Origin: Vulcanimicrobiota bacterium
GTDB taxonomy: Bacteria > Vulcanimicrobiota > Vulcanimicrobiia > Eremiobacterales > Eremiobacteraceae
Direction: 5' to 3'
NCBI GenBank assembly: GCA_963812135.1
Contig: CAWETU010000001.1
Coordinates: 480,001-544,000 of the forward strand
DNA: 64,000 nt
The notes under the pieces were generated by a model that did no database searches, had not been told where the DNA came from, and worked only from the letters and a program-made list of their open reading frames with translations. This document shows positions 1 through 64,000 of this stretch, piece after piece; the stretch's first letter is position 1; the number at the start of each line of letters is the position of its first letter. The position numbers were made by a program, and so were the translations under genes.

Positions 1-2
1 GC

Positions 3-1778
3 GTGGCCAAGCTGTGCTACGCGCTCGACGACAGCGTCGAGATCGCGATCGCGGAGTTTGGCGCGCGCCACCCGGACGAGATCGCGCAACTCGTCGAGAT
101 GGCCGCGCCGGATGTCGGAGTGCTCGTCAACATCGGCGAGTCCCATTTGGAGTTCTTCGCCGATCGCGAGCAGCTCGCGCGCACGAAATTCGCGATCTTC
201 GGTGCGGGCGCGCGCCCAGTGTGCAATGCCGCGGATGAGTGGACGCGCAAACTCGCGGCTGAGGCGGGCATCGTCGAGCGTGCCTTGTGGGTGCGGCTGT
301 GCGGTGAGCCGGAGTTGGCGGGCTTGATGCTTGAAGCCGGCGTGCCGCGCGACGGACGCGTGGCGCTTTCGCTCGGCGCGTCACACGCGTTCGCGCCGTG
401 GCATCTGATCGGCGAACATCATCTACGCGACGCGCTGCTGGCGGTGGGCGCAGCGCTGCAATGCGGCGTGCGCTTCGAAGACGCGATTGAAGGCGTTGGC
501 GATCTGCGCTTGCCGCCCGGACGTTTTGAGCTGCACTCGCTGCCGAGCGGCGCTACCGCGGTGTATGACGCATATAACGCGAGCCCGACTTCAATGCGCC
601 ATGCGTTTAGCGCATTCGCATCGCTGCCCGCGGCGCGGCGCATCGCGGTGCTGGGCAGCATGGCCGAGCTCGGGGCGGACGCGGCAGCTGGTCACGAAAG
701 CACGGGCGCAGCGGCGGCGAGCGCCGGACTCGACGCGCTCTATTGCGGCGGCGATCACGCGCAGACGATCGCGCGCGGCGCGCTCGACGCCGGCATGGCG
801 CCGACATCCGTCCACACGTATGTCACAAATGCGGAAATCGCAAAAACCCTGCGGGACCAGCTGCGCGAAGGCGATGCGGTTCTGCTCAAGGGCTCTCGCG
901 TGCAACGGATGGAGGAGATTCTCGACGCCTTGCTCTTGGCTGACGCGCCTCCGGCACCGAAAGCCGAGACGTCGGAGGCGGCGAGAGCCGCCGGAGCCGA
1001 GCCGGGGAGGGAGACTATTCCGATGATCCCCGGCGTTCTCGGCGCAGGTGCCGGAAGCGCGGCAGATGAGAACGAGCGACGATTTGATGTCCAGGTACCC
1101 GAGCTTCCCGCGCGCATCGTGGCATTACCCGTTCGGACTCCCATCGTCCGCCCCGGGGATGACATTGCGAGGCTCGTCGCAGATTGCGTGCGCGGAATAA
1201 CCGGACCTGACGATGTCATCTGCGTCGCTGAGACAGCGGTCGCCATCGCGCAGGGCCGTTCCATCCCAGCTGAAGCGATCCGTCCGGGTCGCTTAGCTCG
1301 CGTTCTTGCGGAACAAGCTGGCCCGTACGCGACGATGAGCCAACCCGAGTCGGTGCAACTCGTGATCGAACAAGTCGGCACTGCGAAGGTGCTTGCGGCC
1401 GCCGTCGCCGGCGCAGCCGGCAGACTCGTCGGCCGACGCGGCGACTTCTACCGTTTCCTGGGCGCGGCCGTCGCGGAGATCGACGGTTACACCGGCACGA
1501 TGCCGCCGTACGAGCGCCACATCGTGTTTGGTCCGGCGGATCCCGCGGGCGTTGCTGAGGGGATCGCGGCCGCTTGCGGCGCGCGAGCCGTCATCGTCGA
1601 CGCGAACGATCTGCACAAAGCCGAGATCCTCGGGGCGAGCGCCGGCGTCGATGCCGACACGGTCCGGCTGTGCCTGTTGAGCAATCCGCACGGCAACAGC
1701 GACCAGCAAACCCCGGTCGTGGTGTTGAAATACCGGCCGCTGTCGGACGCCCCGCGCCGCTCGCCGTTGCTCGCATGA
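3..1778 (+). CDS. murF: UDP-MurNAc-tripeptide:D-Ala-D-Ala ligase (5'-truncated), fused in frame to a C-terminal CofE/F420-0:gamma-glutamyl ligase-like domain
   Basis: MurF motifs NIGESHLE, DAYNASPTSM, VLGSMAELG, LLKGSR; Ala/Pro linker; then PVRTPIVRPGDD...VAETAVAIAQGR...IDGYTGTMPPY...IVDANDL...NPHGNSDQQTP. Stop overlaps the mraY start (ATGA). Confidence 0.9.
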   Translation: MAKLCYALDDSVEIAIAEFGARHPDEIAQLVEMAAPDVGVLVNIGESHLEFFADREQLARTKFAIFGAGARPVCNAADEWTRKLAAEAGIVERALWVRLCGEPELAGLMLEAGVPRDGRVALSLGASHAFAPWHLIGEHHLRDALLAVGAALQCGVRFEDAIEGVGDLRLPPGRFELHSLPSGATAVYDAYNASPTSMRHAFSAFASLPAARRIAVLGSMAELGADAAAGHESTGAAAASAGLDALYCGGDHAQTIARGALDAGMAPTSVHTYVTNAEIAKTLRDQLREGDAVLLKGSRVQRMEEILDALLLADAPPAPKAETSEAARAAGAEPGRETIPMIPGVLGAGAGSAADENERRFDVQVPELPARIVALPVRTPIVRPGDDIARLVADCVRGITGPDDVICVAETAVAIAQGRSIPAEAIRPGRLARVLAEQAGPYATMSQPESVQLVIEQVGTAKVLAAAVAGAAGRLVGRRGDFYRFLGAAVAEIDGYTGTMPPYERHIVFGPADPAGVAEGIAAACGARAVIVDANDLHKAEILGASAGVDADTVRLCLLSNPHGNSDQQTPVVVLKYRPLSDAPRRSPLLA

Positions 1779-2737
1779 CGTTCACGCCGTTCTTCTCGAT
1801 CACGCTCGCGTTCGGTCTCGGCGCGATCGCGGCCGCACTCGTCGTTCCCGTGCTGATCGCCTGGCAGCGCCGGCATGCGCTCGGCCAACAGATCTATGAA
1901 GACGGGCCGGCATCGCACGCCGTGAAGCAAGGCACGCCCACCATGGGCGGCGTCGCGTTCGCGCTCGCCGCCATCATCGGAGCGCTCGTGCCGCCGATGG
2001 ACTGGTCGTGGCGCCTGCCAATCTTGTGCCTTGTCATAGCCGCTGCGGCGATCGGCTTCACCGATGACTATCTCAAACTGATCAGACAGCGCGCGCTGGG
2101 TTTGCGCGCGCGTTGGAAGTTCGGGTTGCTGGTGCTCGTCGCGATCGGCTTCGTGTGGTGGACATCGGCCTATCACCCGTTTGCCTCGGTCTGGTTCACC
2201 GGCGTCGTCGCGATGCCGCCCTGGTTGTGGGCGCTGTTGGGTGTGTGCGCGATCGTCGGCGCCGCCAACGCCGTGAATCTGACCGACGGTCTCGATGGCT
2301 TAGCAGCCGGAACCGCGATCCCGCCGCTCTTGCTGCTGGGTTTCTTGTTCGCCGGAATGATCCCGGCGGCGGTGGCCGGCAGCTGCACCGGCTTCCTTTA
2401 TTATAACCGGCACCCGGCTCGCATCTTCATGGGCGACACCGGCTCGCTCGCGCTGGGCGCGCTGCTCGGCGGCCTCGCGATCGAATACAATTTCCTGTTG
2501 CTGCTGCCCATCATCGGCATCGTCTTCGTCATCGAGGCGCTCTCCGTGATCGCGCAGGTGATCGGTTTCAAAACGACCGGCAAACGGATCCTTAAGATGA
2601 GTCCGCTGCATCATCACCTCGAGATGTCGGGCTGGCCGGAGCAGCGGATCACGATCGTCTTCGGCATTGTCTCGTTCTGCGCCACCTTCGGCGCCTACGT
2701 CCTCTTGTTGCTGACGTTGCGAGGCTCCGAGCTGTAA
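1775..2737 (+). CDS. mraY: Phospho-N-acetylmuramoyl-pentapeptide transferase
   Basis: KQGTPTMGG, GFTDDYLK, NAVNLTDGLDGL, FMGDTGS, PLHHHLE; ATG 1775 overlaps the murF stop. Confidence 0.97.
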   Translation: MTFTPFFSITLAFGLGAIAAALVVPVLIAWQRRHALGQQIYEDGPASHAVKQGTPTMGGVAFALAAIIGALVPPMDWSWRLPILCLVIAAAAIGFTDDYLKLIRQRALGLRARWKFGLLVLVAIGFVWWTSAYHPFASVWFTGVVAMPPWLWALLGVCAIVGAANAVNLTDGLDGLAAGTAIPPLLLLGFLFAGMIPAAVAGSCTGFLYYNRHPARIFMGDTGSLALGALLGGLAIEYNFLLLLPIIGIVFVIEALSVIAQVIGFKTTGKRILKMSPLHHHLEMSGWPEQRITIVFGIVSFCATFGAYVLLLLTLRGSEL

Positions 2738-4174
2738 ATGCCGAACGACGCAGCAGTGAATCTCGTAGAAGGCGACCGGGCGCTGATCATCGGCGTCGGC
2801 CGCAGCGGCATGGCCACCGCGGCCGTGCTGCGCGACCGCGGCCTCCGCGTCGCCGCCTACGACGACAAACCGCCCGAACAGCTCACCGCGCAACGCGCGG
2901 AGCTCGCTCGGCTCGACGTCGAGCTCGTCGACAAAGACGCCCTTACCGCTGCGACGTCGGACACCGACGTCGCCATTTTATCGCCCGGCGTGCCGCCCAA
3001 CAATCCGGCCGTGCTCCAGATCCAGCGAGCAGGCGTGCCGGTCATCGCGGAGATCGAAGCCGCGTATCGCATCGCCAAGGCGCCGATCATCGCGATCACG
3101 GGAAGCAAGGGCAAATCGACCACCACCGCGCTGACCGGGCACTTGCTGCGCAGCGCAGGCGCGCGCGCGCGGACCGGCGGCAACATCGGCAACCCGCTTA
3201 TCCGCGAAGCCGCCGCAGCGGCCGCGGACGAATGGCTCGTCGCCGAGGTCTCGAGCTTTCAGCTCGAAGCGATCAGCACGTTCCACCCACGCGTCAGCGT
3301 CATGCTCAATCTCTCGCCGGATCACCTGGACCGCTATCCGTCGATGGAAGAATACCGCGAAGCGAAGCTGCGCATTTTCGCCAACCAGGGCGAAGGCGAT
3401 TGGTTCGTCGGCAATGCCGACGATGCGGCGATCCGCGAATTGCACGACGGACCGGTGAAGCGCTTGCGCTGCGATAGCGCGTGGTTCTCCCTGTATGGGG
3501 CGGATATCGCCGACGTCACGTCCACCGACGGGTGGATCGTGCGGCGCACGCGCGGCAAGCGCGCGGCGAGCACCCGGTTCACGCCGGTCATCGCCATAAG
3601 CGACCTCAAGATCAAAGGCGCGCACAACGTGGCGAATGCGATGGCTGCGTATTTGGCGGCGTCGCTGGCGCTCTTGCGCGGCACGGTGATCGGCGCGCAC
3701 GACGATGCGCTCGTCGAAGGATTGCGTACCTTCGAACCGCTCGCGCACCGCTTGCAAACGGTCGCCACTGCCGCCGGCGTCGTCTGGGTCGACGACAGCA
3801 AGGCCAGTAATCCGGATGCTGTTGTCAAGGCGCTGCATGCGTTTGACGGCCCGATCATCCTGATCGCCGGCGGGCGCAGCAAACGGACCGACTTCGCCGG
3901 GCTCGCGAAAGCTGCGTCGGACCGCGCCAAGCTCATCGTCTTGATCGGCGAGAGCGCGCGGGAGATCGGATCGCTGGTGGAACGCGGCCCGATCGTTTAC
4001 GCGGATTCGATGACCGCTGCCGTGGCCGCCGCCGCCGAGGCCGCTGCCCCCGGCGACGTCGTGCTGCTCTCGCCTGGCTGCTCTTCCTTTGATATGTTCG
4101 ACAGCGCGGAGCAGCGAGGCGATGCGTTCGTCGCCGCCGTTCGCGGCCTGCTCGGCGAAACGGCCATCGCATGA
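2738..4174 (+). CDS. murD: UDP-MurNAc-L-Ala:D-Glu ligase
   Basis: AITGSKGKSTT, GGNIG, EVSSFQLE, NLSPDHLDR, DDSKA, LLSPGCSSFD. Confidence 0.97.
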   Translation: MPNDAAVNLVEGDRALIIGVGRSGMATAAVLRDRGLRVAAYDDKPPEQLTAQRAELARLDVELVDKDALTAATSDTDVAILSPGVPPNNPAVLQIQRAGVPVIAEIEAAYRIAKAPIIAITGSKGKSTTTALTGHLLRSAGARARTGGNIGNPLIREAAAAAADEWLVAEVSSFQLEAISTFHPRVSVMLNLSPDHLDRYPSMEEYREAKLRIFANQGEGDWFVGNADDAAIRELHDGPVKRLRCDSAWFSLYGADIADVTSTDGWIVRRTRGKRAASTRFTPVIAISDLKIKGAHNVANAMAAYLAASLALLRGTVIGAHDDALVEGLRTFEPLAHRLQTVATAAGVVWVDDSKASNPDAVVKALHAFDGPIILIAGGRSKRTDFAGLAKAASDRAKLIVLIGESAREIGSLVERGPIVYADSMTAAVAAAAEAAAPGDVVLLSPGCSSFDMFDSAEQRGDAFVAAVRGLLGETAIA

Positions 4175-5397
4175 CTGGCGAGCGGCGAGCGCCGGACATG
4201 ACGCTGCTCATAGCGGCCGGACTGCTGACCGCGATCGGCGCGATCATGGTCTTCTCGGCATCGTCCGTCGTCGGCATCACCCGCTATCACGACGCGACGC
4301 ACTTCTTCAAACGCGAGATCATCTGGGTCGTGCTCGGTGCAGCCGCATGCTGGATCGGGATGAAGCTCGACTACGGCGCGCTGCGTCGCGCGGCGCCGTG
4401 GCTGCTCGGCGTCGCGGTCGTGCTGCTCGTCGGCGTGCTGTTCCCGCATTTCGGCACCATCGAAGGCGGCGCGCGCCGCTGGTACGAGTTCGGCCTGTTC
4501 TCGTTCGAACCGTCCGAGTTCGCAAAGGTCGCGCTGATCATCTTCTTGGCCAAGCTGTTGGCGGACCGCGAGGACAGCGCACGCGATTTCAGCGCGATCG
4601 GCTTCCCCGCGCTGTTCTGGGTCGGCGTGTGCTTCATGCTCGTGCTGCGCCAACCGGACCTCGGCACCGCGACGCTGTTCTTGATGATCGCCTTCGTCAT
4701 GCTGTTCGCCGCTGGTGCTCGCCTCAGCCACCTCGCGATCGGCGTTGCGGTCGCGGTGCCTGCGCTGCTCGCGTTCGTCTATGCGAGTCCGTACCGGCGC
4801 GCGCGCTTCACCGCGTTCTTAGACCCAAATGCGGATCCCAAAGGCACCGGCTATCACATCTTGCAGTCGCTCTATGGCTTGGGCTCGGGCGGGATCTTCG
4901 GCGTCGGCCTCGGCCAAAGCCGGCAGAAGTTCGGCTACCTGCCCGAGCAGTACACCGACTTCATCTATTCGGTGCTGGGCGAAGAGCTCGGCTTCATCGG
5001 CGCGGCGGCGGTCCTCGTGCTGTTCTTGCTTTTCGCATACCGTGGACTGCGCATCGCGATGAAGGCCGAAGACCGCTTCGGCTTCTTCCTCGCGGTCGGC
5101 ATCACCGCAGCGATCGCGCTGCAAGCCTTCATCAATATCGGCGTGGTGACGTCGACATGGCCCGTCACGGGCGTGCCGCTGCCGTTCATCAGCTACGGCG
5201 GCACGTCGCTGGTCATGAGCCTGTTCGGAGTCGGCCTGCTGGCCGGCATCTCGCGCGGTCGATCGCGGGCGGCGCTTGCAGCCGACGAACGCACGAGAGG
5301 ATCTCGCGGTGCGTATTCTGCTCACCGGCGGCGGCACGGGCGGTCACCTATACCCCGCGCTGTCACTAGCGCAGGCGCTCTCCGGCGCGCCCGCTGA
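4171..5397 (+). CDS. ftsW: SEDS family peptidoglycan glycosyltransferase FtsW
   Basis: GARRW, EPSEFAK, QPDLGT, LPEQYTDFI, LPFISYGGTS; multi-TM. Confidence 0.95.
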   Translation: MTGERRAPDMTLLIAAGLLTAIGAIMVFSASSVVGITRYHDATHFFKREIIWVVLGAAACWIGMKLDYGALRRAAPWLLGVAVVLLVGVLFPHFGTIEGGARRWYEFGLFSFEPSEFAKVALIIFLAKLLADREDSARDFSAIGFPALFWVGVCFMLVLRQPDLGTATLFLMIAFVMLFAAGARLSHLAIGVAVAVPALLAFVYASPYRRARFTAFLDPNADPKGTGYHILQSLYGLGSGGIFGVGLGQSRQKFGYLPEQYTDFIYSVLGEELGFIGAAAVLVLFLLFAYRGLRIAMKAEDRFGFFLAVGITAAIALQAFINIGVVTSTWPVTGVPLPFISYGGTSLVMSLFGVGLLAGISRGRSRAALAADERTRGSRGAYSAHRRRHGRSPIPRAVTSAGALRRAR

Positions 5398-6523
5398 TCC
5401 CGGCGTCTGCTTGCCGGACGACGGCGAGCCACGCCTTGTCTTCCCCAACGACGCGCACGAAGTGCTCTTCGTCGGCACGCGTGGCGGGATGGAAACGGAG
5501 ATCGTCGCGCGCGCGAACGTACCCGCCGCGTACGTGCGCAGCCGGCCGCTTTCGCGCACGTCGCTGACCGCTGCGGCGGGCGGCGTCGCCGCCAACATGC
5601 TCGGCACCGGCGAAGCGATGCCGATCGTCCAGAAATTCAAACCGCACGTCGTGATCGCCACCGGCGGCTACGCAAGCGTGCCCGTCGTGATGGCCGCGGC
5701 TGCGTTGCGCGCATCGGGTTCGCTGCGCGGCACGAAGATCGTCTTGCTGGAGCCGAACGTGGAGCCCGGGCGCGCGAACCGCTTCATGGCACACGCTGCC
5801 AACGAGGTGTGGGGCGCGTTCGACGAGACAGCCGCGTTCTTCGGGCGCAAGTTCGTGACGACCGGCATTCCTGTGCGCGCGGAGATCTACGCGCGCCCGA
5901 CCCAGGTCGAAGCGCGGCGCAGCCTCGGGCTTGATCCCAAACTCATGACGGTGATCGTGTTCGGGGGAAGCCAGGGCGCACGCAGCATCAACGTGGCAGT
6001 GAGCGGCATGGTCGCGCGGCGCCGCTTGCCGCCCGACTTCCAGCTGCTCCACATCGCCGGCGAACGCGATTTCACGTGGATGGCCGCCGAGCGCAAAGTT
6101 GAGGCCAACACGAACCGCTATCAGCTCGTGCCGTACCTCGATCGCATGGAGCTCGCATACTCGGCGGCCGATGTCGCGGTCTGTCGCGCGGGCGCATCGA
6201 CGCTTGCCGAGCTCGCCGTCGTCGGTCTGCCGTCGATTCTCATCCCGTATCCGCACGCGACCGACGACCACCAGCGCAAGAACGCGGACGTGTTCGCGCG
6301 CCACAACGCGGCGCTGCTGATCGAGGACAAGAAGCTCGATTCGGATTCATTGTATTGGGCGCTCGTCGACGTGCTCACGCCCGACAAGCTCGCCGCGATG
6401 CGCTTCGGCGCCGCGTCCCTGTCGCACCCGCGTGCGCTGCAGACGATGATCGAGCGAATCGTCAAAGGCGAGATCGGCAAAAAACAGGCGCGCGTGGCCG
6501 CCAAGAAAAAGGCAGCCACATGA
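5309..6523 (+). CDS. murG: Lipid II GlcNAc transferase MurG
   Basis: GTG start at 5309; TGGGTGGHLYP, GGYAS, GGSQGA, CRAGAST, DHQRKNA. Confidence 0.96.
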   Translation: MRILLTGGGTGGHLYPALSLAQALSGAPADPGVCLPDDGEPRLVFPNDAHEVLFVGTRGGMETEIVARANVPAAYVRSRPLSRTSLTAAAGGVAANMLGTGEAMPIVQKFKPHVVIATGGYASVPVVMAAAALRASGSLRGTKIVLLEPNVEPGRANRFMAHAANEVWGAFDETAAFFGRKFVTTGIPVRAEIYARPTQVEARRSLGLDPKLMTVIVFGGSQGARSINVAVSGMVARRRLPPDFQLLHIAGERDFTWMAAERKVEANTNRYQLVPYLDRMELAYSAADVAVCRAGASTLAELAVVGLPSILIPYPHATDDHQRKNADVFARHNAALLIEDKKLDSDSLYWALVDVLTPDKLAAMRFGAASLSHPRALQTMIERIVKGEIGKKQARVAAKKKAAT

Positions 6524-8451
6524 TCCACTCCGCCTCCATTATCTTCACGCTGTTGCTCGCGCTACCGCTCATGGCGCTCGCGTCCCCGGTGGACGTCGCT
6601 CCGTATCTGCAGATCAAGGGGCAAAGCGGACCATCGCTTTCGCCGGACGGCACGCGCGTGGCGTTCAGCTTCGCGAAATCGGGCGTCTCTCAGGTCTGGG
6701 TCGCGCCGCTCGCGGGCGGCGATCCCGTCGAGCTCACTCGCGGTCCGGAACGCGCGGACTTCAAAGCGTGGTCGCCCACGCGCGCCGACGAGATCCTCTT
6801 CGGCCGCGATCTCGGCGGCGACGAGAACTGGCAGATCTGGATGTCGCGTCCGCACGATACTAGCGAAGCGCCGTTCATCGACGAGCCCGGCGTCCGTCAC
6901 CTTTTCGGCGGCTATTCATTTAACGGCGACAAGATCGCGTTTGCCTCGAACCGGCGCAACCGCGAATTCTTCGACGTGTACACCGCGACCGGAGAATTTC
7001 TATACATCCTCAACCAGTCCGAGCACTGCGCCCACCCACCGTGCGGCCCGCTGCCGGCGCTGGAGTCGGCGCGCATGGTCATGCAGGGCGACGGCGACAA
7101 CCAGCCCATCGCGTGGTCGCATGACGGCAAGACCTTGCTCGTCAGCATGCGCAAAGATAACTTTAACAACGATCTGCTGCTCGTCGACCTCGATCACGAC
7201 ACGTACATGGGCCGGTTGCTGACCGCGCACCCAGGCAACGCGGATTTCGAGAGCTGCGCGTTTTCGGGCGACGACTCAAAGGTCTATTGCGTGAGCGACT
7301 ACGGCGGCCGCGAGCATCGCGGCAGAGCCGTCATCGATCTACGAGGCGGCGCGCCGATCCACTTCCTCCCCGATCCTGCGCACGATGTCGAGTCACTGAC
7401 CCTGTCGCGCGACGGATCGAAAATGGCCTACGTGCGCAACCGCGATGGCTACGGCGACCTCATCGCCGTCGACGTCGCGACCGATGCGGTCATCGCATCG
7501 CCGCACATGCCGGCGGGCGTCGTAGCATCGCCTGTGTTCTCGGCAAAGGGTGACAAGCTTGCGTTCGAGTTCTCAGGCCCTTCGCACCCGAGCGCGATCT
7601 GGACCTATGATTTTGCGACCAAACAGACGCAGCAGATCACCACGCCGGAGCTCGCGGGAATCGCGCCGAGCACGTTCGTCGAGCCGCAGCTCATCACGTA
7701 CAGGTCGTTCGACGGCCTGAGCGTGCCGGCGTGGTACTACAAACCGCGAGGCGCCTCCGGGAATCTGCCGGTCATCATCGACGTCCATGGCGGCCCGGAA
7801 GCGCAGGCGCGCCCAGCGTTCAATCCGATCATCCAATTCTTCCTCGCGAGCGGCTACGCGGTGCTCGTGCCGAACGTGCGCGGCAGTTTCGGCTATGGCA
7901 ACACCTATCTGCATCTCGCCGACGTGCGCAAGCGGCTTGACTCGGTCAAGGATCTACACGCCGCACATGACTGGCTGATCGCCCAAGGCGGCGCCGATCC
8001 CAAGCGCATCGCGCTTTACGGCGGCTCGTACGGCGGCTACATGGTGCTCGCCGGCCTCACCGAGTTTCCTGACGACTGGGCGGCCGGCGTCGACGTCGTC
8101 GGCATCTCCAATTTCGTCACGTTCCTTGAACACACGAGTCCGTACCGCCGCGCGAATCGCGAAGCCGTCTACGGATCGCTTGCGAACGACCGCCAGTTCC
8201 TCGACTCGATCTCACCGCTGAACCACGTCGACCGCATCAAGGCGCCGCTGATCATCTTCATGGGGCAGAACGATCCGCGCGTGCCCGCGTCCGAAGGCCA
8301 GCAGATGGCCGACGCGCTCAAGGCGAAAGGCGTGCCCGTCGAGCTGACCATTTTCCCGAACGAGGGCCACGGCATCGCGCGCGACGAGAACCGCATCACC
8401 GCCTACACGCAGATCGCGCAGTTCCTCGGCACGCATCTCGCCGTGCCGTAG
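6520..8451 (+). CDS. Secreted S9 family (prolyl oligopeptidase/acylaminoacyl-peptidase-like) serine peptidase
   Basis: Signal peptide; PD40-like propeller repeats; VHGGPE, GGSYGG nucleophile, NDPRVP, EGHG; ATGA overlap with murG. Confidence 0.9.
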   Translation: MIHSASIIFTLLLALPLMALASPVDVAPYLQIKGQSGPSLSPDGTRVAFSFAKSGVSQVWVAPLAGGDPVELTRGPERADFKAWSPTRADEILFGRDLGGDENWQIWMSRPHDTSEAPFIDEPGVRHLFGGYSFNGDKIAFASNRRNREFFDVYTATGEFLYILNQSEHCAHPPCGPLPALESARMVMQGDGDNQPIAWSHDGKTLLVSMRKDNFNNDLLLVDLDHDTYMGRLLTAHPGNADFESCAFSGDDSKVYCVSDYGGREHRGRAVIDLRGGAPIHFLPDPAHDVESLTLSRDGSKMAYVRNRDGYGDLIAVDVATDAVIASPHMPAGVVASPVFSAKGDKLAFEFSGPSHPSAIWTYDFATKQTQQITTPELAGIAPSTFVEPQLITYRSFDGLSVPAWYYKPRGASGNLPVIIDVHGGPEAQARPAFNPIIQFFLASGYAVLVPNVRGSFGYGNTYLHLADVRKRLDSVKDLHAAHDWLIAQGGADPKRIALYGGSYGGYMVLAGLTEFPDDWAAGVDVVGISNFVTFLEHTSPYRRANREAVYGSLANDRQFLDSISPLNHVDRIKAPLIIFMGQNDPRVPASEGQQMADALKAKGVPVELTIFPNEGHGIARDENRITAYTQIAQFLGTHLAVP

Positions 8452-8464
8452 CGACCGCGGCTGG

Positions 8465-9418
8465 CTAGTGGATGGCCAGCCCTGCCGTGTGGACGCTGCC
8501 GCCGAACGCCGCGATGGTGATGATCGTCGGAACGGGCGTGGTCGTGCTGAACGTCGAGGCTGCGTTCGGGAACAGGTACAGCATCGGATCCTGCAAGTTG
8601 CTCGCGTAAAGATTGCCGCTCGCGTCGAAGACGAGCTGTTCGCCGGTGAAGATCAACGTCACCGAATTGCCGAGATGCGTGCTGATCGGCCCGCCGCCGG
8701 CAGTTGGGGCGTTGAACCGATCGATGCTGCCGTCGTTCACGTTCACGGTATACAGGTTGCCCGAGGCGTCAAACGCGAGCCCGTTGGGCTGGCTGGACCC
8801 GGTGAGCGGCGTTCCCGTCGGCAACTGCCCGGTCGTGAAAGGCGGATTGAATATCTCGATCGCCCCCGAGCCAAAAACCGATTTCGACACGTACAGATTG
8901 CCCGCGGCGTCGAACGCGATACCGCCGGGAGCCGTGACGCTTGAAATCGTCACCACGGGCGCCGGGGTGATGGAGCCGCTGAACGGTCCGACGAATTCGT
9001 ACACTTTGTTGGTGCCGCCATCCCCGACCCACAGGTTCCCAGTCGCGTCGAACGCGATCGCAACAGGGTTCATGGAGCCGGGGATGTTGATGGTCGCGAA
9101 CGGCGTGCTGGCGCTGGTCAGCGGGAGCGTATAGCCCACCACCTCGGCGCTCGTTGCATCGTTGACCGCCCAAAGATTGCCTTGATGATCGAACGCCAGG
9201 CCCACCGGGAATTTCAATCCGGCCGGCGTGACCACCGACGTCGGAACGGAGCCGCCAGATAACGGCAGGGAGAAGATGGCGACTTGTGGGGTGCCGGTGA
9301 AGCCGCTGACGTAAATGGACTGCCCCGAGCCCGGCGGCGGCCCAGGATTGGTCGACGCGGCAGAACAGCCTATTGACGTCAGGATTATGATTCCGGCCAA
9401 GAGCCACAAGCGCTTCAT
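8465..9418 (-). CDS. Putative lipoprotein with NHL-like beta-propeller repeats
   Basis: MKRLWLLAGIIILTSIGC signal with lipobox-like Cys; five repeats of (G)[LI]AFDxxGNL[WY]. Confidence 0.8.
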   Translation of the reverse strand: MKRLWLLAGIIILTSIGCSAASTNPGPPPGSGQSIYVSGFTGTPQVAIFSLPLSGGSVPTSVVTPAGLKFPVGLAFDHQGNLWAVNDATSAEVVGYTLPLTSASTPFATINIPGSMNPVAIAFDATGNLWVGDGGTNKVYEFVGPFSGSITPAPVVTISSVTAPGGIAFDAAGNLYVSKSVFGSGAIEIFNPPFTTGQLPTGTPLTGSSQPNGLAFDASGNLYTVNVNDGSIDRFNAPTAGGGPISTHLGNSVTLIFTGEQLVFDASGNLYASNLQDPMLYLFPNAASTFSTTTPVPTIITIAAFGGSVHTAGLAIH

Positions 9419-9598
9419 TGAACGAGTCTCCCTACTAGTGGACGATCGCACAAAGCGACGGGAACGCAGAGCCGCGCCGTTCCCCGCGTTGGGTACACGA
9501 GTCCTGGCGAGACGACGGCTGATCGAGGTATCAGACTGCGCTCGCTCACACTCGAAGCAAAGGGGCCGAATGCCGGGACACCTAAATCAACAGTCCGG

Positions 9599-11017
9599 AT
9601 GATAACGTACCGACACGTGCATTTCGTCGGCATCGGCGGCGTCGGCATGAGCGCGATCGCGCGCGTGCTGATCGCAATGGGCATCACCGTTTCCGGTTCC
9701 GATCTCAAAACGACGAATACGCTTGAAAAATTGCGCGCGCTCGGCGCGCAGGTGCATCTCGGCCACGGTTCGGGCAACATTAAAGGCGCGGACGCCGTCG
9801 TCATCTCATCCGCCATCCCGCAAGACAATCCTGAAGTCATCGCCGCGCAACGCACGGGTGTGCCCGTGCTCCAGCGCGCGGAGATGCTCGCGCAGATCAT
9901 GGCGGACAAGCGTGCGGTCGCGGTGTCCGGCACGCACGGCAAGACGACCACGACGTCGATGATCTCGCTCGTGCTCGATGCGGGCGGTTTCGAATCGACC
10001 GTGCTCATCGGCGGCGAGGTCAACGATCTCGGCGCGAACGCGCGGCTCGGCAGCGGCGACGTGGTTGTCGCGGAAGCTGACGAAAGCGACGCGTCGTTCC
10101 TGCGCCTCACGCCCACCTGTGCCGTCGTCACTAATATCGAGAACGACCATCTCGGCTACTATCGCGATCTCGAGCACCTCATCGACACGTTCTCGTTGTT
10201 CATCAATCGCGTGCCGCCCAATGGCAGCATCGTCGCGTCAGCGGATTGCCCAGCCGTCAACGAACTCATCCGGCGCTTCTACGAATCGCCGAAACTGCTC
10301 GGCGATCCCAAGATCGTCACCGCGGGTTTCGACGCCGCCGCGGACGTGCGCGCCGACAGCGTGCGCCTCGCCGACTTCGGCTCGGTCTTCGACGCATTTC
10401 AGAAAGGCCAGCTGCTCGGCGAAGTCCGGCTGCGCGTGCCCGGCCGCATCAACGTGCACAACGCGCTGTGCGCGCTCGCCGTCGGCCTCGAGTTCGGCGT
10501 GCCGTTCGACCGCATCGTGCATGCGCTCGGAAGGTTCCGCGGCGTCGCGCGCCGCTTTCAGATCTTGTACGATAGCGACGCGCTCAAGATCGTCGATGAT
10601 TACGCGCATCACCCGACCGCCGTCCAAGAGACAATCGCGGCGGCGCGCGCGTATTGGGCCGGGCACATCGTGGTCGCGTTCCAGCCGCACCGCTACAGCC
10701 GCACGGCGTATCTGTTCCGCGATTTCGCGCACGCGCTGCTCGGCGCCGATGAGATCATCGTCACGGATATCTACGCCGCGGGTGAGGTGCCGCTGCCCGG
10801 CGTGCGCGCCGAGTCGATCGTCGAGTGCGTGCGCGACCTCGACGCTGCCAAACGCGTCACCTATCTGCCCAAAGCCGCAGACGTGCTCGCGTACCTGCAA
10901 CGCACGCTCGGATCCGGCGACCTGGCGCTCACGCTCGGCGCCGGCGACATCGGCGGTGTCGCCCACGAACTTGCGGCCAGTCTGTCGGCCGCCGACGCCG
11001 GCATCGGTTCCGTCTAA
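9599..11017 (+). CDS. murC: UDP-MurNAc:L-Ala ligase
   Basis: HFVGIGGVGMS, GTHGKTTT, EADESD, DDYAHHPT, FQPHRYSRT. Confidence 0.98.
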   Translation: MITYRHVHFVGIGGVGMSAIARVLIAMGITVSGSDLKTTNTLEKLRALGAQVHLGHGSGNIKGADAVVISSAIPQDNPEVIAAQRTGVPVLQRAEMLAQIMADKRAVAVSGTHGKTTTTSMISLVLDAGGFESTVLIGGEVNDLGANARLGSGDVVVAEADESDASFLRLTPTCAVVTNIENDHLGYYRDLEHLIDTFSLFINRVPPNGSIVASADCPAVNELIRRFYESPKLLGDPKIVTAGFDAAADVRADSVRLADFGSVFDAFQKGQLLGEVRLRVPGRINVHNALCALAVGLEFGVPFDRIVHALGRFRGVARRFQILYDSDALKIVDDYAHHPTAVQETIAAARAYWAGHIVVAFQPHRYSRTAYLFRDFAHALLGADEIIVTDIYAAGEVPLPGVRAESIVECVRDLDAAKRVTYLPKAADVLAYLQRTLGSGDLALTLGAGDIGGVAHELAASLSAADAGIGSV

Positions 11018-11914
11018 GTGCTGAACGACGCGCAACGCGCCGCGTTGAAGAGTACGCTCGGCAAGAGCGTCGAGTTCGACGTGCCGCTGGCGCCGAAAAC
11101 CTCGATGAAAGTCGGTGGACCGGCCGCAGCGCACGCCGAGATCAGCAGCATCGTGACGCTGACCGCCGCGTTGAGCCTGTGCGAACAGCACCAGATCCCA
11201 TGGACGATCATCGGATTCGGCAGCAACCTGCTCGTGCCCGACGAGGGATACCCCGGCCTCGTCGTCAGGCTCGTCGGCGACTTCACCAAAGTGAGCATCA
11301 ACGGCACGCGCGTGCGTGCGGGCGGTGCGACGCCCGTCGTGTCGCTGTGCCGCGAAGCCGCGCTCGCCGGCCTTTCGGGAGCGGAGGGTCTGGTCGGCAT
11401 CCCCGGCACGGTCGGCGGAGCGGTGCGCATGAACGCCGGCACCGACGTCGAGATCGGCGACGTCGTCACCCGCGTCGAGGTGCTCGTCGCAGGCGAGAAG
11501 CTGCAAACATTCACAACGCCCGAATTCTCCTATCGCCGTTCGTCGCTCGACCGGCGCGCGGTGGTCACCGCCGCCGAGCTCGAACTCAAGCCCGGCGATC
11601 CCGCCGAGGTGCAAGCCGAGCTCAAACGGCGCATCACCAAGCGCAATTCGACGCAGCCGCTCGAATTGCCCAACTCCGGCAGCATCTTCCGCAATCCGCC
11701 CGGTGACTTCGCCGCGCGGCTCATCGAGACGACGGGTTGCAAAGGCTGGCACTGGGGCGGCGCCGAGGTGTCCGACAAACACGCCAACTTCATCGTCAAT
11801 CGCGGCAACGCGACGTGCGCCGACGTGCTCGCGCTCGTCGAGCGGGTGCGCGAAGCGGTCAAAGCCAAACACGGCGTCGAACTGGAGCTTGAAGTGCACG
11901 TCCTCAAGGCGTGA
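11018..11914 (+). CDS. murB: UDP-N-acetylenolpyruvoylglucosamine reductase
   Basis: KVGGPA, GSNLLV, GIPGTVGGAVRMNAG, GSIFRNP, KHANFIVN, LELEV. Confidence 0.96.
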   Translation: MLNDAQRAALKSTLGKSVEFDVPLAPKTSMKVGGPAAAHAEISSIVTLTAALSLCEQHQIPWTIIGFGSNLLVPDEGYPGLVVRLVGDFTKVSINGTRVRAGGATPVVSLCREAALAGLSGAEGLVGIPGTVGGAVRMNAGTDVEIGDVVTRVEVLVAGEKLQTFTTPEFSYRRSSLDRRAVVTAAELELKPGDPAEVQAELKRRITKRNSTQPLELPNSGSIFRNPPGDFAARLIETTGCKGWHWGGAEVSDKHANFIVNRGNATCADVLALVERVREAVKAKHGVELELEVHVLKA

Positions 11915-12855
11915 GCGGGGGTCGGGTGGGCAAACCGAGGATCGCCGTCGTCACCGGCGGCGATTCCGCCGAACGCGAGATCAGCCTGCAGACCGGCGCA
12001 GGCGTCGCGGCCGCGCTCACGGAGCTCGGTTATCCGAGCATCACCCTCGACTTCGACAAGAACATCGTCGACGCGCTGCGCGAGCAGCGCCCTGACGCGA
12101 TCTTCAACGCGCTGCATGGCGGCACGGGTGAAGACGGCACGTTGCAAGCGATCTTGGATTGGCTGCGCATCCCCTATCAGGGTTCCGGCGCGCGCGCGAG
12201 CGCCCTGGCCATGGATAAGTGGATCACCAAAGCGGTCGCGCGTTCGCTCGACATCCCGGTGCCGCGCGGCGTCTTGCTCGACGCGAGCGCGGGCGAAGCC
12301 GACGCGATACCGGAAATGCCCGGACTGCCGTGCGTCGTCAAACCGGTCGCGCAAGGTTCCGCGGTCGGCGTCAACATCGTGCACTTCCCCGAGCAGTTTT
12401 CGGCAGCGGTTCGCGAGGCGGCCGCGTTCGATCACGCGATCATCGTCGAAGAGTATGTCGAGGGACGCGAATTCACGGTCGCCGTTTTGGCAGACCAGAC
12501 GTTACCGGTGGTCGAGATCGTGCCGCACGACGATTTCTACACGTATCACGCCAAGTACACGGCCGGCGCGAGCACGCACGTGGTGCCTGCCGACCTGCCC
12601 GAGCACGTGTCGGCCCGCATGGCGGCGCACGCCACGCGTTTGCATCGCGCGCTCGGCTGCCGTGATTATTCGCGAGTGGACGTGTTGATGTCGGTCACCA
12701 ATTCGATGTACGTGCTCGAATGCAACACGCTGCCTGGGCTCACGCCGCTCAGCCTGTTCCCGGAAGCGGCAGCCGCAGCGGGCATCACGTACGGCGCCCT
12801 CATCGAGCGCCTTGTTCACGCGGCGTTGTCGCGGGCGGGAGTCGGCGCGTCATGA
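11911..12855 (+). CDS. ddl: D-alanine--D-alanine ligase
   Basis: GGDSAEREISL, ALHGGTGEDG, AMDKW, ECNTLPGLT. Confidence 0.96.
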   Translation: MSGGRVGKPRIAVVTGGDSAEREISLQTGAGVAAALTELGYPSITLDFDKNIVDALREQRPDAIFNALHGGTGEDGTLQAILDWLRIPYQGSGARASALAMDKWITKAVARSLDIPVPRGVLLDASAGEADAIPEMPGLPCVVKPVAQGSAVGVNIVHFPEQFSAAVREAAAFDHAIIVEEYVEGREFTVAVLADQTLPVVEIVPHDDFYTYHAKYTAGASTHVVPADLPEHVSARMAAHATRLHRALGCRDYSRVDVLMSVTNSMYVLECNTLPGLTPLSLFPEAAAAAGITYGALIERLVHAALSRAGVGAS

Positions 12856-13544
12856 CAAGCTCGCGCAAGCCGATCCGCGTCGTGTTGTTCGATCTCGACG
12901 GAACTTTGATCGACTCGACCGAGCTGATCGTCGCGTCCTTTGATCACACATATCGCAAACTCGGACGCGTGATGACCTTGGAGAACATCAACGCGGATCT
13001 CGGGATGCCGCTGCGCGACACGCTGCGCCGCTATTTCAGTGGCGCCGATCTCGAGCGCGCGATGCAGACCTACCTCGAGTACAACCTCGAGCGGCACGAC
13101 GCCAGCGTCCGTCAGATGGCGGGGGTCGCGGAGCTCGTCCACCGCCTCAAGGAAGCGGGACTGCGCCTGGGCGTGGTGACGTCTAAATTGAGGGACACTG
13201 CGCTGCGCGGGCTGACGCTGTGTCACCTGGACCGCCCTTTCGAAGTAGTAGTGGCCAAGGAAGACACCGCCCGGCACAAGCCGGAGAGCGAACCGCTTAT
13301 CTATGCGCTTGCTTCGTTCGAAGCGGAGGGAGCCGAGTGCGCGTACGTCGGCGACACGCCGCTGGATGTCGAGGCGGCTCGAGGCGCCGGCGTGCGCCCG
13401 GTGGCAGCCTTGTGGCGTCCCGTGCCGGCCGAGGCGTTCGCGCAGTGGCCCCCGGACGCGTATGCGAAGACGCCGCAAGAAGCCGCCGATATCTTAGAGA
13501 GCTGGCGCACGAACGCATCGGATGAAATAGAAGAGGCGATGTAG
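12852..13544 (+). CDS. HAD-IA hydrolase (PpaX/phosphoglycolate phosphatase-like)
   Basis: LFDLDGTLIDS, VVTSK, HKP, YVGD; ATGA overlap with ddl. Confidence 0.88.
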   Translation: MTSSRKPIRVVLFDLDGTLIDSTELIVASFDHTYRKLGRVMTLENINADLGMPLRDTLRRYFSGADLERAMQTYLEYNLERHDASVRQMAGVAELVHRLKEAGLRLGVVTSKLRDTALRGLTLCHLDRPFEVVVAKEDTARHKPESEPLIYALASFEAEGAECAYVGDTPLDVEAARGAGVRPVAALWRPVPAEAFAQWPPDAYAKTPQEAADILESWRTNASDEIEEAM

Positions 13545-13579
13545 TCTCGCGCTCACGGGCGCGCAGACGAAGACTGACG

Positions 13580-14308
13580 ATGGGACTTCTCAACTTCATA
13601 GCCTGGCTCATCAACGGCAACCAGAACCAGACGGTGCGCATGTGGACGAGCGATGACGTAGACCTTCCGCCGGATGCGTTCTCGGGCGACGCCGGCGCGA
13701 TGGCTGCGCTGCAAAAGCCGAGCACGCCGATGTGGCAGCAGGCCAAAGATCAGATCGCATCGCTTGAGAAGATCGATCCGGATTTCTCAGACGTCGCGTT
13801 CCTCGAACAAGCGACCAAGACGTATCTCGCGGCGCAGAACGCTGAGAACAACATGGACCCGTCGGCCCTTGGCGACAGCGCGACGCAGCAGTTCGCCGAT
13901 CAGCTCGGACAAAACGTGGCGCAGTGGAAAGGCGCCGGTCTGGTACGCCATGTGAGCGACGTGAAGCTCGACGCGCCGCTCATCTTCAAGGTCTCGGTCG
14001 ACGGCATGCAGCAGCTGATCACGGTGCGTTTCACGGGCCAAGCGCTTCGTTACACCGCCGATGACGCGAACTGCGTCGTCACCGACGGCAGCAAGCAGCC
14101 GAACTATTTCACGGAGTTCGCCGTGTTCGTGCGACCCGCAGGGACGACCACGCCGAAGACCGTCGGGGAGGGCGCGCCCGCGCACTGCCAAGGCTGCGGA
14201 GCCCCGGTGGAGCCGGGCGTCACGGTGTGCCCGTACTGCCACACGCCGCTGACCGGCACGGGCGCGAATTGGCAGATCGACCGGCTGAGCGCGTCGCCTT
14301 ACACTTAA
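13580..14308 (+). CDS. Tim44-like domain protein with C-terminal zinc ribbon
   Basis: IDPDFS..FL, ITVRF, FTEF..FVRP; CQGCGA...CPYCHT. Confidence 0.75.
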   Translation: MGLLNFIAWLINGNQNQTVRMWTSDDVDLPPDAFSGDAGAMAALQKPSTPMWQQAKDQIASLEKIDPDFSDVAFLEQATKTYLAAQNAENNMDPSALGDSATQQFADQLGQNVAQWKGAGLVRHVSDVKLDAPLIFKVSVDGMQQLITVRFTGQALRYTADDANCVVTDGSKQPNYFTEFAVFVRPAGTTTPKTVGEGAPAHCQGCGAPVEPGVTVCPYCHTPLTGTGANWQIDRLSASPYT

Positions 14309-14583
14309 GGCAGATTCGTAGCGGTCGAATTCATCCGGCCGACATTCCGACCGATTCGACCGAACTCGATCCGCACGTCGCTCGGCGCCGGTATTTGCAC
14401 TGGCGCCGCCGCGTTTCCGACGAGCAGCGGCCAGCGAAGTCCGCTTTCGCGCGCGCGCAATTGCGGCGGCAATGGCATCGAGGTGATGCGATGAGGCTCG
14501 GCATGGCGGTGGGAACCCAAAAGGACGAGCGCCCAAAAACCGATGACCGCGAGCGCGATTGAGATCGCAGCGATCCAACGCAT
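14305..14583 (-). CDS. Small hypothetical membrane/secreted protein
   Basis: ATG 14583 followed by a hydrophobic N-terminus; the 3' end runs through a REP-like repeat. Confidence 0.4.
   Translation of the reverse strand: MRWIAAISIALAVIGFWALVLLGSHRHAEPHRITSMPLPPQLRARESGLRWPLLVGNAAAPVQIPAPSDVRIEFGRIGRNVGRMNSTATNLP
14318..14362 (+). repeat. REP-like palindrome, family A (degenerate)
   Basis: GTAGCGGTCGAATT identical to 61153-61166; followed by ATCCGGCCG, TTCCGACCG and ATTCGACCG right-arm copies. Confidence 0.65.
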
Positions 14584-14646
14584 GGTCGAGGTTTTCGAAC
14601 CTCCGGTGAACCGCGCCTTGCGAAAATTGCCATGTCCGCAATGCGA

Positions 14647-14697
14647 CGGCCGCGAGCATTCGCTCGCGGCCGCACCCGAGCTTCGCTCGGGTCCTAC
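14647..14697 (-). repeat. REP-like double hairpin, family B
   Basis: Minus strand GTAG-GACCCGAGC-GAA-GCTCGGGT-G-CGGCCGCGAGC-GAAT-GCTCGCGGCCG; similar to 55561-55608. Confidence 0.7.
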
Positions 14698-14713
14698 ATA
14701 CGCCGCTCGGGTC

Positions 14714-15154
14714 TTACTGGCCAGCCATGTCGGGGCCGGGATCGCCGCCCTCGGCGACGATCTTGAGGCGACCGAGGTAGTCACCCCAACCCTTGGCGTG
14801 ACTGGATGCCCACTCGGCGTCGACGAAGCCGGTATGGGTAAGACGGACCAGCGTACCGTCGCCGTCCTTCTTCAGCTCGTACTTCACGACGGTGCGCGAG
14901 CCGATTGGCTCGTTCTGCCAATCCCAGGTATATGCAACGGTGTTCGGTCGATCGAATTCGATGATCTCACCGACCGCGATCCATTCTCCCTTGGCGAATC
15001 GGTATTTGCCGCCGACGCGCGGCTCGAAGAACTCCATAGGTTGCCAGCGTTCCATCTGGGTCGGATCGGTGAGCAGTTCGAAGACCGCTTCTTGCGGCGC
15101 TTCGATGCGAATGGTCTGATCGACCAGGAGTTGCTCGGACGTGTTCTTGATCAT
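14714..15154 (-). CDS. SRPBCC/AHSA1 domain protein
   Basis: IEAPQEAVFELLTDP, GTLVRLTHTGF, GWGDYL. Confidence 0.88.
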   Translation of the reverse strand: MIKNTSEQLLVDQTIRIEAPQEAVFELLTDPTQMERWQPMEFFEPRVGGKYRFAKGEWIAVGEIIEFDRPNTVAYTWDWQNEPIGSRTVVKYELKKDGDGTLVRLTHTGFVDAEWASSHAKGWGDYLGRLKIVAEGGDPGPDMAGQ

Positions 15155-15477
15155 TGCTTTCTCCTACGCTTACGATGGTCGCTCTCCGCGACCGCTTTGA
15201 GGTTGGACAGCGCCGCGCCCCAGAAGGCCTCGAGGTACGTGCGCAGACCGGCCAACCCGTCGGGATTGACCTGGTAGACGCGCTGCGTGCCGTTGCGCCT
15301 GTCTGCCACGAGCCCGGCCTCCTTGAGGACTTTGAGGTGTTGCGAGACCGCCGGCCGGCTCACCGGCAAGCGGCTCGCCAGCTCCCCGACGGGCCGCGGT
15401 CCGCGCCTCAGCATGTCGAGGATCGCGCGCCGCGTCGGGTCGCCAAGTGCGTCGAGTTGCCGTTCGTAAGTTTGCAC
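15151..15477 (-). CDS. ArsR/SmtB family regulator
   Basis: ALGDPTRRAIL, SRPAVSQHLKVLKEAGLV. Confidence 0.92.
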   Translation of the reverse strand: MQTYERQLDALGDPTRRAILDMLRRGPRPVGELASRLPVSRPAVSQHLKVLKEAGLVADRRNGTQRVYQVNPDGLAGLRTYLEAFWGAALSNLKAVAESDHRKRRRKQ

Positions 15478-15514
15478 TAACGGTAAGTTACCACTAACCG
15501 ATAGGTCTTGTCAA
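15478..15514 (-). promoter_or_regulatory. Putative promoter and operator of the arsR-SRPBCC pair
   Basis: TTGACA (15514-15509), 18 nt, TAACTT (15490-15485), 7 nt before the GTG; inverted repeat CGGTAAGT-N4-ACTAACCG at 15481-15500. Confidence 0.55.
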
Positions 15515-16746
15515 GCCTGCGCGGCGGAATCCGCGGTACCAGCGGGCTGGGCTTGTCCGATAAGCCCCATCGCCCGCAGCAGCGGCTCGAGCAGCGAGCC
15601 CTGGACCACCACCGTGAAGAGCACGACCGAGAACACCATCGACACGAGCAGCGATTTGCTCGGGAAATCGTCCGGCAGGCTCAACACCAGCGCCATCGAG
15701 AGCGCGCCGCGCATCCCCGCGAGCGTGATGGCGTTCTGCCATTTCGAGGAGAGCGGCCGCCCGAGCAGCGCGCTCACCGGGGCGAGCAGTCGGACGATGA
15801 GCGGCCGGCCGACGATGACGGCGAGCAGGCCCCAGGCGGCATCGGGCCACTCCGACATGATGTCGCGGATGTGGATCGATGCGCCGATCAGCAAGAACAG
15901 CGCAGTGTTCGCCAAGAACGCGACCACTTCCCAAAAACCGCCGATCGTGGCGCGCTGTTCGGGCGCGAGCTTGCTAAGACTGGTGGACCCGGCGATCACG
16001 ATCGCGGCGAAGATCACCGCCATGATGCCGGACACGCCGAGGTCGTCGGCGATGAAGTACGCGCCGTACGCGACGGCGACCGTCACACCCGCGACCACCA
16101 TCACCTGATCGGCGATCAGGCGGATGACCAGCCGTGAGAGGTAACCGATCACCACCCCGACGGCGATGCCGCCGGCCGTCATCAGGAAGAACTCCCACGC
16201 CGTCTGCCCGAGGTGAAAGCCGGGTCCTTGGGCGGCGAACACCGCCAACAGCGCGCTGAACGCAACGACCGAGGTGCCGTCGTTGAACAAGCTTTCGCCT
16301 TCGACGATCGCGAGCAGGCTCGGATTCACCCGCAGCGTCTTGAACAGCGCGAGCACCGCGACCGGATCCGTCGCGGCGACCACGGCGCCGAAGATGATCG
16401 CCGTCTGGGGCGCCAAATGCGCGCCGAATACCAAGAAGACGTATGAGAGCGCGATGACGAGCACGACGCCGACCGTCGCAAGCAGCGTGATCGGGACCCA
16501 GTTGCGGCGCAGCTCCTTCGTGTCGGCATTCCAACCGCCATCGAACAGCAGCGGCGGCAAAAACACGAACAAGACGAGGCCCGGCGTGAGCTCGATCGCG
16601 CGCTGATGCGGTATCAGTCCGATCAGCAGTCCGGCGAGCACCAGGCCGACCGTGTACGGGATGCGCAGCCGCGCGGTGAGCACCGACATCGCCACGACCA
16701 CGGCGAGCATTTCCGCGAGTTGCGGTGCGCCCGGCAGATGGGTCAT
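15511..16746 (-). CDS. CPA1 family Na+/H+ antiporter
   Basis: FLPPLLF, ATDPVAV, EGESLFNDG, GMRGALS; own ATG 16746 overlaps the alr stop. Confidence 0.93.
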   Translation of the reverse strand: MTHLPGAPQLAEMLAVVVAMSVLTARLRIPYTVGLVLAGLLIGLIPHQRAIELTPGLVLFVFLPPLLFDGGWNADTKELRRNWVPITLLATVGVVLVIALSYVFLVFGAHLAPQTAIIFGAVVAATDPVAVLALFKTLRVNPSLLAIVEGESLFNDGTSVVAFSALLAVFAAQGPGFHLGQTAWEFFLMTAGGIAVGVVIGYLSRLVIRLIADQVMVVAGVTVAVAYGAYFIADDLGVSGIMAVIFAAIVIAGSTSLSKLAPEQRATIGGFWEVVAFLANTALFLLIGASIHIRDIMSEWPDAAWGLLAVIVGRPLIVRLLAPVSALLGRPLSSKWQNAITLAGMRGALSMALVLSLPDDFPSKSLLVSMVFSVVLFTVVVQGSLLEPLLRAMGLIGQAQPAGTADSAAQA

Positions 16747-17844
16747 GTGTAGCGGCGTTCGAGATGGTGTGGCAGGCGCGCGAGGATCTCGTAGTTGATC
16801 GTACCGGCCGCTTTGGCGAGCGGCTCGATCTCGATCTGCGCGAGGTCGCCGAGCGCGACCGCCGGCTCGATGCCGGTGACGTCGAGCATACAGGCGTTCA
16901 TGCAGATGCGCCCGACGATCGGCGCGCGCGCCGCGCCGAGCCGCACGTGCATGCGCCCGCCGCCGGCCGCGCGCGGCAGTCCATCCGCATAGCCGGCGGG
17001 CAACACGGCGATACGGCTGTCGCGTGAGGCGACGAACGCGCGCGAGTATCCCACGCTCTCGCCCGCTCGCACATCGCGCAGCTGCACGATCGGGGCGAAC
17101 CAGCGCAGCGCCGGGCGCAATTCGAACGATGGATCGTCGCCGGCGAGCACTGCCGCGACTTGCGGGGACGGCCACGCGCCGTAGAGCGCGATGCCGCAGC
17201 GCACCATGTCGAGGCGCGTCTGCGGCCACATCATCGCAGCCGCGGAAGCCGCGATGTGCCTTTTCGCTTGAGGAAATGTGGCGGTCGAGTTCTACTCGAC
17301 CGAGCGCCTCGACTTGTTGCATCACGAACGTTGTATCGATATCCTCGGCGCTTGCGAGGTGCGAGTAGATGCCGGCGATCTCAAGACCGAGCGCTTTCGC
17401 GCGTTCGAGGACTGCGCCTGCCCGGTCGCTCGGCACGCCGAAGCGGCCGACGCCGGTGTCGACCTTGAGATGCGCGACGATGTGATGGCGCGCGAACGGC
17501 TCGACCATGCTCTCGTCGAGCAGGCCGAGTTGCAATCGCGCGCTCGCGGCCTGCGCGAGTTGCGCTTCCGCAACCGGCCCGACGACGAGGATCGGCTGTT
17601 CGATGCCCGCATCGCGCAGCGCCAGTCCCTCATCCGCGGTGAAGACGCCGAACCACAGTCCGTCGATGCCGGCGCCGGCCAAGGCAAGGCCGACCGGCAC
17701 GAGCCCGTGGCCGTACGCCTCGGACTTGACGACCGCGCAAAAGGCCGCCGGCGCCGCTTTTTTGGCCAGCGCCCGGGCGTTGGCGACAAGCGTCGCACGG
17801 TCGATTTCGAGCCACGAAGCGGCCTCAGCCACGACCCCGTCCAC
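16743..17844 (-). pseudogene. alr: Alanine racemase split by a frameshift near 17275-17300 (pseudogene, recoding or sequence error)
   Basis: N-half AVVKSEAYGHG, HLKVDTG, YSHLASA in one frame; C-half RHIAASAA, MVRCGIALYG, GYADG, VGRICMN, GTINYEI in the +1 frame. Confidence 0.88.
17278..17302 (+). repeat. REP-like palindrome, family A, inside alr
   Basis: GTGG-CGGTCGAGT-TCT-ACTCGACCG with a perfect 9-bp stem. Confidence 0.7.
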
Positions 17845-17859
17845 AGGGGCAGGAACCCC

Positions 17860-17888
17860 TTGTCAAAGCCTGAACCTCCCGGTATACT
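17860..17888 (+). promoter_or_regulatory. Housekeeping sigma promoter of groESL
   Basis: TTGTCA-17 nt-TATACT. Confidence 0.8.
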
Positions 17889-17892
17889 GGGT

Positions 17893-17919
17893 TTAGCACT
17901 CAACTGCTGAGACTGCTAA
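17893..17919 (+). promoter_or_regulatory. CIRCE element (HrcA operator)
   Basis: TTAGCACTC-AACTGCTGA-GACTGCTAA, one mismatch to TTAGCACTC-N9-GAGTGCTAA, upstream of groES. Confidence 0.92.
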
Positions 17920-18040
17920 TCCAGGCGAAAAAAGCCCCGTTCGGGGCGCATCCTAGGACCTTTAGATTCTCGCCGGCGTGCGGACGCCCCGCTTGGGGTT
18001 CGCGTCGGCATCGACCCCAGCCGATCAAGGAGGTTTGTCC

Positions 18041-18352
18041 GTGCCTGCTACCGCGACCAAAGTCGAACTCACGCCCCTCGCCGACCGAGTCGTCCTCGAG
18101 CCCGTCGAGCCGGCTGCAACGTCCACCGGCGGCATCATCTTGCCGGATACCGCCCAGCAAAAGACTCAAGAAGGCATCGTCATGGCCGTCGGACCCGGCC
18201 GCAAGACCGACAAAGGCGAGATCATCCATCTCGACCTCAAAGTCGGCGACAAAGTCATCTACTCGAAATATGCGGGTAGCGAAGTCAAGATCGACGGTAA
18301 AGAATACCTCATCATCGGTGAGAAAGACGTTCTCGCCACTGTCAAGCGCTAA
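18041..18352 (+). CDS. groES: Co-chaperonin GroES
   Basis: AAGGAGG then GTG; PLADRVV, GGIILPDTA, KYAGSEVK. Confidence 0.98.
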   Translation: MPATATKVELTPLADRVVLEPVEPAATSTGGIILPDTAQQKTQEGIVMAVGPGRKTDKGEIIHLDLKVGDKVIYSKYAGSEVKIDGKEYLIIGEKDVLATVKR

Positions 18353-20014
<1,662 letters not shown>

Positions 20015-20036
20015 TCGCTTCGGCGATTGCAAATAA

Positions 20037-20070
20037 GGGCCCGGCGGGCGACCGCCGGGCCTTTCTCTTT
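20037..20070 (+). terminator. Intrinsic terminator after groEL (likely bidirectional)
   Basis: GGCCCGGCG-GGCGAC-CGCCGGGCC followed by a T-rich run. Confidence 0.75.
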
Positions 20071-20082
20071 GCGAAAGAATGG

Positions 20083-20934
20083 TTAGAGCGTCGGCAATCC
20101 GGCGGCTTCTCTGACCGGGAACGCCGCATCGATGGCCTTGATCTCGTCGGGCGAGAGGCGCAGATCGCCCGCGGCCGCGTTCTCGCGCACGTGGGCTTCC
20201 GATTCGGCTTTCGGGATCGCGAACGTGCCCTCGAGGCGCGTGAGAAACGCGAGCGCCACCTGGCGCGCAGTCGCGCCCTGGCGCTGCGCGATTTTCCCAA
20301 GCATTTGGCCGTCGCGCGAGCGCGCAGACGGAAATTCACCGTGACCGAAGGGGCTGTAGGCCACGAGCGCGATGTCGTGCGCTTGGCAATATGGCAACAC
20401 GAACCGCTCCACATGCCGTTCTTGCAGATGATAGAGCACTTGGTTGCACACGATCGGGTGGCGCGTGAGCGCGGCCTGCGCTTCTTTCAGATCGTCGACG
20501 TCGAAGTTGCTCACGCCAAGCGCCCGGATCTTGCCCGTGTCGACGAGATGTTCCAGCGCTGACATGGTCTGCTCCAACGGGTAGCTGCCGCGCCAGTGCA
20601 GCAGATAGACGTCGAGAAAATCCAGGCCCAGCCGGCGCAGCGAACCCTCGCAGGCTTTGATCGTGCCTTCGTAGCTGGCATGCTGCGGCAAGACTTTGGA
20701 GACGACGAAGACGCTGTCGCGCGGCAGGCCGGCGATCGCTTCACCGACGATCTCCTCGGCGCGCCCGTCGCCGTACATCTCCGCTGTGTCGATGTGGGTC
20801 ATGCCCAGTTCGATGCCCAAACGCAGCGCATGCACTGCCCGGGCGGCGCTCGCGCCTGCCGCGTGCATTTGCCACGTCCCTTGGCCGATCACCGGGACTC
20901 GCCGTTCGAGGGGACCGAATTTTGAGGTTCGCAC
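20083..20934 (-). CDS. Aldo/keto reductase
   Basis: IGQGTW, IDTAEMYG, LDVYLLHW, GVSNF, AYSPFG, IPKA. Confidence 0.93.
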   Translation of the reverse strand: MRTSKFGPLERRVPVIGQGTWQMHAAGASAARAVHALRLGIELGMTHIDTAEMYGDGRAEEIVGEAIAGLPRDSVFVVSKVLPQHASYEGTIKACEGSLRRLGLDFLDVYLLHWRGSYPLEQTMSALEHLVDTGKIRALGVSNFDVDDLKEAQAALTRHPIVCNQVLYHLQERHVERFVLPYCQAHDIALVAYSPFGHGEFPSARSRDGQMLGKIAQRQGATARQVALAFLTRLEGTFAIPKAESEAHVRENAAAGDLRLSPDEIKAIDAAFPVREAAGLPTL

Positions 20935-20976
20935 CTCCCGCGCGTTCTTCGCGCCGTGCGCGTACCCTTGCCAAAT

Positions 20977-21013
20977 AAAAAACCGGGGCGTCTGCGGAGC
21001 GGCCCCGGTTTTG
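20977..21013 (-). terminator. Intrinsic terminator after the DUF1036-like gene
   Basis: AAAAACCGGGGC...GCCCCGGTTTT inverted repeat. Confidence 0.7.
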
Positions 21014-21026
21014 ATGGCAGGTTACG

Positions 21027-21443
21027 TTATTTAAACGTGTAGGTGAACGACTTGTAGTCGCCCGTGTCCACTTCTCGGAAGTCCTTGTATACGAACGGAC
21101 ACTTGTTCTGAGCGTTGTAAAGCGTGAACGGATCGTTCGGATTGACGCACATTTTGTAATCGCCCGGCCAGTGCCACGAATCGCCATCGTTCACGGCGTA
21201 TACGTAGACGTACTTGACCTTGAGGTCGCCGGCGATCGCCGTCTTGCACTGACCCGGATCCAGCGACCACCAGCCCTCGGAGATGAAGTAATCGTACTCC
21301 GACGAGTAGTAGGCCACCGCCGAGTTTATATGTTCTTTATAGTCGTTGCAGACTCGAAATGATGCCTTCGCCTGTGCGGGAGTGAACGCCACGGCGCCCA
21401 TAACAGCGATCGCCGCGGCGAGCAGTAACGCGTATCTAGTCAT
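21027..21443 (-). CDS. Secreted DUF1036-like protein
   Basis: Signal peptide; FRVCN...SEGWWSLDPGQC...YVYA...C...F.EVDTG. Confidence 0.75.
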   Translation of the reverse strand: MTRYALLLAAAIAVMGAVAFTPAQAKASFRVCNDYKEHINSAVAYYSSEYDYFISEGWWSLDPGQCKTAIAGDLKVKYVYVYAVNDGDSWHWPGDYKMCVNPNDPFTLYNAQNKCPFVYKDFREVDTGDYKSFTYTFK

Positions 21444-21675
21444 CCAACAGCTCTCCTCATTCGGTGCTATGGCCTAAGACCGCCGCGAGCACGGGCTTGT
21501 TACAGCGATCCAGGTCGACGCGGACGCGATTATGCAAGTGTGACCGGGTGCTTCTAAGCGAGAGTGCAAACCCGGACCGGCAGCGAACCGGACGCGTCAT
21601 ACCGCGCTGCTCGTCCTTTGGATTATCGGCGCTCCGCACCAAATCATGCAGGGGTCGTCCGGGGGAGATGCCGCG

Positions 21676-22641
21676 ATGAACGCGATCGTCGTCAAGCAAT
21701 TCGGCGGGCCAGAGGCGCTCTCGTATGAAGATATGCCGATTCCCAGCTTGGGAGCCGGCCAAGCGCTCGTTCGCATCGCGGCGACCGGCGTCAACTTCAT
21801 CGACGTCTACCATCGGATGGGCAAGTATGAGGGCGCGCCGCCGTTTATCTTGGGCAACGAGGCGGCCGGCGTCATCGAGGCGCTCGCGCCGGACGCGCGC
21901 GGTTTCAGAGTCGGCGACCGCGTCGCGTATTGCAACGTCCGGGGCAGTTATGCGGAGTACGCCGCCGTGCCGGTCGAACGGCTCGTGCCGGTGCCCAACA
22001 GCGTCGACGACCAGACCGCTGCCGCGGTGCTCCTGCAGGGCATGACCGCGCACTATCTGAGCCGGACCACCTACCCGCTTCGCAACGGAGACGACGCGCT
22101 CGTGCACGCGGCTGCCGGCGGCGTCGGCTTGCTCCTCACCCAAATGGCACGGCGCATCGGCGCGCGCGTGATCGCCACCGTGTCGACCGACGAGAAAGCC
22201 ACGCTTGCGCGCGAGGCCGGCGCCGACGACGTCATCCTCTACACAAAGCAAGACTTCGAAAGCGAGACCAAACGCCTCACCGCGGGTGCCGGCGTGCACG
22301 TCGTCTACGATTCCGTCGGCAAGACGACGTTCGAGAAAGGGCTCAACGTCTTGCGCCGGCGCGGCATGATGGTGAGTTTCGGGCAGTCGAGCGGCAACGC
22401 GCCGGCGATCGAGCCGCTGCGGTTGGTCAAGGGATCGCTGTTCTTGACGCGTCCGACGTTGATCGACTACGTGGCGACGACCGAAGAGCTGCGCGAGCGC
22501 GCCGCCGACGTCTTCGGCATGGTCGAACGGCACGAACTGCACGTGCGCGTCGCGCACGTGTACAAGCTCGCGGACGCCGCACAGGCGCACTGCGATCTCG
22601 AAGCGCGTAAGACGACCGGCAAGCTGATCCTACTCCCGTAA
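21676..22641 (+). CDS. qor: NADPH:quinone oxidoreductase (MDR family)
   Basis: GVNFID, LLQGMTAHYL, HAAAGGVG, VYDSVGK, GSLFLTRP, TTGKLIL. Confidence 0.92.
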   Translation: MNAIVVKQFGGPEALSYEDMPIPSLGAGQALVRIAATGVNFIDVYHRMGKYEGAPPFILGNEAAGVIEALAPDARGFRVGDRVAYCNVRGSYAEYAAVPVERLVPVPNSVDDQTAAAVLLQGMTAHYLSRTTYPLRNGDDALVHAAAGGVGLLLTQMARRIGARVIATVSTDEKATLAREAGADDVILYTKQDFESETKRLTAGAGVHVVYDSVGKTTFEKGLNVLRRRGMMVSFGQSSGNAPAIEPLRLVKGSLFLTRPTLIDYVATTEELRERAADVFGMVERHELHVRVAHVYKLADAAQAHCDLEARKTTGKLILLP

Positions 22642-22654
22642 CGCGCCCGCGGGG

Positions 22655-24295
22655 TCAGATCGCCCACTCCCAGGTGTTCCAGAACGGCGTCACGGCGTGC
22701 GCCGGCTTGTAGTTCTTGAAGTCCGTGTTGATGACGTCCATGCGACGCACGTACCAGATGATGATGAACGGCAACGCGTTGTTCATCTCTTCTTGCACGA
22801 TCGCGTAGTCGGCCTTGCGTTTGGCCTGATCGTACGTGCTAAGCGCATCCGCTTCTGCCGCATCGAGGCGCTTGCTGCAGAAATGGTAGACGTTCCAGCC
22901 CGCCGGCGGCGCCATCGTGCAGGTCACCAGGATCGAATCGTCCGGATCGATGCCGTTGGCCCACTCCTCGTAGGCGACATCGAACTTGCCGCTCTGCTCG
23001 ACGCCGCCGTTGGCGAGCGTCGCGTAGAGCTCATTCGACGGCCAATCCTTGATCTCGATATCCACGCCGACTTTGCGCCACTGCTGTTGGATCACCACTT
23101 GCGCGCCGCTCACCGTCGACGAACCGGTGAACCCCGTCATCCCCAGCTGCAGCGGTTTGCCGTCCTTGGCGCGCATGCCGTCGGAGCCGAGCTTCCAGCC
23201 GGCGGCGTCAAGCAAGGCCGCAGCCTTGCGCGGATCGTACGGATAGGTGGCCGCGTGGTCGTCGTGCGCCCACAAGAAATCGGGCTGATCCGTATCGCCT
23301 AACGCATTGACGCCGTGGCTCACCTTGTCGATCAGCTCTTTTCGATCGGTGGCATAGGCAAGCGCTTGGCGGACGCGCAGGTCGTCCAGCGGCGGGTGCG
23401 ACGCGTTGATGCCGATGTCCGCGTACTGCGTGAACGGGTAAATGATGATGCTCGTGCCCGGGATATGCTCGAGACTGGGCTTCAGGCCTTCGGTCGCCCG
23501 GTAGTAGAAATCGATCTGGTTGGATTCCAACAGCGTGAGGATGGTGTTGTCGTTGCCGACGATCTGCCATTCGATGCGCTTGAGCTTGGGCGGTCCGCGC
23601 CAGTAGAGCGGATTGGCGTCGAACGTGATATGCGAGCCGCGCACGTACTCCACGACTCGGAACGGCCCAGTGCCGACCGGCATCCGGTTATAGGCGACTC
23701 GGGTGAGATCGTGATATTGGGAGAGCAGGTGCTTGGGCAGCACGGCGACCGGGTTGTTGCTCATCGCAAAAAACATGTTCACGAACGGCGAGAAACGCTT
23801 CTTGAGATGCACCGCGATGGTGTGGTCGTCGCGCCTGTCGATGCGCGCGATGTCGTCAAAACCGAGGCGGCTGATGACGGGATTGTCGGGGTTGAGCTGC
23901 TGCTGCCAGGTGAAGATGACGTCATCGGCGCTAAACGGCGCGCCGTCCTGCCATTTGACGCCGGAGCGTAGGTGATACGTGATCGTGAGGCCGTCTTTGC
24001 TGATGCCGCCGTTGGCGAGCGTCGGGACTTGCGCAGCAAGCTCCGGCACGAGTTGGTTCTGGTCGTTCCAATTGAACAGATAACCGCCCCAGAACATCGA
24101 GAGGTCCTTGTCGATGACCTCAGTGCCGAGCATGGGATTGAGGTTGTCCGGCTCTTGACGGCTGGCGATGCGCAGCTCGCCCGGATGGGTCCACGCGTTG
24201 CCGCCGGTGCTTGCGCCCGTCTGGGTGCTGATCTTCGTGCAAGCGGACAGCGCGATCGCCACCACGACGAACGCAAAACGAAGCGGCGTCCTCAA
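22655..24295 (-). CDS. Peptide ABC transporter substrate-binding lipoprotein (family 5)
   Basis: TTG start overlapping the upstream stop; lipobox LSAC; WQDGAPFSADDV, PVGTGPF, VRQAL. Confidence 0.9.
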   Translation of the reverse strand: MRTPLRFAFVVVAIALSACTKISTQTGASTGGNAWTHPGELRIASRQEPDNLNPMLGTEVIDKDLSMFWGGYLFNWNDQNQLVPELAAQVPTLANGGISKDGLTITYHLRSGVKWQDGAPFSADDVIFTWQQQLNPDNPVISRLGFDDIARIDRRDDHTIAVHLKKRFSPFVNMFFAMSNNPVAVLPKHLLSQYHDLTRVAYNRMPVGTGPFRVVEYVRGSHITFDANPLYWRGPPKLKRIEWQIVGNDNTILTLLESNQIDFYYRATEGLKPSLEHIPGTSIIIYPFTQYADIGINASHPPLDDLRVRQALAYATDRKELIDKVSHGVNALGDTDQPDFLWAHDDHAATYPYDPRKAAALLDAAGWKLGSDGMRAKDGKPLQLGMTGFTGSSTVSGAQVVIQQQWRKVGVDIEIKDWPSNELYATLANGGVEQSGKFDVAYEEWANGIDPDDSILVTCTMAPPAGWNVYHFCSKRLDAAEADALSTYDQAKRKADYAIVQEEMNNALPFIIIWYVRRMDVINTDFKNYKPAHAVTPFWNTWEWAI

Positions 24296-25098
24296 TGGTG
24301 GTCCTTTCGCTTCGCGTCCGGGCGCGCGCGCAGCTCGTCGACGAGTTCGACGATCCCCTTGGCCGCCGCCGCGAGCAGCCGCTCCCCTTTTCGCGCGCTC
24401 GCTTTGGTGGGGTCGCCCATGACCCCCGTGTCCGAGATCGCGCTCCAGTGTTCCATCATCGCGAGAGGTCCATCGCCGGCCACGAGATCCGTCCAATAGT
24501 TCTTGGTAGGCCGGTGCGACAGTTCGCGAGCCGCCTTTGACATGTCGACGAGATCCGGCCGCAGCGCGAGATAGATCGATGTCTCGAATTCGCACGCGTG
24601 GTTCATGCCGCCGACCTTGTCGGACTCGCGCAAGCTCTCTGCGACCTCGTGGACGCCTGGCGCATTCCAATAGTTTACTGCTGCGGCCAAGGCGTGCGTC
24701 TCGACGACCGTCAGGCGGGCGATGATATCCACGAACGGCGTGTTGCTGCCATGTCCGTTGACGATCAAGATGCGGGAGAAACCGTGATGGGCGAGGCTGC
24801 GGCATACGTCGAGCCCGTAGGCGATGAAGGTCTGCCAGCCGATCGTGATCGGTCCGGGAAAGTCCATGTGGTGCGGCGTGTAGCCGTGATTGATCGCCGG
24901 CACGAGCACCGCTCGATCGGCGCACGCCGCCACGGCGCGCTCGCACACCGCGTTGCAGAGCAGCAAGTCGGTGTCGATCGGCAGATGCAACCCGTGGTCT
25001 TCGAGCACGGCGACCGGCACGACGGCGACCTTACGAGCGGCCACCGCCTCTTTGACTTGCGGCCATGTCAAAGAGCCGTAATGATATTCAGTGGGCAT
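24292..25098 (-). CDS. Creatininase family amidohydrolase
   Basis: EDHGLHLPIDTD, HHMDFPG, NGHGSN, HACEFETS, GDPT.AS..KG. Confidence 0.9.
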   Translation of the reverse strand: MPTEYHYGSLTWPQVKEAVAARKVAVVPVAVLEDHGLHLPIDTDLLLCNAVCERAVAACADRAVLVPAINHGYTPHHMDFPGPITIGWQTFIAYGLDVCRSLAHHGFSRILIVNGHGSNTPFVDIIARLTVVETHALAAAVNYWNAPGVHEVAESLRESDKVGGMNHACEFETSIYLALRPDLVDMSKAARELSHRPTKNYWTDLVAGDGPLAMMEHWSAISDTGVMGDPTKASARKGERLLAAAAKGIVELVDELRARPDAKRKDHH

Positions 25099-25156
25099 GG
25101 ACGCCCATTTTAGGTGCGTCGGCTGCAGAATCCCCCGCAGCGGGACAAATCGGCGC

Positions 25157-25185
25157 TTGACAGCTCGTCTCCCTGATGGTATATT
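25157..25185 (+). promoter_or_regulatory. Housekeeping sigma promoter of the YtrA-type operon
   Basis: TTGACA-17 nt-TATATT. Confidence 0.8.
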
Positions 25186-25192
25186 CACTATC

Positions 25193-25210
25193 GTACTAGT
25201 GAACTAGTAC
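25193..25210. promoter_or_regulatory. Putative GntR/YtrA operator
   Basis: Perfect inverted repeat GTACTAGT-GA-ACTAGTAC just downstream of the -10 box. Confidence 0.75.
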
Positions 25211-25237
25211 AACAGTAAACTAGGAAAGGAAAGGCAC

Positions 25238-25360
25238 ATGCTCACCAACCGCATCAACTCCAACGGCGTCGAGACGATTGACGATGTCAACCACCCCTTC
25301 GTACGCCTGCCCAACGCAAACACCGCCACGATGTTCCAAGGTTGGGGCCCGAGGATCTAA
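25238..25360 (+). CDS. Unannotated 40-aa peptide, first gene of the YtrA-type operon
   Basis: AGGAAAGGAAAGG then ATG; MLTNRINSNGVETIDDVNHPFVRLPNANTATMFQGWGPRI*; ends 5 nt before gntR. Confidence 0.7.
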   Translation: MLTNRINSNGVETIDDVNHPFVRLPNANTATMFQGWGPRI

Positions 25361-25365
25361 CTCCG

Positions 25366-25785
25366 ATGCCCGCAATCTTCACGGTCGACCCGCGCAGCGG
25401 AGTGCCGATCTACCTCCAGATCATGGAGCAGGTCAAGCGCTCTGTTGCGCTCGGTGTTCTTGCACCGGGCGAGCAGCTGCCCACCGTCAAGCAGCTCGCG
25501 GCCGACCTCGTCGTCAATGCCAACACCGTCGCGCGAGCCTATCGAGAGCTCGAGCGCGATGGCGTCATCGAAACCATGGCCGGCCGGGGCTCGTTCATCG
25601 CCGGCACCGGTTCCGTCGCCGGCGCGAAGCGCGCTGTCGCTGACGTCGCCGATCAAGCGATCGCGCAAGCCGTCCGCGAGGGCAAATCCATGGGCCTGTC
25701 GCGCGACGAGATGAAAGTTTTGTTCGAGCACGTGCTCGACCGCTGGTATCCACACGATGCGTCAGAGGAGAACGCAGCATCATGA
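25366..25785 (+). CDS. GntR family regulator, YtrA subfamily
   Basis: PIYLQI, LPTVKQLAADLVVNANTVARAYRELE, GRGSF; short C-terminus. Confidence 0.93.
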   Translation: MPAIFTVDPRSGVPIYLQIMEQVKRSVALGVLAPGEQLPTVKQLAADLVVNANTVARAYRELERDGVIETMAGRGSFIAGTGSVAGAKRAVADVADQAIAQAVREGKSMGLSRDEMKVLFEHVLDRWYPHDASEENAAS

Positions 25786-26708
25786 TGATCGAAAACACAC
25801 CGATGATCTCAGTCAAAGGTCTGACCAAAGCATACGGCTCGACGGTCGCGGCAGACGATGTGTCATTCGCAATCGACAAAGGTTCGATCTTCGGCTTGCT
25901 CGGCACGAACGGCGCCGGCAAGACGACGACCTTCAAATGCGCGTTGGGCTTGGCGTTTCCAAACGCCGGCACGGTGCGCTTCGACGGCGAGTCTTTGCGG
26001 CCAGAGCTGTTCGAACGAATCTCGTACGTGCCGGAGCGCAACGCGCTCTACGGTTGGATGACCGGCCGCGACCATCTTGAGCTGACCAAGCGGTCGTTTC
26101 GCCGGTACGACGCAGCGCGAGCGCAAGCACTGCTGGACCTCTTCGCCTTCGACATCAAGAAGAAGGTGAAGAATCTCTCCAAAGGCCAGCAGAGCGCGCT
26201 CGCGCTGACGATGGCGTTCGCTACCCGGCCCGACATCCTCGTGCTCGACGAGCCGTCGAGCGGGCTGGATCCGGTGCATCAGCGCCACGTGCTCGACTTG
26301 ATGATCGACGCGGCGGCAGGCGGCGCGACGATCCTGTTCAGCTCGCACCAGATCGGTCAGGTCGAACGCGCGGCGGACCATGTCGCGATCATGCACAAGG
26401 GCAAGATCGTGCTACAGGGCGACGTCGAGGAGCTGCGGGCGGGCGAGAAGGTCGTCGAAGCGACGTTCGACGGCGACGCGCCTGCGATCGCCGCACTCGA
26501 CTCCGATCCGCACGTGCGCCGCATAATGCGCCAGGGGCGCATCTTGCGCGCGTATATCCGCGACGGCGGCAACGGTGTGGCCAAGATGATCGATGCGGCC
26601 AAACCCGTGAGCCTGCGCGTGCTCAACCAGAACCTGGAAGACATCTTCCTCGCGGCGGTCGGCGACGATTCGGCCAACGCGATGGCGGCGCTCAACCGGG
26701 AGAACTGA
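25782..26708 (+). CDS. ABC transporter ATP-binding protein
   Basis: GTNGAGKTT, LSKGQ, LDEP, SSH. Confidence 0.95.
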   Translation: MMIENTPMISVKGLTKAYGSTVAADDVSFAIDKGSIFGLLGTNGAGKTTTFKCALGLAFPNAGTVRFDGESLRPELFERISYVPERNALYGWMTGRDHLELTKRSFRRYDAARAQALLDLFAFDIKKKVKNLSKGQQSALALTMAFATRPDILVLDEPSSGLDPVHQRHVLDLMIDAAAGGATILFSSHQIGQVERAADHVAIMHKGKIVLQGDVEELRAGEKVVEATFDGDAPAIAALDSDPHVRRIMRQGRILRAYIRDGGNGVAKMIDAAKPVSLRVLNQNLEDIFLAAVGDDSANAMAALNREN

Positions 26709-26709
26709 G

Positions 26710-27483
26710 ATGTACTACAAGGAGTGGCTCTGCGTTCGCCGTTATCTGATCGTGTTGACGATCGGGTTGGTGGCGCTGCTCGGTATCGTCGCGCTCGTCG
26801 GCGCCGTGACCGCGCTCGACAGCGCTGGGGGGCACACGCACGCGACGCAGCCGCAGGGCATGACCGGCGTCATCGATTTCTTTGGAACCACCGCGCTGAT
26901 CGTCGGGGGTCTCATGGCGACGGTGCTCGGCTCAGCGCTCTCGAGGGAAAACGACGGCCATCTCGAGGCGGCGTGGACCAAACCTCATTCGCGCACGGAC
27001 TACGCGACGGCCGTCATGCTTGTCGACGCGGCCGGCATCGCGATCGCCATCCTCATCGGGCTCGTCGTGCACGCCCTCATCCATGGCGCCCTGCGCGCAC
27101 CGATCTCGCTCGCCGGCGCTTCGACGATGGCGGGCGATCTCGTGCGCTTCGGGCTCTTCCCGTTCGCGTGGTACGCGGTCATCGTAGCGCTGAGCGCGCG
27201 CGTGCGCGGCGGCGGGCTCGTGCAAGGTCTCGTCTGGCCCATCGGCCTGATCCTGCTCGGCTTGCACGAGATCCCCTTAGGGCCTGTGTGGCAAGGTTTG
27301 ACGGGGCTGCTCAATCTGGTCAACCCTTTGACGTACATACAGTACCACGAAACCGGATACTCGCTCCTGACGACAGGCGGCGGCAGCATGGCCTCGGCGT
27401 TCACCGCCGATGTCGCGCTAGCGCTGTTGGTCGTCGGCGGCTGGGCGCTGGCGACCATGCAGTGGCGCCGGATGGAGGCGTAG
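26710..27483 (+). CDS. ABC transporter membrane subunit, paralog 1
   Basis: Multi-TM; SRENDGHLEAAWTKP; ends WRRMEA. Confidence 0.8.
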   Translation: MYYKEWLCVRRYLIVLTIGLVALLGIVALVGAVTALDSAGGHTHATQPQGMTGVIDFFGTTALIVGGLMATVLGSALSRENDGHLEAAWTKPHSRTDYATAVMLVDAAGIAIAILIGLVVHALIHGALRAPISLAGASTMAGDLVRFGLFPFAWYAVIVALSARVRGGGLVQGLVWPIGLILLGLHEIPLGPVWQGLTGLLNLVNPLTYIQYHETGYSLLTTGGGSMASAFTADVALALLVVGGWALATMQWRRMEA

Positions 27484-27493
27484 GAGAAGCACG

Positions 27494-28270
27494 ATGTACT
27501 ATTTCGAACAACTGCGGGTCCGCAATTCGTTGATCTGGCTGATCGTCACGCTTGCCATCATGCTTGGCATCATCGCGCTAGTCAACGCGCTCGCGCCGCA
27601 TGGGCATGTGAACGTTTCGGTCGGCGACGATCCCCACACGACCCCATCGGAACCGACCACCCTCATCGAGCTGCTCGGCGCCGCGTCGCTGCTCGTAGGC
27701 GGCATCATGGCGACGATCTTCGGCAACTCGCTTGCGAGAGAGAACGACGGCCATCTCGAGGTGGCCTGGACGAAGCCCGTTTCTCGCACGACGTACGCGA
27801 CCGCGGTGATGCTCGTCGATGGCGTCGGGCTCTTGCTGTCAGTGGTTCTCGGGTTCATCGCGCTCGTGCTGATCCTGATCGACGTGCGGTCGCCGATCGC
27901 GTTCAGCGTCCCACCCTCGAGTCTGATGGACATCGCACGCTTCATGCTCTTCCCGTTGGCATGGTACGCGCTCATCGTCGCGCTCAGCGCACGCTTGCGC
28001 GGTGGCGGGGTCGTCCAGGGGCTGATCTGGCCGATCTCGTTGGGCCTCACCGCTATTGCAGCGGCTCCGCTTCCTCCGGTCTGGCATGCGCTCGCAAAGA
28101 TCATCAGCTTCTTGAACCCGCTGACGTATCTCCAATATCACGCGAACGATTTCTCGCTGGTGACGAGCACCATCATGGCACCGGCGCTGCTGAGCGTCAT
28201 CGCACTCGCGGTGTTCGTGATCGGCGGCTGGGCATTTGCGACCTCGCAATGGCGCCGCATGGAGGCCTAG
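27494..28270 (+). CDS. ABC transporter membrane subunit, paralog 2
   Basis: Multi-TM; ARENDGHLEVAWTKP; ends WRRMEA. Confidence 0.8.
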   Translation: MYYFEQLRVRNSLIWLIVTLAIMLGIIALVNALAPHGHVNVSVGDDPHTTPSEPTTLIELLGAASLLVGGIMATIFGNSLARENDGHLEVAWTKPVSRTTYATAVMLVDGVGLLLSVVLGFIALVLILIDVRSPIAFSVPPSSLMDIARFMLFPLAWYALIVALSARLRGGGVVQGLIWPISLGLTAIAAAPLPPVWHALAKIISFLNPLTYLQYHANDFSLVTSTIMAPALLSVIALAVFVIGGWAFATSQWRRMEA

Positions 28271-28280
28271 GAGACTGACG

Positions 28281-29060
28281 ATGTTCTACGTAGAGCAACT
28301 TCGAGTCCGCAACGGACTTATCTGGACCGGCGTGGGCCTGGGGGCGATCCTTCTGGTGACGCTCGCACTGGCGGCCGGCTGCCCGTCGCTCGTCGGCTCA
28401 CGCGGATGCGAGCCCATAGATATCAGCAATACCCAGGCTGTGCTCGCGATCATCGGCTACGCAGCGGCCATTACCGCCGCGATTTTCGGCTCGATCTTCG
28501 GCTCGAGCCTGGCGATCGAGAACGACGGCCATCTCGAGATCGCGTGGACGAGGCCCATCAGCCGGACCAGCAACGCGCTTGGCAAGTTGCTCATCGACGT
28601 CGCCGCGATCGTCACCGTCTTCGTGCTCTGCTACGCGACCGGATGGCTGGTCGTCAGCCTGCTCGGCGACCACCCGTTCAACCCCGCGTACGACAGCGCG
28701 TCGTTGCTGAAGGTCGCGCGCTTCCTCGCGTTTCCACTGGCATGGTTCGGGTTGACGCAAGCGCTCACAGCGGGAATCAAAGGCAGCTGGTTCGGCGCGA
28801 TCGTCGGACCGTTGTGGCCCGTGTGCCAAGGGCTCTTCGCGGTCGGACTCTTGCCGCTGCCGGCGACATGGCATAAGATCTGGCAGATCGCGAACATCCC
28901 GAATCCCATCGCGTACTTCCCGTTTTGGGTGTTCGACGAAAACGTCTTCCACGTGTACCAATTCGGATACGGCGTGGTGCTCGACGTCATCGCGCTCGCC
29001 GCGATCGCGACCATCGGCATCACCCTTGCAACACTGCGCTGGCGGCGCTTGGAGGCCTAG
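28281..29060 (+). CDS. ABC transporter membrane subunit, paralog 3
   Basis: AGGAG then ATG 28281; AIENDGHLEIAWTRP; ends WRRLEA. Confidence 0.8.
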   Translation: MFYVEQLRVRNGLIWTGVGLGAILLVTLALAAGCPSLVGSRGCEPIDISNTQAVLAIIGYAAAITAAIFGSIFGSSLAIENDGHLEIAWTRPISRTSNALGKLLIDVAAIVTVFVLCYATGWLVVSLLGDHPFNPAYDSASLLKVARFLAFPLAWFGLTQALTAGIKGSWFGAIVGPLWPVCQGLFAVGLLPLPATWHKIWQIANIPNPIAYFPFWVFDENVFHVYQFGYGVVLDVIALAAIATIGITLATLRWRRLEA

Positions 29061-29064
29061 GATA

Positions 29065-29154
29065 ATGCAACTCGCGGCCACACGACTTGAAATGCGGCTT
29101 GGACCGCTCGTCTTGCGCGTCAACTTCGCCCTCGAGGAGAACATCGAGGACTAG
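29065..29154 (+). CDS. Possible 29-aa micro-protein ending the ABC operon
   Basis: GGAGG 9 nt upstream; MQLAATRLEMRLGPLVLRVNFALEENIED*. Confidence 0.4.
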   Translation: MQLAATRLEMRLGPLVLRVNFALEENIED

Positions 29155-29202
29155 GCCCGGGCTTTAGTTAACCTTAACCATTCCTTGCTAGCCTAGGACC
29201 AA

Positions 29203-31257
29203 ATGAAGTATCTCAATCGGGATCTCTCGTGGCTTGACTTTGACGCGCGGGTGCTTGCGCTCGCCGAAAACGAGTCGGTACCGCTCCTCGAGCGCGTCCG
29301 TTTCATGGCGATTTTCAGCCGCAATCTCGACGAGTTCTTCCAGGTGCGCATCGGCGGCTTACAAGAACAGCTGTCCGCCGGCGTCGGCGGCACCAGCTCC
29401 GAAGGTCTCACGGTCATCGAGCAGCTCGACATCGTCAAACCGCGTGTCGAGGAGCTCGTCGCGCGCAGCGTCCGCATCTTCCGCGAACAGCTCAAGCCCG
29501 CGCTCGCGCAGGCGGGCATCCAATTCACCGACTGGGCCGACCTCGACGAAGCCGATCGCGCGCATCTCGACAAGATGTTCTACGAGCAGATCTTCCCGGT
29601 GCTCACGCCGCTCGCGGTCGATCCCGGCCATCCGTTCCCCTATATCTCCAACCTGTCGCTGAACCTCGCCGTGGTCGTCGGCGATCCAGCGGCCGCCGAG
29701 CCCCGCATCGCGCGCCTGAAGGTCCCACCACTGCTGCCGCGATTCGTGCGCATGCCCGACGGCGAGCGCTTCGTCCCCATCGAGCAGATCATCGCCGCGC
29801 GGCTCGACTCGCTCTTCCCCGGCATGGAGATCATCGAGCGCCACGCATTTCGCATCACGCGCAACGCCGACTTCGCGCTCAAAGAAGACGAGGCAGAAGA
29901 TCTGCTCGAGGCCGTCGAGTCGGTGCTGCGCATGCGCCGCCGCTCTCCCGACGCCGTCCGCTTGGAGATCGAGCGCGCGATGTCGGCGGACGTCCGCAAC
30001 TTGCTGGCGCGCGAGCTCGAGCTCGACGACTCGGACATCTACGTCGTCGACGGACCGCTCGATCTGGGCGATCTGTGGTCGATCGCCGATCTGGAACGGC
30101 CGGCGCTGAAATACGAACCGTGGCTGCCGCTCACGCCGGCGCAGCTGTCCGTGACCGGCGACCAGACGCTGCATCTGTTCCGCGCGCTGCGCCAAGGCGA
30201 CATCCTCGTCCACCATCCGTACGACTCGTTCTTGACGTCGGTCGAGGCGTTCGTCGATCAGGCGGTGCGCGATCCGGGCGTGATGGCCATCAAGCAGACG
30301 CTCTACCGCACCGGCGCCGACAGTCCGATCATCCGGTCGCTCATCCGCGCGGCCGAAGCCGGCAAACAGGTCGTGGCGCTGGTCGAGGTCACGGCCCGGT
30401 TCGACGAAGCCACCAACATCAATTTCGCGCGCGCCCTTGAAGAAGCGGGCGTCCACGTCGTGTATGGCATCGTCGGTCTGAAGACGCACGCGAAGATCAC
30501 GCTCGTCGTGCGCCAAGAAGCTTCGGGCATCAAACGCTACAGCCACGTCGGCACCGGCAACTACAACCCGACGACCGCGCGGCTGTACGAGGACATCGGC
30601 ATCCTCTCGAGCGACCAGGACCTCGGCGCCGATCTCACCGAGCTGTTCAACTATTTGACCGGCTACAGCAAACAAAGCCGCTACAAGAAACTGCTCGTCG
30701 CGCCCGGCACGTTGCGGCCCGCGCTGCTCGAGCTCATCAAGCGCGAGGCCGACGCGCCCGACGGGCGTATCGTCATCAAAGTGAACAACCTGGTCGATCC
30801 GGCGATCATCCAAGCGCTCTACAACGCGTCCCAAGCCGGCACGCAGATCGACCTGATCGTGCGCGGCATCTGCTGCCTCCAGCCGGGCGTCGAGGGATTG
30901 TCCGAGAACATCCGCGTGCGTTCGATCGTGGGGCGCTATCTCGAGCACTCGCGCATCATGCGCTTCGGCAGCGAAGAGCGCGGGCGGGACTATTTCATCG
31001 GCTCGGCGGACGTCATGCAGCGCAACCTCGACCGCCGCGTCGAAGCGGTCATCCCAGTGACCGATCCGCTGCTCAAGGCGCGGCTGCAGGAGATCCTCGA
31101 CGTCAATCTCGCCGACGACGCGCTCGCCTGGACGCTCGACGCTGAGGGCGTGTGGCACAAGGTGCCCAACCTGACCAACCTCAACTCGCATCGCCGGCTG
31201 CAAGAGCTCGCCACCGCGCGGCTCCAGGCGCACACGCCTGTCGACGTCAGTGCTTGA
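29203..31257 (+). CDS. ppk1: Polyphosphate kinase 1
   Basis: NRDLSWL, NLDEFF, HPFPYISNLS, HHPYDSF, KQTLYR, ARFDE, GTGNYN, RNLDRRVE. Confidence 0.97.
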   Translation: MKYLNRDLSWLDFDARVLALAENESVPLLERVRFMAIFSRNLDEFFQVRIGGLQEQLSAGVGGTSSEGLTVIEQLDIVKPRVEELVARSVRIFREQLKPALAQAGIQFTDWADLDEADRAHLDKMFYEQIFPVLTPLAVDPGHPFPYISNLSLNLAVVVGDPAAAEPRIARLKVPPLLPRFVRMPDGERFVPIEQIIAARLDSLFPGMEIIERHAFRITRNADFALKEDEAEDLLEAVESVLRMRRRSPDAVRLEIERAMSADVRNLLARELELDDSDIYVVDGPLDLGDLWSIADLERPALKYEPWLPLTPAQLSVTGDQTLHLFRALRQGDILVHHPYDSFLTSVEAFVDQAVRDPGVMAIKQTLYRTGADSPIIRSLIRAAEAGKQVVALVEVTARFDEATNINFARALEEAGVHVVYGIVGLKTHAKITLVVRQEASGIKRYSHVGTGNYNPTTARLYEDIGILSSDQDLGADLTELFNYLTGYSKQSRYKKLLVAPGTLRPALLELIKREADAPDGRIVIKVNNLVDPAIIQALYNASQAGTQIDLIVRGICCLQPGVEGLSENIRVRSIVGRYLEHSRIMRFGSEERGRDYFIGSADVMQRNLDRRVEAVIPVTDPLLKARLQEILDVNLADDALAWTLDAEGVWHKVPNLTNLNSHRRLQELATARLQAHTPVDVSA

Positions 31258-32734
31258 GCGCGAGCTTAAACTCGGAGCGACGCCCGGCTTCAGGCTCCCC
31301 GACCTCTCGCAGGTGACCACCGAAGTCGCCAGCGTCGACGCCACCACCGACAAGCTCCACACCACGTACTTCGACACGCGCGACCTTCGCATCACGCGCT
31401 GGAACTGCAGCTTGCGCTTTCGTGCCGGCCAGGGCTGGACGGTCAAGTTGCCAGGCCCGGCAGAATCCAAGGGCGATCTGCTCGTGCGCGGCGAGCATCT
31501 GTACCAAGGCCCGCCGGACGAACCGCCGTCGCCAGCGCTCGATCTGCTGACCGCGTACGTGCGTCGCGCCGCCGTGCATCCGATCGCGCGCTTGCGCACC
31601 ACGCGGCAGATGGTGTCGTTGAAGGCCGCCGATGGAACGACGCTCGCCGAAGTCGTCCTGGATGACGTCGCGGTCGTCGATGGCCGCAAGATCCTCAAGC
31701 GCTTCCATGAGATCGAAGTCGAGCTCAAGGACGAGGGCGCAGAGATGCTGCTGCCGGCCGTCCTCGTCCGCCTGCAGGCCGCCGGCGCCGGGTTGCCCGA
31801 CCCCACGTCTAAAGTCGTGCGCGCGCTCGGCCCGCGCGCGCAGCGTCCGTCCGAGTTGGAGGTCGAGGTGCTTGCGCCGGAGGCGACGGCGGGCGCGATA
31901 CTGCGCCGGGCGCTCGCGCTCGCGGCCACGCGGTTGTTGCGCCACGACGCCGGCATCCGTCTGGGCACGGATCCTGAGGACATCCATCAAGCGCGCGTCG
32001 CGGTTCGGCGATTGCGCTCCCACCTTCGTACGTTTCTCCCGCTCATGGACATCGAATGGGCCACCTCGTTGCGGCAGGAGCTCGGCTGGCTCGGCGACGA
32101 GTTAGGCGCCGTGCGAGACGCCGACGTGTTGATGGATCGATTGCGCAAAGATGCGAACTCGCTTCCGCCGCGCGATCGCACGGTGGGCGCCAAGATCCTC
32201 TCGCTGCTCGCGGGCCAGCGCGAGGAAAGCATGAAGCGCCTGAATGCGACGATCCACGAAACGCGGTACGTCGATCTGCTCAAGCGGCTGGTGGAGGCCG
32301 CGCGCGCGGCGCAGTTGGCGCCGATCGCCGCCGAATCAGGATTGTTGACCGTCCCACCGCTCGTCGCGAGCCTGTGGCGGAACGTCCGCGCCATGGTCGA
32401 TGATTTCGGCCAAGAACCAACCGACGACCAGTTGCACAAGCTGCGCATCCGATCGAAACGCTGCCGCTACGCGGCGGAAGCGGTTGCGCCGGTCGCCGGC
32501 AAGCGTGCGCGCAATTTCGCGCGCGCCGCCGCCGATCTGCAAGAAGTGCTCGGCGAGCATCATGACTCGGTGGTGGCTGCGCAATGGCTTCGCGAACACG
32601 CCTCCACGGGACCGCTGACCTTTGTCGCCGGCCACTTCAGTGCGCTCGAGCTGACCGCGGCCGCCGCGGCGCGGGCGCGCTGGCCTGAATACTGGCGCGC
32701 GTTCGATCGAAAGAAGCTTCGCACGTGGATGTGA
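31250..32734 (+). CDS. CYTH + CHAD domain protein
   Basis: ERELK, YFDT.D, EIEVEL (CYTH); HQARVAVRRLRS, RDADV, HKLRI..KRCRY, LGEHHD (CHAD). Confidence 0.9.
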   Translation: MLERELKLGATPGFRLPDLSQVTTEVASVDATTDKLHTTYFDTRDLRITRWNCSLRFRAGQGWTVKLPGPAESKGDLLVRGEHLYQGPPDEPPSPALDLLTAYVRRAAVHPIARLRTTRQMVSLKAADGTTLAEVVLDDVAVVDGRKILKRFHEIEVELKDEGAEMLLPAVLVRLQAAGAGLPDPTSKVVRALGPRAQRPSELEVEVLAPEATAGAILRRALALAATRLLRHDAGIRLGTDPEDIHQARVAVRRLRSHLRTFLPLMDIEWATSLRQELGWLGDELGAVRDADVLMDRLRKDANSLPPRDRTVGAKILSLLAGQREESMKRLNATIHETRYVDLLKRLVEAARAAQLAPIAAESGLLTVPPLVASLWRNVRAMVDDFGQEPTDDQLHKLRIRSKRCRYAAEAVAPVAGKRARNFARAAADLQEVLGEHHDSVVAAQWLREHASTGPLTFVAGHFSALELTAAAAARARWPEYWRAFDRKKLRTWM

Positions 32735-33654
32735 ACGGCGTCGTCCGCGCGGCCGGCGGCATCATCGTGCGATCCAAGCCCGAGGGCGCGCTCGAGGTGG
32801 CGATCGTGCATCGCCCATCGTATGACGATTGGACGTTCCCGAAGGGCAAGCTGCAGGTCGGCGAGCGCGAGGAGCACACCGCGATCCGCGAGGTCGAAGA
32901 AGAGACGGGCATGCGCTGCCGCCTCGAGCGCGCGCTCGGCACCACCAAATATAAGGATCATCGCGGCCGGCCGAAGGTCGTGCACTATTGGGTCATGCGC
33001 GTGCTCGACGGTCATTTCCGCCCGAGCAAAGAGGTCGACGAACTGCGCTTCGTCTCGCTGCGCCAAGCCGCGTCGCTGTTGTCGTACAATCACGACCGGG
33101 CGCTCCTGCGCGGCCTTTCCAATGAGGTCGACGCCGCCGCGGTGCAAGCGGGTGGCGAGCGGCAGGGACGCGCTTCACTGCGTAACCAGGTGAGCCCGAC
33201 GATCTATCTGGTGCGTCACGCGAAGGCGCTCAACCGCAGCGAGTGGACGAATGCCGACGAGCTGCGGCCCCTCACCAAAGCCGGCCGGCGCCAGGCAGAA
33301 GAGCTCGTGCAGCGCCTCAGGGCCTTCTCGTTCGCGCGCGTCATCACCAGTCCGCACGTGCGTTGCAAAGAGACGGTCGAAGCGCTGGCCAAGGAGCGCA
33401 AGCTGGCGCTCGAAGTCTCCGAACAGCTGGCCGAGAACACCGACGCCGACGACGTGCTGGCGTTCATCAAGACGCTCGGCGGACGGCCGGCGGTGTTGTG
33501 CACCCACGGCGACGTGATCGCCGACCTGATGACCAATCTCGTGAACGACGGCCTCGCGACCGAGAGCGAACTGCGCTGGGAAAAAGGTTCGACGTGGGTG
33601 CTCGAGTCCGACGGCGAGAGCTTCCTCTACGGCCGGTATCTTCCGCCGCCGTGA
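32731..33654 (+). CDS. NUDIX hydrolase fused to histidine-phosphatase domain (MutT1-like)
   Basis: HRPSYDDWTFPKGK, REVEEETG; LVRHAKA, CTHGDVI, KGSTW. Confidence 0.88.
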   Translation: MNGVVRAAGGIIVRSKPEGALEVAIVHRPSYDDWTFPKGKLQVGEREEHTAIREVEEETGMRCRLERALGTTKYKDHRGRPKVVHYWVMRVLDGHFRPSKEVDELRFVSLRQAASLLSYNHDRALLRGLSNEVDAAAVQAGGERQGRASLRNQVSPTIYLVRHAKALNRSEWTNADELRPLTKAGRRQAEELVQRLRAFSFARVITSPHVRCKETVEALAKERKLALEVSEQLAENTDADDVLAFIKTLGGRPAVLCTHGDVIADLMTNLVNDGLATESELRWEKGSTWVLESDGESFLYGRYLPPP

Positions 33655-34169
33655 CGCAGGAACGGTCGAATGAATTCGACCGCTACAAACCCGTGATTCG
33701 GGAGGCGCGCGACGACGACGCAGCGGGGCTGATCGCGTTGATCGACGCCGTGTTCTCCGAGTATCCGGGCTGCGTGCTCGAACTCGAGCATGAGATGCCG
33801 CAATTGAAAGCGATCGACACGGCGTTCAAGGCGATGGGCGGGCGCTTTTGGACGGCCGAGTTGGACGGGACCATCGTTGGTTGCGGCGGCATCGCGCCGG
33901 CACACGATCCTGCTGGCGCCGAGCTCAAACATCTCTATGTCTCAAGACATACGCGCCGCGCGGGATTGGGCACCGCGTTCGTGCGCTTAGTCGAAGAAGA
34001 AGCGGCACGCCGGCGCGCGAGCTTTGTGGAGCTGTGGAGCGACACGCGTTTTCTCGACGCGCATCGCTTGTACGAACGGCTCGGCTACACGCGCCTCCCC
34101 GACACGCGCGAGCTGAACGATCTCAGCAACAGCATCGAGTTCCATTTCATAAAGCGGGGCCTTTCTTAA
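33651..34169 (+). CDS. GNAT N-acetyltransferase
   Basis: VGCGG, ELKHLYV, RRAGLG, AHRLYERLGY; GTGA overlap. Confidence 0.85.
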   Translation: MTQERSNEFDRYKPVIREARDDDAAGLIALIDAVFSEYPGCVLELEHEMPQLKAIDTAFKAMGGRFWTAELDGTIVGCGGIAPAHDPAGAELKHLYVSRHTRRAGLGTAFVRLVEEEAARRRASFVELWSDTRFLDAHRLYERLGYTRLPDTRELNDLSNSIEFHFIKRGLS

Positions 34170-34726
34170 GGAGTAGCGCCTCGTATGCGATAGTGCACGT
34201 GGATCACTCCAGTGCTGAAACGGCGCGTCTCAAGGAGTTCGAGATTCCGTCGTACGGCGGCTCGGAATGCCCGCTTTCCGCCGCCGACGATCACCGGGTT
34301 GAGAAACAGGTGACATTCGTCGACGAGATCGGCTTCAAGCGCAAGCCCCGCAAGCTCGGCGCCGCCAATGATGATGTCGTGCTCCGATTCGCGCTTCAGC
34401 TTCCGAATAGCCTCGAGGTCGAAGTCCCGCTCGACACGCGCGTTGCGTGTCGTCGCGCCTGTCAGCGTTCGTGAAAAAACGATTTTCTCGGCCTTCTGCC
34501 AGACGCGTGCGAAGTCACGCTGTTCGGGTGGATAGTCTTCCACCGGCGCATCCCAGTAGGCCATCGTCTCATAGAGTCGCCGCCCGTAGAGATGGGTTCC
34601 GATCGGCTGCAACAACTCAGTGATGAACGCGAATACTGGATCGGGATTGACCCAATCGAAGGCGCCGGTTTCGTCCTCGATGTATCCGTCGAGGGACGTA
34701 TTGGTCATGTAGAATAACTTCGACAT
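34166..34726 (-). CDS. Dihydrofolate reductase/RibD C-terminal family protein
   Basis: SLDGYI, GRRLYE, KIVFSRTL, GGAELA, LVDE, PVIVGGG. Confidence 0.88.
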   Translation of the reverse strand: MSKLFYMTNTSLDGYIEDETGAFDWVNPDPVFAFITELLQPIGTHLYGRRLYETMAYWDAPVEDYPPEQRDFARVWQKAEKIVFSRTLTGATTRNARVERDFDLEAIRKLKRESEHDIIIGGAELAGLALEADLVDECHLFLNPVIVGGGKRAFRAAVRRNLELLETRRFSTGVIHVHYRIRGATP

Positions 34727-34734
34727 ACGAAAAT

Positions 34735-35316
34735 TTATTCGACCGTGAGTGGTGGCGCCGCCCTAGAGCCGGCATACGCGCGCCAGCCGAGCGCGATCAG
34801 CGTGATGACCACGAGAAGCGCGAGGATCGCGGCGATGATCGGGAACGCGAACGTCACGACGAGGCTCCCAATCGCGAGCACGTCTTCAACGATGCTGATC
34901 GCGGGATTTGCCAAGCCGAATGTGGCCACCGAAGAAGCCGCGCGGGCTGTGGCCGACGAGGTGTGCACCACGAGTGCGTTGAGCGCGCCGGCGGCCATCA
35001 ATCCGACGAGCTCACCCGGGCTGCTCGTGTTGACGGTGCCGCCGACCAAGATCGCTGCCGCCACGGGCCGCACGGCGAACGAGATCGCGTGCAACGCGTG
35101 ATCTACCGCCGGCACTTTGTCCGCCACCATCTCCAACAGCGCGAAAATGCCGAGCACGAGCACCGTGCCATCGGCCCCGAGCCACACGAATGCGGGGCTC
35201 GGATGGATCACATGGTAATGCGCCGCGACCGAGGCGGCGAACAGCGTGAGGAATCCGCGCAGGCCGGCAGTGGTCGTCAGCGCGTACGCGAGCGCATACT
35301 GAGTGGTGGCGTCCAT
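34735..35316 (-). CDS. DUF4126-like membrane protein
   Basis: AGLR.FL, LEMVADKVPAVD, NPAISIVED; start 35316 or 35325. Confidence 0.8.
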   Translation of the reverse strand: MDATTQYALAYALTTTAGLRGFLTLFAASVAAHYHVIHPSPAFVWLGADGTVLVLGIFALLEMVADKVPAVDHALHAISFAVRPVAAAILVGGTVNTSSPGELVGLMAAGALNALVVHTSSATARAASSVATFGLANPAISIVEDVLAIGSLVVTFAFPIIAAILALLVVITLIALGWRAYAGSRAAPPLTVE

Positions 35317-35350
35317 GGTGGACACGTACCTCGGATGCCGGGTCGGGGTT

Positions 35351-37600
35351 TCAGTGCGGGAACGCCGGCAGTGACGTGGACTGTGTGACGCGCTCTCCTT
35401 GCGCTCCTACTGAGACCACTTGCACGAACACGCCGCCGTGGTAGGTGCGCGGGACGTAGAGCACGGCGCTATAACGTCCGCCAGGGACATCGGTCTCGCT
35501 CAGCACGCTGCCGCGATCGTCTTGCAGCTGCACGTGCGCCTGCGCTTGGCCGCTCGCGCCCCAAAGCACGCGGATCGCGTGGCCGCCGGGACCATAGTGC
35601 GCGTCGACGCCTTGCATCGCGACGATGACGTTCGGATTTGCGGGGATCGGCCGGCGGGTCGGGCGCGGCCGCGGCGCCGGTCTGTGGACAGGTTGCGGCG
35701 CGAGCGCGACGTGCGCGGGGGTGGCCGCTGGGCGCGGTGGTGCGGGCGGGTTCGTGGCCACCACCTGCTGCGTCGCCGCGACCGCGACGCGCGACGCCGT
35801 CGAAGGCGCGACGTGCGGAGCGGGATTGCTCGATGACTGCGCAGCCGGCGACGCGCCCGGCGAGCCCGCATTCTTGCCCGGAGTGTGCGCGACGCTCGGC
35901 ACCGGGCGCGGCGTTTCGAGAACGACGGCCGGCGGCACGGTCGCGGTGGCAACCACTTGCGGCGTCGGCGCCGGGGTGTGAGGCCGCAAGTAGAAGAGCG
36001 TGGCAAGAGCGATCGCGACGATCGCGGTGCCGCCGATCACCAGCGTGCCGAGCTGACCTTCGTGCCCGCGTGGCGGAGGCTCCGCGTAATCCGCAGTGCG
36101 GCGCGCGCTCGCGGCTTTGTGTTCCTTGGCCGTTTCGACGGCCCGGGCGAGCGACGGCGGTGGCCCGACGACCGACGCCTCGAGCGCGGATTCGCCAAAA
36201 ATTCCCTCGGGTGCGGCGGGCTCGCCTGAAACATCGGCGGGTTGATCGGTGGTGGTCGCCTGTGAGAACGCGCGCCGATACGGTTGCGCAGGTGCATCTG
36301 CCGCAGACTCGACCGATGCTGCAGCGGGCGCAGTTCGCGACGGCGGCGGCACGGCTTGCGGTGGCGGCGGTGCGGGTGGACGCACGGGCGGCGGTTGTGG
36401 CGGCGTCGGAGTCGGTGGCGGCGCGGGCGCTGGTGGCTGCGGCTGCGGGGGCCGCGCGACGTTTGCCGGAGTGCGCGCGAAAATAGAAGGCGGTTCGGTC
36501 GGCGGCGCGTCAGATGCATCGCGTCCAGGGCCGCGCCAACCGGCGGGCGGCGAAACGGGTTTGCCGACGAGCAACGACATCAACTCCTCGTTGTTTTCGG
36601 GAGTGGTGAAATCAGGTGCGGTCGCCGGTGGTTTCGTCGCATCAGGAGGCGCAGTCTGCGCGCTTGACGCGTACTGGACCGTCGGAGGTGCGATCGTGGG
36701 AGGCGATGAGACTGCAGGAAGCGTCGGCGTGCTCGACGGCGGCAATTGCGATTCGTTTTGTGGCGCCTGCGCTGCCTCGTCCGCCGGTGGCGCGGCCGCG
36801 GCATTCGAGGCTGCAACGTTCGCCGCAGCGACATTCACCGCTGCGGCATATTCAGCCGCAGCGCGTTCGGCAGCGGCGCGTTCGGTCGCGGCGTTCGCCG
36901 CGGCTGCGGCTGCTTCGGTCTTCGCGACGAACGATGCCAATTTGCTATCGATCGTATCCCACGGCAGCCGGCCCGTACGCTTGCCCTGCGACACCGCGAC
37001 GCCGATCTCGACGACATGCGGGTGGTTGTTGCCTTGCGCGTCCTTGACGGCGCGTTTCCAAAGGATCGGCACCGCGACGGTCTGCGTCTGTCCGGGCTCC
37101 ATCCTGATGGGCGCGACGTCGACGAATTCAAGCGATGGATGAGGCGTGAACTGCAATGCGAACTGGCCGCCCGTCGCGCTCAAGCTCTTGATCGCACAGG
37201 AGACGACGAAACCGCGCACGGCATCGCCGTCGAGGATCGGCTCTTTCCACGCGAGCGCGATGGTGCAATCGGTGCCGCCGGCCGAGATGAGGCCGCGCTC
37301 GAGCGACGCGATGACGTCGCCGCTGGGGTCGCGCACCGAGATGAGGGCGATTTGGTCGCGAGGCACCGTCGTGCTCTCGGCAAAGGTGAGGGCGACGGTC
37401 TTACGTTCGCGCGGACGCAGCGTGAACGAGGCCGGCTCGAAGGTACCTCCTCCGGGCGGCTCGTCCAAGGACATCGTGCACTCGACGCGCTCGTCCCCGG
37501 ACTTGTTTATCACGATGATCTCGTATCGCGAAGACTGTCCGGGCGTCAGGTACCACCTAACGGAACGGTCGGCGCACTCGATAGTCAGGTTTGTCGCCAT
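35351..37600 (-). CDS. Large Pro/Ala-rich single-pass membrane protein, hypothetical
   Basis: Globular N-terminus of about 220 aa, Ala/Pro linker, one TM, second Pro linker, small C-terminal domain. Confidence 0.7.
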   Translation of the reverse strand: MATNLTIECADRSVRWYLTPGQSSRYEIIVINKSGDERVECTMSLDEPPGGGTFEPASFTLRPRERKTVALTFAESTTVPRDQIALISVRDPSGDVIASLERGLISAGGTDCTIALAWKEPILDGDAVRGFVVSCAIKSLSATGGQFALQFTPHPSLEFVDVAPIRMEPGQTQTVAVPILWKRAVKDAQGNNHPHVVEIGVAVSQGKRTGRLPWDTIDSKLASFVAKTEAAAAAANAATERAAAERAAAEYAAAVNVAAANVAASNAAAAPPADEAAQAPQNESQLPPSSTPTLPAVSSPPTIAPPTVQYASSAQTAPPDATKPPATAPDFTTPENNEELMSLLVGKPVSPPAGWRGPGRDASDAPPTEPPSIFARTPANVARPPQPQPPAPAPPPTPTPPQPPPVRPPAPPPPQAVPPPSRTAPAAASVESAADAPAQPYRRAFSQATTTDQPADVSGEPAAPEGIFGESALEASVVGPPPSLARAVETAKEHKAASARRTADYAEPPPRGHEGQLGTLVIGGTAIVAIALATLFYLRPHTPAPTPQVVATATVPPAVVLETPRPVPSVAHTPGKNAGSPGASPAAQSSSNPAPHVAPSTASRVAVAATQQVVATNPPAPPRPAATPAHVALAPQPVHRPAPRPRPTRRPIPANPNVIVAMQGVDAHYGPGGHAIRVLWGASGQAQAHVQLQDDRGSVLSETDVPGGRYSAVLYVPRTYHGGVFVQVVSVGAQGERVTQSTSLPAFPH

Positions 37601-37705
37601 CCATTACTCCCGCATCTTATTGTATCGGAAATCTCGGCTGCGGGTAGGAGGGGCTAGAACGCCGAAAAGGCGCTATTCCCCACTGTCCCTGGAGCGCCAT
37701 CACCG

Positions 37706-38146
37706 ATGCAGCCCGACGATATCGTCCGAGAATTCGACCGTCTGTTCGCGGAGCTGAGCCTCCCGCTGACCCGCCACGCGCGACGCGGGTCGTTCAACCC
37801 CAACGCAGACGTCTATCTCGTGGACCGGGGCCGGACGGTCGTCGTGCGGGTCGAGCTGGCGGGGGTCAATCCCGCCAACATCAAGCTCGTCGTCGAGGGC
37901 GCCAGCCTCTATTTGGCGGGTTTCCGCGAGCCCGACATCCGCCGTGCCGAGGCCGTGCTGCAAAAAGAGATCGAGTACGGCTGTTTCCTCAAGCGCATCC
38001 AGCTGCCGTCGACCGTGTCGGTCGAAGCCGCTAAGGCGGATTATCACGCCGGTACGCTGATCATCAAGCTCCCCGTCTCCACCGGTTCGCCGATCGACGG
38101 CGTCGATCGCATGGAGATCCGCATGGCGATCCGAGGCCGCGGCTGA
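37706..38146 (+). CDS. Hsp20/alpha-crystallin small heat shock protein
   Basis: P.ADVY, ELAGV, EIEYG.F.KRI.LP, ADYHAGTL.IKLP. Confidence 0.88.
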   Translation: MQPDDIVREFDRLFAELSLPLTRHARRGSFNPNADVYLVDRGRTVVVRVELAGVNPANIKLVVEGASLYLAGFREPDIRRAEAVLQKEIEYGCFLKRIQLPSTVSVEAAKADYHAGTLIIKLPVSTGSPIDGVDRMEIRMAIRGRG

Positions 38147-40554
38147 TGGCGAGCGAGTTCAACGCGCACGAAGCGGGCAGTATTCCGTCAGAGCTCGCGA
38201 TCCTGCCGCTGCAAGACTCGGTGCTCTTCCCGAATACCGTCATGCCGTTGGCGGTGACCAAGCCGTACGGCATCAAGCTCGTGGAGGACGCGCTCAAAGC
38301 GAGCGCGCCGATCGGCGTGGTCGCGCTCAAGAACCGCGATGCGTCGCCGCCCGCGCCCGATGACGTCTACACGGTCGGCACCGTCGCCATCATCCAGAAG
38401 ATGATCAAAATCCCCGACGGTACGCTGCGCTGCATCATCTCCGGCACCGTGCCGTTCACCGCCACCGAATTCACGCGCGCCGAGCCGTATCTGGTCGCCA
38501 AGGTCGAGCCGCTCGAGGAACAGACCACCGAAAGCGACGAGCTGACGGCGCTGTCGCGCAACCTCGCGTCGCAATACACCCGTCTGCTCGCGTTCCTTCC
38601 GTCGGCGCCCAAAGAGCTCGAGCTGGAAGTCAACAACATCACCGATCCGAATCTGCTCTCGTATTTCATCGCGTCGACGATGCGTCTCGACACGCACGAG
38701 AAGCAGTCCGTGCTCGAAGAGCGCGATACGCTCGCGCGCTTGCGCATGCTCACCGCATACCTCACACGCGAACTGGAAGTCCTCGAGCTCGGTCACAAGA
38801 TCCAGTCCGACATCCAAAAGGAGATGGACAAGAACCAGCGCGAGTACTTCTTGCGCCAGCAGCTCAAGGCGATCCAAGACGAGCTCGGCGAGTCGGACCC
38901 GACGCAAGCTGACGTCAACGAGCTGCGCGAGAAGGTCGAAGCCGCCAAGATGCCTGAGGACGCGAACAAGGCGGCGTTGCGCGAGCTAGACCGGCTGGCG
39001 CGCATCCCATCGGCGAGCCCCGAGTATTCGGTGATCCGCACGTATCTGGATTGGCTCGTCACGCTGCCGTGGAGCGTCACGACTGACGACAGCCTCGACA
39101 TCTCCAAAGCGCGCAAGATCCTCGACGAGGACCACTACGATCTCGAAAAAGTCAAAGACCGCATCATCGAGTACCTCGCCGTGCGCAAGCTCAAGAACAC
39201 GCTCTCCGGTCCGATCCTGTGCTTCGTCGGTCCGCCCGGCGTCGGCAAGACGTCGCTCGGCAAGTCGATCGCGCGAGCGATGAACCGCAAGTTCATCCGC
39301 CTGTCGGTCGGCGGCGTGCGCGACGAAGCGGAGATCCGCGGCCACCGCCGCACGTACATCGGCGCGATGCCCGGCTCGTTCATCCGCGCGATCCGCGACG
39401 CCGGCACGAGCAACCCGCTTATCATGATCGACGAGATCGACAAGGTCGGCGCCGATTGGCGTGGCGATCCGTCGTCGGCACTGCTCGAAGTGCTCGATCC
39501 CGAGCAGAACAATTCGTTCCGCGACCACTATCTCGACTTGCCATACGATCTGAGCCGCGTGCTGTTCATCGCGACGGCCAACCAACTCGACACGATCGCG
39601 CCACCGCTGCGCGACCGCATGGAGATCATCCAGCTCGCAGGTTACACGCAGGCTGAGAAGGTGGCGATCGCTCGCAAGTACTTGGTGCCGAAGCAGCTCA
39701 CCGCCAACGGCCTGACGTCCAAGCAGTGCGCCATCTCGACGACTGCGCTCGAGAGCATCGTCGCAGATTACACGAGAGAGGCCGGAGTACGCAACCTCGA
39801 GCGCGAGATCGCCACCATCTGCCGCAAAGTCGCGCGCAAGGTCGCCGAGAAGCCGAAATTCGAGGCGAAGATCACCGCCACGACGCTGGCCAAGTATCTG
39901 GGCAAGCCGCGTTTCTTCGCGGAAGTCGCCAAGCGGACGGCTGCGCGCGGTGTCGCGACGGGATTGGTGGTGACGCCAGTCGGCGGCGACATCGTCTTCA
40001 TCGAGTCGAGCGTGATGCCGGGCAACGGCAAGCTCACGCTCACCGGTCAGTTGGGCGACGTCATGAAGGAGTCCGCGCAGGCCGCGCTCTCGTTCGTACG
40101 CAGCCGCTCGACGGAGTTGCACCTACCGTCCGACTTCTTCGGCAAGCACGACGTCCACGTGCACGTGCCGGCCGGCGCGGTTCCCAAGGATGGTCCGTCA
40201 GCTGGTGTCGCAATCGCGACGTCGCTCGTCTCGGCCGTCACGGGCAAGAAGGTCGACAAGAACACCGCGATGACTGGCGAGATCACGCTCACCGGCCAGG
40301 TCTTGCCGGTCGGCGGCATCAAGGAGAAGGTGCTCGGCGCGCGCCGCGCAGGTATCAAGAAGATCGTGCTGCCCAAACGCAACGAGCCCGATGTGTTTGA
40401 AGACGTGCCGGTGGACGCGAAGCGCGCGCTCAAGTTCGTCTACGCGGAAGAGCTTTCTCAGGTGCTCGACGAGGCGCTCGGCTCGCCGATGATCACACCG
40501 GTTGCGACCGGCAACGGCCGCAACGGAAGGCAGCTCCCCGCAGCCGCGCGATGA
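38146..40554 (+). CDS. lon: ATP-dependent protease Lon
   Basis: QREYFLRQQ, GPPGVGKTS, RGHRRTY, PKDGPSAG, GGIKEK. Confidence 0.98.
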   Translation: MASEFNAHEAGSIPSELAILPLQDSVLFPNTVMPLAVTKPYGIKLVEDALKASAPIGVVALKNRDASPPAPDDVYTVGTVAIIQKMIKIPDGTLRCIISGTVPFTATEFTRAEPYLVAKVEPLEEQTTESDELTALSRNLASQYTRLLAFLPSAPKELELEVNNITDPNLLSYFIASTMRLDTHEKQSVLEERDTLARLRMLTAYLTRELEVLELGHKIQSDIQKEMDKNQREYFLRQQLKAIQDELGESDPTQADVNELREKVEAAKMPEDANKAALRELDRLARIPSASPEYSVIRTYLDWLVTLPWSVTTDDSLDISKARKILDEDHYDLEKVKDRIIEYLAVRKLKNTLSGPILCFVGPPGVGKTSLGKSIARAMNRKFIRLSVGGVRDEAEIRGHRRTYIGAMPGSFIRAIRDAGTSNPLIMIDEIDKVGADWRGDPSSALLEVLDPEQNNSFRDHYLDLPYDLSRVLFIATANQLDTIAPPLRDRMEIIQLAGYTQAEKVAIARKYLVPKQLTANGLTSKQCAISTTALESIVADYTREAGVRNLEREIATICRKVARKVAEKPKFEAKITATTLAKYLGKPRFFAEVAKRTAARGVATGLVVTPVGGDIVFIESSVMPGNGKLTLTGQLGDVMKESAQAALSFVRSRSTELHLPSDFFGKHDVHVHVPAGAVPKDGPSAGVAIATSLVSAVTGKKVDKNTAMTGEITLTGQVLPVGGIKEKVLGARRAGIKKIVLPKRNEPDVFEDVPVDAKRALKFVYAEELSQVLDEALGSPMITPVATGNGRNGRQLPAAAR

Positions 40555-41027
40555 CGCGCTTAGCTCGCTTCGCCGTTATCACGGGAATGGTCGCCGCCGC
40601 CGCCGCCGCTCTCCTGATGAGCCCTGCGGGCGCAGAAACCACCATGATCAAAGGGTACGTTTCATTCTACGCTACAGAAGAAATCAAAATGCCCCTGGCG
40701 GGGATACTGGTTCGACTGCATTCTCGCAGCCAATCGATGGAAGCGTATACGGATAAGCGCGGCTTCTACAGTTTGGTGGGCGTGACGCCGGAAAAGCAGG
40801 TCGAATTGAGATTCTCGCGGGAGGGCTGGGCTACGAAAATATTTCGCGTGACAGCGTGCGTCGACTCAACGCTTGAAGTGGATGCGATGCTTGCGAACAA
40901 GGTTACCAACCTCGGCTACTTCTTGGTCCCGCCCTCGCCCCCAATGATCGATTACCAGCACTCCGCAACGCTCTACGGCATCGACCCTGATGCTGATCTG
41001 GGGAATCAGGGATCGGAAGGCTGTTAG
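40551..41027 (+). CDS. Secreted protein with carboxypeptidase-regulatory-like fold
   Basis: Signal peptide; IKGYV...PLAGI.V...TDKRGFYSL.GV.P. Confidence 0.6.
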   Translation: MTRLARFAVITGMVAAAAAALLMSPAGAETTMIKGYVSFYATEEIKMPLAGILVRLHSRSQSMEAYTDKRGFYSLVGVTPEKQVELRFSREGWATKIFRVTACVDSTLEVDAMLANKVTNLGYFLVPPSPPMIDYQHSATLYGIDPDADLGNQGSEGC

Positions 41028-41031
41028 CTGG

Positions 41032-41772
41032 CTAGCGGCCGCCAAGCCGATACGACACGAAATATTCCAGCGCGATCGGGCCGCCGTCGAATTGCGGTGC
41101 ACTGAACACGGTCTTGCGCGCCGCGCTGAGCGCCGCCGCATCGAGCGACGGATAACCGGACGACTGGTCGATTCGCGCCGCGACGATATTGCCACCGGCG
41201 CCGACCGTCACCGCGACGACGATCGGACCGGAGAACTGCGCACCGCCGGTCGGGAACGCCGCTGGCGCCGACTTCAAGACGTGCGCTTCGGTCACGGGTC
41301 GAAGATAGAGAAGATCGCTCGCGGACAGCGCGCTATCGTCGAACTGACCGACCGATCCGGCCGGCGCTGTTGTGACCAACCGGATTGGCTGCTTGCAGAC
41401 CAGGGAGCGGTCGCCGCGGCCGTGGATCAACAAACCGTACACCGTGATGCCGGTCGGTGAGACCGCGCGAGGAACGTCGAGCACGTAATGGTTGAGCGAT
41501 TCGACGCCGTTCGGGTCCGGCGGGATGACGGGTGAAGTGATGTCGTTCTGTAGTCCAGGTATCTGGAGATTCGCGGTGACAGGATCGCTGCCGCGCAAAA
41601 GAAGCGCGACCACATACCGGTCCACATGACCGGTTTGGCCGCGCGCGACCATCATGAAACTCGCCGCGTGAAGCGGACACGGGTCCTTCACGGGTGTGGT
41701 GGCTGCCGCAACCGCTCGAGGCCACGAAAGCGCAAGCGTGATGAGAAGTAAAAGACAACGCCCTGCGATCAT
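41032..41772 (-). CDS. Secreted protein with TonB C-terminal domain
   Basis: VAVTVGAGGNIV.ARIDQSSGYPSLDAAALSAARK..F.AP. Confidence 0.75.
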   Translation of the reverse strand: MIAGRCLLLLITLALSWPRAVAAATTPVKDPCPLHAASFMMVARGQTGHVDRYVVALLLRGSDPVTANLQIPGLQNDITSPVIPPDPNGVESLNHYVLDVPRAVSPTGITVYGLLIHGRGDRSLVCKQPIRLVTTAPAGSVGQFDDSALSASDLLYLRPVTEAHVLKSAPAAFPTGGAQFSGPIVVAVTVGAGGNIVAARIDQSSGYPSLDAAALSAARKTVFSAPQFDGGPIALEYFVSYRLGGR

Positions 41773-42632
41773 GCCGGCTGTTTCGCGTTCTCGAGCAATA
41801 GCACCCCGGCCATCGGGCCGTCACGCCGCGCCGCCTCCCCGCGCCACCACCCGGGCATCAGCATCCGGAAGAACCACGCGCCGCGGAACTCGCGCTTGAG
41901 ACGCTGGGCCTCGACGATATTAGCGTGATATTCAACGATGTGCCAGCCATGTTGGGCGAAGAACGCGGACGCGTCTTCGGGCGCGAACTGGAACTCGGCT
42001 GTTGAGCCCAATGCCTTGCCCCAGGCTCGCTTGATCATCTTCAGCACAAAAGGCGACGCGATGTCCGTTAGCCACCAGCGGAACGACGGCTGACCCGAAA
42101 GGTCATCAGCGAGCGCGCCCACTTCTTCGGCCTTCAGATATACGAGTAATCCCTCGCTGATGACGAGGACCCGTTTGCATTGCGAGCCGATGCGTGCGAA
42201 AAGCGCTGCACGTGCAGCTGAGTCCGAGAGATCGAGCGGGATGCGCTCGAGGACGCACACCGGCTTGGCGTCGCCAAGGATGTGCGCTTTGTACTCGAGC
42301 TGTGAGGGAAAGTCGACATCGTACCAGCGCAATCCGGCCGGCAGCGGCATTCGATAGGGTCTTGCGTCGAGACCGGCGGCTAAGTTAAGCACTCCATCGA
42401 GCTGCTGCGCAAGCCGTACGATGATCTCGTCCATGACGGCCGTGCGCACGACCATCGGCCAGCCGAACGACTTGCCGCGCGGCATCTTGAGCACGATCTC
42501 CTCGCCGCGCGGGCCGGCGAGCGAGCGCGCGTAAGGGTCCTTGAAGATGGCGTCAGGCCGCTCCGACTCCAACGCGCGGTAGAACGCCACCCAGTTGGCG
42601 GTCTCGGGCAACGTGACCGGTCGTTCAGACAC
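41769..42632 (-). CDS. SAM-dependent methyltransferase (LCM-like)
   Basis: TANWVA.YRA.ES.RPD.IF.DPYA, LAAGLDAR.YR, SEGLLVYL. Confidence 0.88.
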   Translation of the reverse strand: MSERPVTLPETANWVAFYRALESERPDAIFKDPYARSLAGPRGEEIVLKMPRGKSFGWPMVVRTAVMDEIIVRLAQQLDGVLNLAAGLDARPYRMPLPAGLRWYDVDFPSQLEYKAHILGDAKPVCVLERIPLDLSDSAARAALFARIGSQCKRVLVISEGLLVYLKAEEVGALADDLSGQPSFRWWLTDIASPFVLKMIKRAWGKALGSTAEFQFAPEDASAFFAQHGWHIVEYHANIVEAQRLKREFRGAWFFRMLMPGWWRGEAARRDGPMAGVLLLENAKQPA

Positions 42633-43371
42633 GCGACTTGAGATTGACGGCGGCGGCTTTGTCCACGAGCCACACCAGCGATCCGTTCTCGGGCGAGACG
42701 CCTTGCGCGGGCAAGCGGCGCGCATCGTGCGGGCCTTCCAGGATCCGCCCGAGCACCTCGGCCTTGCCGGCGCCATCGACGAGGAAGATCACGGCGCGCG
42801 CCGCGTTGATCACCGGAAACGTGAGGGTGAGCCGCCAGTGCGCGATCGGATTGGTCGGCGCGTGCACGGCGACGCACGTTTCGTCGACGACGTCGAGTGC
42901 CGTGCTGTTCGGAAACAACGACGCGGTGTGGCCGTCCTCGCCAAGGCCGAGATAGATCAGATCAAAGACGGTGTCAGCGCCGAAAAACGCCGTCAGTTGG
43001 TCGCGATAGTCGAGCGCGCCCTGGCGCGGCTCGAGCTCGCCGCGCATGCAGTGGACGTTCTCAGGCGCGATCCGCATCGGATCGAGCAGCAGTTTCTTGG
43101 CCTCGCCGAAATTGCTGACCGGATCTTGTGGAGGCACGCAACGCTCGTCGCCCCAGAAGAAATGGATGCGGCTCCAGTCGATGTCCTCTGCGAACTGCGG
43201 CGACGTCAACAGCGCATAGAGCGCGCGTGGCGTCGAGCCGCCGGACAACGCCACCGCGAATCGTTCGTGGTCTTCGATCGCTGCGCGGGAGCGCACTTCG
43301 AACTCGACGGCTGCCTGGTATGCGAGATCATCGGGCGTGTCCAACACGACGACGCGGCGCGCCTGTGTCAT
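42625..43371 (-). CDS. pgl: 6-phosphogluconolactonase
   Basis: ALSGGSTP, WGDERCVP, LGLGEDGHTASLFP, RLTLT. Confidence 0.95.
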   Translation of the reverse strand: MTQARRVVVLDTPDDLAYQAAVEFEVRSRAAIEDHERFAVALSGGSTPRALYALLTSPQFAEDIDWSRIHFFWGDERCVPPQDPVSNFGEAKKLLLDPMRIAPENVHCMRGELEPRQGALDYRDQLTAFFGADTVFDLIYLGLGEDGHTASLFPNSTALDVVDETCVAVHAPTNPIAHWRLTLTFPVINAARAVIFLVDGAGKAEVLGRILEGPHDARRLPAQGVSPENGSLVWLVDKAAAVNLKSRV

Positions 43372-43374
43372 GAT

Positions 43375-44435
43375 CTATCCCTCCGCGAGTGCGGCTTCGA
43401 GCATGGGGTCGCGAGCAGGGTCATCGATCGAGCGATGGAGCAATTCGGCTTCGGCGAGCTTCGTCGCAGGGAAGCTCCAGGACCGGATGCGCTTGCCGCT
43501 CGCATCGCGCGCTTCGGCGATGATGCTGCGCGGATTGTCTTGGCGCGTGAGCGTGAGCGCCGCTTGCGAGCGAGCGGTCTGGAATACCAGGGAAGCGATG
43601 CGGCCGGGCCGCGCCCCGGCGATGGCGACCGGCGCCGGCCGCACGCGGCCGTGCAGCTTCGGGATGCAGCACGCGAGCCAGCCGGCGATCAACGTCGCGC
43701 GCGCGATTTTGTGCTGGGCATCTGGTTCATCTGGGTCGGCGGCGAATTCGATGCAGCATTTGTCGAACGTGCCGAGCAACCCGAGCACCGCAGGGTCGTC
43801 GAAGCACGCAGCGATCGCGGAGCGCCACGGCTTGATGCGTTTCCAATTCAGGTCGGCGACCGCGACATGGCCCGCGCGGTGCTCGGTGAGGCGGCGCAGG
43901 GTGTCCAGCGCGGCGTTTGTATCGCCGAAGCGCATCGAGTCGACGACGATCTTCTTCATCAGCGGCGCGACCATGCGGAACAGCGGCTTCCCGAAGGGCG
44001 AGTCACCGCGCCACCACAGATAGACCGGAAGATCGGCGGCAAGCAATGCGAGCACCGCCGAGGTCGCGGACGCCGATGCGCGCGGGTTGACCCGCACGAA
44101 GACCTCTTCGCTGAAGTTCGAAGCGTCGACGCCGTCGCCGGGCCGGATGAACGCCTGTGGCGATTCCTCTTCAGCCGTCGCATCTTCGATGACGGTCACT
44201 GCGCGGATGGAATGCGCGCCCGCGATGTCGGCCAAGATCTGAGAGACTTCACCGCTCGCCTCCGGCCGGTCGACGTAGGTCACGAGGTTGAGCGTGAGCG
44301 AGCGCGCGGTCGGCGTGCCGGGCGAAGTCGCCACGATCTCTCGCCAGCGCGCGGTCAACGTGGATTCGGCGTCCTCGACCTTGACCGGCGCGAAGCCGGC
44401 GGTCCACACGGGTGTCGCAGCGCCGTCGCGCGCAC

Positions 44436-44439
<4 letters not shown>
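43375..44439 (-). CDS. opcA: G6PD assembly protein OpcA
   Basis: LLAADLPVYLWWRG, IVVDS, DLNW.R..PWR; follows zwf with GTGA overlap. Confidence 0.88.
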
Positions 44440-45971
<1,532 letters not shown>

Positions 45972-46904
45972 CTACGATTTGGCCGGCGCGCTCGCGCCCG
46001 GCGTCTCCGGGTGCACAGCGTGGCCGCCGAACTGATGGCGCAGCGCGGCGACGACTTTGGCCGAGAACGATTCCTCTTGACGCGAGCGGAACCGCGCGAG
46101 CAGCGATTCGGTCAGCACCGGCGCCGGCACCGACAGGTCGATCGCATCGGTGACCGTCCAGCGGCCCTCGCCCGTATCGTCGACATAGCCGCGGATGTCA
46201 GCAAGTTTCGGATCGTCCTTGAACGCAAGCTCCGCGAGCTCGAGCAGCCAGGAGCGCACGACGCTGCCCTGATTCCACAGATGGCTGATCTTCGCGAAAT
46301 CCAAGCCGGGGCCGAACTGCGACGCCTGCATGATCTCGAAGCCCTCGCCGTACGCCTCCAGCATCCCGTACTCGATGCCGTTGTGCACCATTTTGGTGAA
46401 GTGGCCAGCGCCCGCCGGCCCGACTCGCAGATATCCGTCTATCGGCGCGAGCGTCAAAAAGATCGGCTCGAGGCGCTTGCAGGTCGCTTCGGATCCGCCG
46501 ACCATCAGGCAATAGCCCTCTTTGAGACCCCAGATGCCGCCCGACACGCCCGCGTCGATGAAGTCGATTCCCTTTGGCGCGAGATCTTTGGCCTGCTGCT
46601 GGCCGACTTTCCAATACGAGTTGCCGCCATCGATGACGACGTCGCCGCGCTCGAGCAAACCGCCGAGCGCCGCGACCGTGTCATTGGTCGGCGGTCCGGC
46701 GGGCAGCATTACCCAGACGTTGCGCGGCGCGCGAAGCGCTTTGACCACCCCTTCAAGCGAATCCGCGCCCGTCGCTCCGCTTGCGACTGCCGCTTTGATG
46801 GCGTCGGCAGAACGGTCGTAGGCGACGACTTCGTGTCCGCCGAGCAACAAGCGCTCGACCATATTACCGCCCATGCGGCCCAGCCCGATCATCGCGATTT
46901 GCAT
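45972..46904 (-). CDS. gnd: 6-phosphogluconate dehydrogenase (short form)
   Basis: GLGRMG, DGGNS, SGGIWG, KMVHNGIEY, LRHQFGGH. Confidence 0.96.
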   Translation of the reverse strand: MQIAMIGLGRMGGNMVERLLLGGHEVVAYDRSADAIKAAVASGATGADSLEGVVKALRAPRNVWVMLPAGPPTNDTVAALGGLLERGDVVIDGGNSYWKVGQQQAKDLAPKGIDFIDAGVSGGIWGLKEGYCLMVGGSEATCKRLEPIFLTLAPIDGYLRVGPAGAGHFTKMVHNGIEYGMLEAYGEGFEIMQASQFGPGLDFAKISHLWNQGSVVRSWLLELAELAFKDDPKLADIRGYVDDTGEGRWTVTDAIDLSVPAPVLTESLLARFRSRQEESFSAKVVAALRHQFGGHAVHPETPGASAPAKS

Positions 46905-49720
46905 CAGGCTTTACTCCCCGGCGCGGTGGGCGCCAGCGAATTTGCGACCTTCGAGATGGTGCGTAACAGCGTCGCGAGCGACGCGTCGACGTCGTCGCCG
47001 AGATCGACGCGCACGACGCGCCGCCCATGATCGCGCAGCGACTGCAGATCGCCGAGCGCTTGTGCGGCCGCCAGCGTGGCGAAGTCGAACGGCTGGCCCG
47101 GGATCGGCACGCGCTCCTTGGAGCGGCAGACCAGTTCGATGAACACGCCGGTGTTGGGGCCGCCTTTGTGCAGTTGACCGGTCGAATGCAGGTAACGCGG
47201 TCCATAGCCGAACGTCGTCGCGGCTTTCGTCGAATCGCGCAGCATCGCGCGGATATCGTCGAACGCGTCATCGCGGGCGCGGGTCTCGTGCACGTACGCC
47301 AGCAATGCGAAGTAGTCGCCATCGCGCGCGCCCCGAACGAAGCTCGAGAGCGCGGCTTCGTCGTCGGGCGCGATCGCTTCGGTCTTTGCGGACGCGGCGG
47401 CTGGCTGCGTCAAAATGCGATTGGTGTTGTCCTTGCTCTCTTGGACGTTCGGTTGGTCAAACGCGTCGACGCCCAAAAACGCGCCGACGGTGGCCGTGGC
47501 GAATTCCCAGCGGAAGAACTCCGCGCCGAGATCGAGCGCGTCGCGCATGCTCACCCTGATCACCGGATGGCCGGCGCGCTGCAGCGCGTCGCCGCGCGCG
47601 TCGAGACTGCGGTCGTCGCCCAACCTCAGATGCACGAAGACGCGATCGGCGCCGTACGCGCCGGGATCACCCGGCGGTTCGCCCGCGACCGGGATCAAGC
47701 CGCGGCCCTCTTTGCCGAGGCTCTCGGCGATGAGCTGTTCGAGCCACAACCCGAAACTCGCGATGCCCGGCGACGCGAGCACCGTCACCTTGTCGCGGCC
47801 GTGCTTGAGCGCGAGCGTGGCCAACGCGGCGCCGAGCCGCACCGCTGGATGCTCCGACGCCTTCACACCGCTCGCGCAGGCTTGCACCATGCCGCGCGCG
47901 CGATCGAGCAAGCCCGCGACGTCGACGCCCGCGGCGGCTGCCGGCACGAGTCCGAAATACGTCAGTGCCGAGTAGCGCCCGCCGATGTCCTCCGGATTGA
48001 GGAAGATCTGCCGGAAGCCCCGCTCGCGAGCAAGCGTCTCGAGCGGCGTTCCCGGATCGGTGATGCACGCGAAGCGCGCCGCCGCCTTTTCGCGGCTGCC
48101 GAGCGCGGCCGCGACCTTGTCGAAGAAGTATTCCGAGAAGACGCGCGGCTCCAGGGTCGTGCCCGACTTGCTGGACTCGATGAAGACCGTCGCCTTCACG
48201 TCGATCGCCGCTTCGAACGCACGCACGCTCTCGGGCAGCGTGCTGTCGAGCACGAGCAGTCGCGGGTAGCCTTTGCGCGTGCCGAACGTCTCGCGCAACA
48301 CGATGGGGCACAGACTCGATCCACCCATCCCCATGACGACCACGCTGGTGATGCCGTCCTTGCGCAAGCCCTCGGCGAACGAGTCGAGCTCTTGCGTGCG
48401 GTGATACATGAGATCGGGCGAGTTCAACCAGCCGAGCCGATCTTTGACGATGGCGGCATGTTCTGGGTCGCCCTTTTTCCAGAGATCAGGATCGCGCTGC
48501 CAGAATCGCGCGACGAAGCGCTCGCCTTCCAGGCGCGAGAGAGCATCCGCAAGCTCCGCCGGATCGACGCCCGATGTGGTCAGCCGGTCGGTGGCGCCCT
48601 GAATCGCTTGCGCTTTCTGCGCGAGCACGGCGAGCAGTTGGTCGTATGACGCTTGGAACGATACAAGCCCGTCGGCAAGCAGCTTGTCGGTGATCGACTT
48701 GAGCGAGATGCCAAGCTCTTCGAGCTCGGCCAATGTCTCTTCGGCCTTGTCGATGCCTTGGTCGAGGTTCGGTTTCACGATGCCATGGTCGCGGAACGCA
48801 TCGATCGTCGCCGGCGGCATCGTATCGACGGTGTCAGGTCCGATGAGCGCCTCGACGTAGTACGTGTCTTTGTACTTCGGGTTCTTGGTCGACGTGCTCG
48901 CCCAGAGCGGCCGTTGCCGGCGCGCGCCCGCGGCGGCCAGCGTCCGCCAGCGTTCGCCTTTGATCGAGCGCTGGTAGACCGAGTACAAGCGCTTTGAGTT
49001 GGCGATAGCCGTGGTGCCAAGGTGCGCTTCCAGGCGCGCCGTCGTGGGCGCGTCGGCGTCCTTCATCGCAGCGGCGATGCGCTTGTCGGCCTCCGTATCG
49101 ACGCGGCTGACGAAGCACGACGCCACTGACGCGATGTTGTGCAGCGGCTGGCCCTTGGCGAGCCTGTCTTCCAGGCCGCCCATGAACGCATCGATGACGC
49201 CCTCGTAGTACCCCGCGCCGAACATCAACGTGATGTTGACATTGATGCCGTCGCCGATGAGCCGCCGGATGACCGGCATGCCCTCGGACGTCGCGGGCAC
49301 TTTCACCATGACGTTGGGCCGCGCGACCAGTTTCCACAGGCGATGCGCCTCGACGATCGATGCGTCGCTGTCTTTGGCGAGCTGCGGCGGTAACTCGATC
49401 GAGACGTAGCCGTCGCCGCCCGAGCTCGTGTCGTACAGATCGCGGAAGGAGTCGCATGCCTCGCGGATGTCGGTGGTCGTGAGCGCGTCGTACATCGCCG
49501 ATGGGCTGGCGCCTTCGGCGACGAGCGCCTTGATCTGATCGTCGTAATCAGAGCTCTCGGCGATCGCCTTCTCGAAGATCGTCGGGTTCGACGTCTCGCC
49601 GCGCAGCCCGTCGTCGTCGATCATGCGGCGCAGCTCGCCCGAACGCGTGAATCCGCGTCTGACGTTGTCGAGCCAAAAGCTTTGTCCGAAATCGATGAGG
49701 CGCTGGAGTGGGTTTGGCAT
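46904..49720 (-). CDS. tal-pgi: Bifunctional transaldolase/glucose-6-phosphate isomerase
   Basis: TSNPTIFEKA, VKVPAT, LWASTSTKNP; GMGGSSL, SKSGTT, GGRYS, DQPNVQESK. Confidence 0.95.
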   Translation of the reverse strand: MPNPLQRLIDFGQSFWLDNVRRGFTRSGELRRMIDDDGLRGETSNPTIFEKAIAESSDYDDQIKALVAEGASPSAMYDALTTTDIREACDSFRDLYDTSSGGDGYVSIELPPQLAKDSDASIVEAHRLWKLVARPNVMVKVPATSEGMPVIRRLIGDGINVNITLMFGAGYYEGVIDAFMGGLEDRLAKGQPLHNIASVASCFVSRVDTEADKRIAAAMKDADAPTTARLEAHLGTTAIANSKRLYSVYQRSIKGERWRTLAAAGARRQRPLWASTSTKNPKYKDTYYVEALIGPDTVDTMPPATIDAFRDHGIVKPNLDQGIDKAEETLAELEELGISLKSITDKLLADGLVSFQASYDQLLAVLAQKAQAIQGATDRLTTSGVDPAELADALSRLEGERFVARFWQRDPDLWKKGDPEHAAIVKDRLGWLNSPDLMYHRTQELDSFAEGLRKDGITSVVVMGMGGSSLCPIVLRETFGTRKGYPRLLVLDSTLPESVRAFEAAIDVKATVFIESSKSGTTLEPRVFSEYFFDKVAAALGSREKAAARFACITDPGTPLETLARERGFRQIFLNPEDIGGRYSALTYFGLVPAAAAGVDVAGLLDRARGMVQACASGVKASEHPAVRLGAALATLALKHGRDKVTVLASPGIASFGLWLEQLIAESLGKEGRGLIPVAGEPPGDPGAYGADRVFVHLRLGDDRSLDARGDALQRAGHPVIRVSMRDALDLGAEFFRWEFATATVGAFLGVDAFDQPNVQESKDNTNRILTQPAAASAKTEAIAPDDEAALSSFVRGARDGDYFALLAYVHETRARDDAFDDIRAMLRDSTKAATTFGYGPRYLHSTGQLHKGGPNTGVFIELVCRSKERVPIPGQPFDFATLAAAQALGDLQSLRDHGRRVVRVDLGDDVDASLATLLRTISKVANSLAPTAPGSKA

Positions 49721-49729
49721 TGCTCTTCC

Positions 49730-51739
<2,010 letters not shown>

Positions 51740-51763
51740 GCGAACCTCCGTGTATTGGTGCTG

Positions 51764-52810
51764 TTAGCCGACGGTGATCCCGGGTTGCGCCGTCACGCTG
51801 CCGATGACGGCGGCATGGGCGACGCCGCCTGCCGCCAGGGCATCGAGCAGCGTCGCGGTCCTCTCCTCTGATACGGCGATGAGCAGCCCGCCGGACGTCT
51901 GCGCGTCGCACAGCACGATGCGCAACGCTTCGGGAACGCTTGACTCGAAGACGACGCCGTGCGCCAGCGCGAGCGCGAGGTTCGCCTTTGTACCGCCCGG
52001 CGCGCAATCCCGCTCCGCGAGGGTCATCGAGAGGTCGAAGAGCGGGACCGCAGCCGCATCGATGCGCGCGCCCACCCCGCTGCCTGCAGTCATCTCGCCC
52101 AAGTGCCCCATCAACCCGAAGCCCGTGACGTCGGTCGCTGCGTCGACGCCGACCGCCACCATCGCTTCAGACGCGGCGCGGTTGAGCGTCTGCATGGAGG
52201 CGATCGCTTCTTCAAGCTCCTGTTCGCTGATCACGTCGCGGCGCCGCGCGGTCGTGTACAATCCGGTGCCCAACGGCTTCGTGAGCACGAGCAGGTCGCC
52301 GGGTCGCGCCGTCGAGTTGCGAACCACGCGGTCGGGATGCACGCGCCCGGTCACGGCGAGGCCGTACTTCGGCTCGGGATCCTTAACGGTGTGGCCGCCG
52401 ATCACGTGGATGCCGGCTTCGCGAGCTTTCTCGGCGCCGCCGCGCACGATCGAGTGGAGGATGGTCAGGTCAAGACCGCTCTCTGGGAACGTCGTGACGG
52501 CCACCGCGAACAGCGGCACCGCGCCCATCGCGTAGATGTCCGAAATGGCGTTCGCGGCGGCGATCCGGCCGAAGGTCTCGGGGTCGTCGACGATGGGAGT
52601 GAAGAAATCGACGGTCTCGACGAGCGCGAGATCGGGACCGAGCTGATAGACGCCGGCGTCGTCGCCGGTTGCGGTGGCCACGAGCACGCGCGGGTCGTCG
52701 ACGGCCGGCAGCTCGCGCAGGACGCGCGCGAGCACATCGGCTTGCATCTTCGACGCGCAGCCCGCGCATTCGACCATGCGCGTGAGGCGAGGCTTGGTTT
52801 CTTGAATCAC
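51764..52810 (-). CDS. selD: Selenide, water dikinase (Cys form)
   Basis: CAGCASK (TGC codons), DDAGV, DFFTPIVDD, NAISDIYAMG, TDVTGFGL.GH, DAQTSGGLL. Confidence 0.93.
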   Translation of the reverse strand: MIQETKPRLTRMVECAGCASKMQADVLARVLRELPAVDDPRVLVATATGDDAGVYQLGPDLALVETVDFFTPIVDDPETFGRIAAANAISDIYAMGAVPLFAVAVTTFPESGLDLTILHSIVRGGAEKAREAGIHVIGGHTVKDPEPKYGLAVTGRVHPDRVVRNSTARPGDLLVLTKPLGTGLYTTARRRDVISEQELEEAIASMQTLNRAASEAMVAVGVDAATDVTGFGLMGHLGEMTAGSGVGARIDAAAVPLFDLSMTLAERDCAPGGTKANLALALAHGVVFESSVPEALRIVLCDAQTSGGLLIAVSEERTATLLDALAAGGVAHAAVIGSVTAQPGITVG

Positions 52811-52888
52811 AATCGCTCCATCGGTCCCAAACAACGTTTACCCGGGCGGCGACAGGCGCCCTTTGGGAGCGGCTCGAAGCGACGCCAA

Positions 52889-54064
52889 ATGCAGGAATTG
52901 CTCATGATTCCGGGCCCCGTCACCGTGGCGCCGGATGTTTTAGCTGCGTCGTCGCAGCCGATGCGCAACCATCGCGGCCCGTTCGCGGCGGGAGTCTACG
53001 CACGGCTTGGCGAGCGGCTTAAAAATGTTTTCCAGACCGCACAGCCGGTGTTGCTGCTCGGCTCGTCCGGCACGGGAGCCATGGAGGCGACGATCGTCAA
53101 TCTGTTCTCGCCGGGCGATCGTTTGCTGGCGATGCCGATGGGCGCGTTCGGCGACCGGCACATCGCGATCGCGCGAGCGTACGGTGCGGACGTCGAGGTC
53201 ATCGAGACCGAGTGGGGCGACAAGGTCGACCCTGCGCGCCTGCGCGACCGTTTGGCGCAAGACCGGTCGGGCGATATCAAAGGCGTCTTGGTCACGCACA
53301 ACGAGACGTCGACCGGCGTGCAATCCGATCTTGAGGCGCTGGCACGCGCGCGCGGCGACCACCCCGCGCTGCTCGTGGTGGACGCGGTCAGCAGCGTCGG
53401 TGCGGTGGATCTACGCATGGACGAATGGGCGCTGGATGCTGTGATCGGCGCTTCACAAAAGGCGCTTGCCGGCGTGCCCGGGGCGGCCATGATCTCGTTG
53501 AGCGAACGCGCTTGGAAAGCGGCCGAAACCGCGCGCATGCCCCGGTTTTACTTCGATGTGCGCAAGGCGCGGGCGGCCGCCGAGAAAGGCCAAACCCCCT
53601 GGACACCCCCCTTCAGCGTCCTATTGGGTCTCGAACAGGCGACCGATAACTATGCTAAGGAGGGGCGGCTTTTCGCCTTCGCCCGCCACGCCCGTTTCGC
53701 CGAGGCGATTCGCGCGGGGTGTGCCGCGATGGGTCTGCGCATCTTTGCGCGTCCAGGCGCGCATTCGAACACGGTGACCGCCGTGTCCGGACCGGCCGGC
53801 ACCGACCACAAGGCTTTGCAGCAGACGCTGCGCGAGAAGCATGGGGTCGTCGTCGGCGGCGGGCAGATGAAGTTGGAAGGCACGATTCTCCGGATCGGCA
53901 ACATGGGCGCCATCGGGCGCGACGACATCCTCACCGTGCTCGCAGCGCTCGAAACCGCGCTGCGTGAGAGCGGGGTCGCAGTGTCGCCTGGTGCCGGCAT
54001 CGCAGCTGCGAACGCCGTGTTCGCGCGAACGGAAGCCGCGCAGCCTCGCCTCGCGGTCGGATAG
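52889..54064 (+). CDS. Class V PLP aminotransferase (serine-pyruvate/alanine-glyoxylate family)
   Basis: MIPGP, SGTGAME, HNETSTG, VDAVSS, ASQKAL, RIGNMG. Confidence 0.92.
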   Translation: MQELLMIPGPVTVAPDVLAASSQPMRNHRGPFAAGVYARLGERLKNVFQTAQPVLLLGSSGTGAMEATIVNLFSPGDRLLAMPMGAFGDRHIAIARAYGADVEVIETEWGDKVDPARLRDRLAQDRSGDIKGVLVTHNETSTGVQSDLEALARARGDHPALLVVDAVSSVGAVDLRMDEWALDAVIGASQKALAGVPGAAMISLSERAWKAAETARMPRFYFDVRKARAAAEKGQTPWTPPFSVLLGLEQATDNYAKEGRLFAFARHARFAEAIRAGCAAMGLRIFARPGAHSNTVTAVSGPAGTDHKALQQTLREKHGVVVGGGQMKLEGTILRIGNMGAIGRDDILTVLAALETALRESGVAVSPGAGIAAANAVFARTEAAQPRLAVG

Positions 54065-54084
54065 CGTAAGGAGTCATAGCTGCC

Positions 54085-55548
54085 GTGAATCGTAAGCTTT
54101 ACTTGACGACGATGTCGCGCGCGCTCGCCGTGCTCGCCGCGCTGGCGTGCACCGCGGTCGCGATCATCCCTGGCGTTCCCGCGGCGCGCGGCGCCGGCAC
54201 GGTCGCCCTCGCGGTCATCTCACCTGAGAATAGCGGCGCTGTCACGCCTGCAATCTTGTCGCAAGTCGCCCAAGCCATGTACGACGGCGTCGTCGCTAGC
54301 GGACGATATGACGTGAAGGGCGGCGGGCCGCTCAAGATCCAACTCGCCTCCGACGGCGACGCGCTCGCCGCGGCGTTGTCGGCGGGCAGCAAAGCCGAAG
54401 CCGACCAAGTGCTCATCACCGACGTGCTCAAGGTCACCAACGGCAAGATCCTTTACCGCATGACGATCTACAGGATCGACCCGGTGACGTTCGGCCGGTC
54501 ACAAGTCTTCCAGCAGCCGTTCCCGCCGACCGATGCGCACGTGTTCTCATCGCAGTTCGGCAGCGACCTCGCCGCGCTCGAGGCGCCGCGCACCAACACC
54601 GGCACGATCTACGCGGTCGAAGCGTCCGGCGTGTACACCGACACCGGCGCGGCCAACGGGTTCCACCTCGGCCAGCGCTTCAACGTCGTGCGCCTCGGCA
54701 AGAAAGTCGCCGAAGCGCAGATCAGCGGGATCACCGACGTCAACGCGACCATCGAAATCCTGAACCCGACCCCGAGCTACCGGCCGGAGGTCGGCGATCT
54801 TCTGATCAGCCAAGAACCTGGCCCCGCGATTCCGGTCAACAACACGATGACGAAGAGCGGCGGCAACGGCGCGTTGGATGTCATCGCGCTGCTGGTCGGC
54901 GCCGGCGCTGCGCTCTTGGCGATCGGCCACCACGGCAATCCGGCTACTTTGGACTGCCCACCACCGACGCCGTCCGGATCGTCGTGCGTGAGCCCGTCGC
55001 CGACGGGCACTGGTGCGGGAAGCTTCACGGTCATCGAAAGCAGTGTGGTCGCACCGAACCAGCGCATACCGACGTTCACCTTCATCTTCAGCAAGCCCGT
55101 ACAAAACGCGGCGACCTTCGACTTCACAAGCATCGGTCAGATATACGTCCTCGATCAGGTACCACCGAACCCCGCGGGACCGCCTGGATCTGTCAGCGGG
55201 TTCGCGGGTGCGGGTGCGACGGCATCGTTCGACGGAACTGGCACGACGCTCACAGTCGCCGTCAGCAGTGCGCTCACGCCTGGGCACGCATACTTCATCA
55301 ACTTCACGGCCGGCGTCTTGGCGACGGACTCGACGATGCTAACGCCGGCGAGCTTCCGCTATCCTTCATCGGGTACGATCACCTCGGCCTTCATCCACCC
55401 GATGCCGGGTGTGAAGGCGAACGCGCCAGTGTCCAATCCTAATGGAGGCAATGGCCAGGGCGGCAGCAATAATGGTAATAGCGGCAACAACGGACCGAAG
55501 GGTCCGCCGCCTCAGCCTGGCGGCCATGGGCCGCATTCTGGACAATAA
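54085..55548 (+). CDS. Secreted multidomain hypothetical protein (FlgT-C-like and Ig-like segments)
   Basis: Signal peptide; DTGAANGFHLGQRFNVVR; FIFSKPV...LTPGHAYFINF; G/N/P-rich tail. Confidence 0.6.
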   Translation: MNRKLYLTTMSRALAVLAALACTAVAIIPGVPAARGAGTVALAVISPENSGAVTPAILSQVAQAMYDGVVASGRYDVKGGGPLKIQLASDGDALAAALSAGSKAEADQVLITDVLKVTNGKILYRMTIYRIDPVTFGRSQVFQQPFPPTDAHVFSSQFGSDLAALEAPRTNTGTIYAVEASGVYTDTGAANGFHLGQRFNVVRLGKKVAEAQISGITDVNATIEILNPTPSYRPEVGDLLISQEPGPAIPVNNTMTKSGGNGALDVIALLVGAGAALLAIGHHGNPATLDCPPPTPSGSSCVSPSPTGTGAGSFTVIESSVVAPNQRIPTFTFIFSKPVQNAATFDFTSIGQIYVLDQVPPNPAGPPGSVSGFAGAGATASFDGTGTTLTVAVSSALTPGHAYFINFTAGVLATDSTMLTPASFRYPSSGTITSAFIHPMPGVKANAPVSNPNGGNGQGGSNNGNSGNNGPKGPPPQPGGHGPHSGQ

Positions 55549-55560
55549 GCGAGAACAGCT

Positions 55561-55617
55561 GTAGAACCCGAGCTAGTTTCGGGTGCGCCTCGGGCGAACG
55601 CTCGAGGCTCTTTTTTT
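55561..55617 (+). repeat. REP-like double hairpin, family B, with T tract (likely terminator)
   Basis: GTAG-AACCCGAG-CTAGT-TTCGGGT-GC-GCCTCGGGC-GAAC-GCTCGAGGC-TC-T7. Confidence 0.65.
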
Positions 55618-56143
55618 ACAGCCGGTGGTGCAGCATGTACGGGCGCACGATCGGCCGGTAGAGACGCGGCGACATCGAGATCACGACATCGTTGATCGCC
55701 GGATAATAGCGGTCGAAGCCGTTGGCGATCGGGGAATGACGCAGCGTGTCGCGCACCTGCGAATCGATCGGCAAGAACAGCGCGAAATACAGCAATGCGA
55801 AAAAGGTCGCCAACACTTTGGCGCTCGCGATCAGCCCGCCGCCGATGCCGCTCACCAGCGCCGTACCGCGCCACTCGCGGTGCTGGACGTAGAAGCCGAG
55901 CGCGCGCAATGCGGCGTACACGAACAAGAAGACGATCCAAAACGCCATCAGGTGGCGCGACGCTTCGGACAAGGGCCATGTCGGCGGCAGCCCGGACGCG
56001 AACCCGCCCGACCACATGCCCCCGAGCAACGCCGCGAAGACGAGCGAGCCGACGTCGAAGAACTCAGGGATGAGCCCGGTGCGCCAGCCGCACGCAAACG
56101 CGATCGCCAACGTGAGCAACGCGAGACCGTCGATCCACGTCAC
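55616..56143 (-). CDS. CvpA family membrane protein
   Basis: WIDGL..., GWRTGLIPE, four TMs, GGLI...K, SPI; downstream of pheT. Confidence 0.8.
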   Translation of the reverse strand: MTWIDGLALLTLAIAFACGWRTGLIPEFFDVGSLVFAALLGGMWSGGFASGLPPTWPLSEASRHLMAFWIVFLFVYAALRALGFYVQHREWRGTALVSGIGGGLIASAKVLATFFALLYFALFLPIDSQVRDTLRHSPIANGFDRYYPAINDVVISMSPRLYRPIVRPYMLHHRL

Positions 56144-58623
56144 GACGCGTCGCCCCGCAGCGTCGCGCCGAAGCGCTCGCGCACTGCGTTGATGATCAGC
56201 GCCATCGCGGCGTCCGCCTCAGCATCGGTGATGGTGGTGTCGAGCTTACGCAGCCGCACGGTCAACGCCACGCTCTTCTTGCCGGCAGGCACTTGCGGAC
56301 CGCGGTACTCGTCGAACGCGCGGACGTCTTCGAATGCAGGCGCGCCGGCGGCTCGCACCGCCATCATGAGTTGGCCCGCCTCGACCGAGGCGTCCACGAC
56401 GACCGCGATATCGCGCTGCGTTCCCGGGAATTTCGGCAACGGGCGATACGCGAGGACCGGTCTCGTCGCCGGCAGATTTTCCAGGTGCAGCATGAAGGCG
56501 TAACTGCGCTGCGGCAGATCGTATGCGGCCGCAAGCCGCGGGTGCAGGCGTCCGAATTTCGCCACCGGCCGATCATGGATCTCGATCGTGCCGCTCGCGC
56601 CCGGATGGAAATAGCCGCGGGCTTTGGAGCGCGTCTCACCCGGCGTGCCGGCAAGCATCGTGACGAGCGCCTCAGCCTCACCTTTGACCTGGAGGAGCCG
56701 CCGGTCGATGGCGGCGTTCTCGCTCGCATCGTCGGCGAAGACCGTTAACGCGCACAATGAAGGCCACTCGATGACGCCGGCCGTTTCATAGGCGCCTGCC
56801 ACCGGCAACGGAACATCGTTCGATGGATCGTGATGGTGGGCGTGCGCCGGCTCGCCTTCGGCTTGCCGGAAGATGTGGCCGATCTCGAACAGCCGCAGCT
56901 GGCCGCCGGCGTGCTTCCACGAACGCGCGGCGATCTCGAGCACGCCGGGCAACAGGCTCGGCCGCAAAAAGCGCTGCTCGTCCGACAACGGATTGACCAC
57001 CGGCACCGGTGTTTTCCAAAACGGCAGGCCGGAGCGCTCCCACGCGGCGATCGTGCGGCTGCCTTGGAGCGCGAGCGCGACGACTTCGTGATAGCCGAGC
57101 GCGGCAGCCCGGTGCGCGAGCAAAGTCTCTTGATCGAACAGGCTCTCGTCGACGTCCTGCGGCGATGCGTTGTCGCGTCGCTCGGCGATCGAGTAGAAAC
57201 CCACGCCGCGCGCGATCTCCTCGACGACGTCGATCTCGTCGTTGACGTCGCCGCGCCAGTACGGCGGGGTCACTTGGAGCGGCGCGTTTCCCTTGACGGT
57301 GAAGCCGATCGTCGCAAGCGTTTGCGCCATCGCATCGCTGCTCAGATCCGTGCCGAGCACGTGATTCACGCGCACGGGGCGCACCGCGATCTTCTTCGGC
57401 GCGCGTTCGCGCTGCCCGACATCGATGACGCGCGACGGCACCGCGCCCGCGGCGACGAGCAGCGCCGCTGCGGCGCGGCGTCCGAGCTCGGGATACTCGA
57501 GCGGCAGATCTTTCTCGTGGCGCGCGCTGGCTTCGGTGCGTAACCCGAGCGCGACCGCGGCGCGACGCACCGCGGCGCCCGCGAAGTTGGCCGCTTCGAT
57601 GAACAGTTCGGTCGTCGAGTCGGCGACGCCAGAGCTCTCGCCGCCGAACACGCCGGCGACGCCCACCACGCCCTGCGCGTCTGCGATGACGGGCGCGCCG
57701 AGCGGCAGCGGGCGGACGACCCCGTCGAGCGTGACGACGCTTTCGCCCTCGCGCGCGCCGCGCGCCGCGAGGACGCCGCCGCGGATGCGCGCGGCGTCAT
57801 AGAAGTGCAGCGGCTGGCCCGTCTCGAGCATCGCATAATTCGAGATGTCGACGAGCAGATCGATGCTGCGGATGCCGGCGGCGTGCAGCCGGAGCGTCAG
57901 CCACATCGGCGAGCGCCGCGCGCGTACGCCGCTGAATTGTTGGCCGACGAAACGCCGGCACAGCGCCTCATCGTCGATGGATACCTTGATCGCAGGCGCG
58001 GCGGTGCCGGCGTTCTCTTCGAATTGCGGCTCGCGCCACGGCACGCCGAGGCCGGCAGCGACTTCGCGCGCCAAGCCGATGATCGACAAACAGTCGGGGC
58101 GGTTCGACGGCACCTCCACATCGAGCACCGCGCCGCCGAAGCGGACGGCGCGCCAAAAATCCTCGCCGATCGGTGCGTCGTCGTCCAGGATGAGGATGCC
58201 GTCTTCGAACTCGCCCGGCAGCGCGAGTTCGGTCGACGAGCACATCATGCCGTTCGATTGGACGCCGCGCAACGCGCTCGCGCTGATCGTCTTGGTCGAT
58301 CCCGCTGCGCCGTCGGTCGCGCCGTGTTCGTACACCTCCGCGCCGACCAGCGCGATCGGCACGCGATTGCCGGCCGCGACGTTATCGGCGCCGGTGACGA
58401 TCTGCAGGCGCTCGTTGCCGACGTCGACGGTGCCGACGAGCAGGCGATCGGCGTTCGGATGGCGCTCGAGCGACTCGACCTTGCCGACCACGATGCGCGC
58501 CGGCGTCGGCTGCGGTTCGATGGCGTCGACGACGAAGCCGCGCGCAGTCAACACGTCGGCGATCGCGCGCGCGTCAGCGGATGTCTGGACGTGCTCGGTG
58601 AGCCACGAAAGCGGCACGCGCAT
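56140..58623 (-). CDS. pheT: Phenylalanyl-tRNA synthetase beta subunit
   Basis: MRVPLSWL, HPNADRL, NRPDCLS, GQPLHFYD, LRPSLLPG, RDIAVVV, KKSVAL. Confidence 0.97.
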   Translation of the reverse strand: MRVPLSWLTEHVQTSADARAIADVLTARGFVVDAIEPQPTPARIVVGKVESLERHPNADRLLVGTVDVGNERLQIVTGADNVAAGNRVPIALVGAEVYEHGATDGAAGSTKTISASALRGVQSNGMMCSSTELALPGEFEDGILILDDDAPIGEDFWRAVRFGGAVLDVEVPSNRPDCLSIIGLAREVAAGLGVPWREPQFEENAGTAAPAIKVSIDDEALCRRFVGQQFSGVRARRSPMWLTLRLHAAGIRSIDLLVDISNYAMLETGQPLHFYDAARIRGGVLAARGAREGESVVTLDGVVRPLPLGAPVIADAQGVVGVAGVFGGESSGVADSTTELFIEAANFAGAAVRRAAVALGLRTEASARHEKDLPLEYPELGRRAAAALLVAAGAVPSRVIDVGQRERAPKKIAVRPVRVNHVLGTDLSSDAMAQTLATIGFTVKGNAPLQVTPPYWRGDVNDEIDVVEEIARGVGFYSIAERRDNASPQDVDESLFDQETLLAHRAAALGYHEVVALALQGSRTIAAWERSGLPFWKTPVPVVNPLSDEQRFLRPSLLPGVLEIAARSWKHAGGQLRLFEIGHIFRQAEGEPAHAHHHDPSNDVPLPVAGAYETAGVIEWPSLCALTVFADDASENAAIDRRLLQVKGEAEALVTMLAGTPGETRSKARGYFHPGASGTIEIHDRPVAKFGRLHPRLAAAYDLPQRSYAFMLHLENLPATRPVLAYRPLPKFPGTQRDIAVVVDASVEAGQLMMAVRAAGAPAFEDVRAFDEYRGPQVPAGKKSVALTVRLRKLDTTITDAEADAAMALIINAVRERFGATLRGDAS

Positions 58624-59645
58624 CAGGCGAACTGCTCCAAGAAAGCGGGATCGTTCTCCGTGAACAGCCGGATGTCGTCGATGCAGTGTCGCAGCATCGT
58701 GATGCGCTCGATGCCCAGGCCCCACGCCCAGCCGGTGAATTCTTCCGGATCGTAGCCTGCCAGACGCAGCACGTTCGGATGCACCATCCCGCAGCCGCCC
58801 ATCTCGAGCCAGCCCGAACCTTTGCACACGCGACACCCGGCGCCGTCGCACGTCGCGCACGAAAGGTCGATCTCTGCCGACGGTTCGGTGAACGGGAAAT
58901 ACGACGGCCGAAAGCGCGTGCGCCGCGATTTACCCATGAGATGGCGGCACAGATCGCTTGCAAATCCTTTGAGGTGGCCGAACGTGACGCCGCGATCGAC
59001 GTGCAGACCTTCGATCTGGTGGAACATGAACGAGTGGCTGGCGTCGAGCGCATCGCGCCGATACGCCTTGCCGGGTACGAGCACCGCGAGCGGCGGCGGG
59101 TACGTCTGCATCGCGCGCATCTGCACGGGCGACGTGTGCGGGCGAAGCAGCGTCCCCGGTGGGAGATAGAACGTGTCCATGCCTTCGCGCGCTGGATGAT
59201 CGGCCGGGATGTTCATCGCTTCAAACGCGTAGAACTCGGTCTCGACCTCGGGTCCGGTGATCACCGCGAAGCCGCGCGAGCGGAAATACGCCGCGACATC
59301 TTCGAGCGTGCTGCGCAGCGGGTGGATGCTGCCGATGCGTGGGGGAATCGCGCTGAGCGTGACGTCGTAGCGCTGGCCGAGCTCGCCGGCGAGTGCCTTG
59401 TCTTCGATGCGCGACTGCGCCTGCGCCAGCGCCGCTTCGATTGCCGCCTTCGCCTCGTTCGCCGCCTTGCCGAACGCGGCGCGGTCGTCCGCTGGAAGTT
59501 TGGCGAGGCTCGCCATGGCCGCGGACAGCTTGCCGCCCTTGCGCCCCAAGAACGCCGTGCGCAGCGCCTCGACGTCCTCCATGGTGGAGGCCGCAGCCGC
59601 GCGCTCGCGCGCCTCGTCCTGGAGCTGTTTTAGTTGGTCGCTCAC
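58623..59645 (-). CDS. pheS: Phenylalanyl-tRNA synthetase alpha subunit
   Basis: HPAR..DTFY, HTSPVQ, FHQIEG, FPFTEPS, GLGIER. Confidence 0.98.
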   Translation of the reverse strand: MSDQLKQLQDEARERAAAASTMEDVEALRTAFLGRKGGKLSAAMASLAKLPADDRAAFGKAANEAKAAIEAALAQAQSRIEDKALAGELGQRYDVTLSAIPPRIGSIHPLRSTLEDVAAYFRSRGFAVITGPEVETEFYAFEAMNIPADHPAREGMDTFYLPPGTLLRPHTSPVQMRAMQTYPPPLAVLVPGKAYRRDALDASHSFMFHQIEGLHVDRGVTFGHLKGFASDLCRHLMGKSRRTRFRPSYFPFTEPSAEIDLSCATCDGAGCRVCKGSGWLEMGGCGMVHPNVLRLAGYDPEEFTGWAWGLGIERITMLRHCIDDIRLFTENDPAFLEQFA

Positions 59646-59667
59646 ATCGTCTCGCTCACGCCGCCCC

Positions 59668-59701
59668 GAAATACAAAGATGGCCGCATCTCTGCGGCCAC
59701 C
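59668..59701 (-). terminator. Intrinsic terminator-like hairpin between the yqzL-like gene and pheS
   Basis: GGTGGCCGCA-GAGA-TGCGGCCATC followed by TTTGTATTT. Confidence 0.7.
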
Positions 59702-59725
59702 GTACATAGAAGAAACTCGATTATC

Positions 59726-59824
59726 CTAGTGGGACCCTGATGGTGCCATTCGGCGGTAGATGAGATACGCTTTGACGGAGCCAGTGGTGATGAACAAGTT
59801 CCAAAACAGCACTGGTGAAAGCAT
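59726..59824 (-). CDS. 32-aa YqzL-like small protein
   Basis: AAGGAGGT 12 nt upstream; MLSPVLFWNLFITTGSVKAYLIYRRMAPSGSH*, matching the W..F..TG....YL.Y/F pattern. Confidence 0.75.
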   Translation of the reverse strand: MLSPVLFWNLFITTGSVKAYLIYRRMAPSGSH

Positions 59825-59867
59825 CCGGATTTCCAGACCTCCTTCGTACTCCTGTTCGCCGGACCTG

Positions 59868-59896
59868 AGTATAACATAGGTACGTACGCATAACAA
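59868..59896 (-). promoter_or_regulatory. Promoter of the yqzL-like gene/pheST
   Basis: TTGTTA-17 nt-TATACT with extended TG. Confidence 0.7.
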
Positions 59897-59933
59897 GGGT
59901 GTGGAGGACTTGACATTTTACCGAACTTTGTTC

Positions 59934-60755
59934 TCACTGTTCAGCGCTTAGTTGAGATCCACGACGCGCCAATTCGTAGAGCAATATCGAGCCTGCGACG
60001 GCGACGTTGAGCGACTCGCCTTGCGGGCGCTGCGGTATCCCGACCGTGAGGGCGACCGCATCAGCTGGGAGCGCGCTCAGCCCCCGGCGCTCGTTTCCCA
60101 GGATCAACGCGCTGCGGGCCGGCGGCTGGACCGAACGTATGTCCGGTGCGCCGGCGGCGGCGCCGACGCCCTTCATGCCGATCTGTTCCAGGGACTTGGC
60201 GAGTTCAGGCCACGCCTCGTAGCGCACGATGGGTACTCGAAACAACGCTCCCATGGTCGCTCGCACAAGCTTATCGTTGTACGGCTCGACCGATTCGGGA
60301 CCGAAGCAGACCGCCCGCACGCCGAACGCCTCGGCGGTGCGCACGAGCGTGCCGGCATTGCCCGGATCGTCAAGATCGTGGAGCACGAGAATCGTCGCCG
60401 GACCGTCGGCCGGCACGAGCGCTGCGAGATCCTCCGGACCCTTACGTTCGACAAAGGGGACTTGCGCGACAATGCCCTGCGGCGCGCGCGTCTGCGCAAG
60501 CGAAACCAACGTGCGCTCGTCGACGGTGTACACGGGCACACCCGCGGCCTCGGCCGCAGCGGCGGACGCATCGCTCGCCGCGCTGCGTTCGGGCAGATAG
60601 AAAAGGGCGGTGGGCATCGCGTCGGCATCGAGCGCCGCGCTCACCAACGCCGGCCCCTCAATGAGAAAGCACCGCGCGCTGGCGCGATGCTTTTTCGAGT
60701 GCAGAAGACGGGCTGCGCGGACGTGCGGACTATGGAAGCCCGCCGTCACCGCCAT
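59934..60755 (-). CDS. TrmH/SpoU family RNA methyltransferase
   Basis: DPGNAGTLVRTA, RATMGALF, LGNERRG, ESLNVAVA. Confidence 0.93.
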   Translation of the reverse strand: MAVTAGFHSPHVRAARLLHSKKHRASARCFLIEGPALVSAALDADAMPTALFYLPERSAASDASAAAAEAAGVPVYTVDERTLVSLAQTRAPQGIVAQVPFVERKGPEDLAALVPADGPATILVLHDLDDPGNAGTLVRTAEAFGVRAVCFGPESVEPYNDKLVRATMGALFRVPIVRYEAWPELAKSLEQIGMKGVGAAAGAPDIRSVQPPARSALILGNERRGLSALPADAVALTVGIPQRPQGESLNVAVAGSILLYELARRGSQLSAEQ

Positions 60756-60759
60756 GCGT

Positions 60760-61134
60760 CTAAGCTCCGGCGGCTGCCGCCGGAACGTGCTTCTTCGCGA
60801 TCTCGAGCAGCCGTCCGAATGCGGCTTGGTCGTTGATCGCGAGGTCGGCGAGCACTTTGCGGTTGATCGCCAGGCCTTCTTTCTTGAGCCCGCTCATGAG
60901 CCGGCTGTAGGTGAGCCCTTCGCGCCGCGCCGCGGCGTTGATGCGCGCGATCCACAGCGCGCGGAAATCGCGCTTGCGGACGCGCCGGTCGCGAAACGCA
61001 TACGTCAGCGAGTGCAGCAGCGCTTCGTTCGCTGCTTTGTACGTCCGGCCGCGGGCACCCCGGAAGCCTTTGACGGCCTTGAGCACCTTGCGTCGCTTGT
61101 TGAGCGACATCATCCCGCGTTTCACGCGTGCCAT
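60760..61134 (-). CDS. rplT: 50S ribosomal protein L20
   Basis: MARVKRG, YAFRDR..RKRDFR.LWI.RINAA. Confidence 0.98.
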   Translation of the reverse strand: MARVKRGMMSLNKRRKVLKAVKGFRGARGRTYKAANEALLHSLTYAFRDRRVRKRDFRALWIARINAAARREGLTYSRLMSGLKKEGLAINRKVLADLAINDQAAFGRLLEIAKKHVPAAAAGA

Positions 61135-61152
61135 AATCTAATTTCCTTATAT

Positions 61153-61194
61153 GTAGCGGTCGAATTTGTTTCGACCGTTGAATTTATTCGACCG
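61153..61194 (+). repeat. REP-like palindrome, family A, in the rpmI-rplT spacer
   Basis: GTAG-CGGTCGAA-TTTGT-TTCGACCG followed by TTGAATTTATTCGACCG. Confidence 0.7.
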
Positions 61195-61195
61195 T

Positions 61196-61399
61196 TTATG
61201 CATACGGCAGATGGACTTGCAGCTTCTTCAGGTCCGTCTTGTCGACGAGGGTCTTCTTGCGGAACTTGCGGATCCGCTTGGGCGACTTCTTGGTGAGGAT
61301 ATGGCTGCATCCCGAGAACTGGCGCTCCCGGAGGAACTTCCCTGTCCCCGTTTTCTTGACGCGCTTCGCCGTCGCGCGGTGCGTTTTCAACTTAGGCAT
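61196..61399 (-). CDS. rpmI: 50S ribosomal protein L35
   Basis: MPKLKTHR...KKTGTGK...HILTKKS.KR. Confidence 0.97.
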   Translation of the reverse strand: MPKLKTHRATAKRVKKTGTGKFLRERQFSGCSHILTKKSPKRIRKFRKKTLVDKTDLKKLQVHLPYA

Positions 61400-62003
61400 T
61401 CTTGACCTCAACCTCAACTGGCTTTTCGTGGTGCTTGGCGGCCTCGGCGGCGATGTGCGCCGCTTTGGTCGCGCTGTGCGCAGCGACGACTTCCGGCTTC
61501 GGCGAGAGGATCATGAACATGTTGCGTCCCTCAAGCCGTGGCTCGCGCTCCACGATCGCGATCGGCGCGGTGTCTTGCGCCATGCGATCGAGCAGCCGCC
61601 TGCCGTGCTGCGAGTAGGAGATCTCTCGACCGCGGAACATGATCGTGACCTTCAGTTTATCGCCGTCCTGCAACAGCCGTTCGGCGGTATGGAACTTGGT
61701 CTGGTAGTCGTGTTCCTCGATCTTCGGACGGAGCTTGACCTCCTTGAGCTCCATCTTGTGCGACTTCTTTCGAGTCTCTCGGTCTTTCTTGTCCTGCTCG
61801 TATCGGAGCCGCCCGTAGTCATCGAGCCGGCAAACCGGCGGCGCTGCGGTGGGCGAGACTTCGATCAGGTCGACGCCGCGTTCGCGGGCTAACCGGATGG
61901 CGTCGTAGGTGGACATGATGCCGAGTTGGGCGCCGTCATCCGCGATCACGCGGACCTGGGGCACCCGGATCTGTTCGTTGACGCGGAGCGCTTTCGAGCT
62001 AAT
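61392..62003 (-). CDS. infC: Translation initiation factor IF-3 (ATT start)
   Basis: ATT-AGC-TCG-AAA...RVNEQIR, PPVCR, KEVKLRP, IMFRGRE; in-frame TGA TGA upstream. Confidence 0.95.
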   Translation of the reverse strand: MSSKALRVNEQIRVPQVRVIADDGAQLGIMSTYDAIRLARERGVDLIEVSPTAAPPVCRLDDYGRLRYEQDKKDRETRKKSHKMELKEVKLRPKIEEHDYQTKFHTAERLLQDGDKLKVTIMFRGREISYSQHGRRLLDRMAQDTAPIAIVEREPRLEGRNMFMILSPKPEVVAAHSATKAAHIAAEAAKHHEKPVEVEVKNA

Positions 62004-62058
62004 GGCGGGTGATTTCGCCGCGCGTCATCACGCTGGTATTCGTTGGCGACCTCCTCTA

Positions 62059-62185
62059 ATAAAAAAGCCTGCTGATGCAGGCTACCCTCAAAGCAAAGCG
62101 TGAGCTTTTGATTTTCGGCCTTCGTCTTTGCTGACCGGACTGGCAGCCGAGGCGCCGTCCGGTGCGAAGGGTAGTCGTAAGTGCC
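62059..62185 (-). ncRNA. L20 leader-like cis-regulatory RNA with terminator
   Basis: CTACCCT/AGGGTAG closing stem around ACCGGAC/GTCCGGT and AGCAAAG/CTTTGCT hairpins; terminator AGCCTGC-ATCA-GCAGGCT-T5; upstream of infC-rpmI-rplT. Confidence 0.72.
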
Positions 62186-62190
62186 TACGC

Positions 62191-62219
62191 ATTATACCAA
62201 GGCGGAAAGGGACGGTCAA
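62191..62219 (-). promoter_or_regulatory. Promoter of the infC operon
   Basis: TTGACC-17 nt-TATAAT with extended TG. Confidence 0.85.
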
Positions 62220-62341
62220 GGGCGCTCCTGCTGCCTCCGACACGCGAAAACGCCTGTCTGCGGGGCGTGGTAGCGGGTGCAACGAAACGCCTGCGTCTCA
62301 CGTTTCCGCTTGGAGTGACATCGTCACGTAAGGAGCCGTTC

Positions 62342-62848
62342 ATGACAGCCCTTCGCATCGTCGTACTGGCCCTGCTCTGCGCGGTGCTCGTCCCTGCCAC
62401 ATCGCCGGCCGCGCCGATTCCCGGCGGCGCCAATCAGGTCAACGCGATCTCAGGCAAGCTGGGCGACACGTTGTGGAACGGCGTGCTGCGCTTCAAAGTC
62501 GTGGAAGTACGCGACGCGACGCCGGCCGATCATCCCGAATCCATCGTGCCCTTGCCGAACCAAAAAGTGCTCGTCGTGACCGCGATTCTGCGCAATGGCA
62601 CGAACAGCGACTGGGGCGAACTCGTCAGCTACACGCTGGCCGATCAGAACGACGTCGTGTTCGAAATACCTGGGCACCTATTCACGCCGGTCGCGCTCCA
62701 CATCGCACCGGCTGCGGCCGTCCGCCAAACGGCGTTGGTGCCGATCGACAAGACCTTCGTGCCGGTGAAACTGATCTTCTCATGCGGTTCGTGCGCGAAG
62801 GGCAGCTTCAAGCCGTTTCGCGTGACGTTGACGCCGCCCGCGCAGTAG
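62342..62848 (+). CDS. Secreted hypothetical protein
   Basis: AAGGAG then ATG; signal peptide; beta-rich; C-terminal CGSC. Confidence 0.7.
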   Translation: MTALRIVVLALLCAVLVPATSPAAPIPGGANQVNAISGKLGDTLWNGVLRFKVVEVRDATPADHPESIVPLPNQKVLVVTAILRNGTNSDWGELVSYTLADQNDVVFEIPGHLFTPVALHIAPAAAVRQTALVPIDKTFVPVKLIFSCGSCAKGSFKPFRVTLTPPAQ

Positions 62849-62851
62849 ACG

Positions 62852-63907
62852 ATGGGCGCCAACGTATTGGGGCTCGCGTTATTCGTCGTCTTGCTCGGCG
62901 CTTCAGGTCCCGCGTCGCTTGCTGTAAGCCATATGCCGACGACGAGCAATGCAGCGATCATCGCTCGGTTGAAAGCTGCCGGCTTTAATCCGAACGATCC
63001 AGCGCTCTCGGCCAAACTCGCCGACTTCGCAGCCAAGCAGCTGCGTGTTGAGCGCCTGCATTTCAGTGAAGTGCGTTTGCATGTCGCGAAAGCGACCCTT
63101 CCGATCGAGGAGATGGCGGCTCACCTTCCCCCGGGCGGCGCGACGAAACCGCATCTGCCGCCCCCGCAACCCGCGCCGGTCCTGACCAGCGCGACTACCT
63201 TTGATTTCGGCGACGACCTCTGGGTACACGGGCAGAACCTTCGCTCAACGGACCAGTCAGCGACGACCTATACGATCGATTTGGGAGCGTGCGGTAAGTA
63301 CTCGGGTTCGACATCCTGGTCTCTGGCAGACAAGAACGGCACTACAACCCGGGTGGAGTGGTGGACGCCAGTGAGTCACGCAAACTATCCGGCCACGATC
63401 CAAGTGGCAGTGCAGGGTCAGACCTCCAATACACTCTCGTTCAAGTACCTAGAACCTTCCAAAACGGAGTTGGCGGAGACCTCGGTCGCTCCCAATGCCC
63501 CACATCTGACAGGCGATGCAGGGCTCGGGCTCGCCGAAGGGACCAACGTCGTCTACTCGACCAGCGCGGATCGCGTCTCGATCGACCCCTTCGCCACCCA
63601 AGGTGGATCCGGGGAAGACATTCTTGGGCGCGGCGTTTCCCTGGTGAATGGCGCGACCGCGACCGCGTCGATCATCTCTGCGCAGTCGTACATGGATGCT
63701 GTCGGCTACAATCAGCCGACTGATTCGCATCGCGGCGCGTCGATCACCGTCCAGCCGGCGAACGGCCGGCTCGAAACGCGCGTCGCATGGTTTTACAATC
63801 CCGGCGAGTCGATCTCGTACACGATAGGATGGGTGGTCAGCTACCCGCGCGGCATGCGGCCGGTGAACAGCATTCTAAAGACGAGCAGCTGCACCGACGA
63901 GCAGTAG
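62852..63907 (+). CDS. Secreted hypothetical beta-rich protein
   Basis: Signal peptide, Pro linker, Ser/Thr/Gly-rich beta domains. Confidence 0.6.
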   Translation: MGANVLGLALFVVLLGASGPASLAVSHMPTTSNAAIIARLKAAGFNPNDPALSAKLADFAAKQLRVERLHFSEVRLHVAKATLPIEEMAAHLPPGGATKPHLPPPQPAPVLTSATTFDFGDDLWVHGQNLRSTDQSATTYTIDLGACGKYSGSTSWSLADKNGTTTRVEWWTPVSHANYPATIQVAVQGQTSNTLSFKYLEPSKTELAETSVAPNAPHLTGDAGLGLAEGTNVVYSTSADRVSIDPFATQGGSGEDILGRGVSLVNGATATASIISAQSYMDAVGYNQPTDSHRGASITVQPANGRLETRVAWFYNPGESISYTIGWVVSYPRGMRPVNSILKTSSCTDEQ

Positions 63908-63910
63908 CCG

Positions 63911-64000
63911 TTAGCGCTCGCCGCCCTTAGGGCCCCAGAAGATCACCCACGTCGCGAAGTCATCGCTGAACTCTTCGAAGCGATGTTCCACGCCCGCCGG
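63911..64000 (-). CDS. Cupin domain protein, C-terminal fragment
   Basis: PAGVEHRFEEFSDDFATWVIFWGPKGGER*. Confidence 0.75.
   Translation of the reverse strand, partial: PAGVEHRFEEFSDDFATWVIFWGPKGGER

Follow-up and report, generated by a model that had tools for sequence, protein, structure and literature searches.

CofE (F420-0:gamma-glutamyl ligase) and FbiB's N-terminal domain (PF01996 and TIGR01916; structures 2PHN, 2G9I and 7ULD, the last with GTP and Mn) have the same fold as the CofE-like domain described below. In PMC10861534, the elements of CofE that bind F420 are given as F92, G153-C155 and R234, the last of which lies on a swapped hairpin and stacks on the F420 ring, and CofE is set in parallel with MurD: in both, a carboxylate is turned into an acyl phosphate with the help of two metal ions, and an amine then attacks it. 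The Mur ligases (MurC, MurD, MurE, MurF and Mpl) are ATP-dependent stem-peptide ligases with the chemistry that we propose for the CofE-like domain; the folds are unrelated, and the two kinds of enzyme share an operon and, in the case reported here, a polypeptide. Precedents for the fusion of MurF to enzymes of the same pathway are recorded in NCBIfam as NF008896 (MurE/MurF) and NF008897 (MurF/alanine racemase), whereas in our case MurF has as its partner a CofE-fold domain that is uncharacterised.

MurT/GatD and the AsnB-type enzymes (LtsA/AsnB1) use glutamine-derived ammonia to modify free carboxylates, those of D-Glu or diaminopimelate, on precursors in the cytoplasm; the folds of these enzymes differ from that of the CofE-like domain, to which AsnB-type enzymes are found fused. 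A literature search for CofE-like proteins linked to peptidoglycan, MurF, amidases or sporulation returned nothing relevant, and a search for Eremiobacterota together with peptidoglycan returned only an electron-microscopy description. Proteins annotated as 'F420-0:gamma-glutamyl ligase' in organisms that lack F420 have so far been assigned no role, and the locus described here gives them a concrete and testable setting. The gene under study comes from a soil-dwelling member of the phylum Eremiobacterota and is read here as a real fusion, in frame, between MurF and a CofE-fold paralogue, a dedicated peptidoglycan enzyme with a putative muramyl-precursor ligase mechanism; to this reading as a whole we assign about an even chance.

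A MurF fusion gene inside the dcw cluster

The window (the whole stretch of DNA analysed, 64,000 nucleotides, from genome G000) opens inside the fusion gene: frame 3..1778 on the plus strand is open throughout and constitutes the 3' part of a 739-aa ORF (L001:40-2259). The features of the locus are the following, gene starts in the part of the dcw cluster at 2738..12855 being those of a crude ORF caller.

3..932, plus strand: 3' two thirds of murF (Mur_ligase_M and Mur_ligase_C), with the gene start at G000:C1:479559, 441 nt upstream of the window
~933-1091, plus strand: Ala/Pro/Gly low-complexity linker, read from the translation, standing where relatives have an overlapping stop/start junction
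1003-1012 and 1023-1025, plus strand: SD-like GGGGAGGGAG and in-frame ATG, both present in the sequence
1092..1775, plus strand: predicted CofE-fold domain (the CofE-like paralogue) and short C-terminal tail, from PF01996, an AF2 model, the match to 2phn and hhalign
1775..2737, plus strand: mraY (Glycos_transf_4, 121.8 bits)
2738-4174, plus strand: murD (Pfam scan, as for all lines below)
4171-5397, plus strand: ftsW
~5276-6523, plus strand: murG
~6355-8451, plus strand: S9 peptidase
8465-9451, minus strand: NHL protein
9599-11017, plus strand: murC
11018-11914, plus strand: murB
11911-12855, plus strand: ddl

The full fusion protein scores 317.9 bits against TIGR01143 (MurF; cut-off 288.6), residues 32-458 corresponding to positions 1-418 of the 418 in the profile, and three Mur-ligase domains (PF01225, PF08245 and PF02875) are recorded for it. 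Because the match stops at residue 458, the end of the MurF profile falls at nt ~930 of the window, which is where an initial annotation, made from the sequence, had placed the end of MurF, after LLKGSR (nt 883-900). That annotation also described a frame that stays open through an Ala/Pro linker into a second domain with a stop coupled to mraY; both points were confirmed, the fusion stop TGA (1776-1778) overlapping the mraY ATG (1775-1777) in an ATGA. The second domain is ~230 aa long and is matched by a subfamily profile at nt 1092-1748. With murE directly upstream of the fusion gene, the MurF portion is placed as murE-[MurF]-mraY in dcw. The Mur-ligase paralogues of G000 comprise MurC, MurD, MurE, MurF and FolC only, with no Mpl and no MurT-type protein; since MurC, MurD, MurE and MurF are all present, no known peptidoglycan step is missing. 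Public records name the fusion plain MurF and the standalone gene CofE, and the present assignment is of value for the annotation of both.

The fusion is genuine and, among the relatives examined, seen in one genus only

In-frame fusions are present in 4/19 relatives' loci, all within the window's genus (G002, G003, G005 and G006), besides G000, and among the relatives examined a true MurF fusion is limited to this genus. The fused linkers of these genomes vary in sequence and length. Two metagenome contigs cover the linker region: one from run X1, which may be the source sample, spans nt 818-1400 with 0 differences and 0 gaps, and one from run X3, of another study, spans nt 935-1085 with 2 differences and 0 gaps. 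The contigs of both studies cross the linker without gaps. Two genes joined through a frameshift or misassembly might be suspected from the majority of relatives, which carry two genes in different frames. The same fusion, however, occurs in five genomes (G000, G002, G003, G005 and G006) with two kinds of linker, each intact, as well as in at least 25 MurF-fusion protein clusters (from NCBI, JGI, ENA and Logan) and in the gap-free contigs, and it is therefore not an assembly slip; we consider an artefact extremely improbable, and for practical purposes that explanation is refuted.

The SD-like sequence and the ATG at 1023 had initially been taken to suggest that the second domain may also be translated separately. 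This ATG was rejected as a conserved internal start, since its Met is not kept in the fused relatives: the two closest of these, G005 and G006, have K in its place, and in G002 and G003 the linker is a different one. Relatives that keep the two genes apart have the start codon of the second at the murF stop, ~20 codons downstream of where ATG 1023 would fall. One RNA run gave short contigs only, 90-99% alike, which probably derive from relatives.

The second domain is predicted to have the CofE fold and is probably not an F420 enzyme

PF01996 (F420_ligase) matches the fusion protein with 50.5 bits and the domain alone with 53.5 bits (cut-off 25), in a match limited to profile positions 2-81 of 218 (nt 1131-1376); sequence matches in both Pfam and PDB are confined to the N-terminal third of the domain. 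The AF2 model of the domain has a pLDDT of 90.9, the modelled stretch starting at nt 1020 and its first 9 residues having pLDDT < 50. Comparison of this model with 2phn gave E = 9e-10 and TM = 0.56 in Foldseek, and VIA gave Z = 14.1 with an rmsd of 3.0 over 179 residues for 2phn_A, the next match having Z = 4.5. The hhalign match to canonical CofE has a probability of 98% and ends at domain residue 205 (CofE residue 162), and the structural alignment with CofE ends at CofE residue 225. As modelled, the second domain has the CofE fold, the sole structural match found and one distinct from the Mur-ligase fold of Mpl, which agrees with the domain identity initially proposed. The N-terminal motifs P-V-x-T / G-D-D and x-Q/E-G-R are common to CofE and the CofE-like domain, and both have an acidic motif at the place of I-T-D150-T151-N. 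Unlike CofE, the paralogue has extra helices at domain residues 109-136 and a shorter C-terminus, the structural alignment stopping before R234. A homodimer prediction for the CofE-like domain scored 0.00 and carries no weight either way.

Both CofE equivalog cut-offs are missed by the domain (32.7-34.8 bits vs. 180.65 for TIGR01916, and 40.3-42 bits vs. 274 for NF009809), which is the only PF01996 copy in G000. CofD is absent from this genome (best genome-wide score 19.7 bits, cut-off 257.45), and its two CofH-like genes, at 328 and 285 bits, fall below the cut-off of 374.1, so that, as far as CofD and CofH are concerned, the earlier statement that the window holds no F420 genes extends genome-wide. 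In five other genomes of Eremiobacterota, a canonical CofE (PF01996 184-229 bits, positions 2/4-218) is present in addition to the paralogue (22-50 bits). CofD and CofH were scored in four of these five, with G073 left out: both are above cut-off in G085, G078 and G080, and in G043 CofD reaches 241 bits, just below cut-off, with no CofH match of note. In the genomes with CofD, most of which also have CofH, the paralogue and a canonical CofE are both found. Judging from the sub-cut-off equivalog scores, the absence of CofD and the separate canonical CofE elsewhere, the paralogue appears not to be an F420 enzyme, as the initial annotation had supposed in placing the domain outside F420 synthesis.

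Spread and synteny in Eremiobacterota

The paralogue is present in 41/41 relatives searched and in 198/201 sampled genomes of the phylum (170/171 of the high-quality ones). In 25/25 relatives' loci of the window's class, which belong to two families, murF precedes it and mraY follows. Denoting the paralogue X, the order in the window's family is murF-X-mraY-murD in 19/19 loci (murF is visible in 18, and one contig starts inside murF), and in the second family it is murE-murF-X-mraY-murD-ftsW in 6/6 loci, followed by murG-murC-murB-ddl in the 5 loci where annotation reaches the cluster end; L073, of the second family, has no match to murG, murC, murB or ddl. In L069-L073 the gene was missed by the crude ORF caller and was analysed by tblastn. 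Open frames of 705-860 aa in the second family were rejected as fusions, given that tblastn puts murF and X in different frames in 6/6 loci. The start of X overlaps the murF stop (NTGA) in 13/14 separate-gene loci, and standalone X is usually 230-250 aa long in the window's class. Sharing bases with the murF stop at its start and with the mraY start at its stop, the paralogue is co-produced with the enzymes that complete UDP-MurNAc-pentapeptide and then attach it to the membrane. Cross-genus identity is 67-73% for X, compared to 57-67% for MurF and 52-65% for MraY.

The survey of homologs thus bears out the linkage to dcw genes that had been proposed for this gene, through coupling to murF and mraY in the window's class and through wall-enzyme fusions elsewhere. 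The link to wall genes is weaker outside the window's class: in 14 loci of other Eremiobacterota classes, 2 (one family) adjoin ddl and 11 have no recognisable wall gene within four genes. The latter loci are compatible with a ligase for a non-peptidoglycan target, for instance one that glutamylates another cofactor or metabolite and has its dcw position by operon history only, as are a Bacillota-like locus (L116) in which the gene follows pabA-pabB-pabC-like genes and the activity of CofE itself, which glutamylates a cofactor (PMC10861534). Against this stand the two-sided translational coupling, conserved across two families, and at least four independent kinds of fusion to wall enzymes (MurF, Amidase_3, AsnB-type and Polysacc_deac_1) in different lineages, and we regard a target outside the wall as quite unlikely.

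Fusions and neighbours in other lineages

Fusion partners were counted among the 45 longer matches scanned, of 150 listed, and comprise Amidase_3, the domain of muramoyl-alanine amidases (6), AsnB-type Asn_synthase/GATase (8), Polysacc_deac_1 (1), M20 peptidase (1), GNAT (1) and TPR (6/45); a separate search found at least 6 AsnB-fusion clusters. In a Bacillota-like phylum, sampled as relatives of L043, the family is present in 109/301 genomes. We inspected 19 hand-picked loci from this phylum, L120 and L131 of the 20 stretches fetched having no ORF-caller match and being left out. Of the 19, 4 have Amidase_3 fused, 4 have it as an adjacent gene and 1 has it within 3 genes (9/19), where the share of fusions is inflated because five of the 20 stretches were picked for long open frames. 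A wall-related neighbour is found in 13/19 of these loci and none in 6/19; SpoVB/MurJ-like flippases, spoIIP/gpr, blaI-blaR1 and NamZ also occur, the last together with an RpiR/SIS regulator beside the gene in L114. The 6 Amidase_3 fusion proteins inspected by eye have no N-terminal hydrophobic signal. Forms of ~400 aa begin, by eye, with a membrane helix and then basic residues, as would suit a protein acting on the inner side of the membrane; their N-terminal domain was modelled (pLDDT 85.5) as a membrane helix and a generic beta-sandwich, and a structural search with it gave a best Z of 9.4 with many ties and no functional hint. Taken together, the synteny and conservation in the window's class and the fusions with wall enzymes elsewhere make the link between the paralogue and peptidoglycan well supported.

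Several of these neighbours could also be expected under the assumption that the ligase is an analogue of Mpl that serves salvage, joining recycled stem peptide, or L-Ala, back onto UDP-MurNAc at its D-lactyl carboxylate and thereby feeding MurF and MraY, with a cytoplasmic Amidase_3 that would free the peptide for re-use by the ligase. Consistent with this are the Amidase_3 domains fused or adjacent in 8/19 Bacillota-like loci and the signal-less state of the six fusions, the M20/PepV, S58 and S9 peptidases fused or nearby, the NamZ and RpiR/SIS pair of L114, the lack of Mpl in G000, the position between murF and mraY, and the natural first substrate of CofE, which likewise ends in a lactyl carboxylate. 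To our knowledge, Mpl is rare in these lineages. Recycling enzymes, however, are not usually near-universal in a phylum or translationally coupled inside dcw, and the AsnB-type fusions are better suited to modification of the stem peptide, for which reasons salvage seems unlikely to us.

Conserved and lost residues

Residue conservation was assessed in 133 family representatives, with five aligned CofE proteins as the canonical reference. Eight residues, D65, E71, R80, D155, D194, N196, D197 and N222, show 86-99% conservation across the representatives and lie in part within the following motifs.

1482..1484, plus strand: Asp155 (full-protein residue 642) of the motif EIDG; D in 131/133
1599..1610, plus strand: motif D194-A-N196-D197; D in 132/133, N in 127/133, D in 123/133
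1683..1715, plus strand: C-terminal motif N222-P-x-G-N-x-D-Q-Q-T-P; N in 132/133, P in 131/133, G in 130/133, T in 128/133, P in 130/133

The D194-A-N196-D197 motif overlaps the place of I-T-D150-T151-N in CofE, the partner of CofE D150 being D194 according to HMMER and N196 according to hhalign. The C-terminal motif, in the family N-P-x-G-N/Q-x-x-E/Q-Q-T-P, distinguishes the paralogue from CofE and has no counterpart in the hhalign match. Of the CofE-invariant S-K-A-E-G-R, G-V-D-x-S-N, S-D-S/T-x-G-R-x-W-R, D-Y-R-G and A-E-L, the domain retains no more than G-R, a single Gly and, at the place of S-D-S, a cluster of Asp/Asn: K47 is replaced by I and E49 by Q (Q in 115/133, E in 14/133), the Asp of G-V-D-x-S-N aligns with a non-conserved Ala, and GRxWR, DYRG and AEL have no counterpart in the domain. 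Nocek and colleagues are said to have reported, in 2007, that these invariant CofE residues bind metal or GTP. Since several of them are replaced, the chemistry of the CofE-like domain may differ from that of CofE.

These losses, the restriction of the sequence match to the N-terminal third, the TPR fusions, which suggest protein-protein roles, and the frequent company of hydrolases could each be accommodated by a CofE-fold protein that is non-catalytic or no ligase, either an adaptor or regulator that binds nucleotide or precursor and links MurF with MraY, or a muramyl-peptide hydrolase. We consider this improbable, as eight polar or charged residues, three Asp among them, are kept to such an extent in 133 distant representatives and the domain is more conserved than MurF and MraY, a pattern more typical of an active site, and as ligation is the only known activity of the CofE fold.

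A putative ligase of peptidoglycan precursors

The evidence suggests that peptidoglycan metabolism contains a step so far unrecognised, for which we infer a ligase activity, its nucleotide and both its substrates. Like CofE, the domain would turn a carboxylate into an acyl phosphate with the help of a nucleoside triphosphate and a divalent metal, and an incoming amine would then react with this to give an amide. The carboxylate would be part of a cytoplasmic muramyl-peptide precursor, the likeliest target being a free stem-peptide carboxyl (the D-Glu alpha-carboxyl or that of diaminopimelate), to which an amine or amino acid would be joined. Loss of the murF stop in the window's genus would have left the two proteins connected through a flexible linker. 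We know of no enzyme by which an amine or amino acid is placed on a stem-peptide carboxylate in the way proposed.

More broadly, and only tentatively, the subfamily may represent unrecognised cytoplasmic peptidoglycan-precursor ligases with a fold unrelated to that of the Mur ligases, present in Eremiobacterota, the Bacillota-like phylum and probably Cyanobacteria and Actinomycetota, and serving either to decorate a stem carboxylate with an amine or amino acid or to re-ligate stem peptide to UDP-MurNAc in lineages that lack Mpl. If the paralogue is a ligase, a pathway regarded as complete would gain a step, and the peptidoglycan chemistry of these lineages would be incompletely described. Muropeptide analysis and genetics are feasible, since the phylum has a cultured member, Vulcanimicrobium alpinus (PMC9758169).

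The initial annotation had invoked diamines as one possible amine, walls with linked cadaverine being those of Negativicutes. A basic-amino-acid decarboxylase, which adjoins the gene in 2/19 Bacillota-like loci, offers a weak lead in this direction. Set against it, G000 has a PS_pyruv_trans gene (CsaB-like pyruvyl transferase, 134.7 bits) and one SLH protein; as a tether through a pyruvylated polymer is available, this bacterium needs no polyamine-modified wall to hold its outer membrane.

A MurF fusion with a CofE-like domain

The open frame at 3..1778 of the window belongs to a gene that begins upstream, the window edge lying inside it, and the full fusion protein comprises 739 aa from a GTG start upstream of the window (L001:40-2259 in locus coordinates). 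Residues 32-458 match the entire MurF profile TIGR01143 (317.9 bits, cut-off 288.6) and, because the match stops at residue 458, the MurF part ends at about nt 930, where the initial annotation had placed it. Translation of 3..1778 also bears out the annotated course of the frame, which stays open through a stretch of about 50 residues rich in Ala, Pro and Gly into a second, CofE-like domain (X); this domain passes the Pfam F420_ligase threshold (50.5 bits vs. 25), with the match covering only positions 2-81 of the 218 in the profile. The TGA stop (1776-1778) overlaps the mraY ATG (1775-1777), in line with the proposed coupling to mraY. The surrounding genes are as follows:

upstream of the fusion gene: murE
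3..1778: murF-X fusion
3' of the fusion gene: mraY, murD, ftsW, murG, S9 peptidase, murC, murB, ddl
~6355-8451 (+): S9-family serine peptidase with PD40/TolB-like propeller repeats, between murG and murC (start uncertain)
12720-14308: PpaX-like HAD phosphatase and Tim44-like protein, after ddl
15511-17844 (-): single 777-aa frame, alanine racemase N-terminal half and Na+/H+ antiporter

The position of the peptidase inside the dcw cluster is unusual, and an NHL-repeat gene lies next to it on the opposite strand. The ftsQ-ftsA-ftsZ genes that usually follow ddl were not found behind it in the 33.6 kb annotated. In the 777-aa frame, residues 10-183 match Ala_racemase_N (125.5 bits; 110 bits on TIGR00492, cut-off 168) and residues 377-760 match Na_H_Exchanger (234.7 bits); it may represent a genuine fusion, a racemase that is truncated, or an ORF-caller merger of two genes.

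The MurF-X fusion is real. We found the identical in-frame layout in G002, G003, G005 and G006, four further genomes from the genus of the window, with two different kinds of linker sequence among them, and 25 clusters with the fusion, from several sources and all named just 'MurF', in a collection of 5.8 billion proteins. A contig of metagenome run X1, which may be the source sample, is identical over nt 818-1400, and a contig of run X3, from another study, has two substitutions over nt 935-1085; both cover the linker without gaps. In this genus the fusion is a late, local event that removed the gene junction and added a linker. Separate translation of the domain had also been suggested: the SD-like run and the in-frame ATG at 1023 are present, but internal initiation is unsupported. 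The Met of this ATG is Lys in G005 and G006, G002 and G003 carry another linker, the ancestral X start, located at the murF stop, lies some 20 codons past the position equivalent to this ATG, and the purine run encodes Pro-Gly-Arg-Glu, the beginning of a conserved G-R-E-(T/I)-(I/V)-P segment. A search for RNA data turned up nothing usable.

Distribution and synteny of the X family

Searching 1.84 billion representatives exhaustively, we obtained 697 matches at E<=1e-3, of which 89 reached E<=1e-30. The family was found in all 41 close relatives searched and in 198 of the 201 genomes sampled across the phylum (170 of 171 among those of high quality); the three genomes without it are 90%, 75% and 67% complete. 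The linkage to murF and mraY that had been put forward for survey holds in two families: murF-X-mraY-murD is the order in 19 of 19 loci of the window's family (in one of them the contig begins inside murF, which leaves this gene visible in 18), and murE-murF-X-mraY-murD-ftsW in 6 of 6 loci examined of a second family, five of which extend through murG, murC, murB and ddl, none of these four being matched in the sixth (L073). In all six, X is read in another frame than murF. Among 14 separate-gene loci, 13 have an X start codon that overlaps the stop of murF (NTGA), and this overlap and that of the X stop with the mraY start indicate that X is translationally coupled on both sides; X is co-translated with MurF and MraY. 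Across genera, identity is 67-73% for X, 57-67% for MurF and 52-65% for MraY. These tallies include loci L010 (G016) and L021 (G010), from genomes flagged as unpublished, as well as genomes G013 and G191; the results are the same when these are left out.

In other Eremiobacterota classes, the protein has about 400 aa and consists of an N-terminal membrane helix with basic residues, a beta-sandwich and the CofE-like domain; the beta-sandwich is generic (best structural Z 9.4, many ties). X directly follows ddl, with a NAGPA-type gene nearby, in 2 of 14 other-class loci (one family), and no recognisable wall gene was found within four genes of X in 11 of the 14. In 6 of the 14, a conserved protein of about 570 aa (545-640 aa) is encoded divergently beside X, followed in four by an M50 or M50B protease; it matched no Pfam or NCBIfam family, showing just a weak GvpG-like coiled stretch:

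L055:9082-10719
L056:8980-10707
L058:9216-11138
L063:5778-7508
L066:9436-11151
L067:5840-7549

A language-model look-up gave leads to the 400-aa form being common in Cyanobacteriota, with other clusters in Actinomycetota and Chloroflexota. The membrane-anchored form has two 500-aa relatives (P0130 and P0069) whose long Ala/Arg/Ser-rich N-terminal extensions resemble organelle transit peptides and which may be plastid-targeted algal copies; as a further lead, most members of the Atlas clusters nearest to them are from cyanobacteria and a minority are non-bacterial (scores 0.84-0.86).

A CofE fold distinct from canonical CofE

An AlphaFold model of the domain, built from 46 family members (mean pLDDT 90.9), had A. 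fulgidus CofE as its sole convincing structural match (Foldseek E 9e-10, TM 0.56); in an all-against-representatives structure search, CofE scored Z 14.1 (rmsd 3.0 A, 179 residues) and the next match Z 4.5, and profile-profile comparison with five canonical CofE proteins gave 98% probability over domain residues 32-205. The domain has the CofE fold, and both Pfam (PF01996) and structure agree with the initial annotation. The CofE equivalog models, with cut-offs of 181 and 274, gave only 33-42 bits. In the window's genome (G000), the fusion gene is the only PF01996 gene, CofD was not found (best 19.7 bits, cut-off 257), and all CofH-like genes fall under the family cut-off, which extends the annotated lack of F420 genes in the window to the whole genome for these two enzymes. 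Five larger Eremiobacterota genomes encode a canonical CofE (184-229 bits, full-length) and an X paralogue (22-50 bits, N-terminal only). Three of the four tested (G078, G080 and G085) probably make F420, since CofD and CofH are also above their cut-offs; G043, the fourth, has a CofD slightly under the cut-off, and no CofH was found in it. These results show that the domain is not a working CofE and has no F420 role; CofE and X are therefore paralogues with different jobs.

Residues of canonical CofE were mapped on the sequence of the CofE structure 7ULD: Asp109 in G-I-D-A-S-N, Asp150-Thr151 in I-T-D-T-N and Glu208 in L-M-G-E, which Nocek et al. 2007 reportedly found to bind metal. In the X family, the I-T-D-T-N place is occupied by V-D194-A-N196-D197, that of Asp109 is a variable Ala, with a near-invariant Asp155 five residues further on, S-K-A-E-G-R becomes A-I-A-Q-G-R, and nothing corresponds to the GRxWR, DYRG and AEL motifs. 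The C-terminus is shorter than in CofE: the structural alignment ends at CofE residue 225, ahead of Arg234, which stacks on the F420 ring (PMC10861534), and where this end would be the family has its own motif, N-P-x-G-N/Q-x-x-E/Q-Q-T-P. In an alignment of the query and its 150 best representatives on the family profile, from which 18 of 151 rows with <80% coverage were removed, D65, E71, R80, D155, D194, N196, D197 and N222 are conserved in 86-99% of the remaining 133 rows. This polar set looks like an active site, though not exactly that of CofE; it is also possible that X is a non-catalytic adaptor.

Fusions and neighbours in other lineages

Independent fusions join X to enzymes for making, cutting or amidating muramyl peptide. 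Of the 150 matches listed, 45 longer ones were picked; in these, the fusion partners of the domain are Amidase_3 (6), AsnB-type Asn_synthase/GATase (8), TPR repeats (6), and Polysacc_deac_1, GNAT, an M20 peptidase and MurF (one each), with one read-through into MraY. Inspection by eye showed no hydrophobic segment at the N-terminus of the six Amidase_3 fusion proteins, which are therefore probably cytoplasmic.

The phylum of L043, a locus of a MAG labelled Eubacteriales (G211), has the family in 109 of 301 sampled genomes. We examined 19 loci: 20 hand-chosen stretches, five of them chosen for long open frames, less two in which the ORF caller missed the gene, plus L043. Amidase_3 was fused to X in four, next door in four and within three genes in one, and SpoVB/MurJ-like flippases were near X in four, blaI-blaR1 in two, and NamZ with an RpiR/SIS regulator in one. 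In one spore-former-like genome X is inserted between gpr and spoIIP (L118:5063-7845), and in three others (L122, L127 and L128) a flippase gene adjoins the Amidase_3-X fusion, reaching 348.9 bits with TIGR02900, the SpoVB model (cut-off 372.3), at L122 and matching only Polysacc_synt/MatE at L127 and L128; these settings hint at an involvement of X in the peptidoglycan of the cortex or of engulfment. No wall-related neighbour was found in 6 of the 19 loci. G211 itself has two copies (L080 and L081), one in a 472-aa frame and one standalone in the order decarboxylase-Amidase_3-X-PepV.

Proposed function

We infer that X keeps CofE chemistry, in which an NTP and metals would turn a carboxylate into an acyl phosphate for attack by an amine, a chemistry that mirrors that of MurD (PMC10861534). 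The most likely substrate would be a stem-peptide carboxylate that is free on UDP-MurNAc-pentapeptide or lipid I/II; the AsnB-type fusions speak for it, and activity at the membrane would suit the anchor of the 400-aa forms. In the main rival reading, X is a salvage ligase and, like Mpl, would return recycled peptide to the lactyl carboxylate of UDP-MurNAc; this is favoured by the cytoplasmic amidase and peptidase partners of X, by the lactyl carboxylate that terminates CofE's own first substrate, and by the lack of Mpl in the window's genome. X could also be a ligase for a non-wall substrate. Public records name the fusion 'MurF' and fragments 'coenzyme F420-0:L-glutamate ligase', and our literature search found no paper that ties peptidoglycan, MurF, amidases or sporulation to CofE-like proteins; the fold and general chemistry are already known, and the cell-wall setting and fusions are, as far as such searches go, undescribed.

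Within the preferred stem-peptide reading, the diamine version of the initial annotation has a single point in its favour, the decarboxylase genes neighbouring X ('ancestral-form' basic-amino-acid decarboxylases adjoining it in 2 of the 19 loci and a pyruvoyl arginine decarboxylase two genes away in one). Against it, the window's genome has, outside the window, a single SLH-domain match (51.4 bits, G000:C1:274695-274826) and one CsaB-like pyruvyl transferase (134.7 bits, G000:C1:81226-82071), which fit OmpM-type tethering of the outer membrane to a polymer that is pyruvylated.
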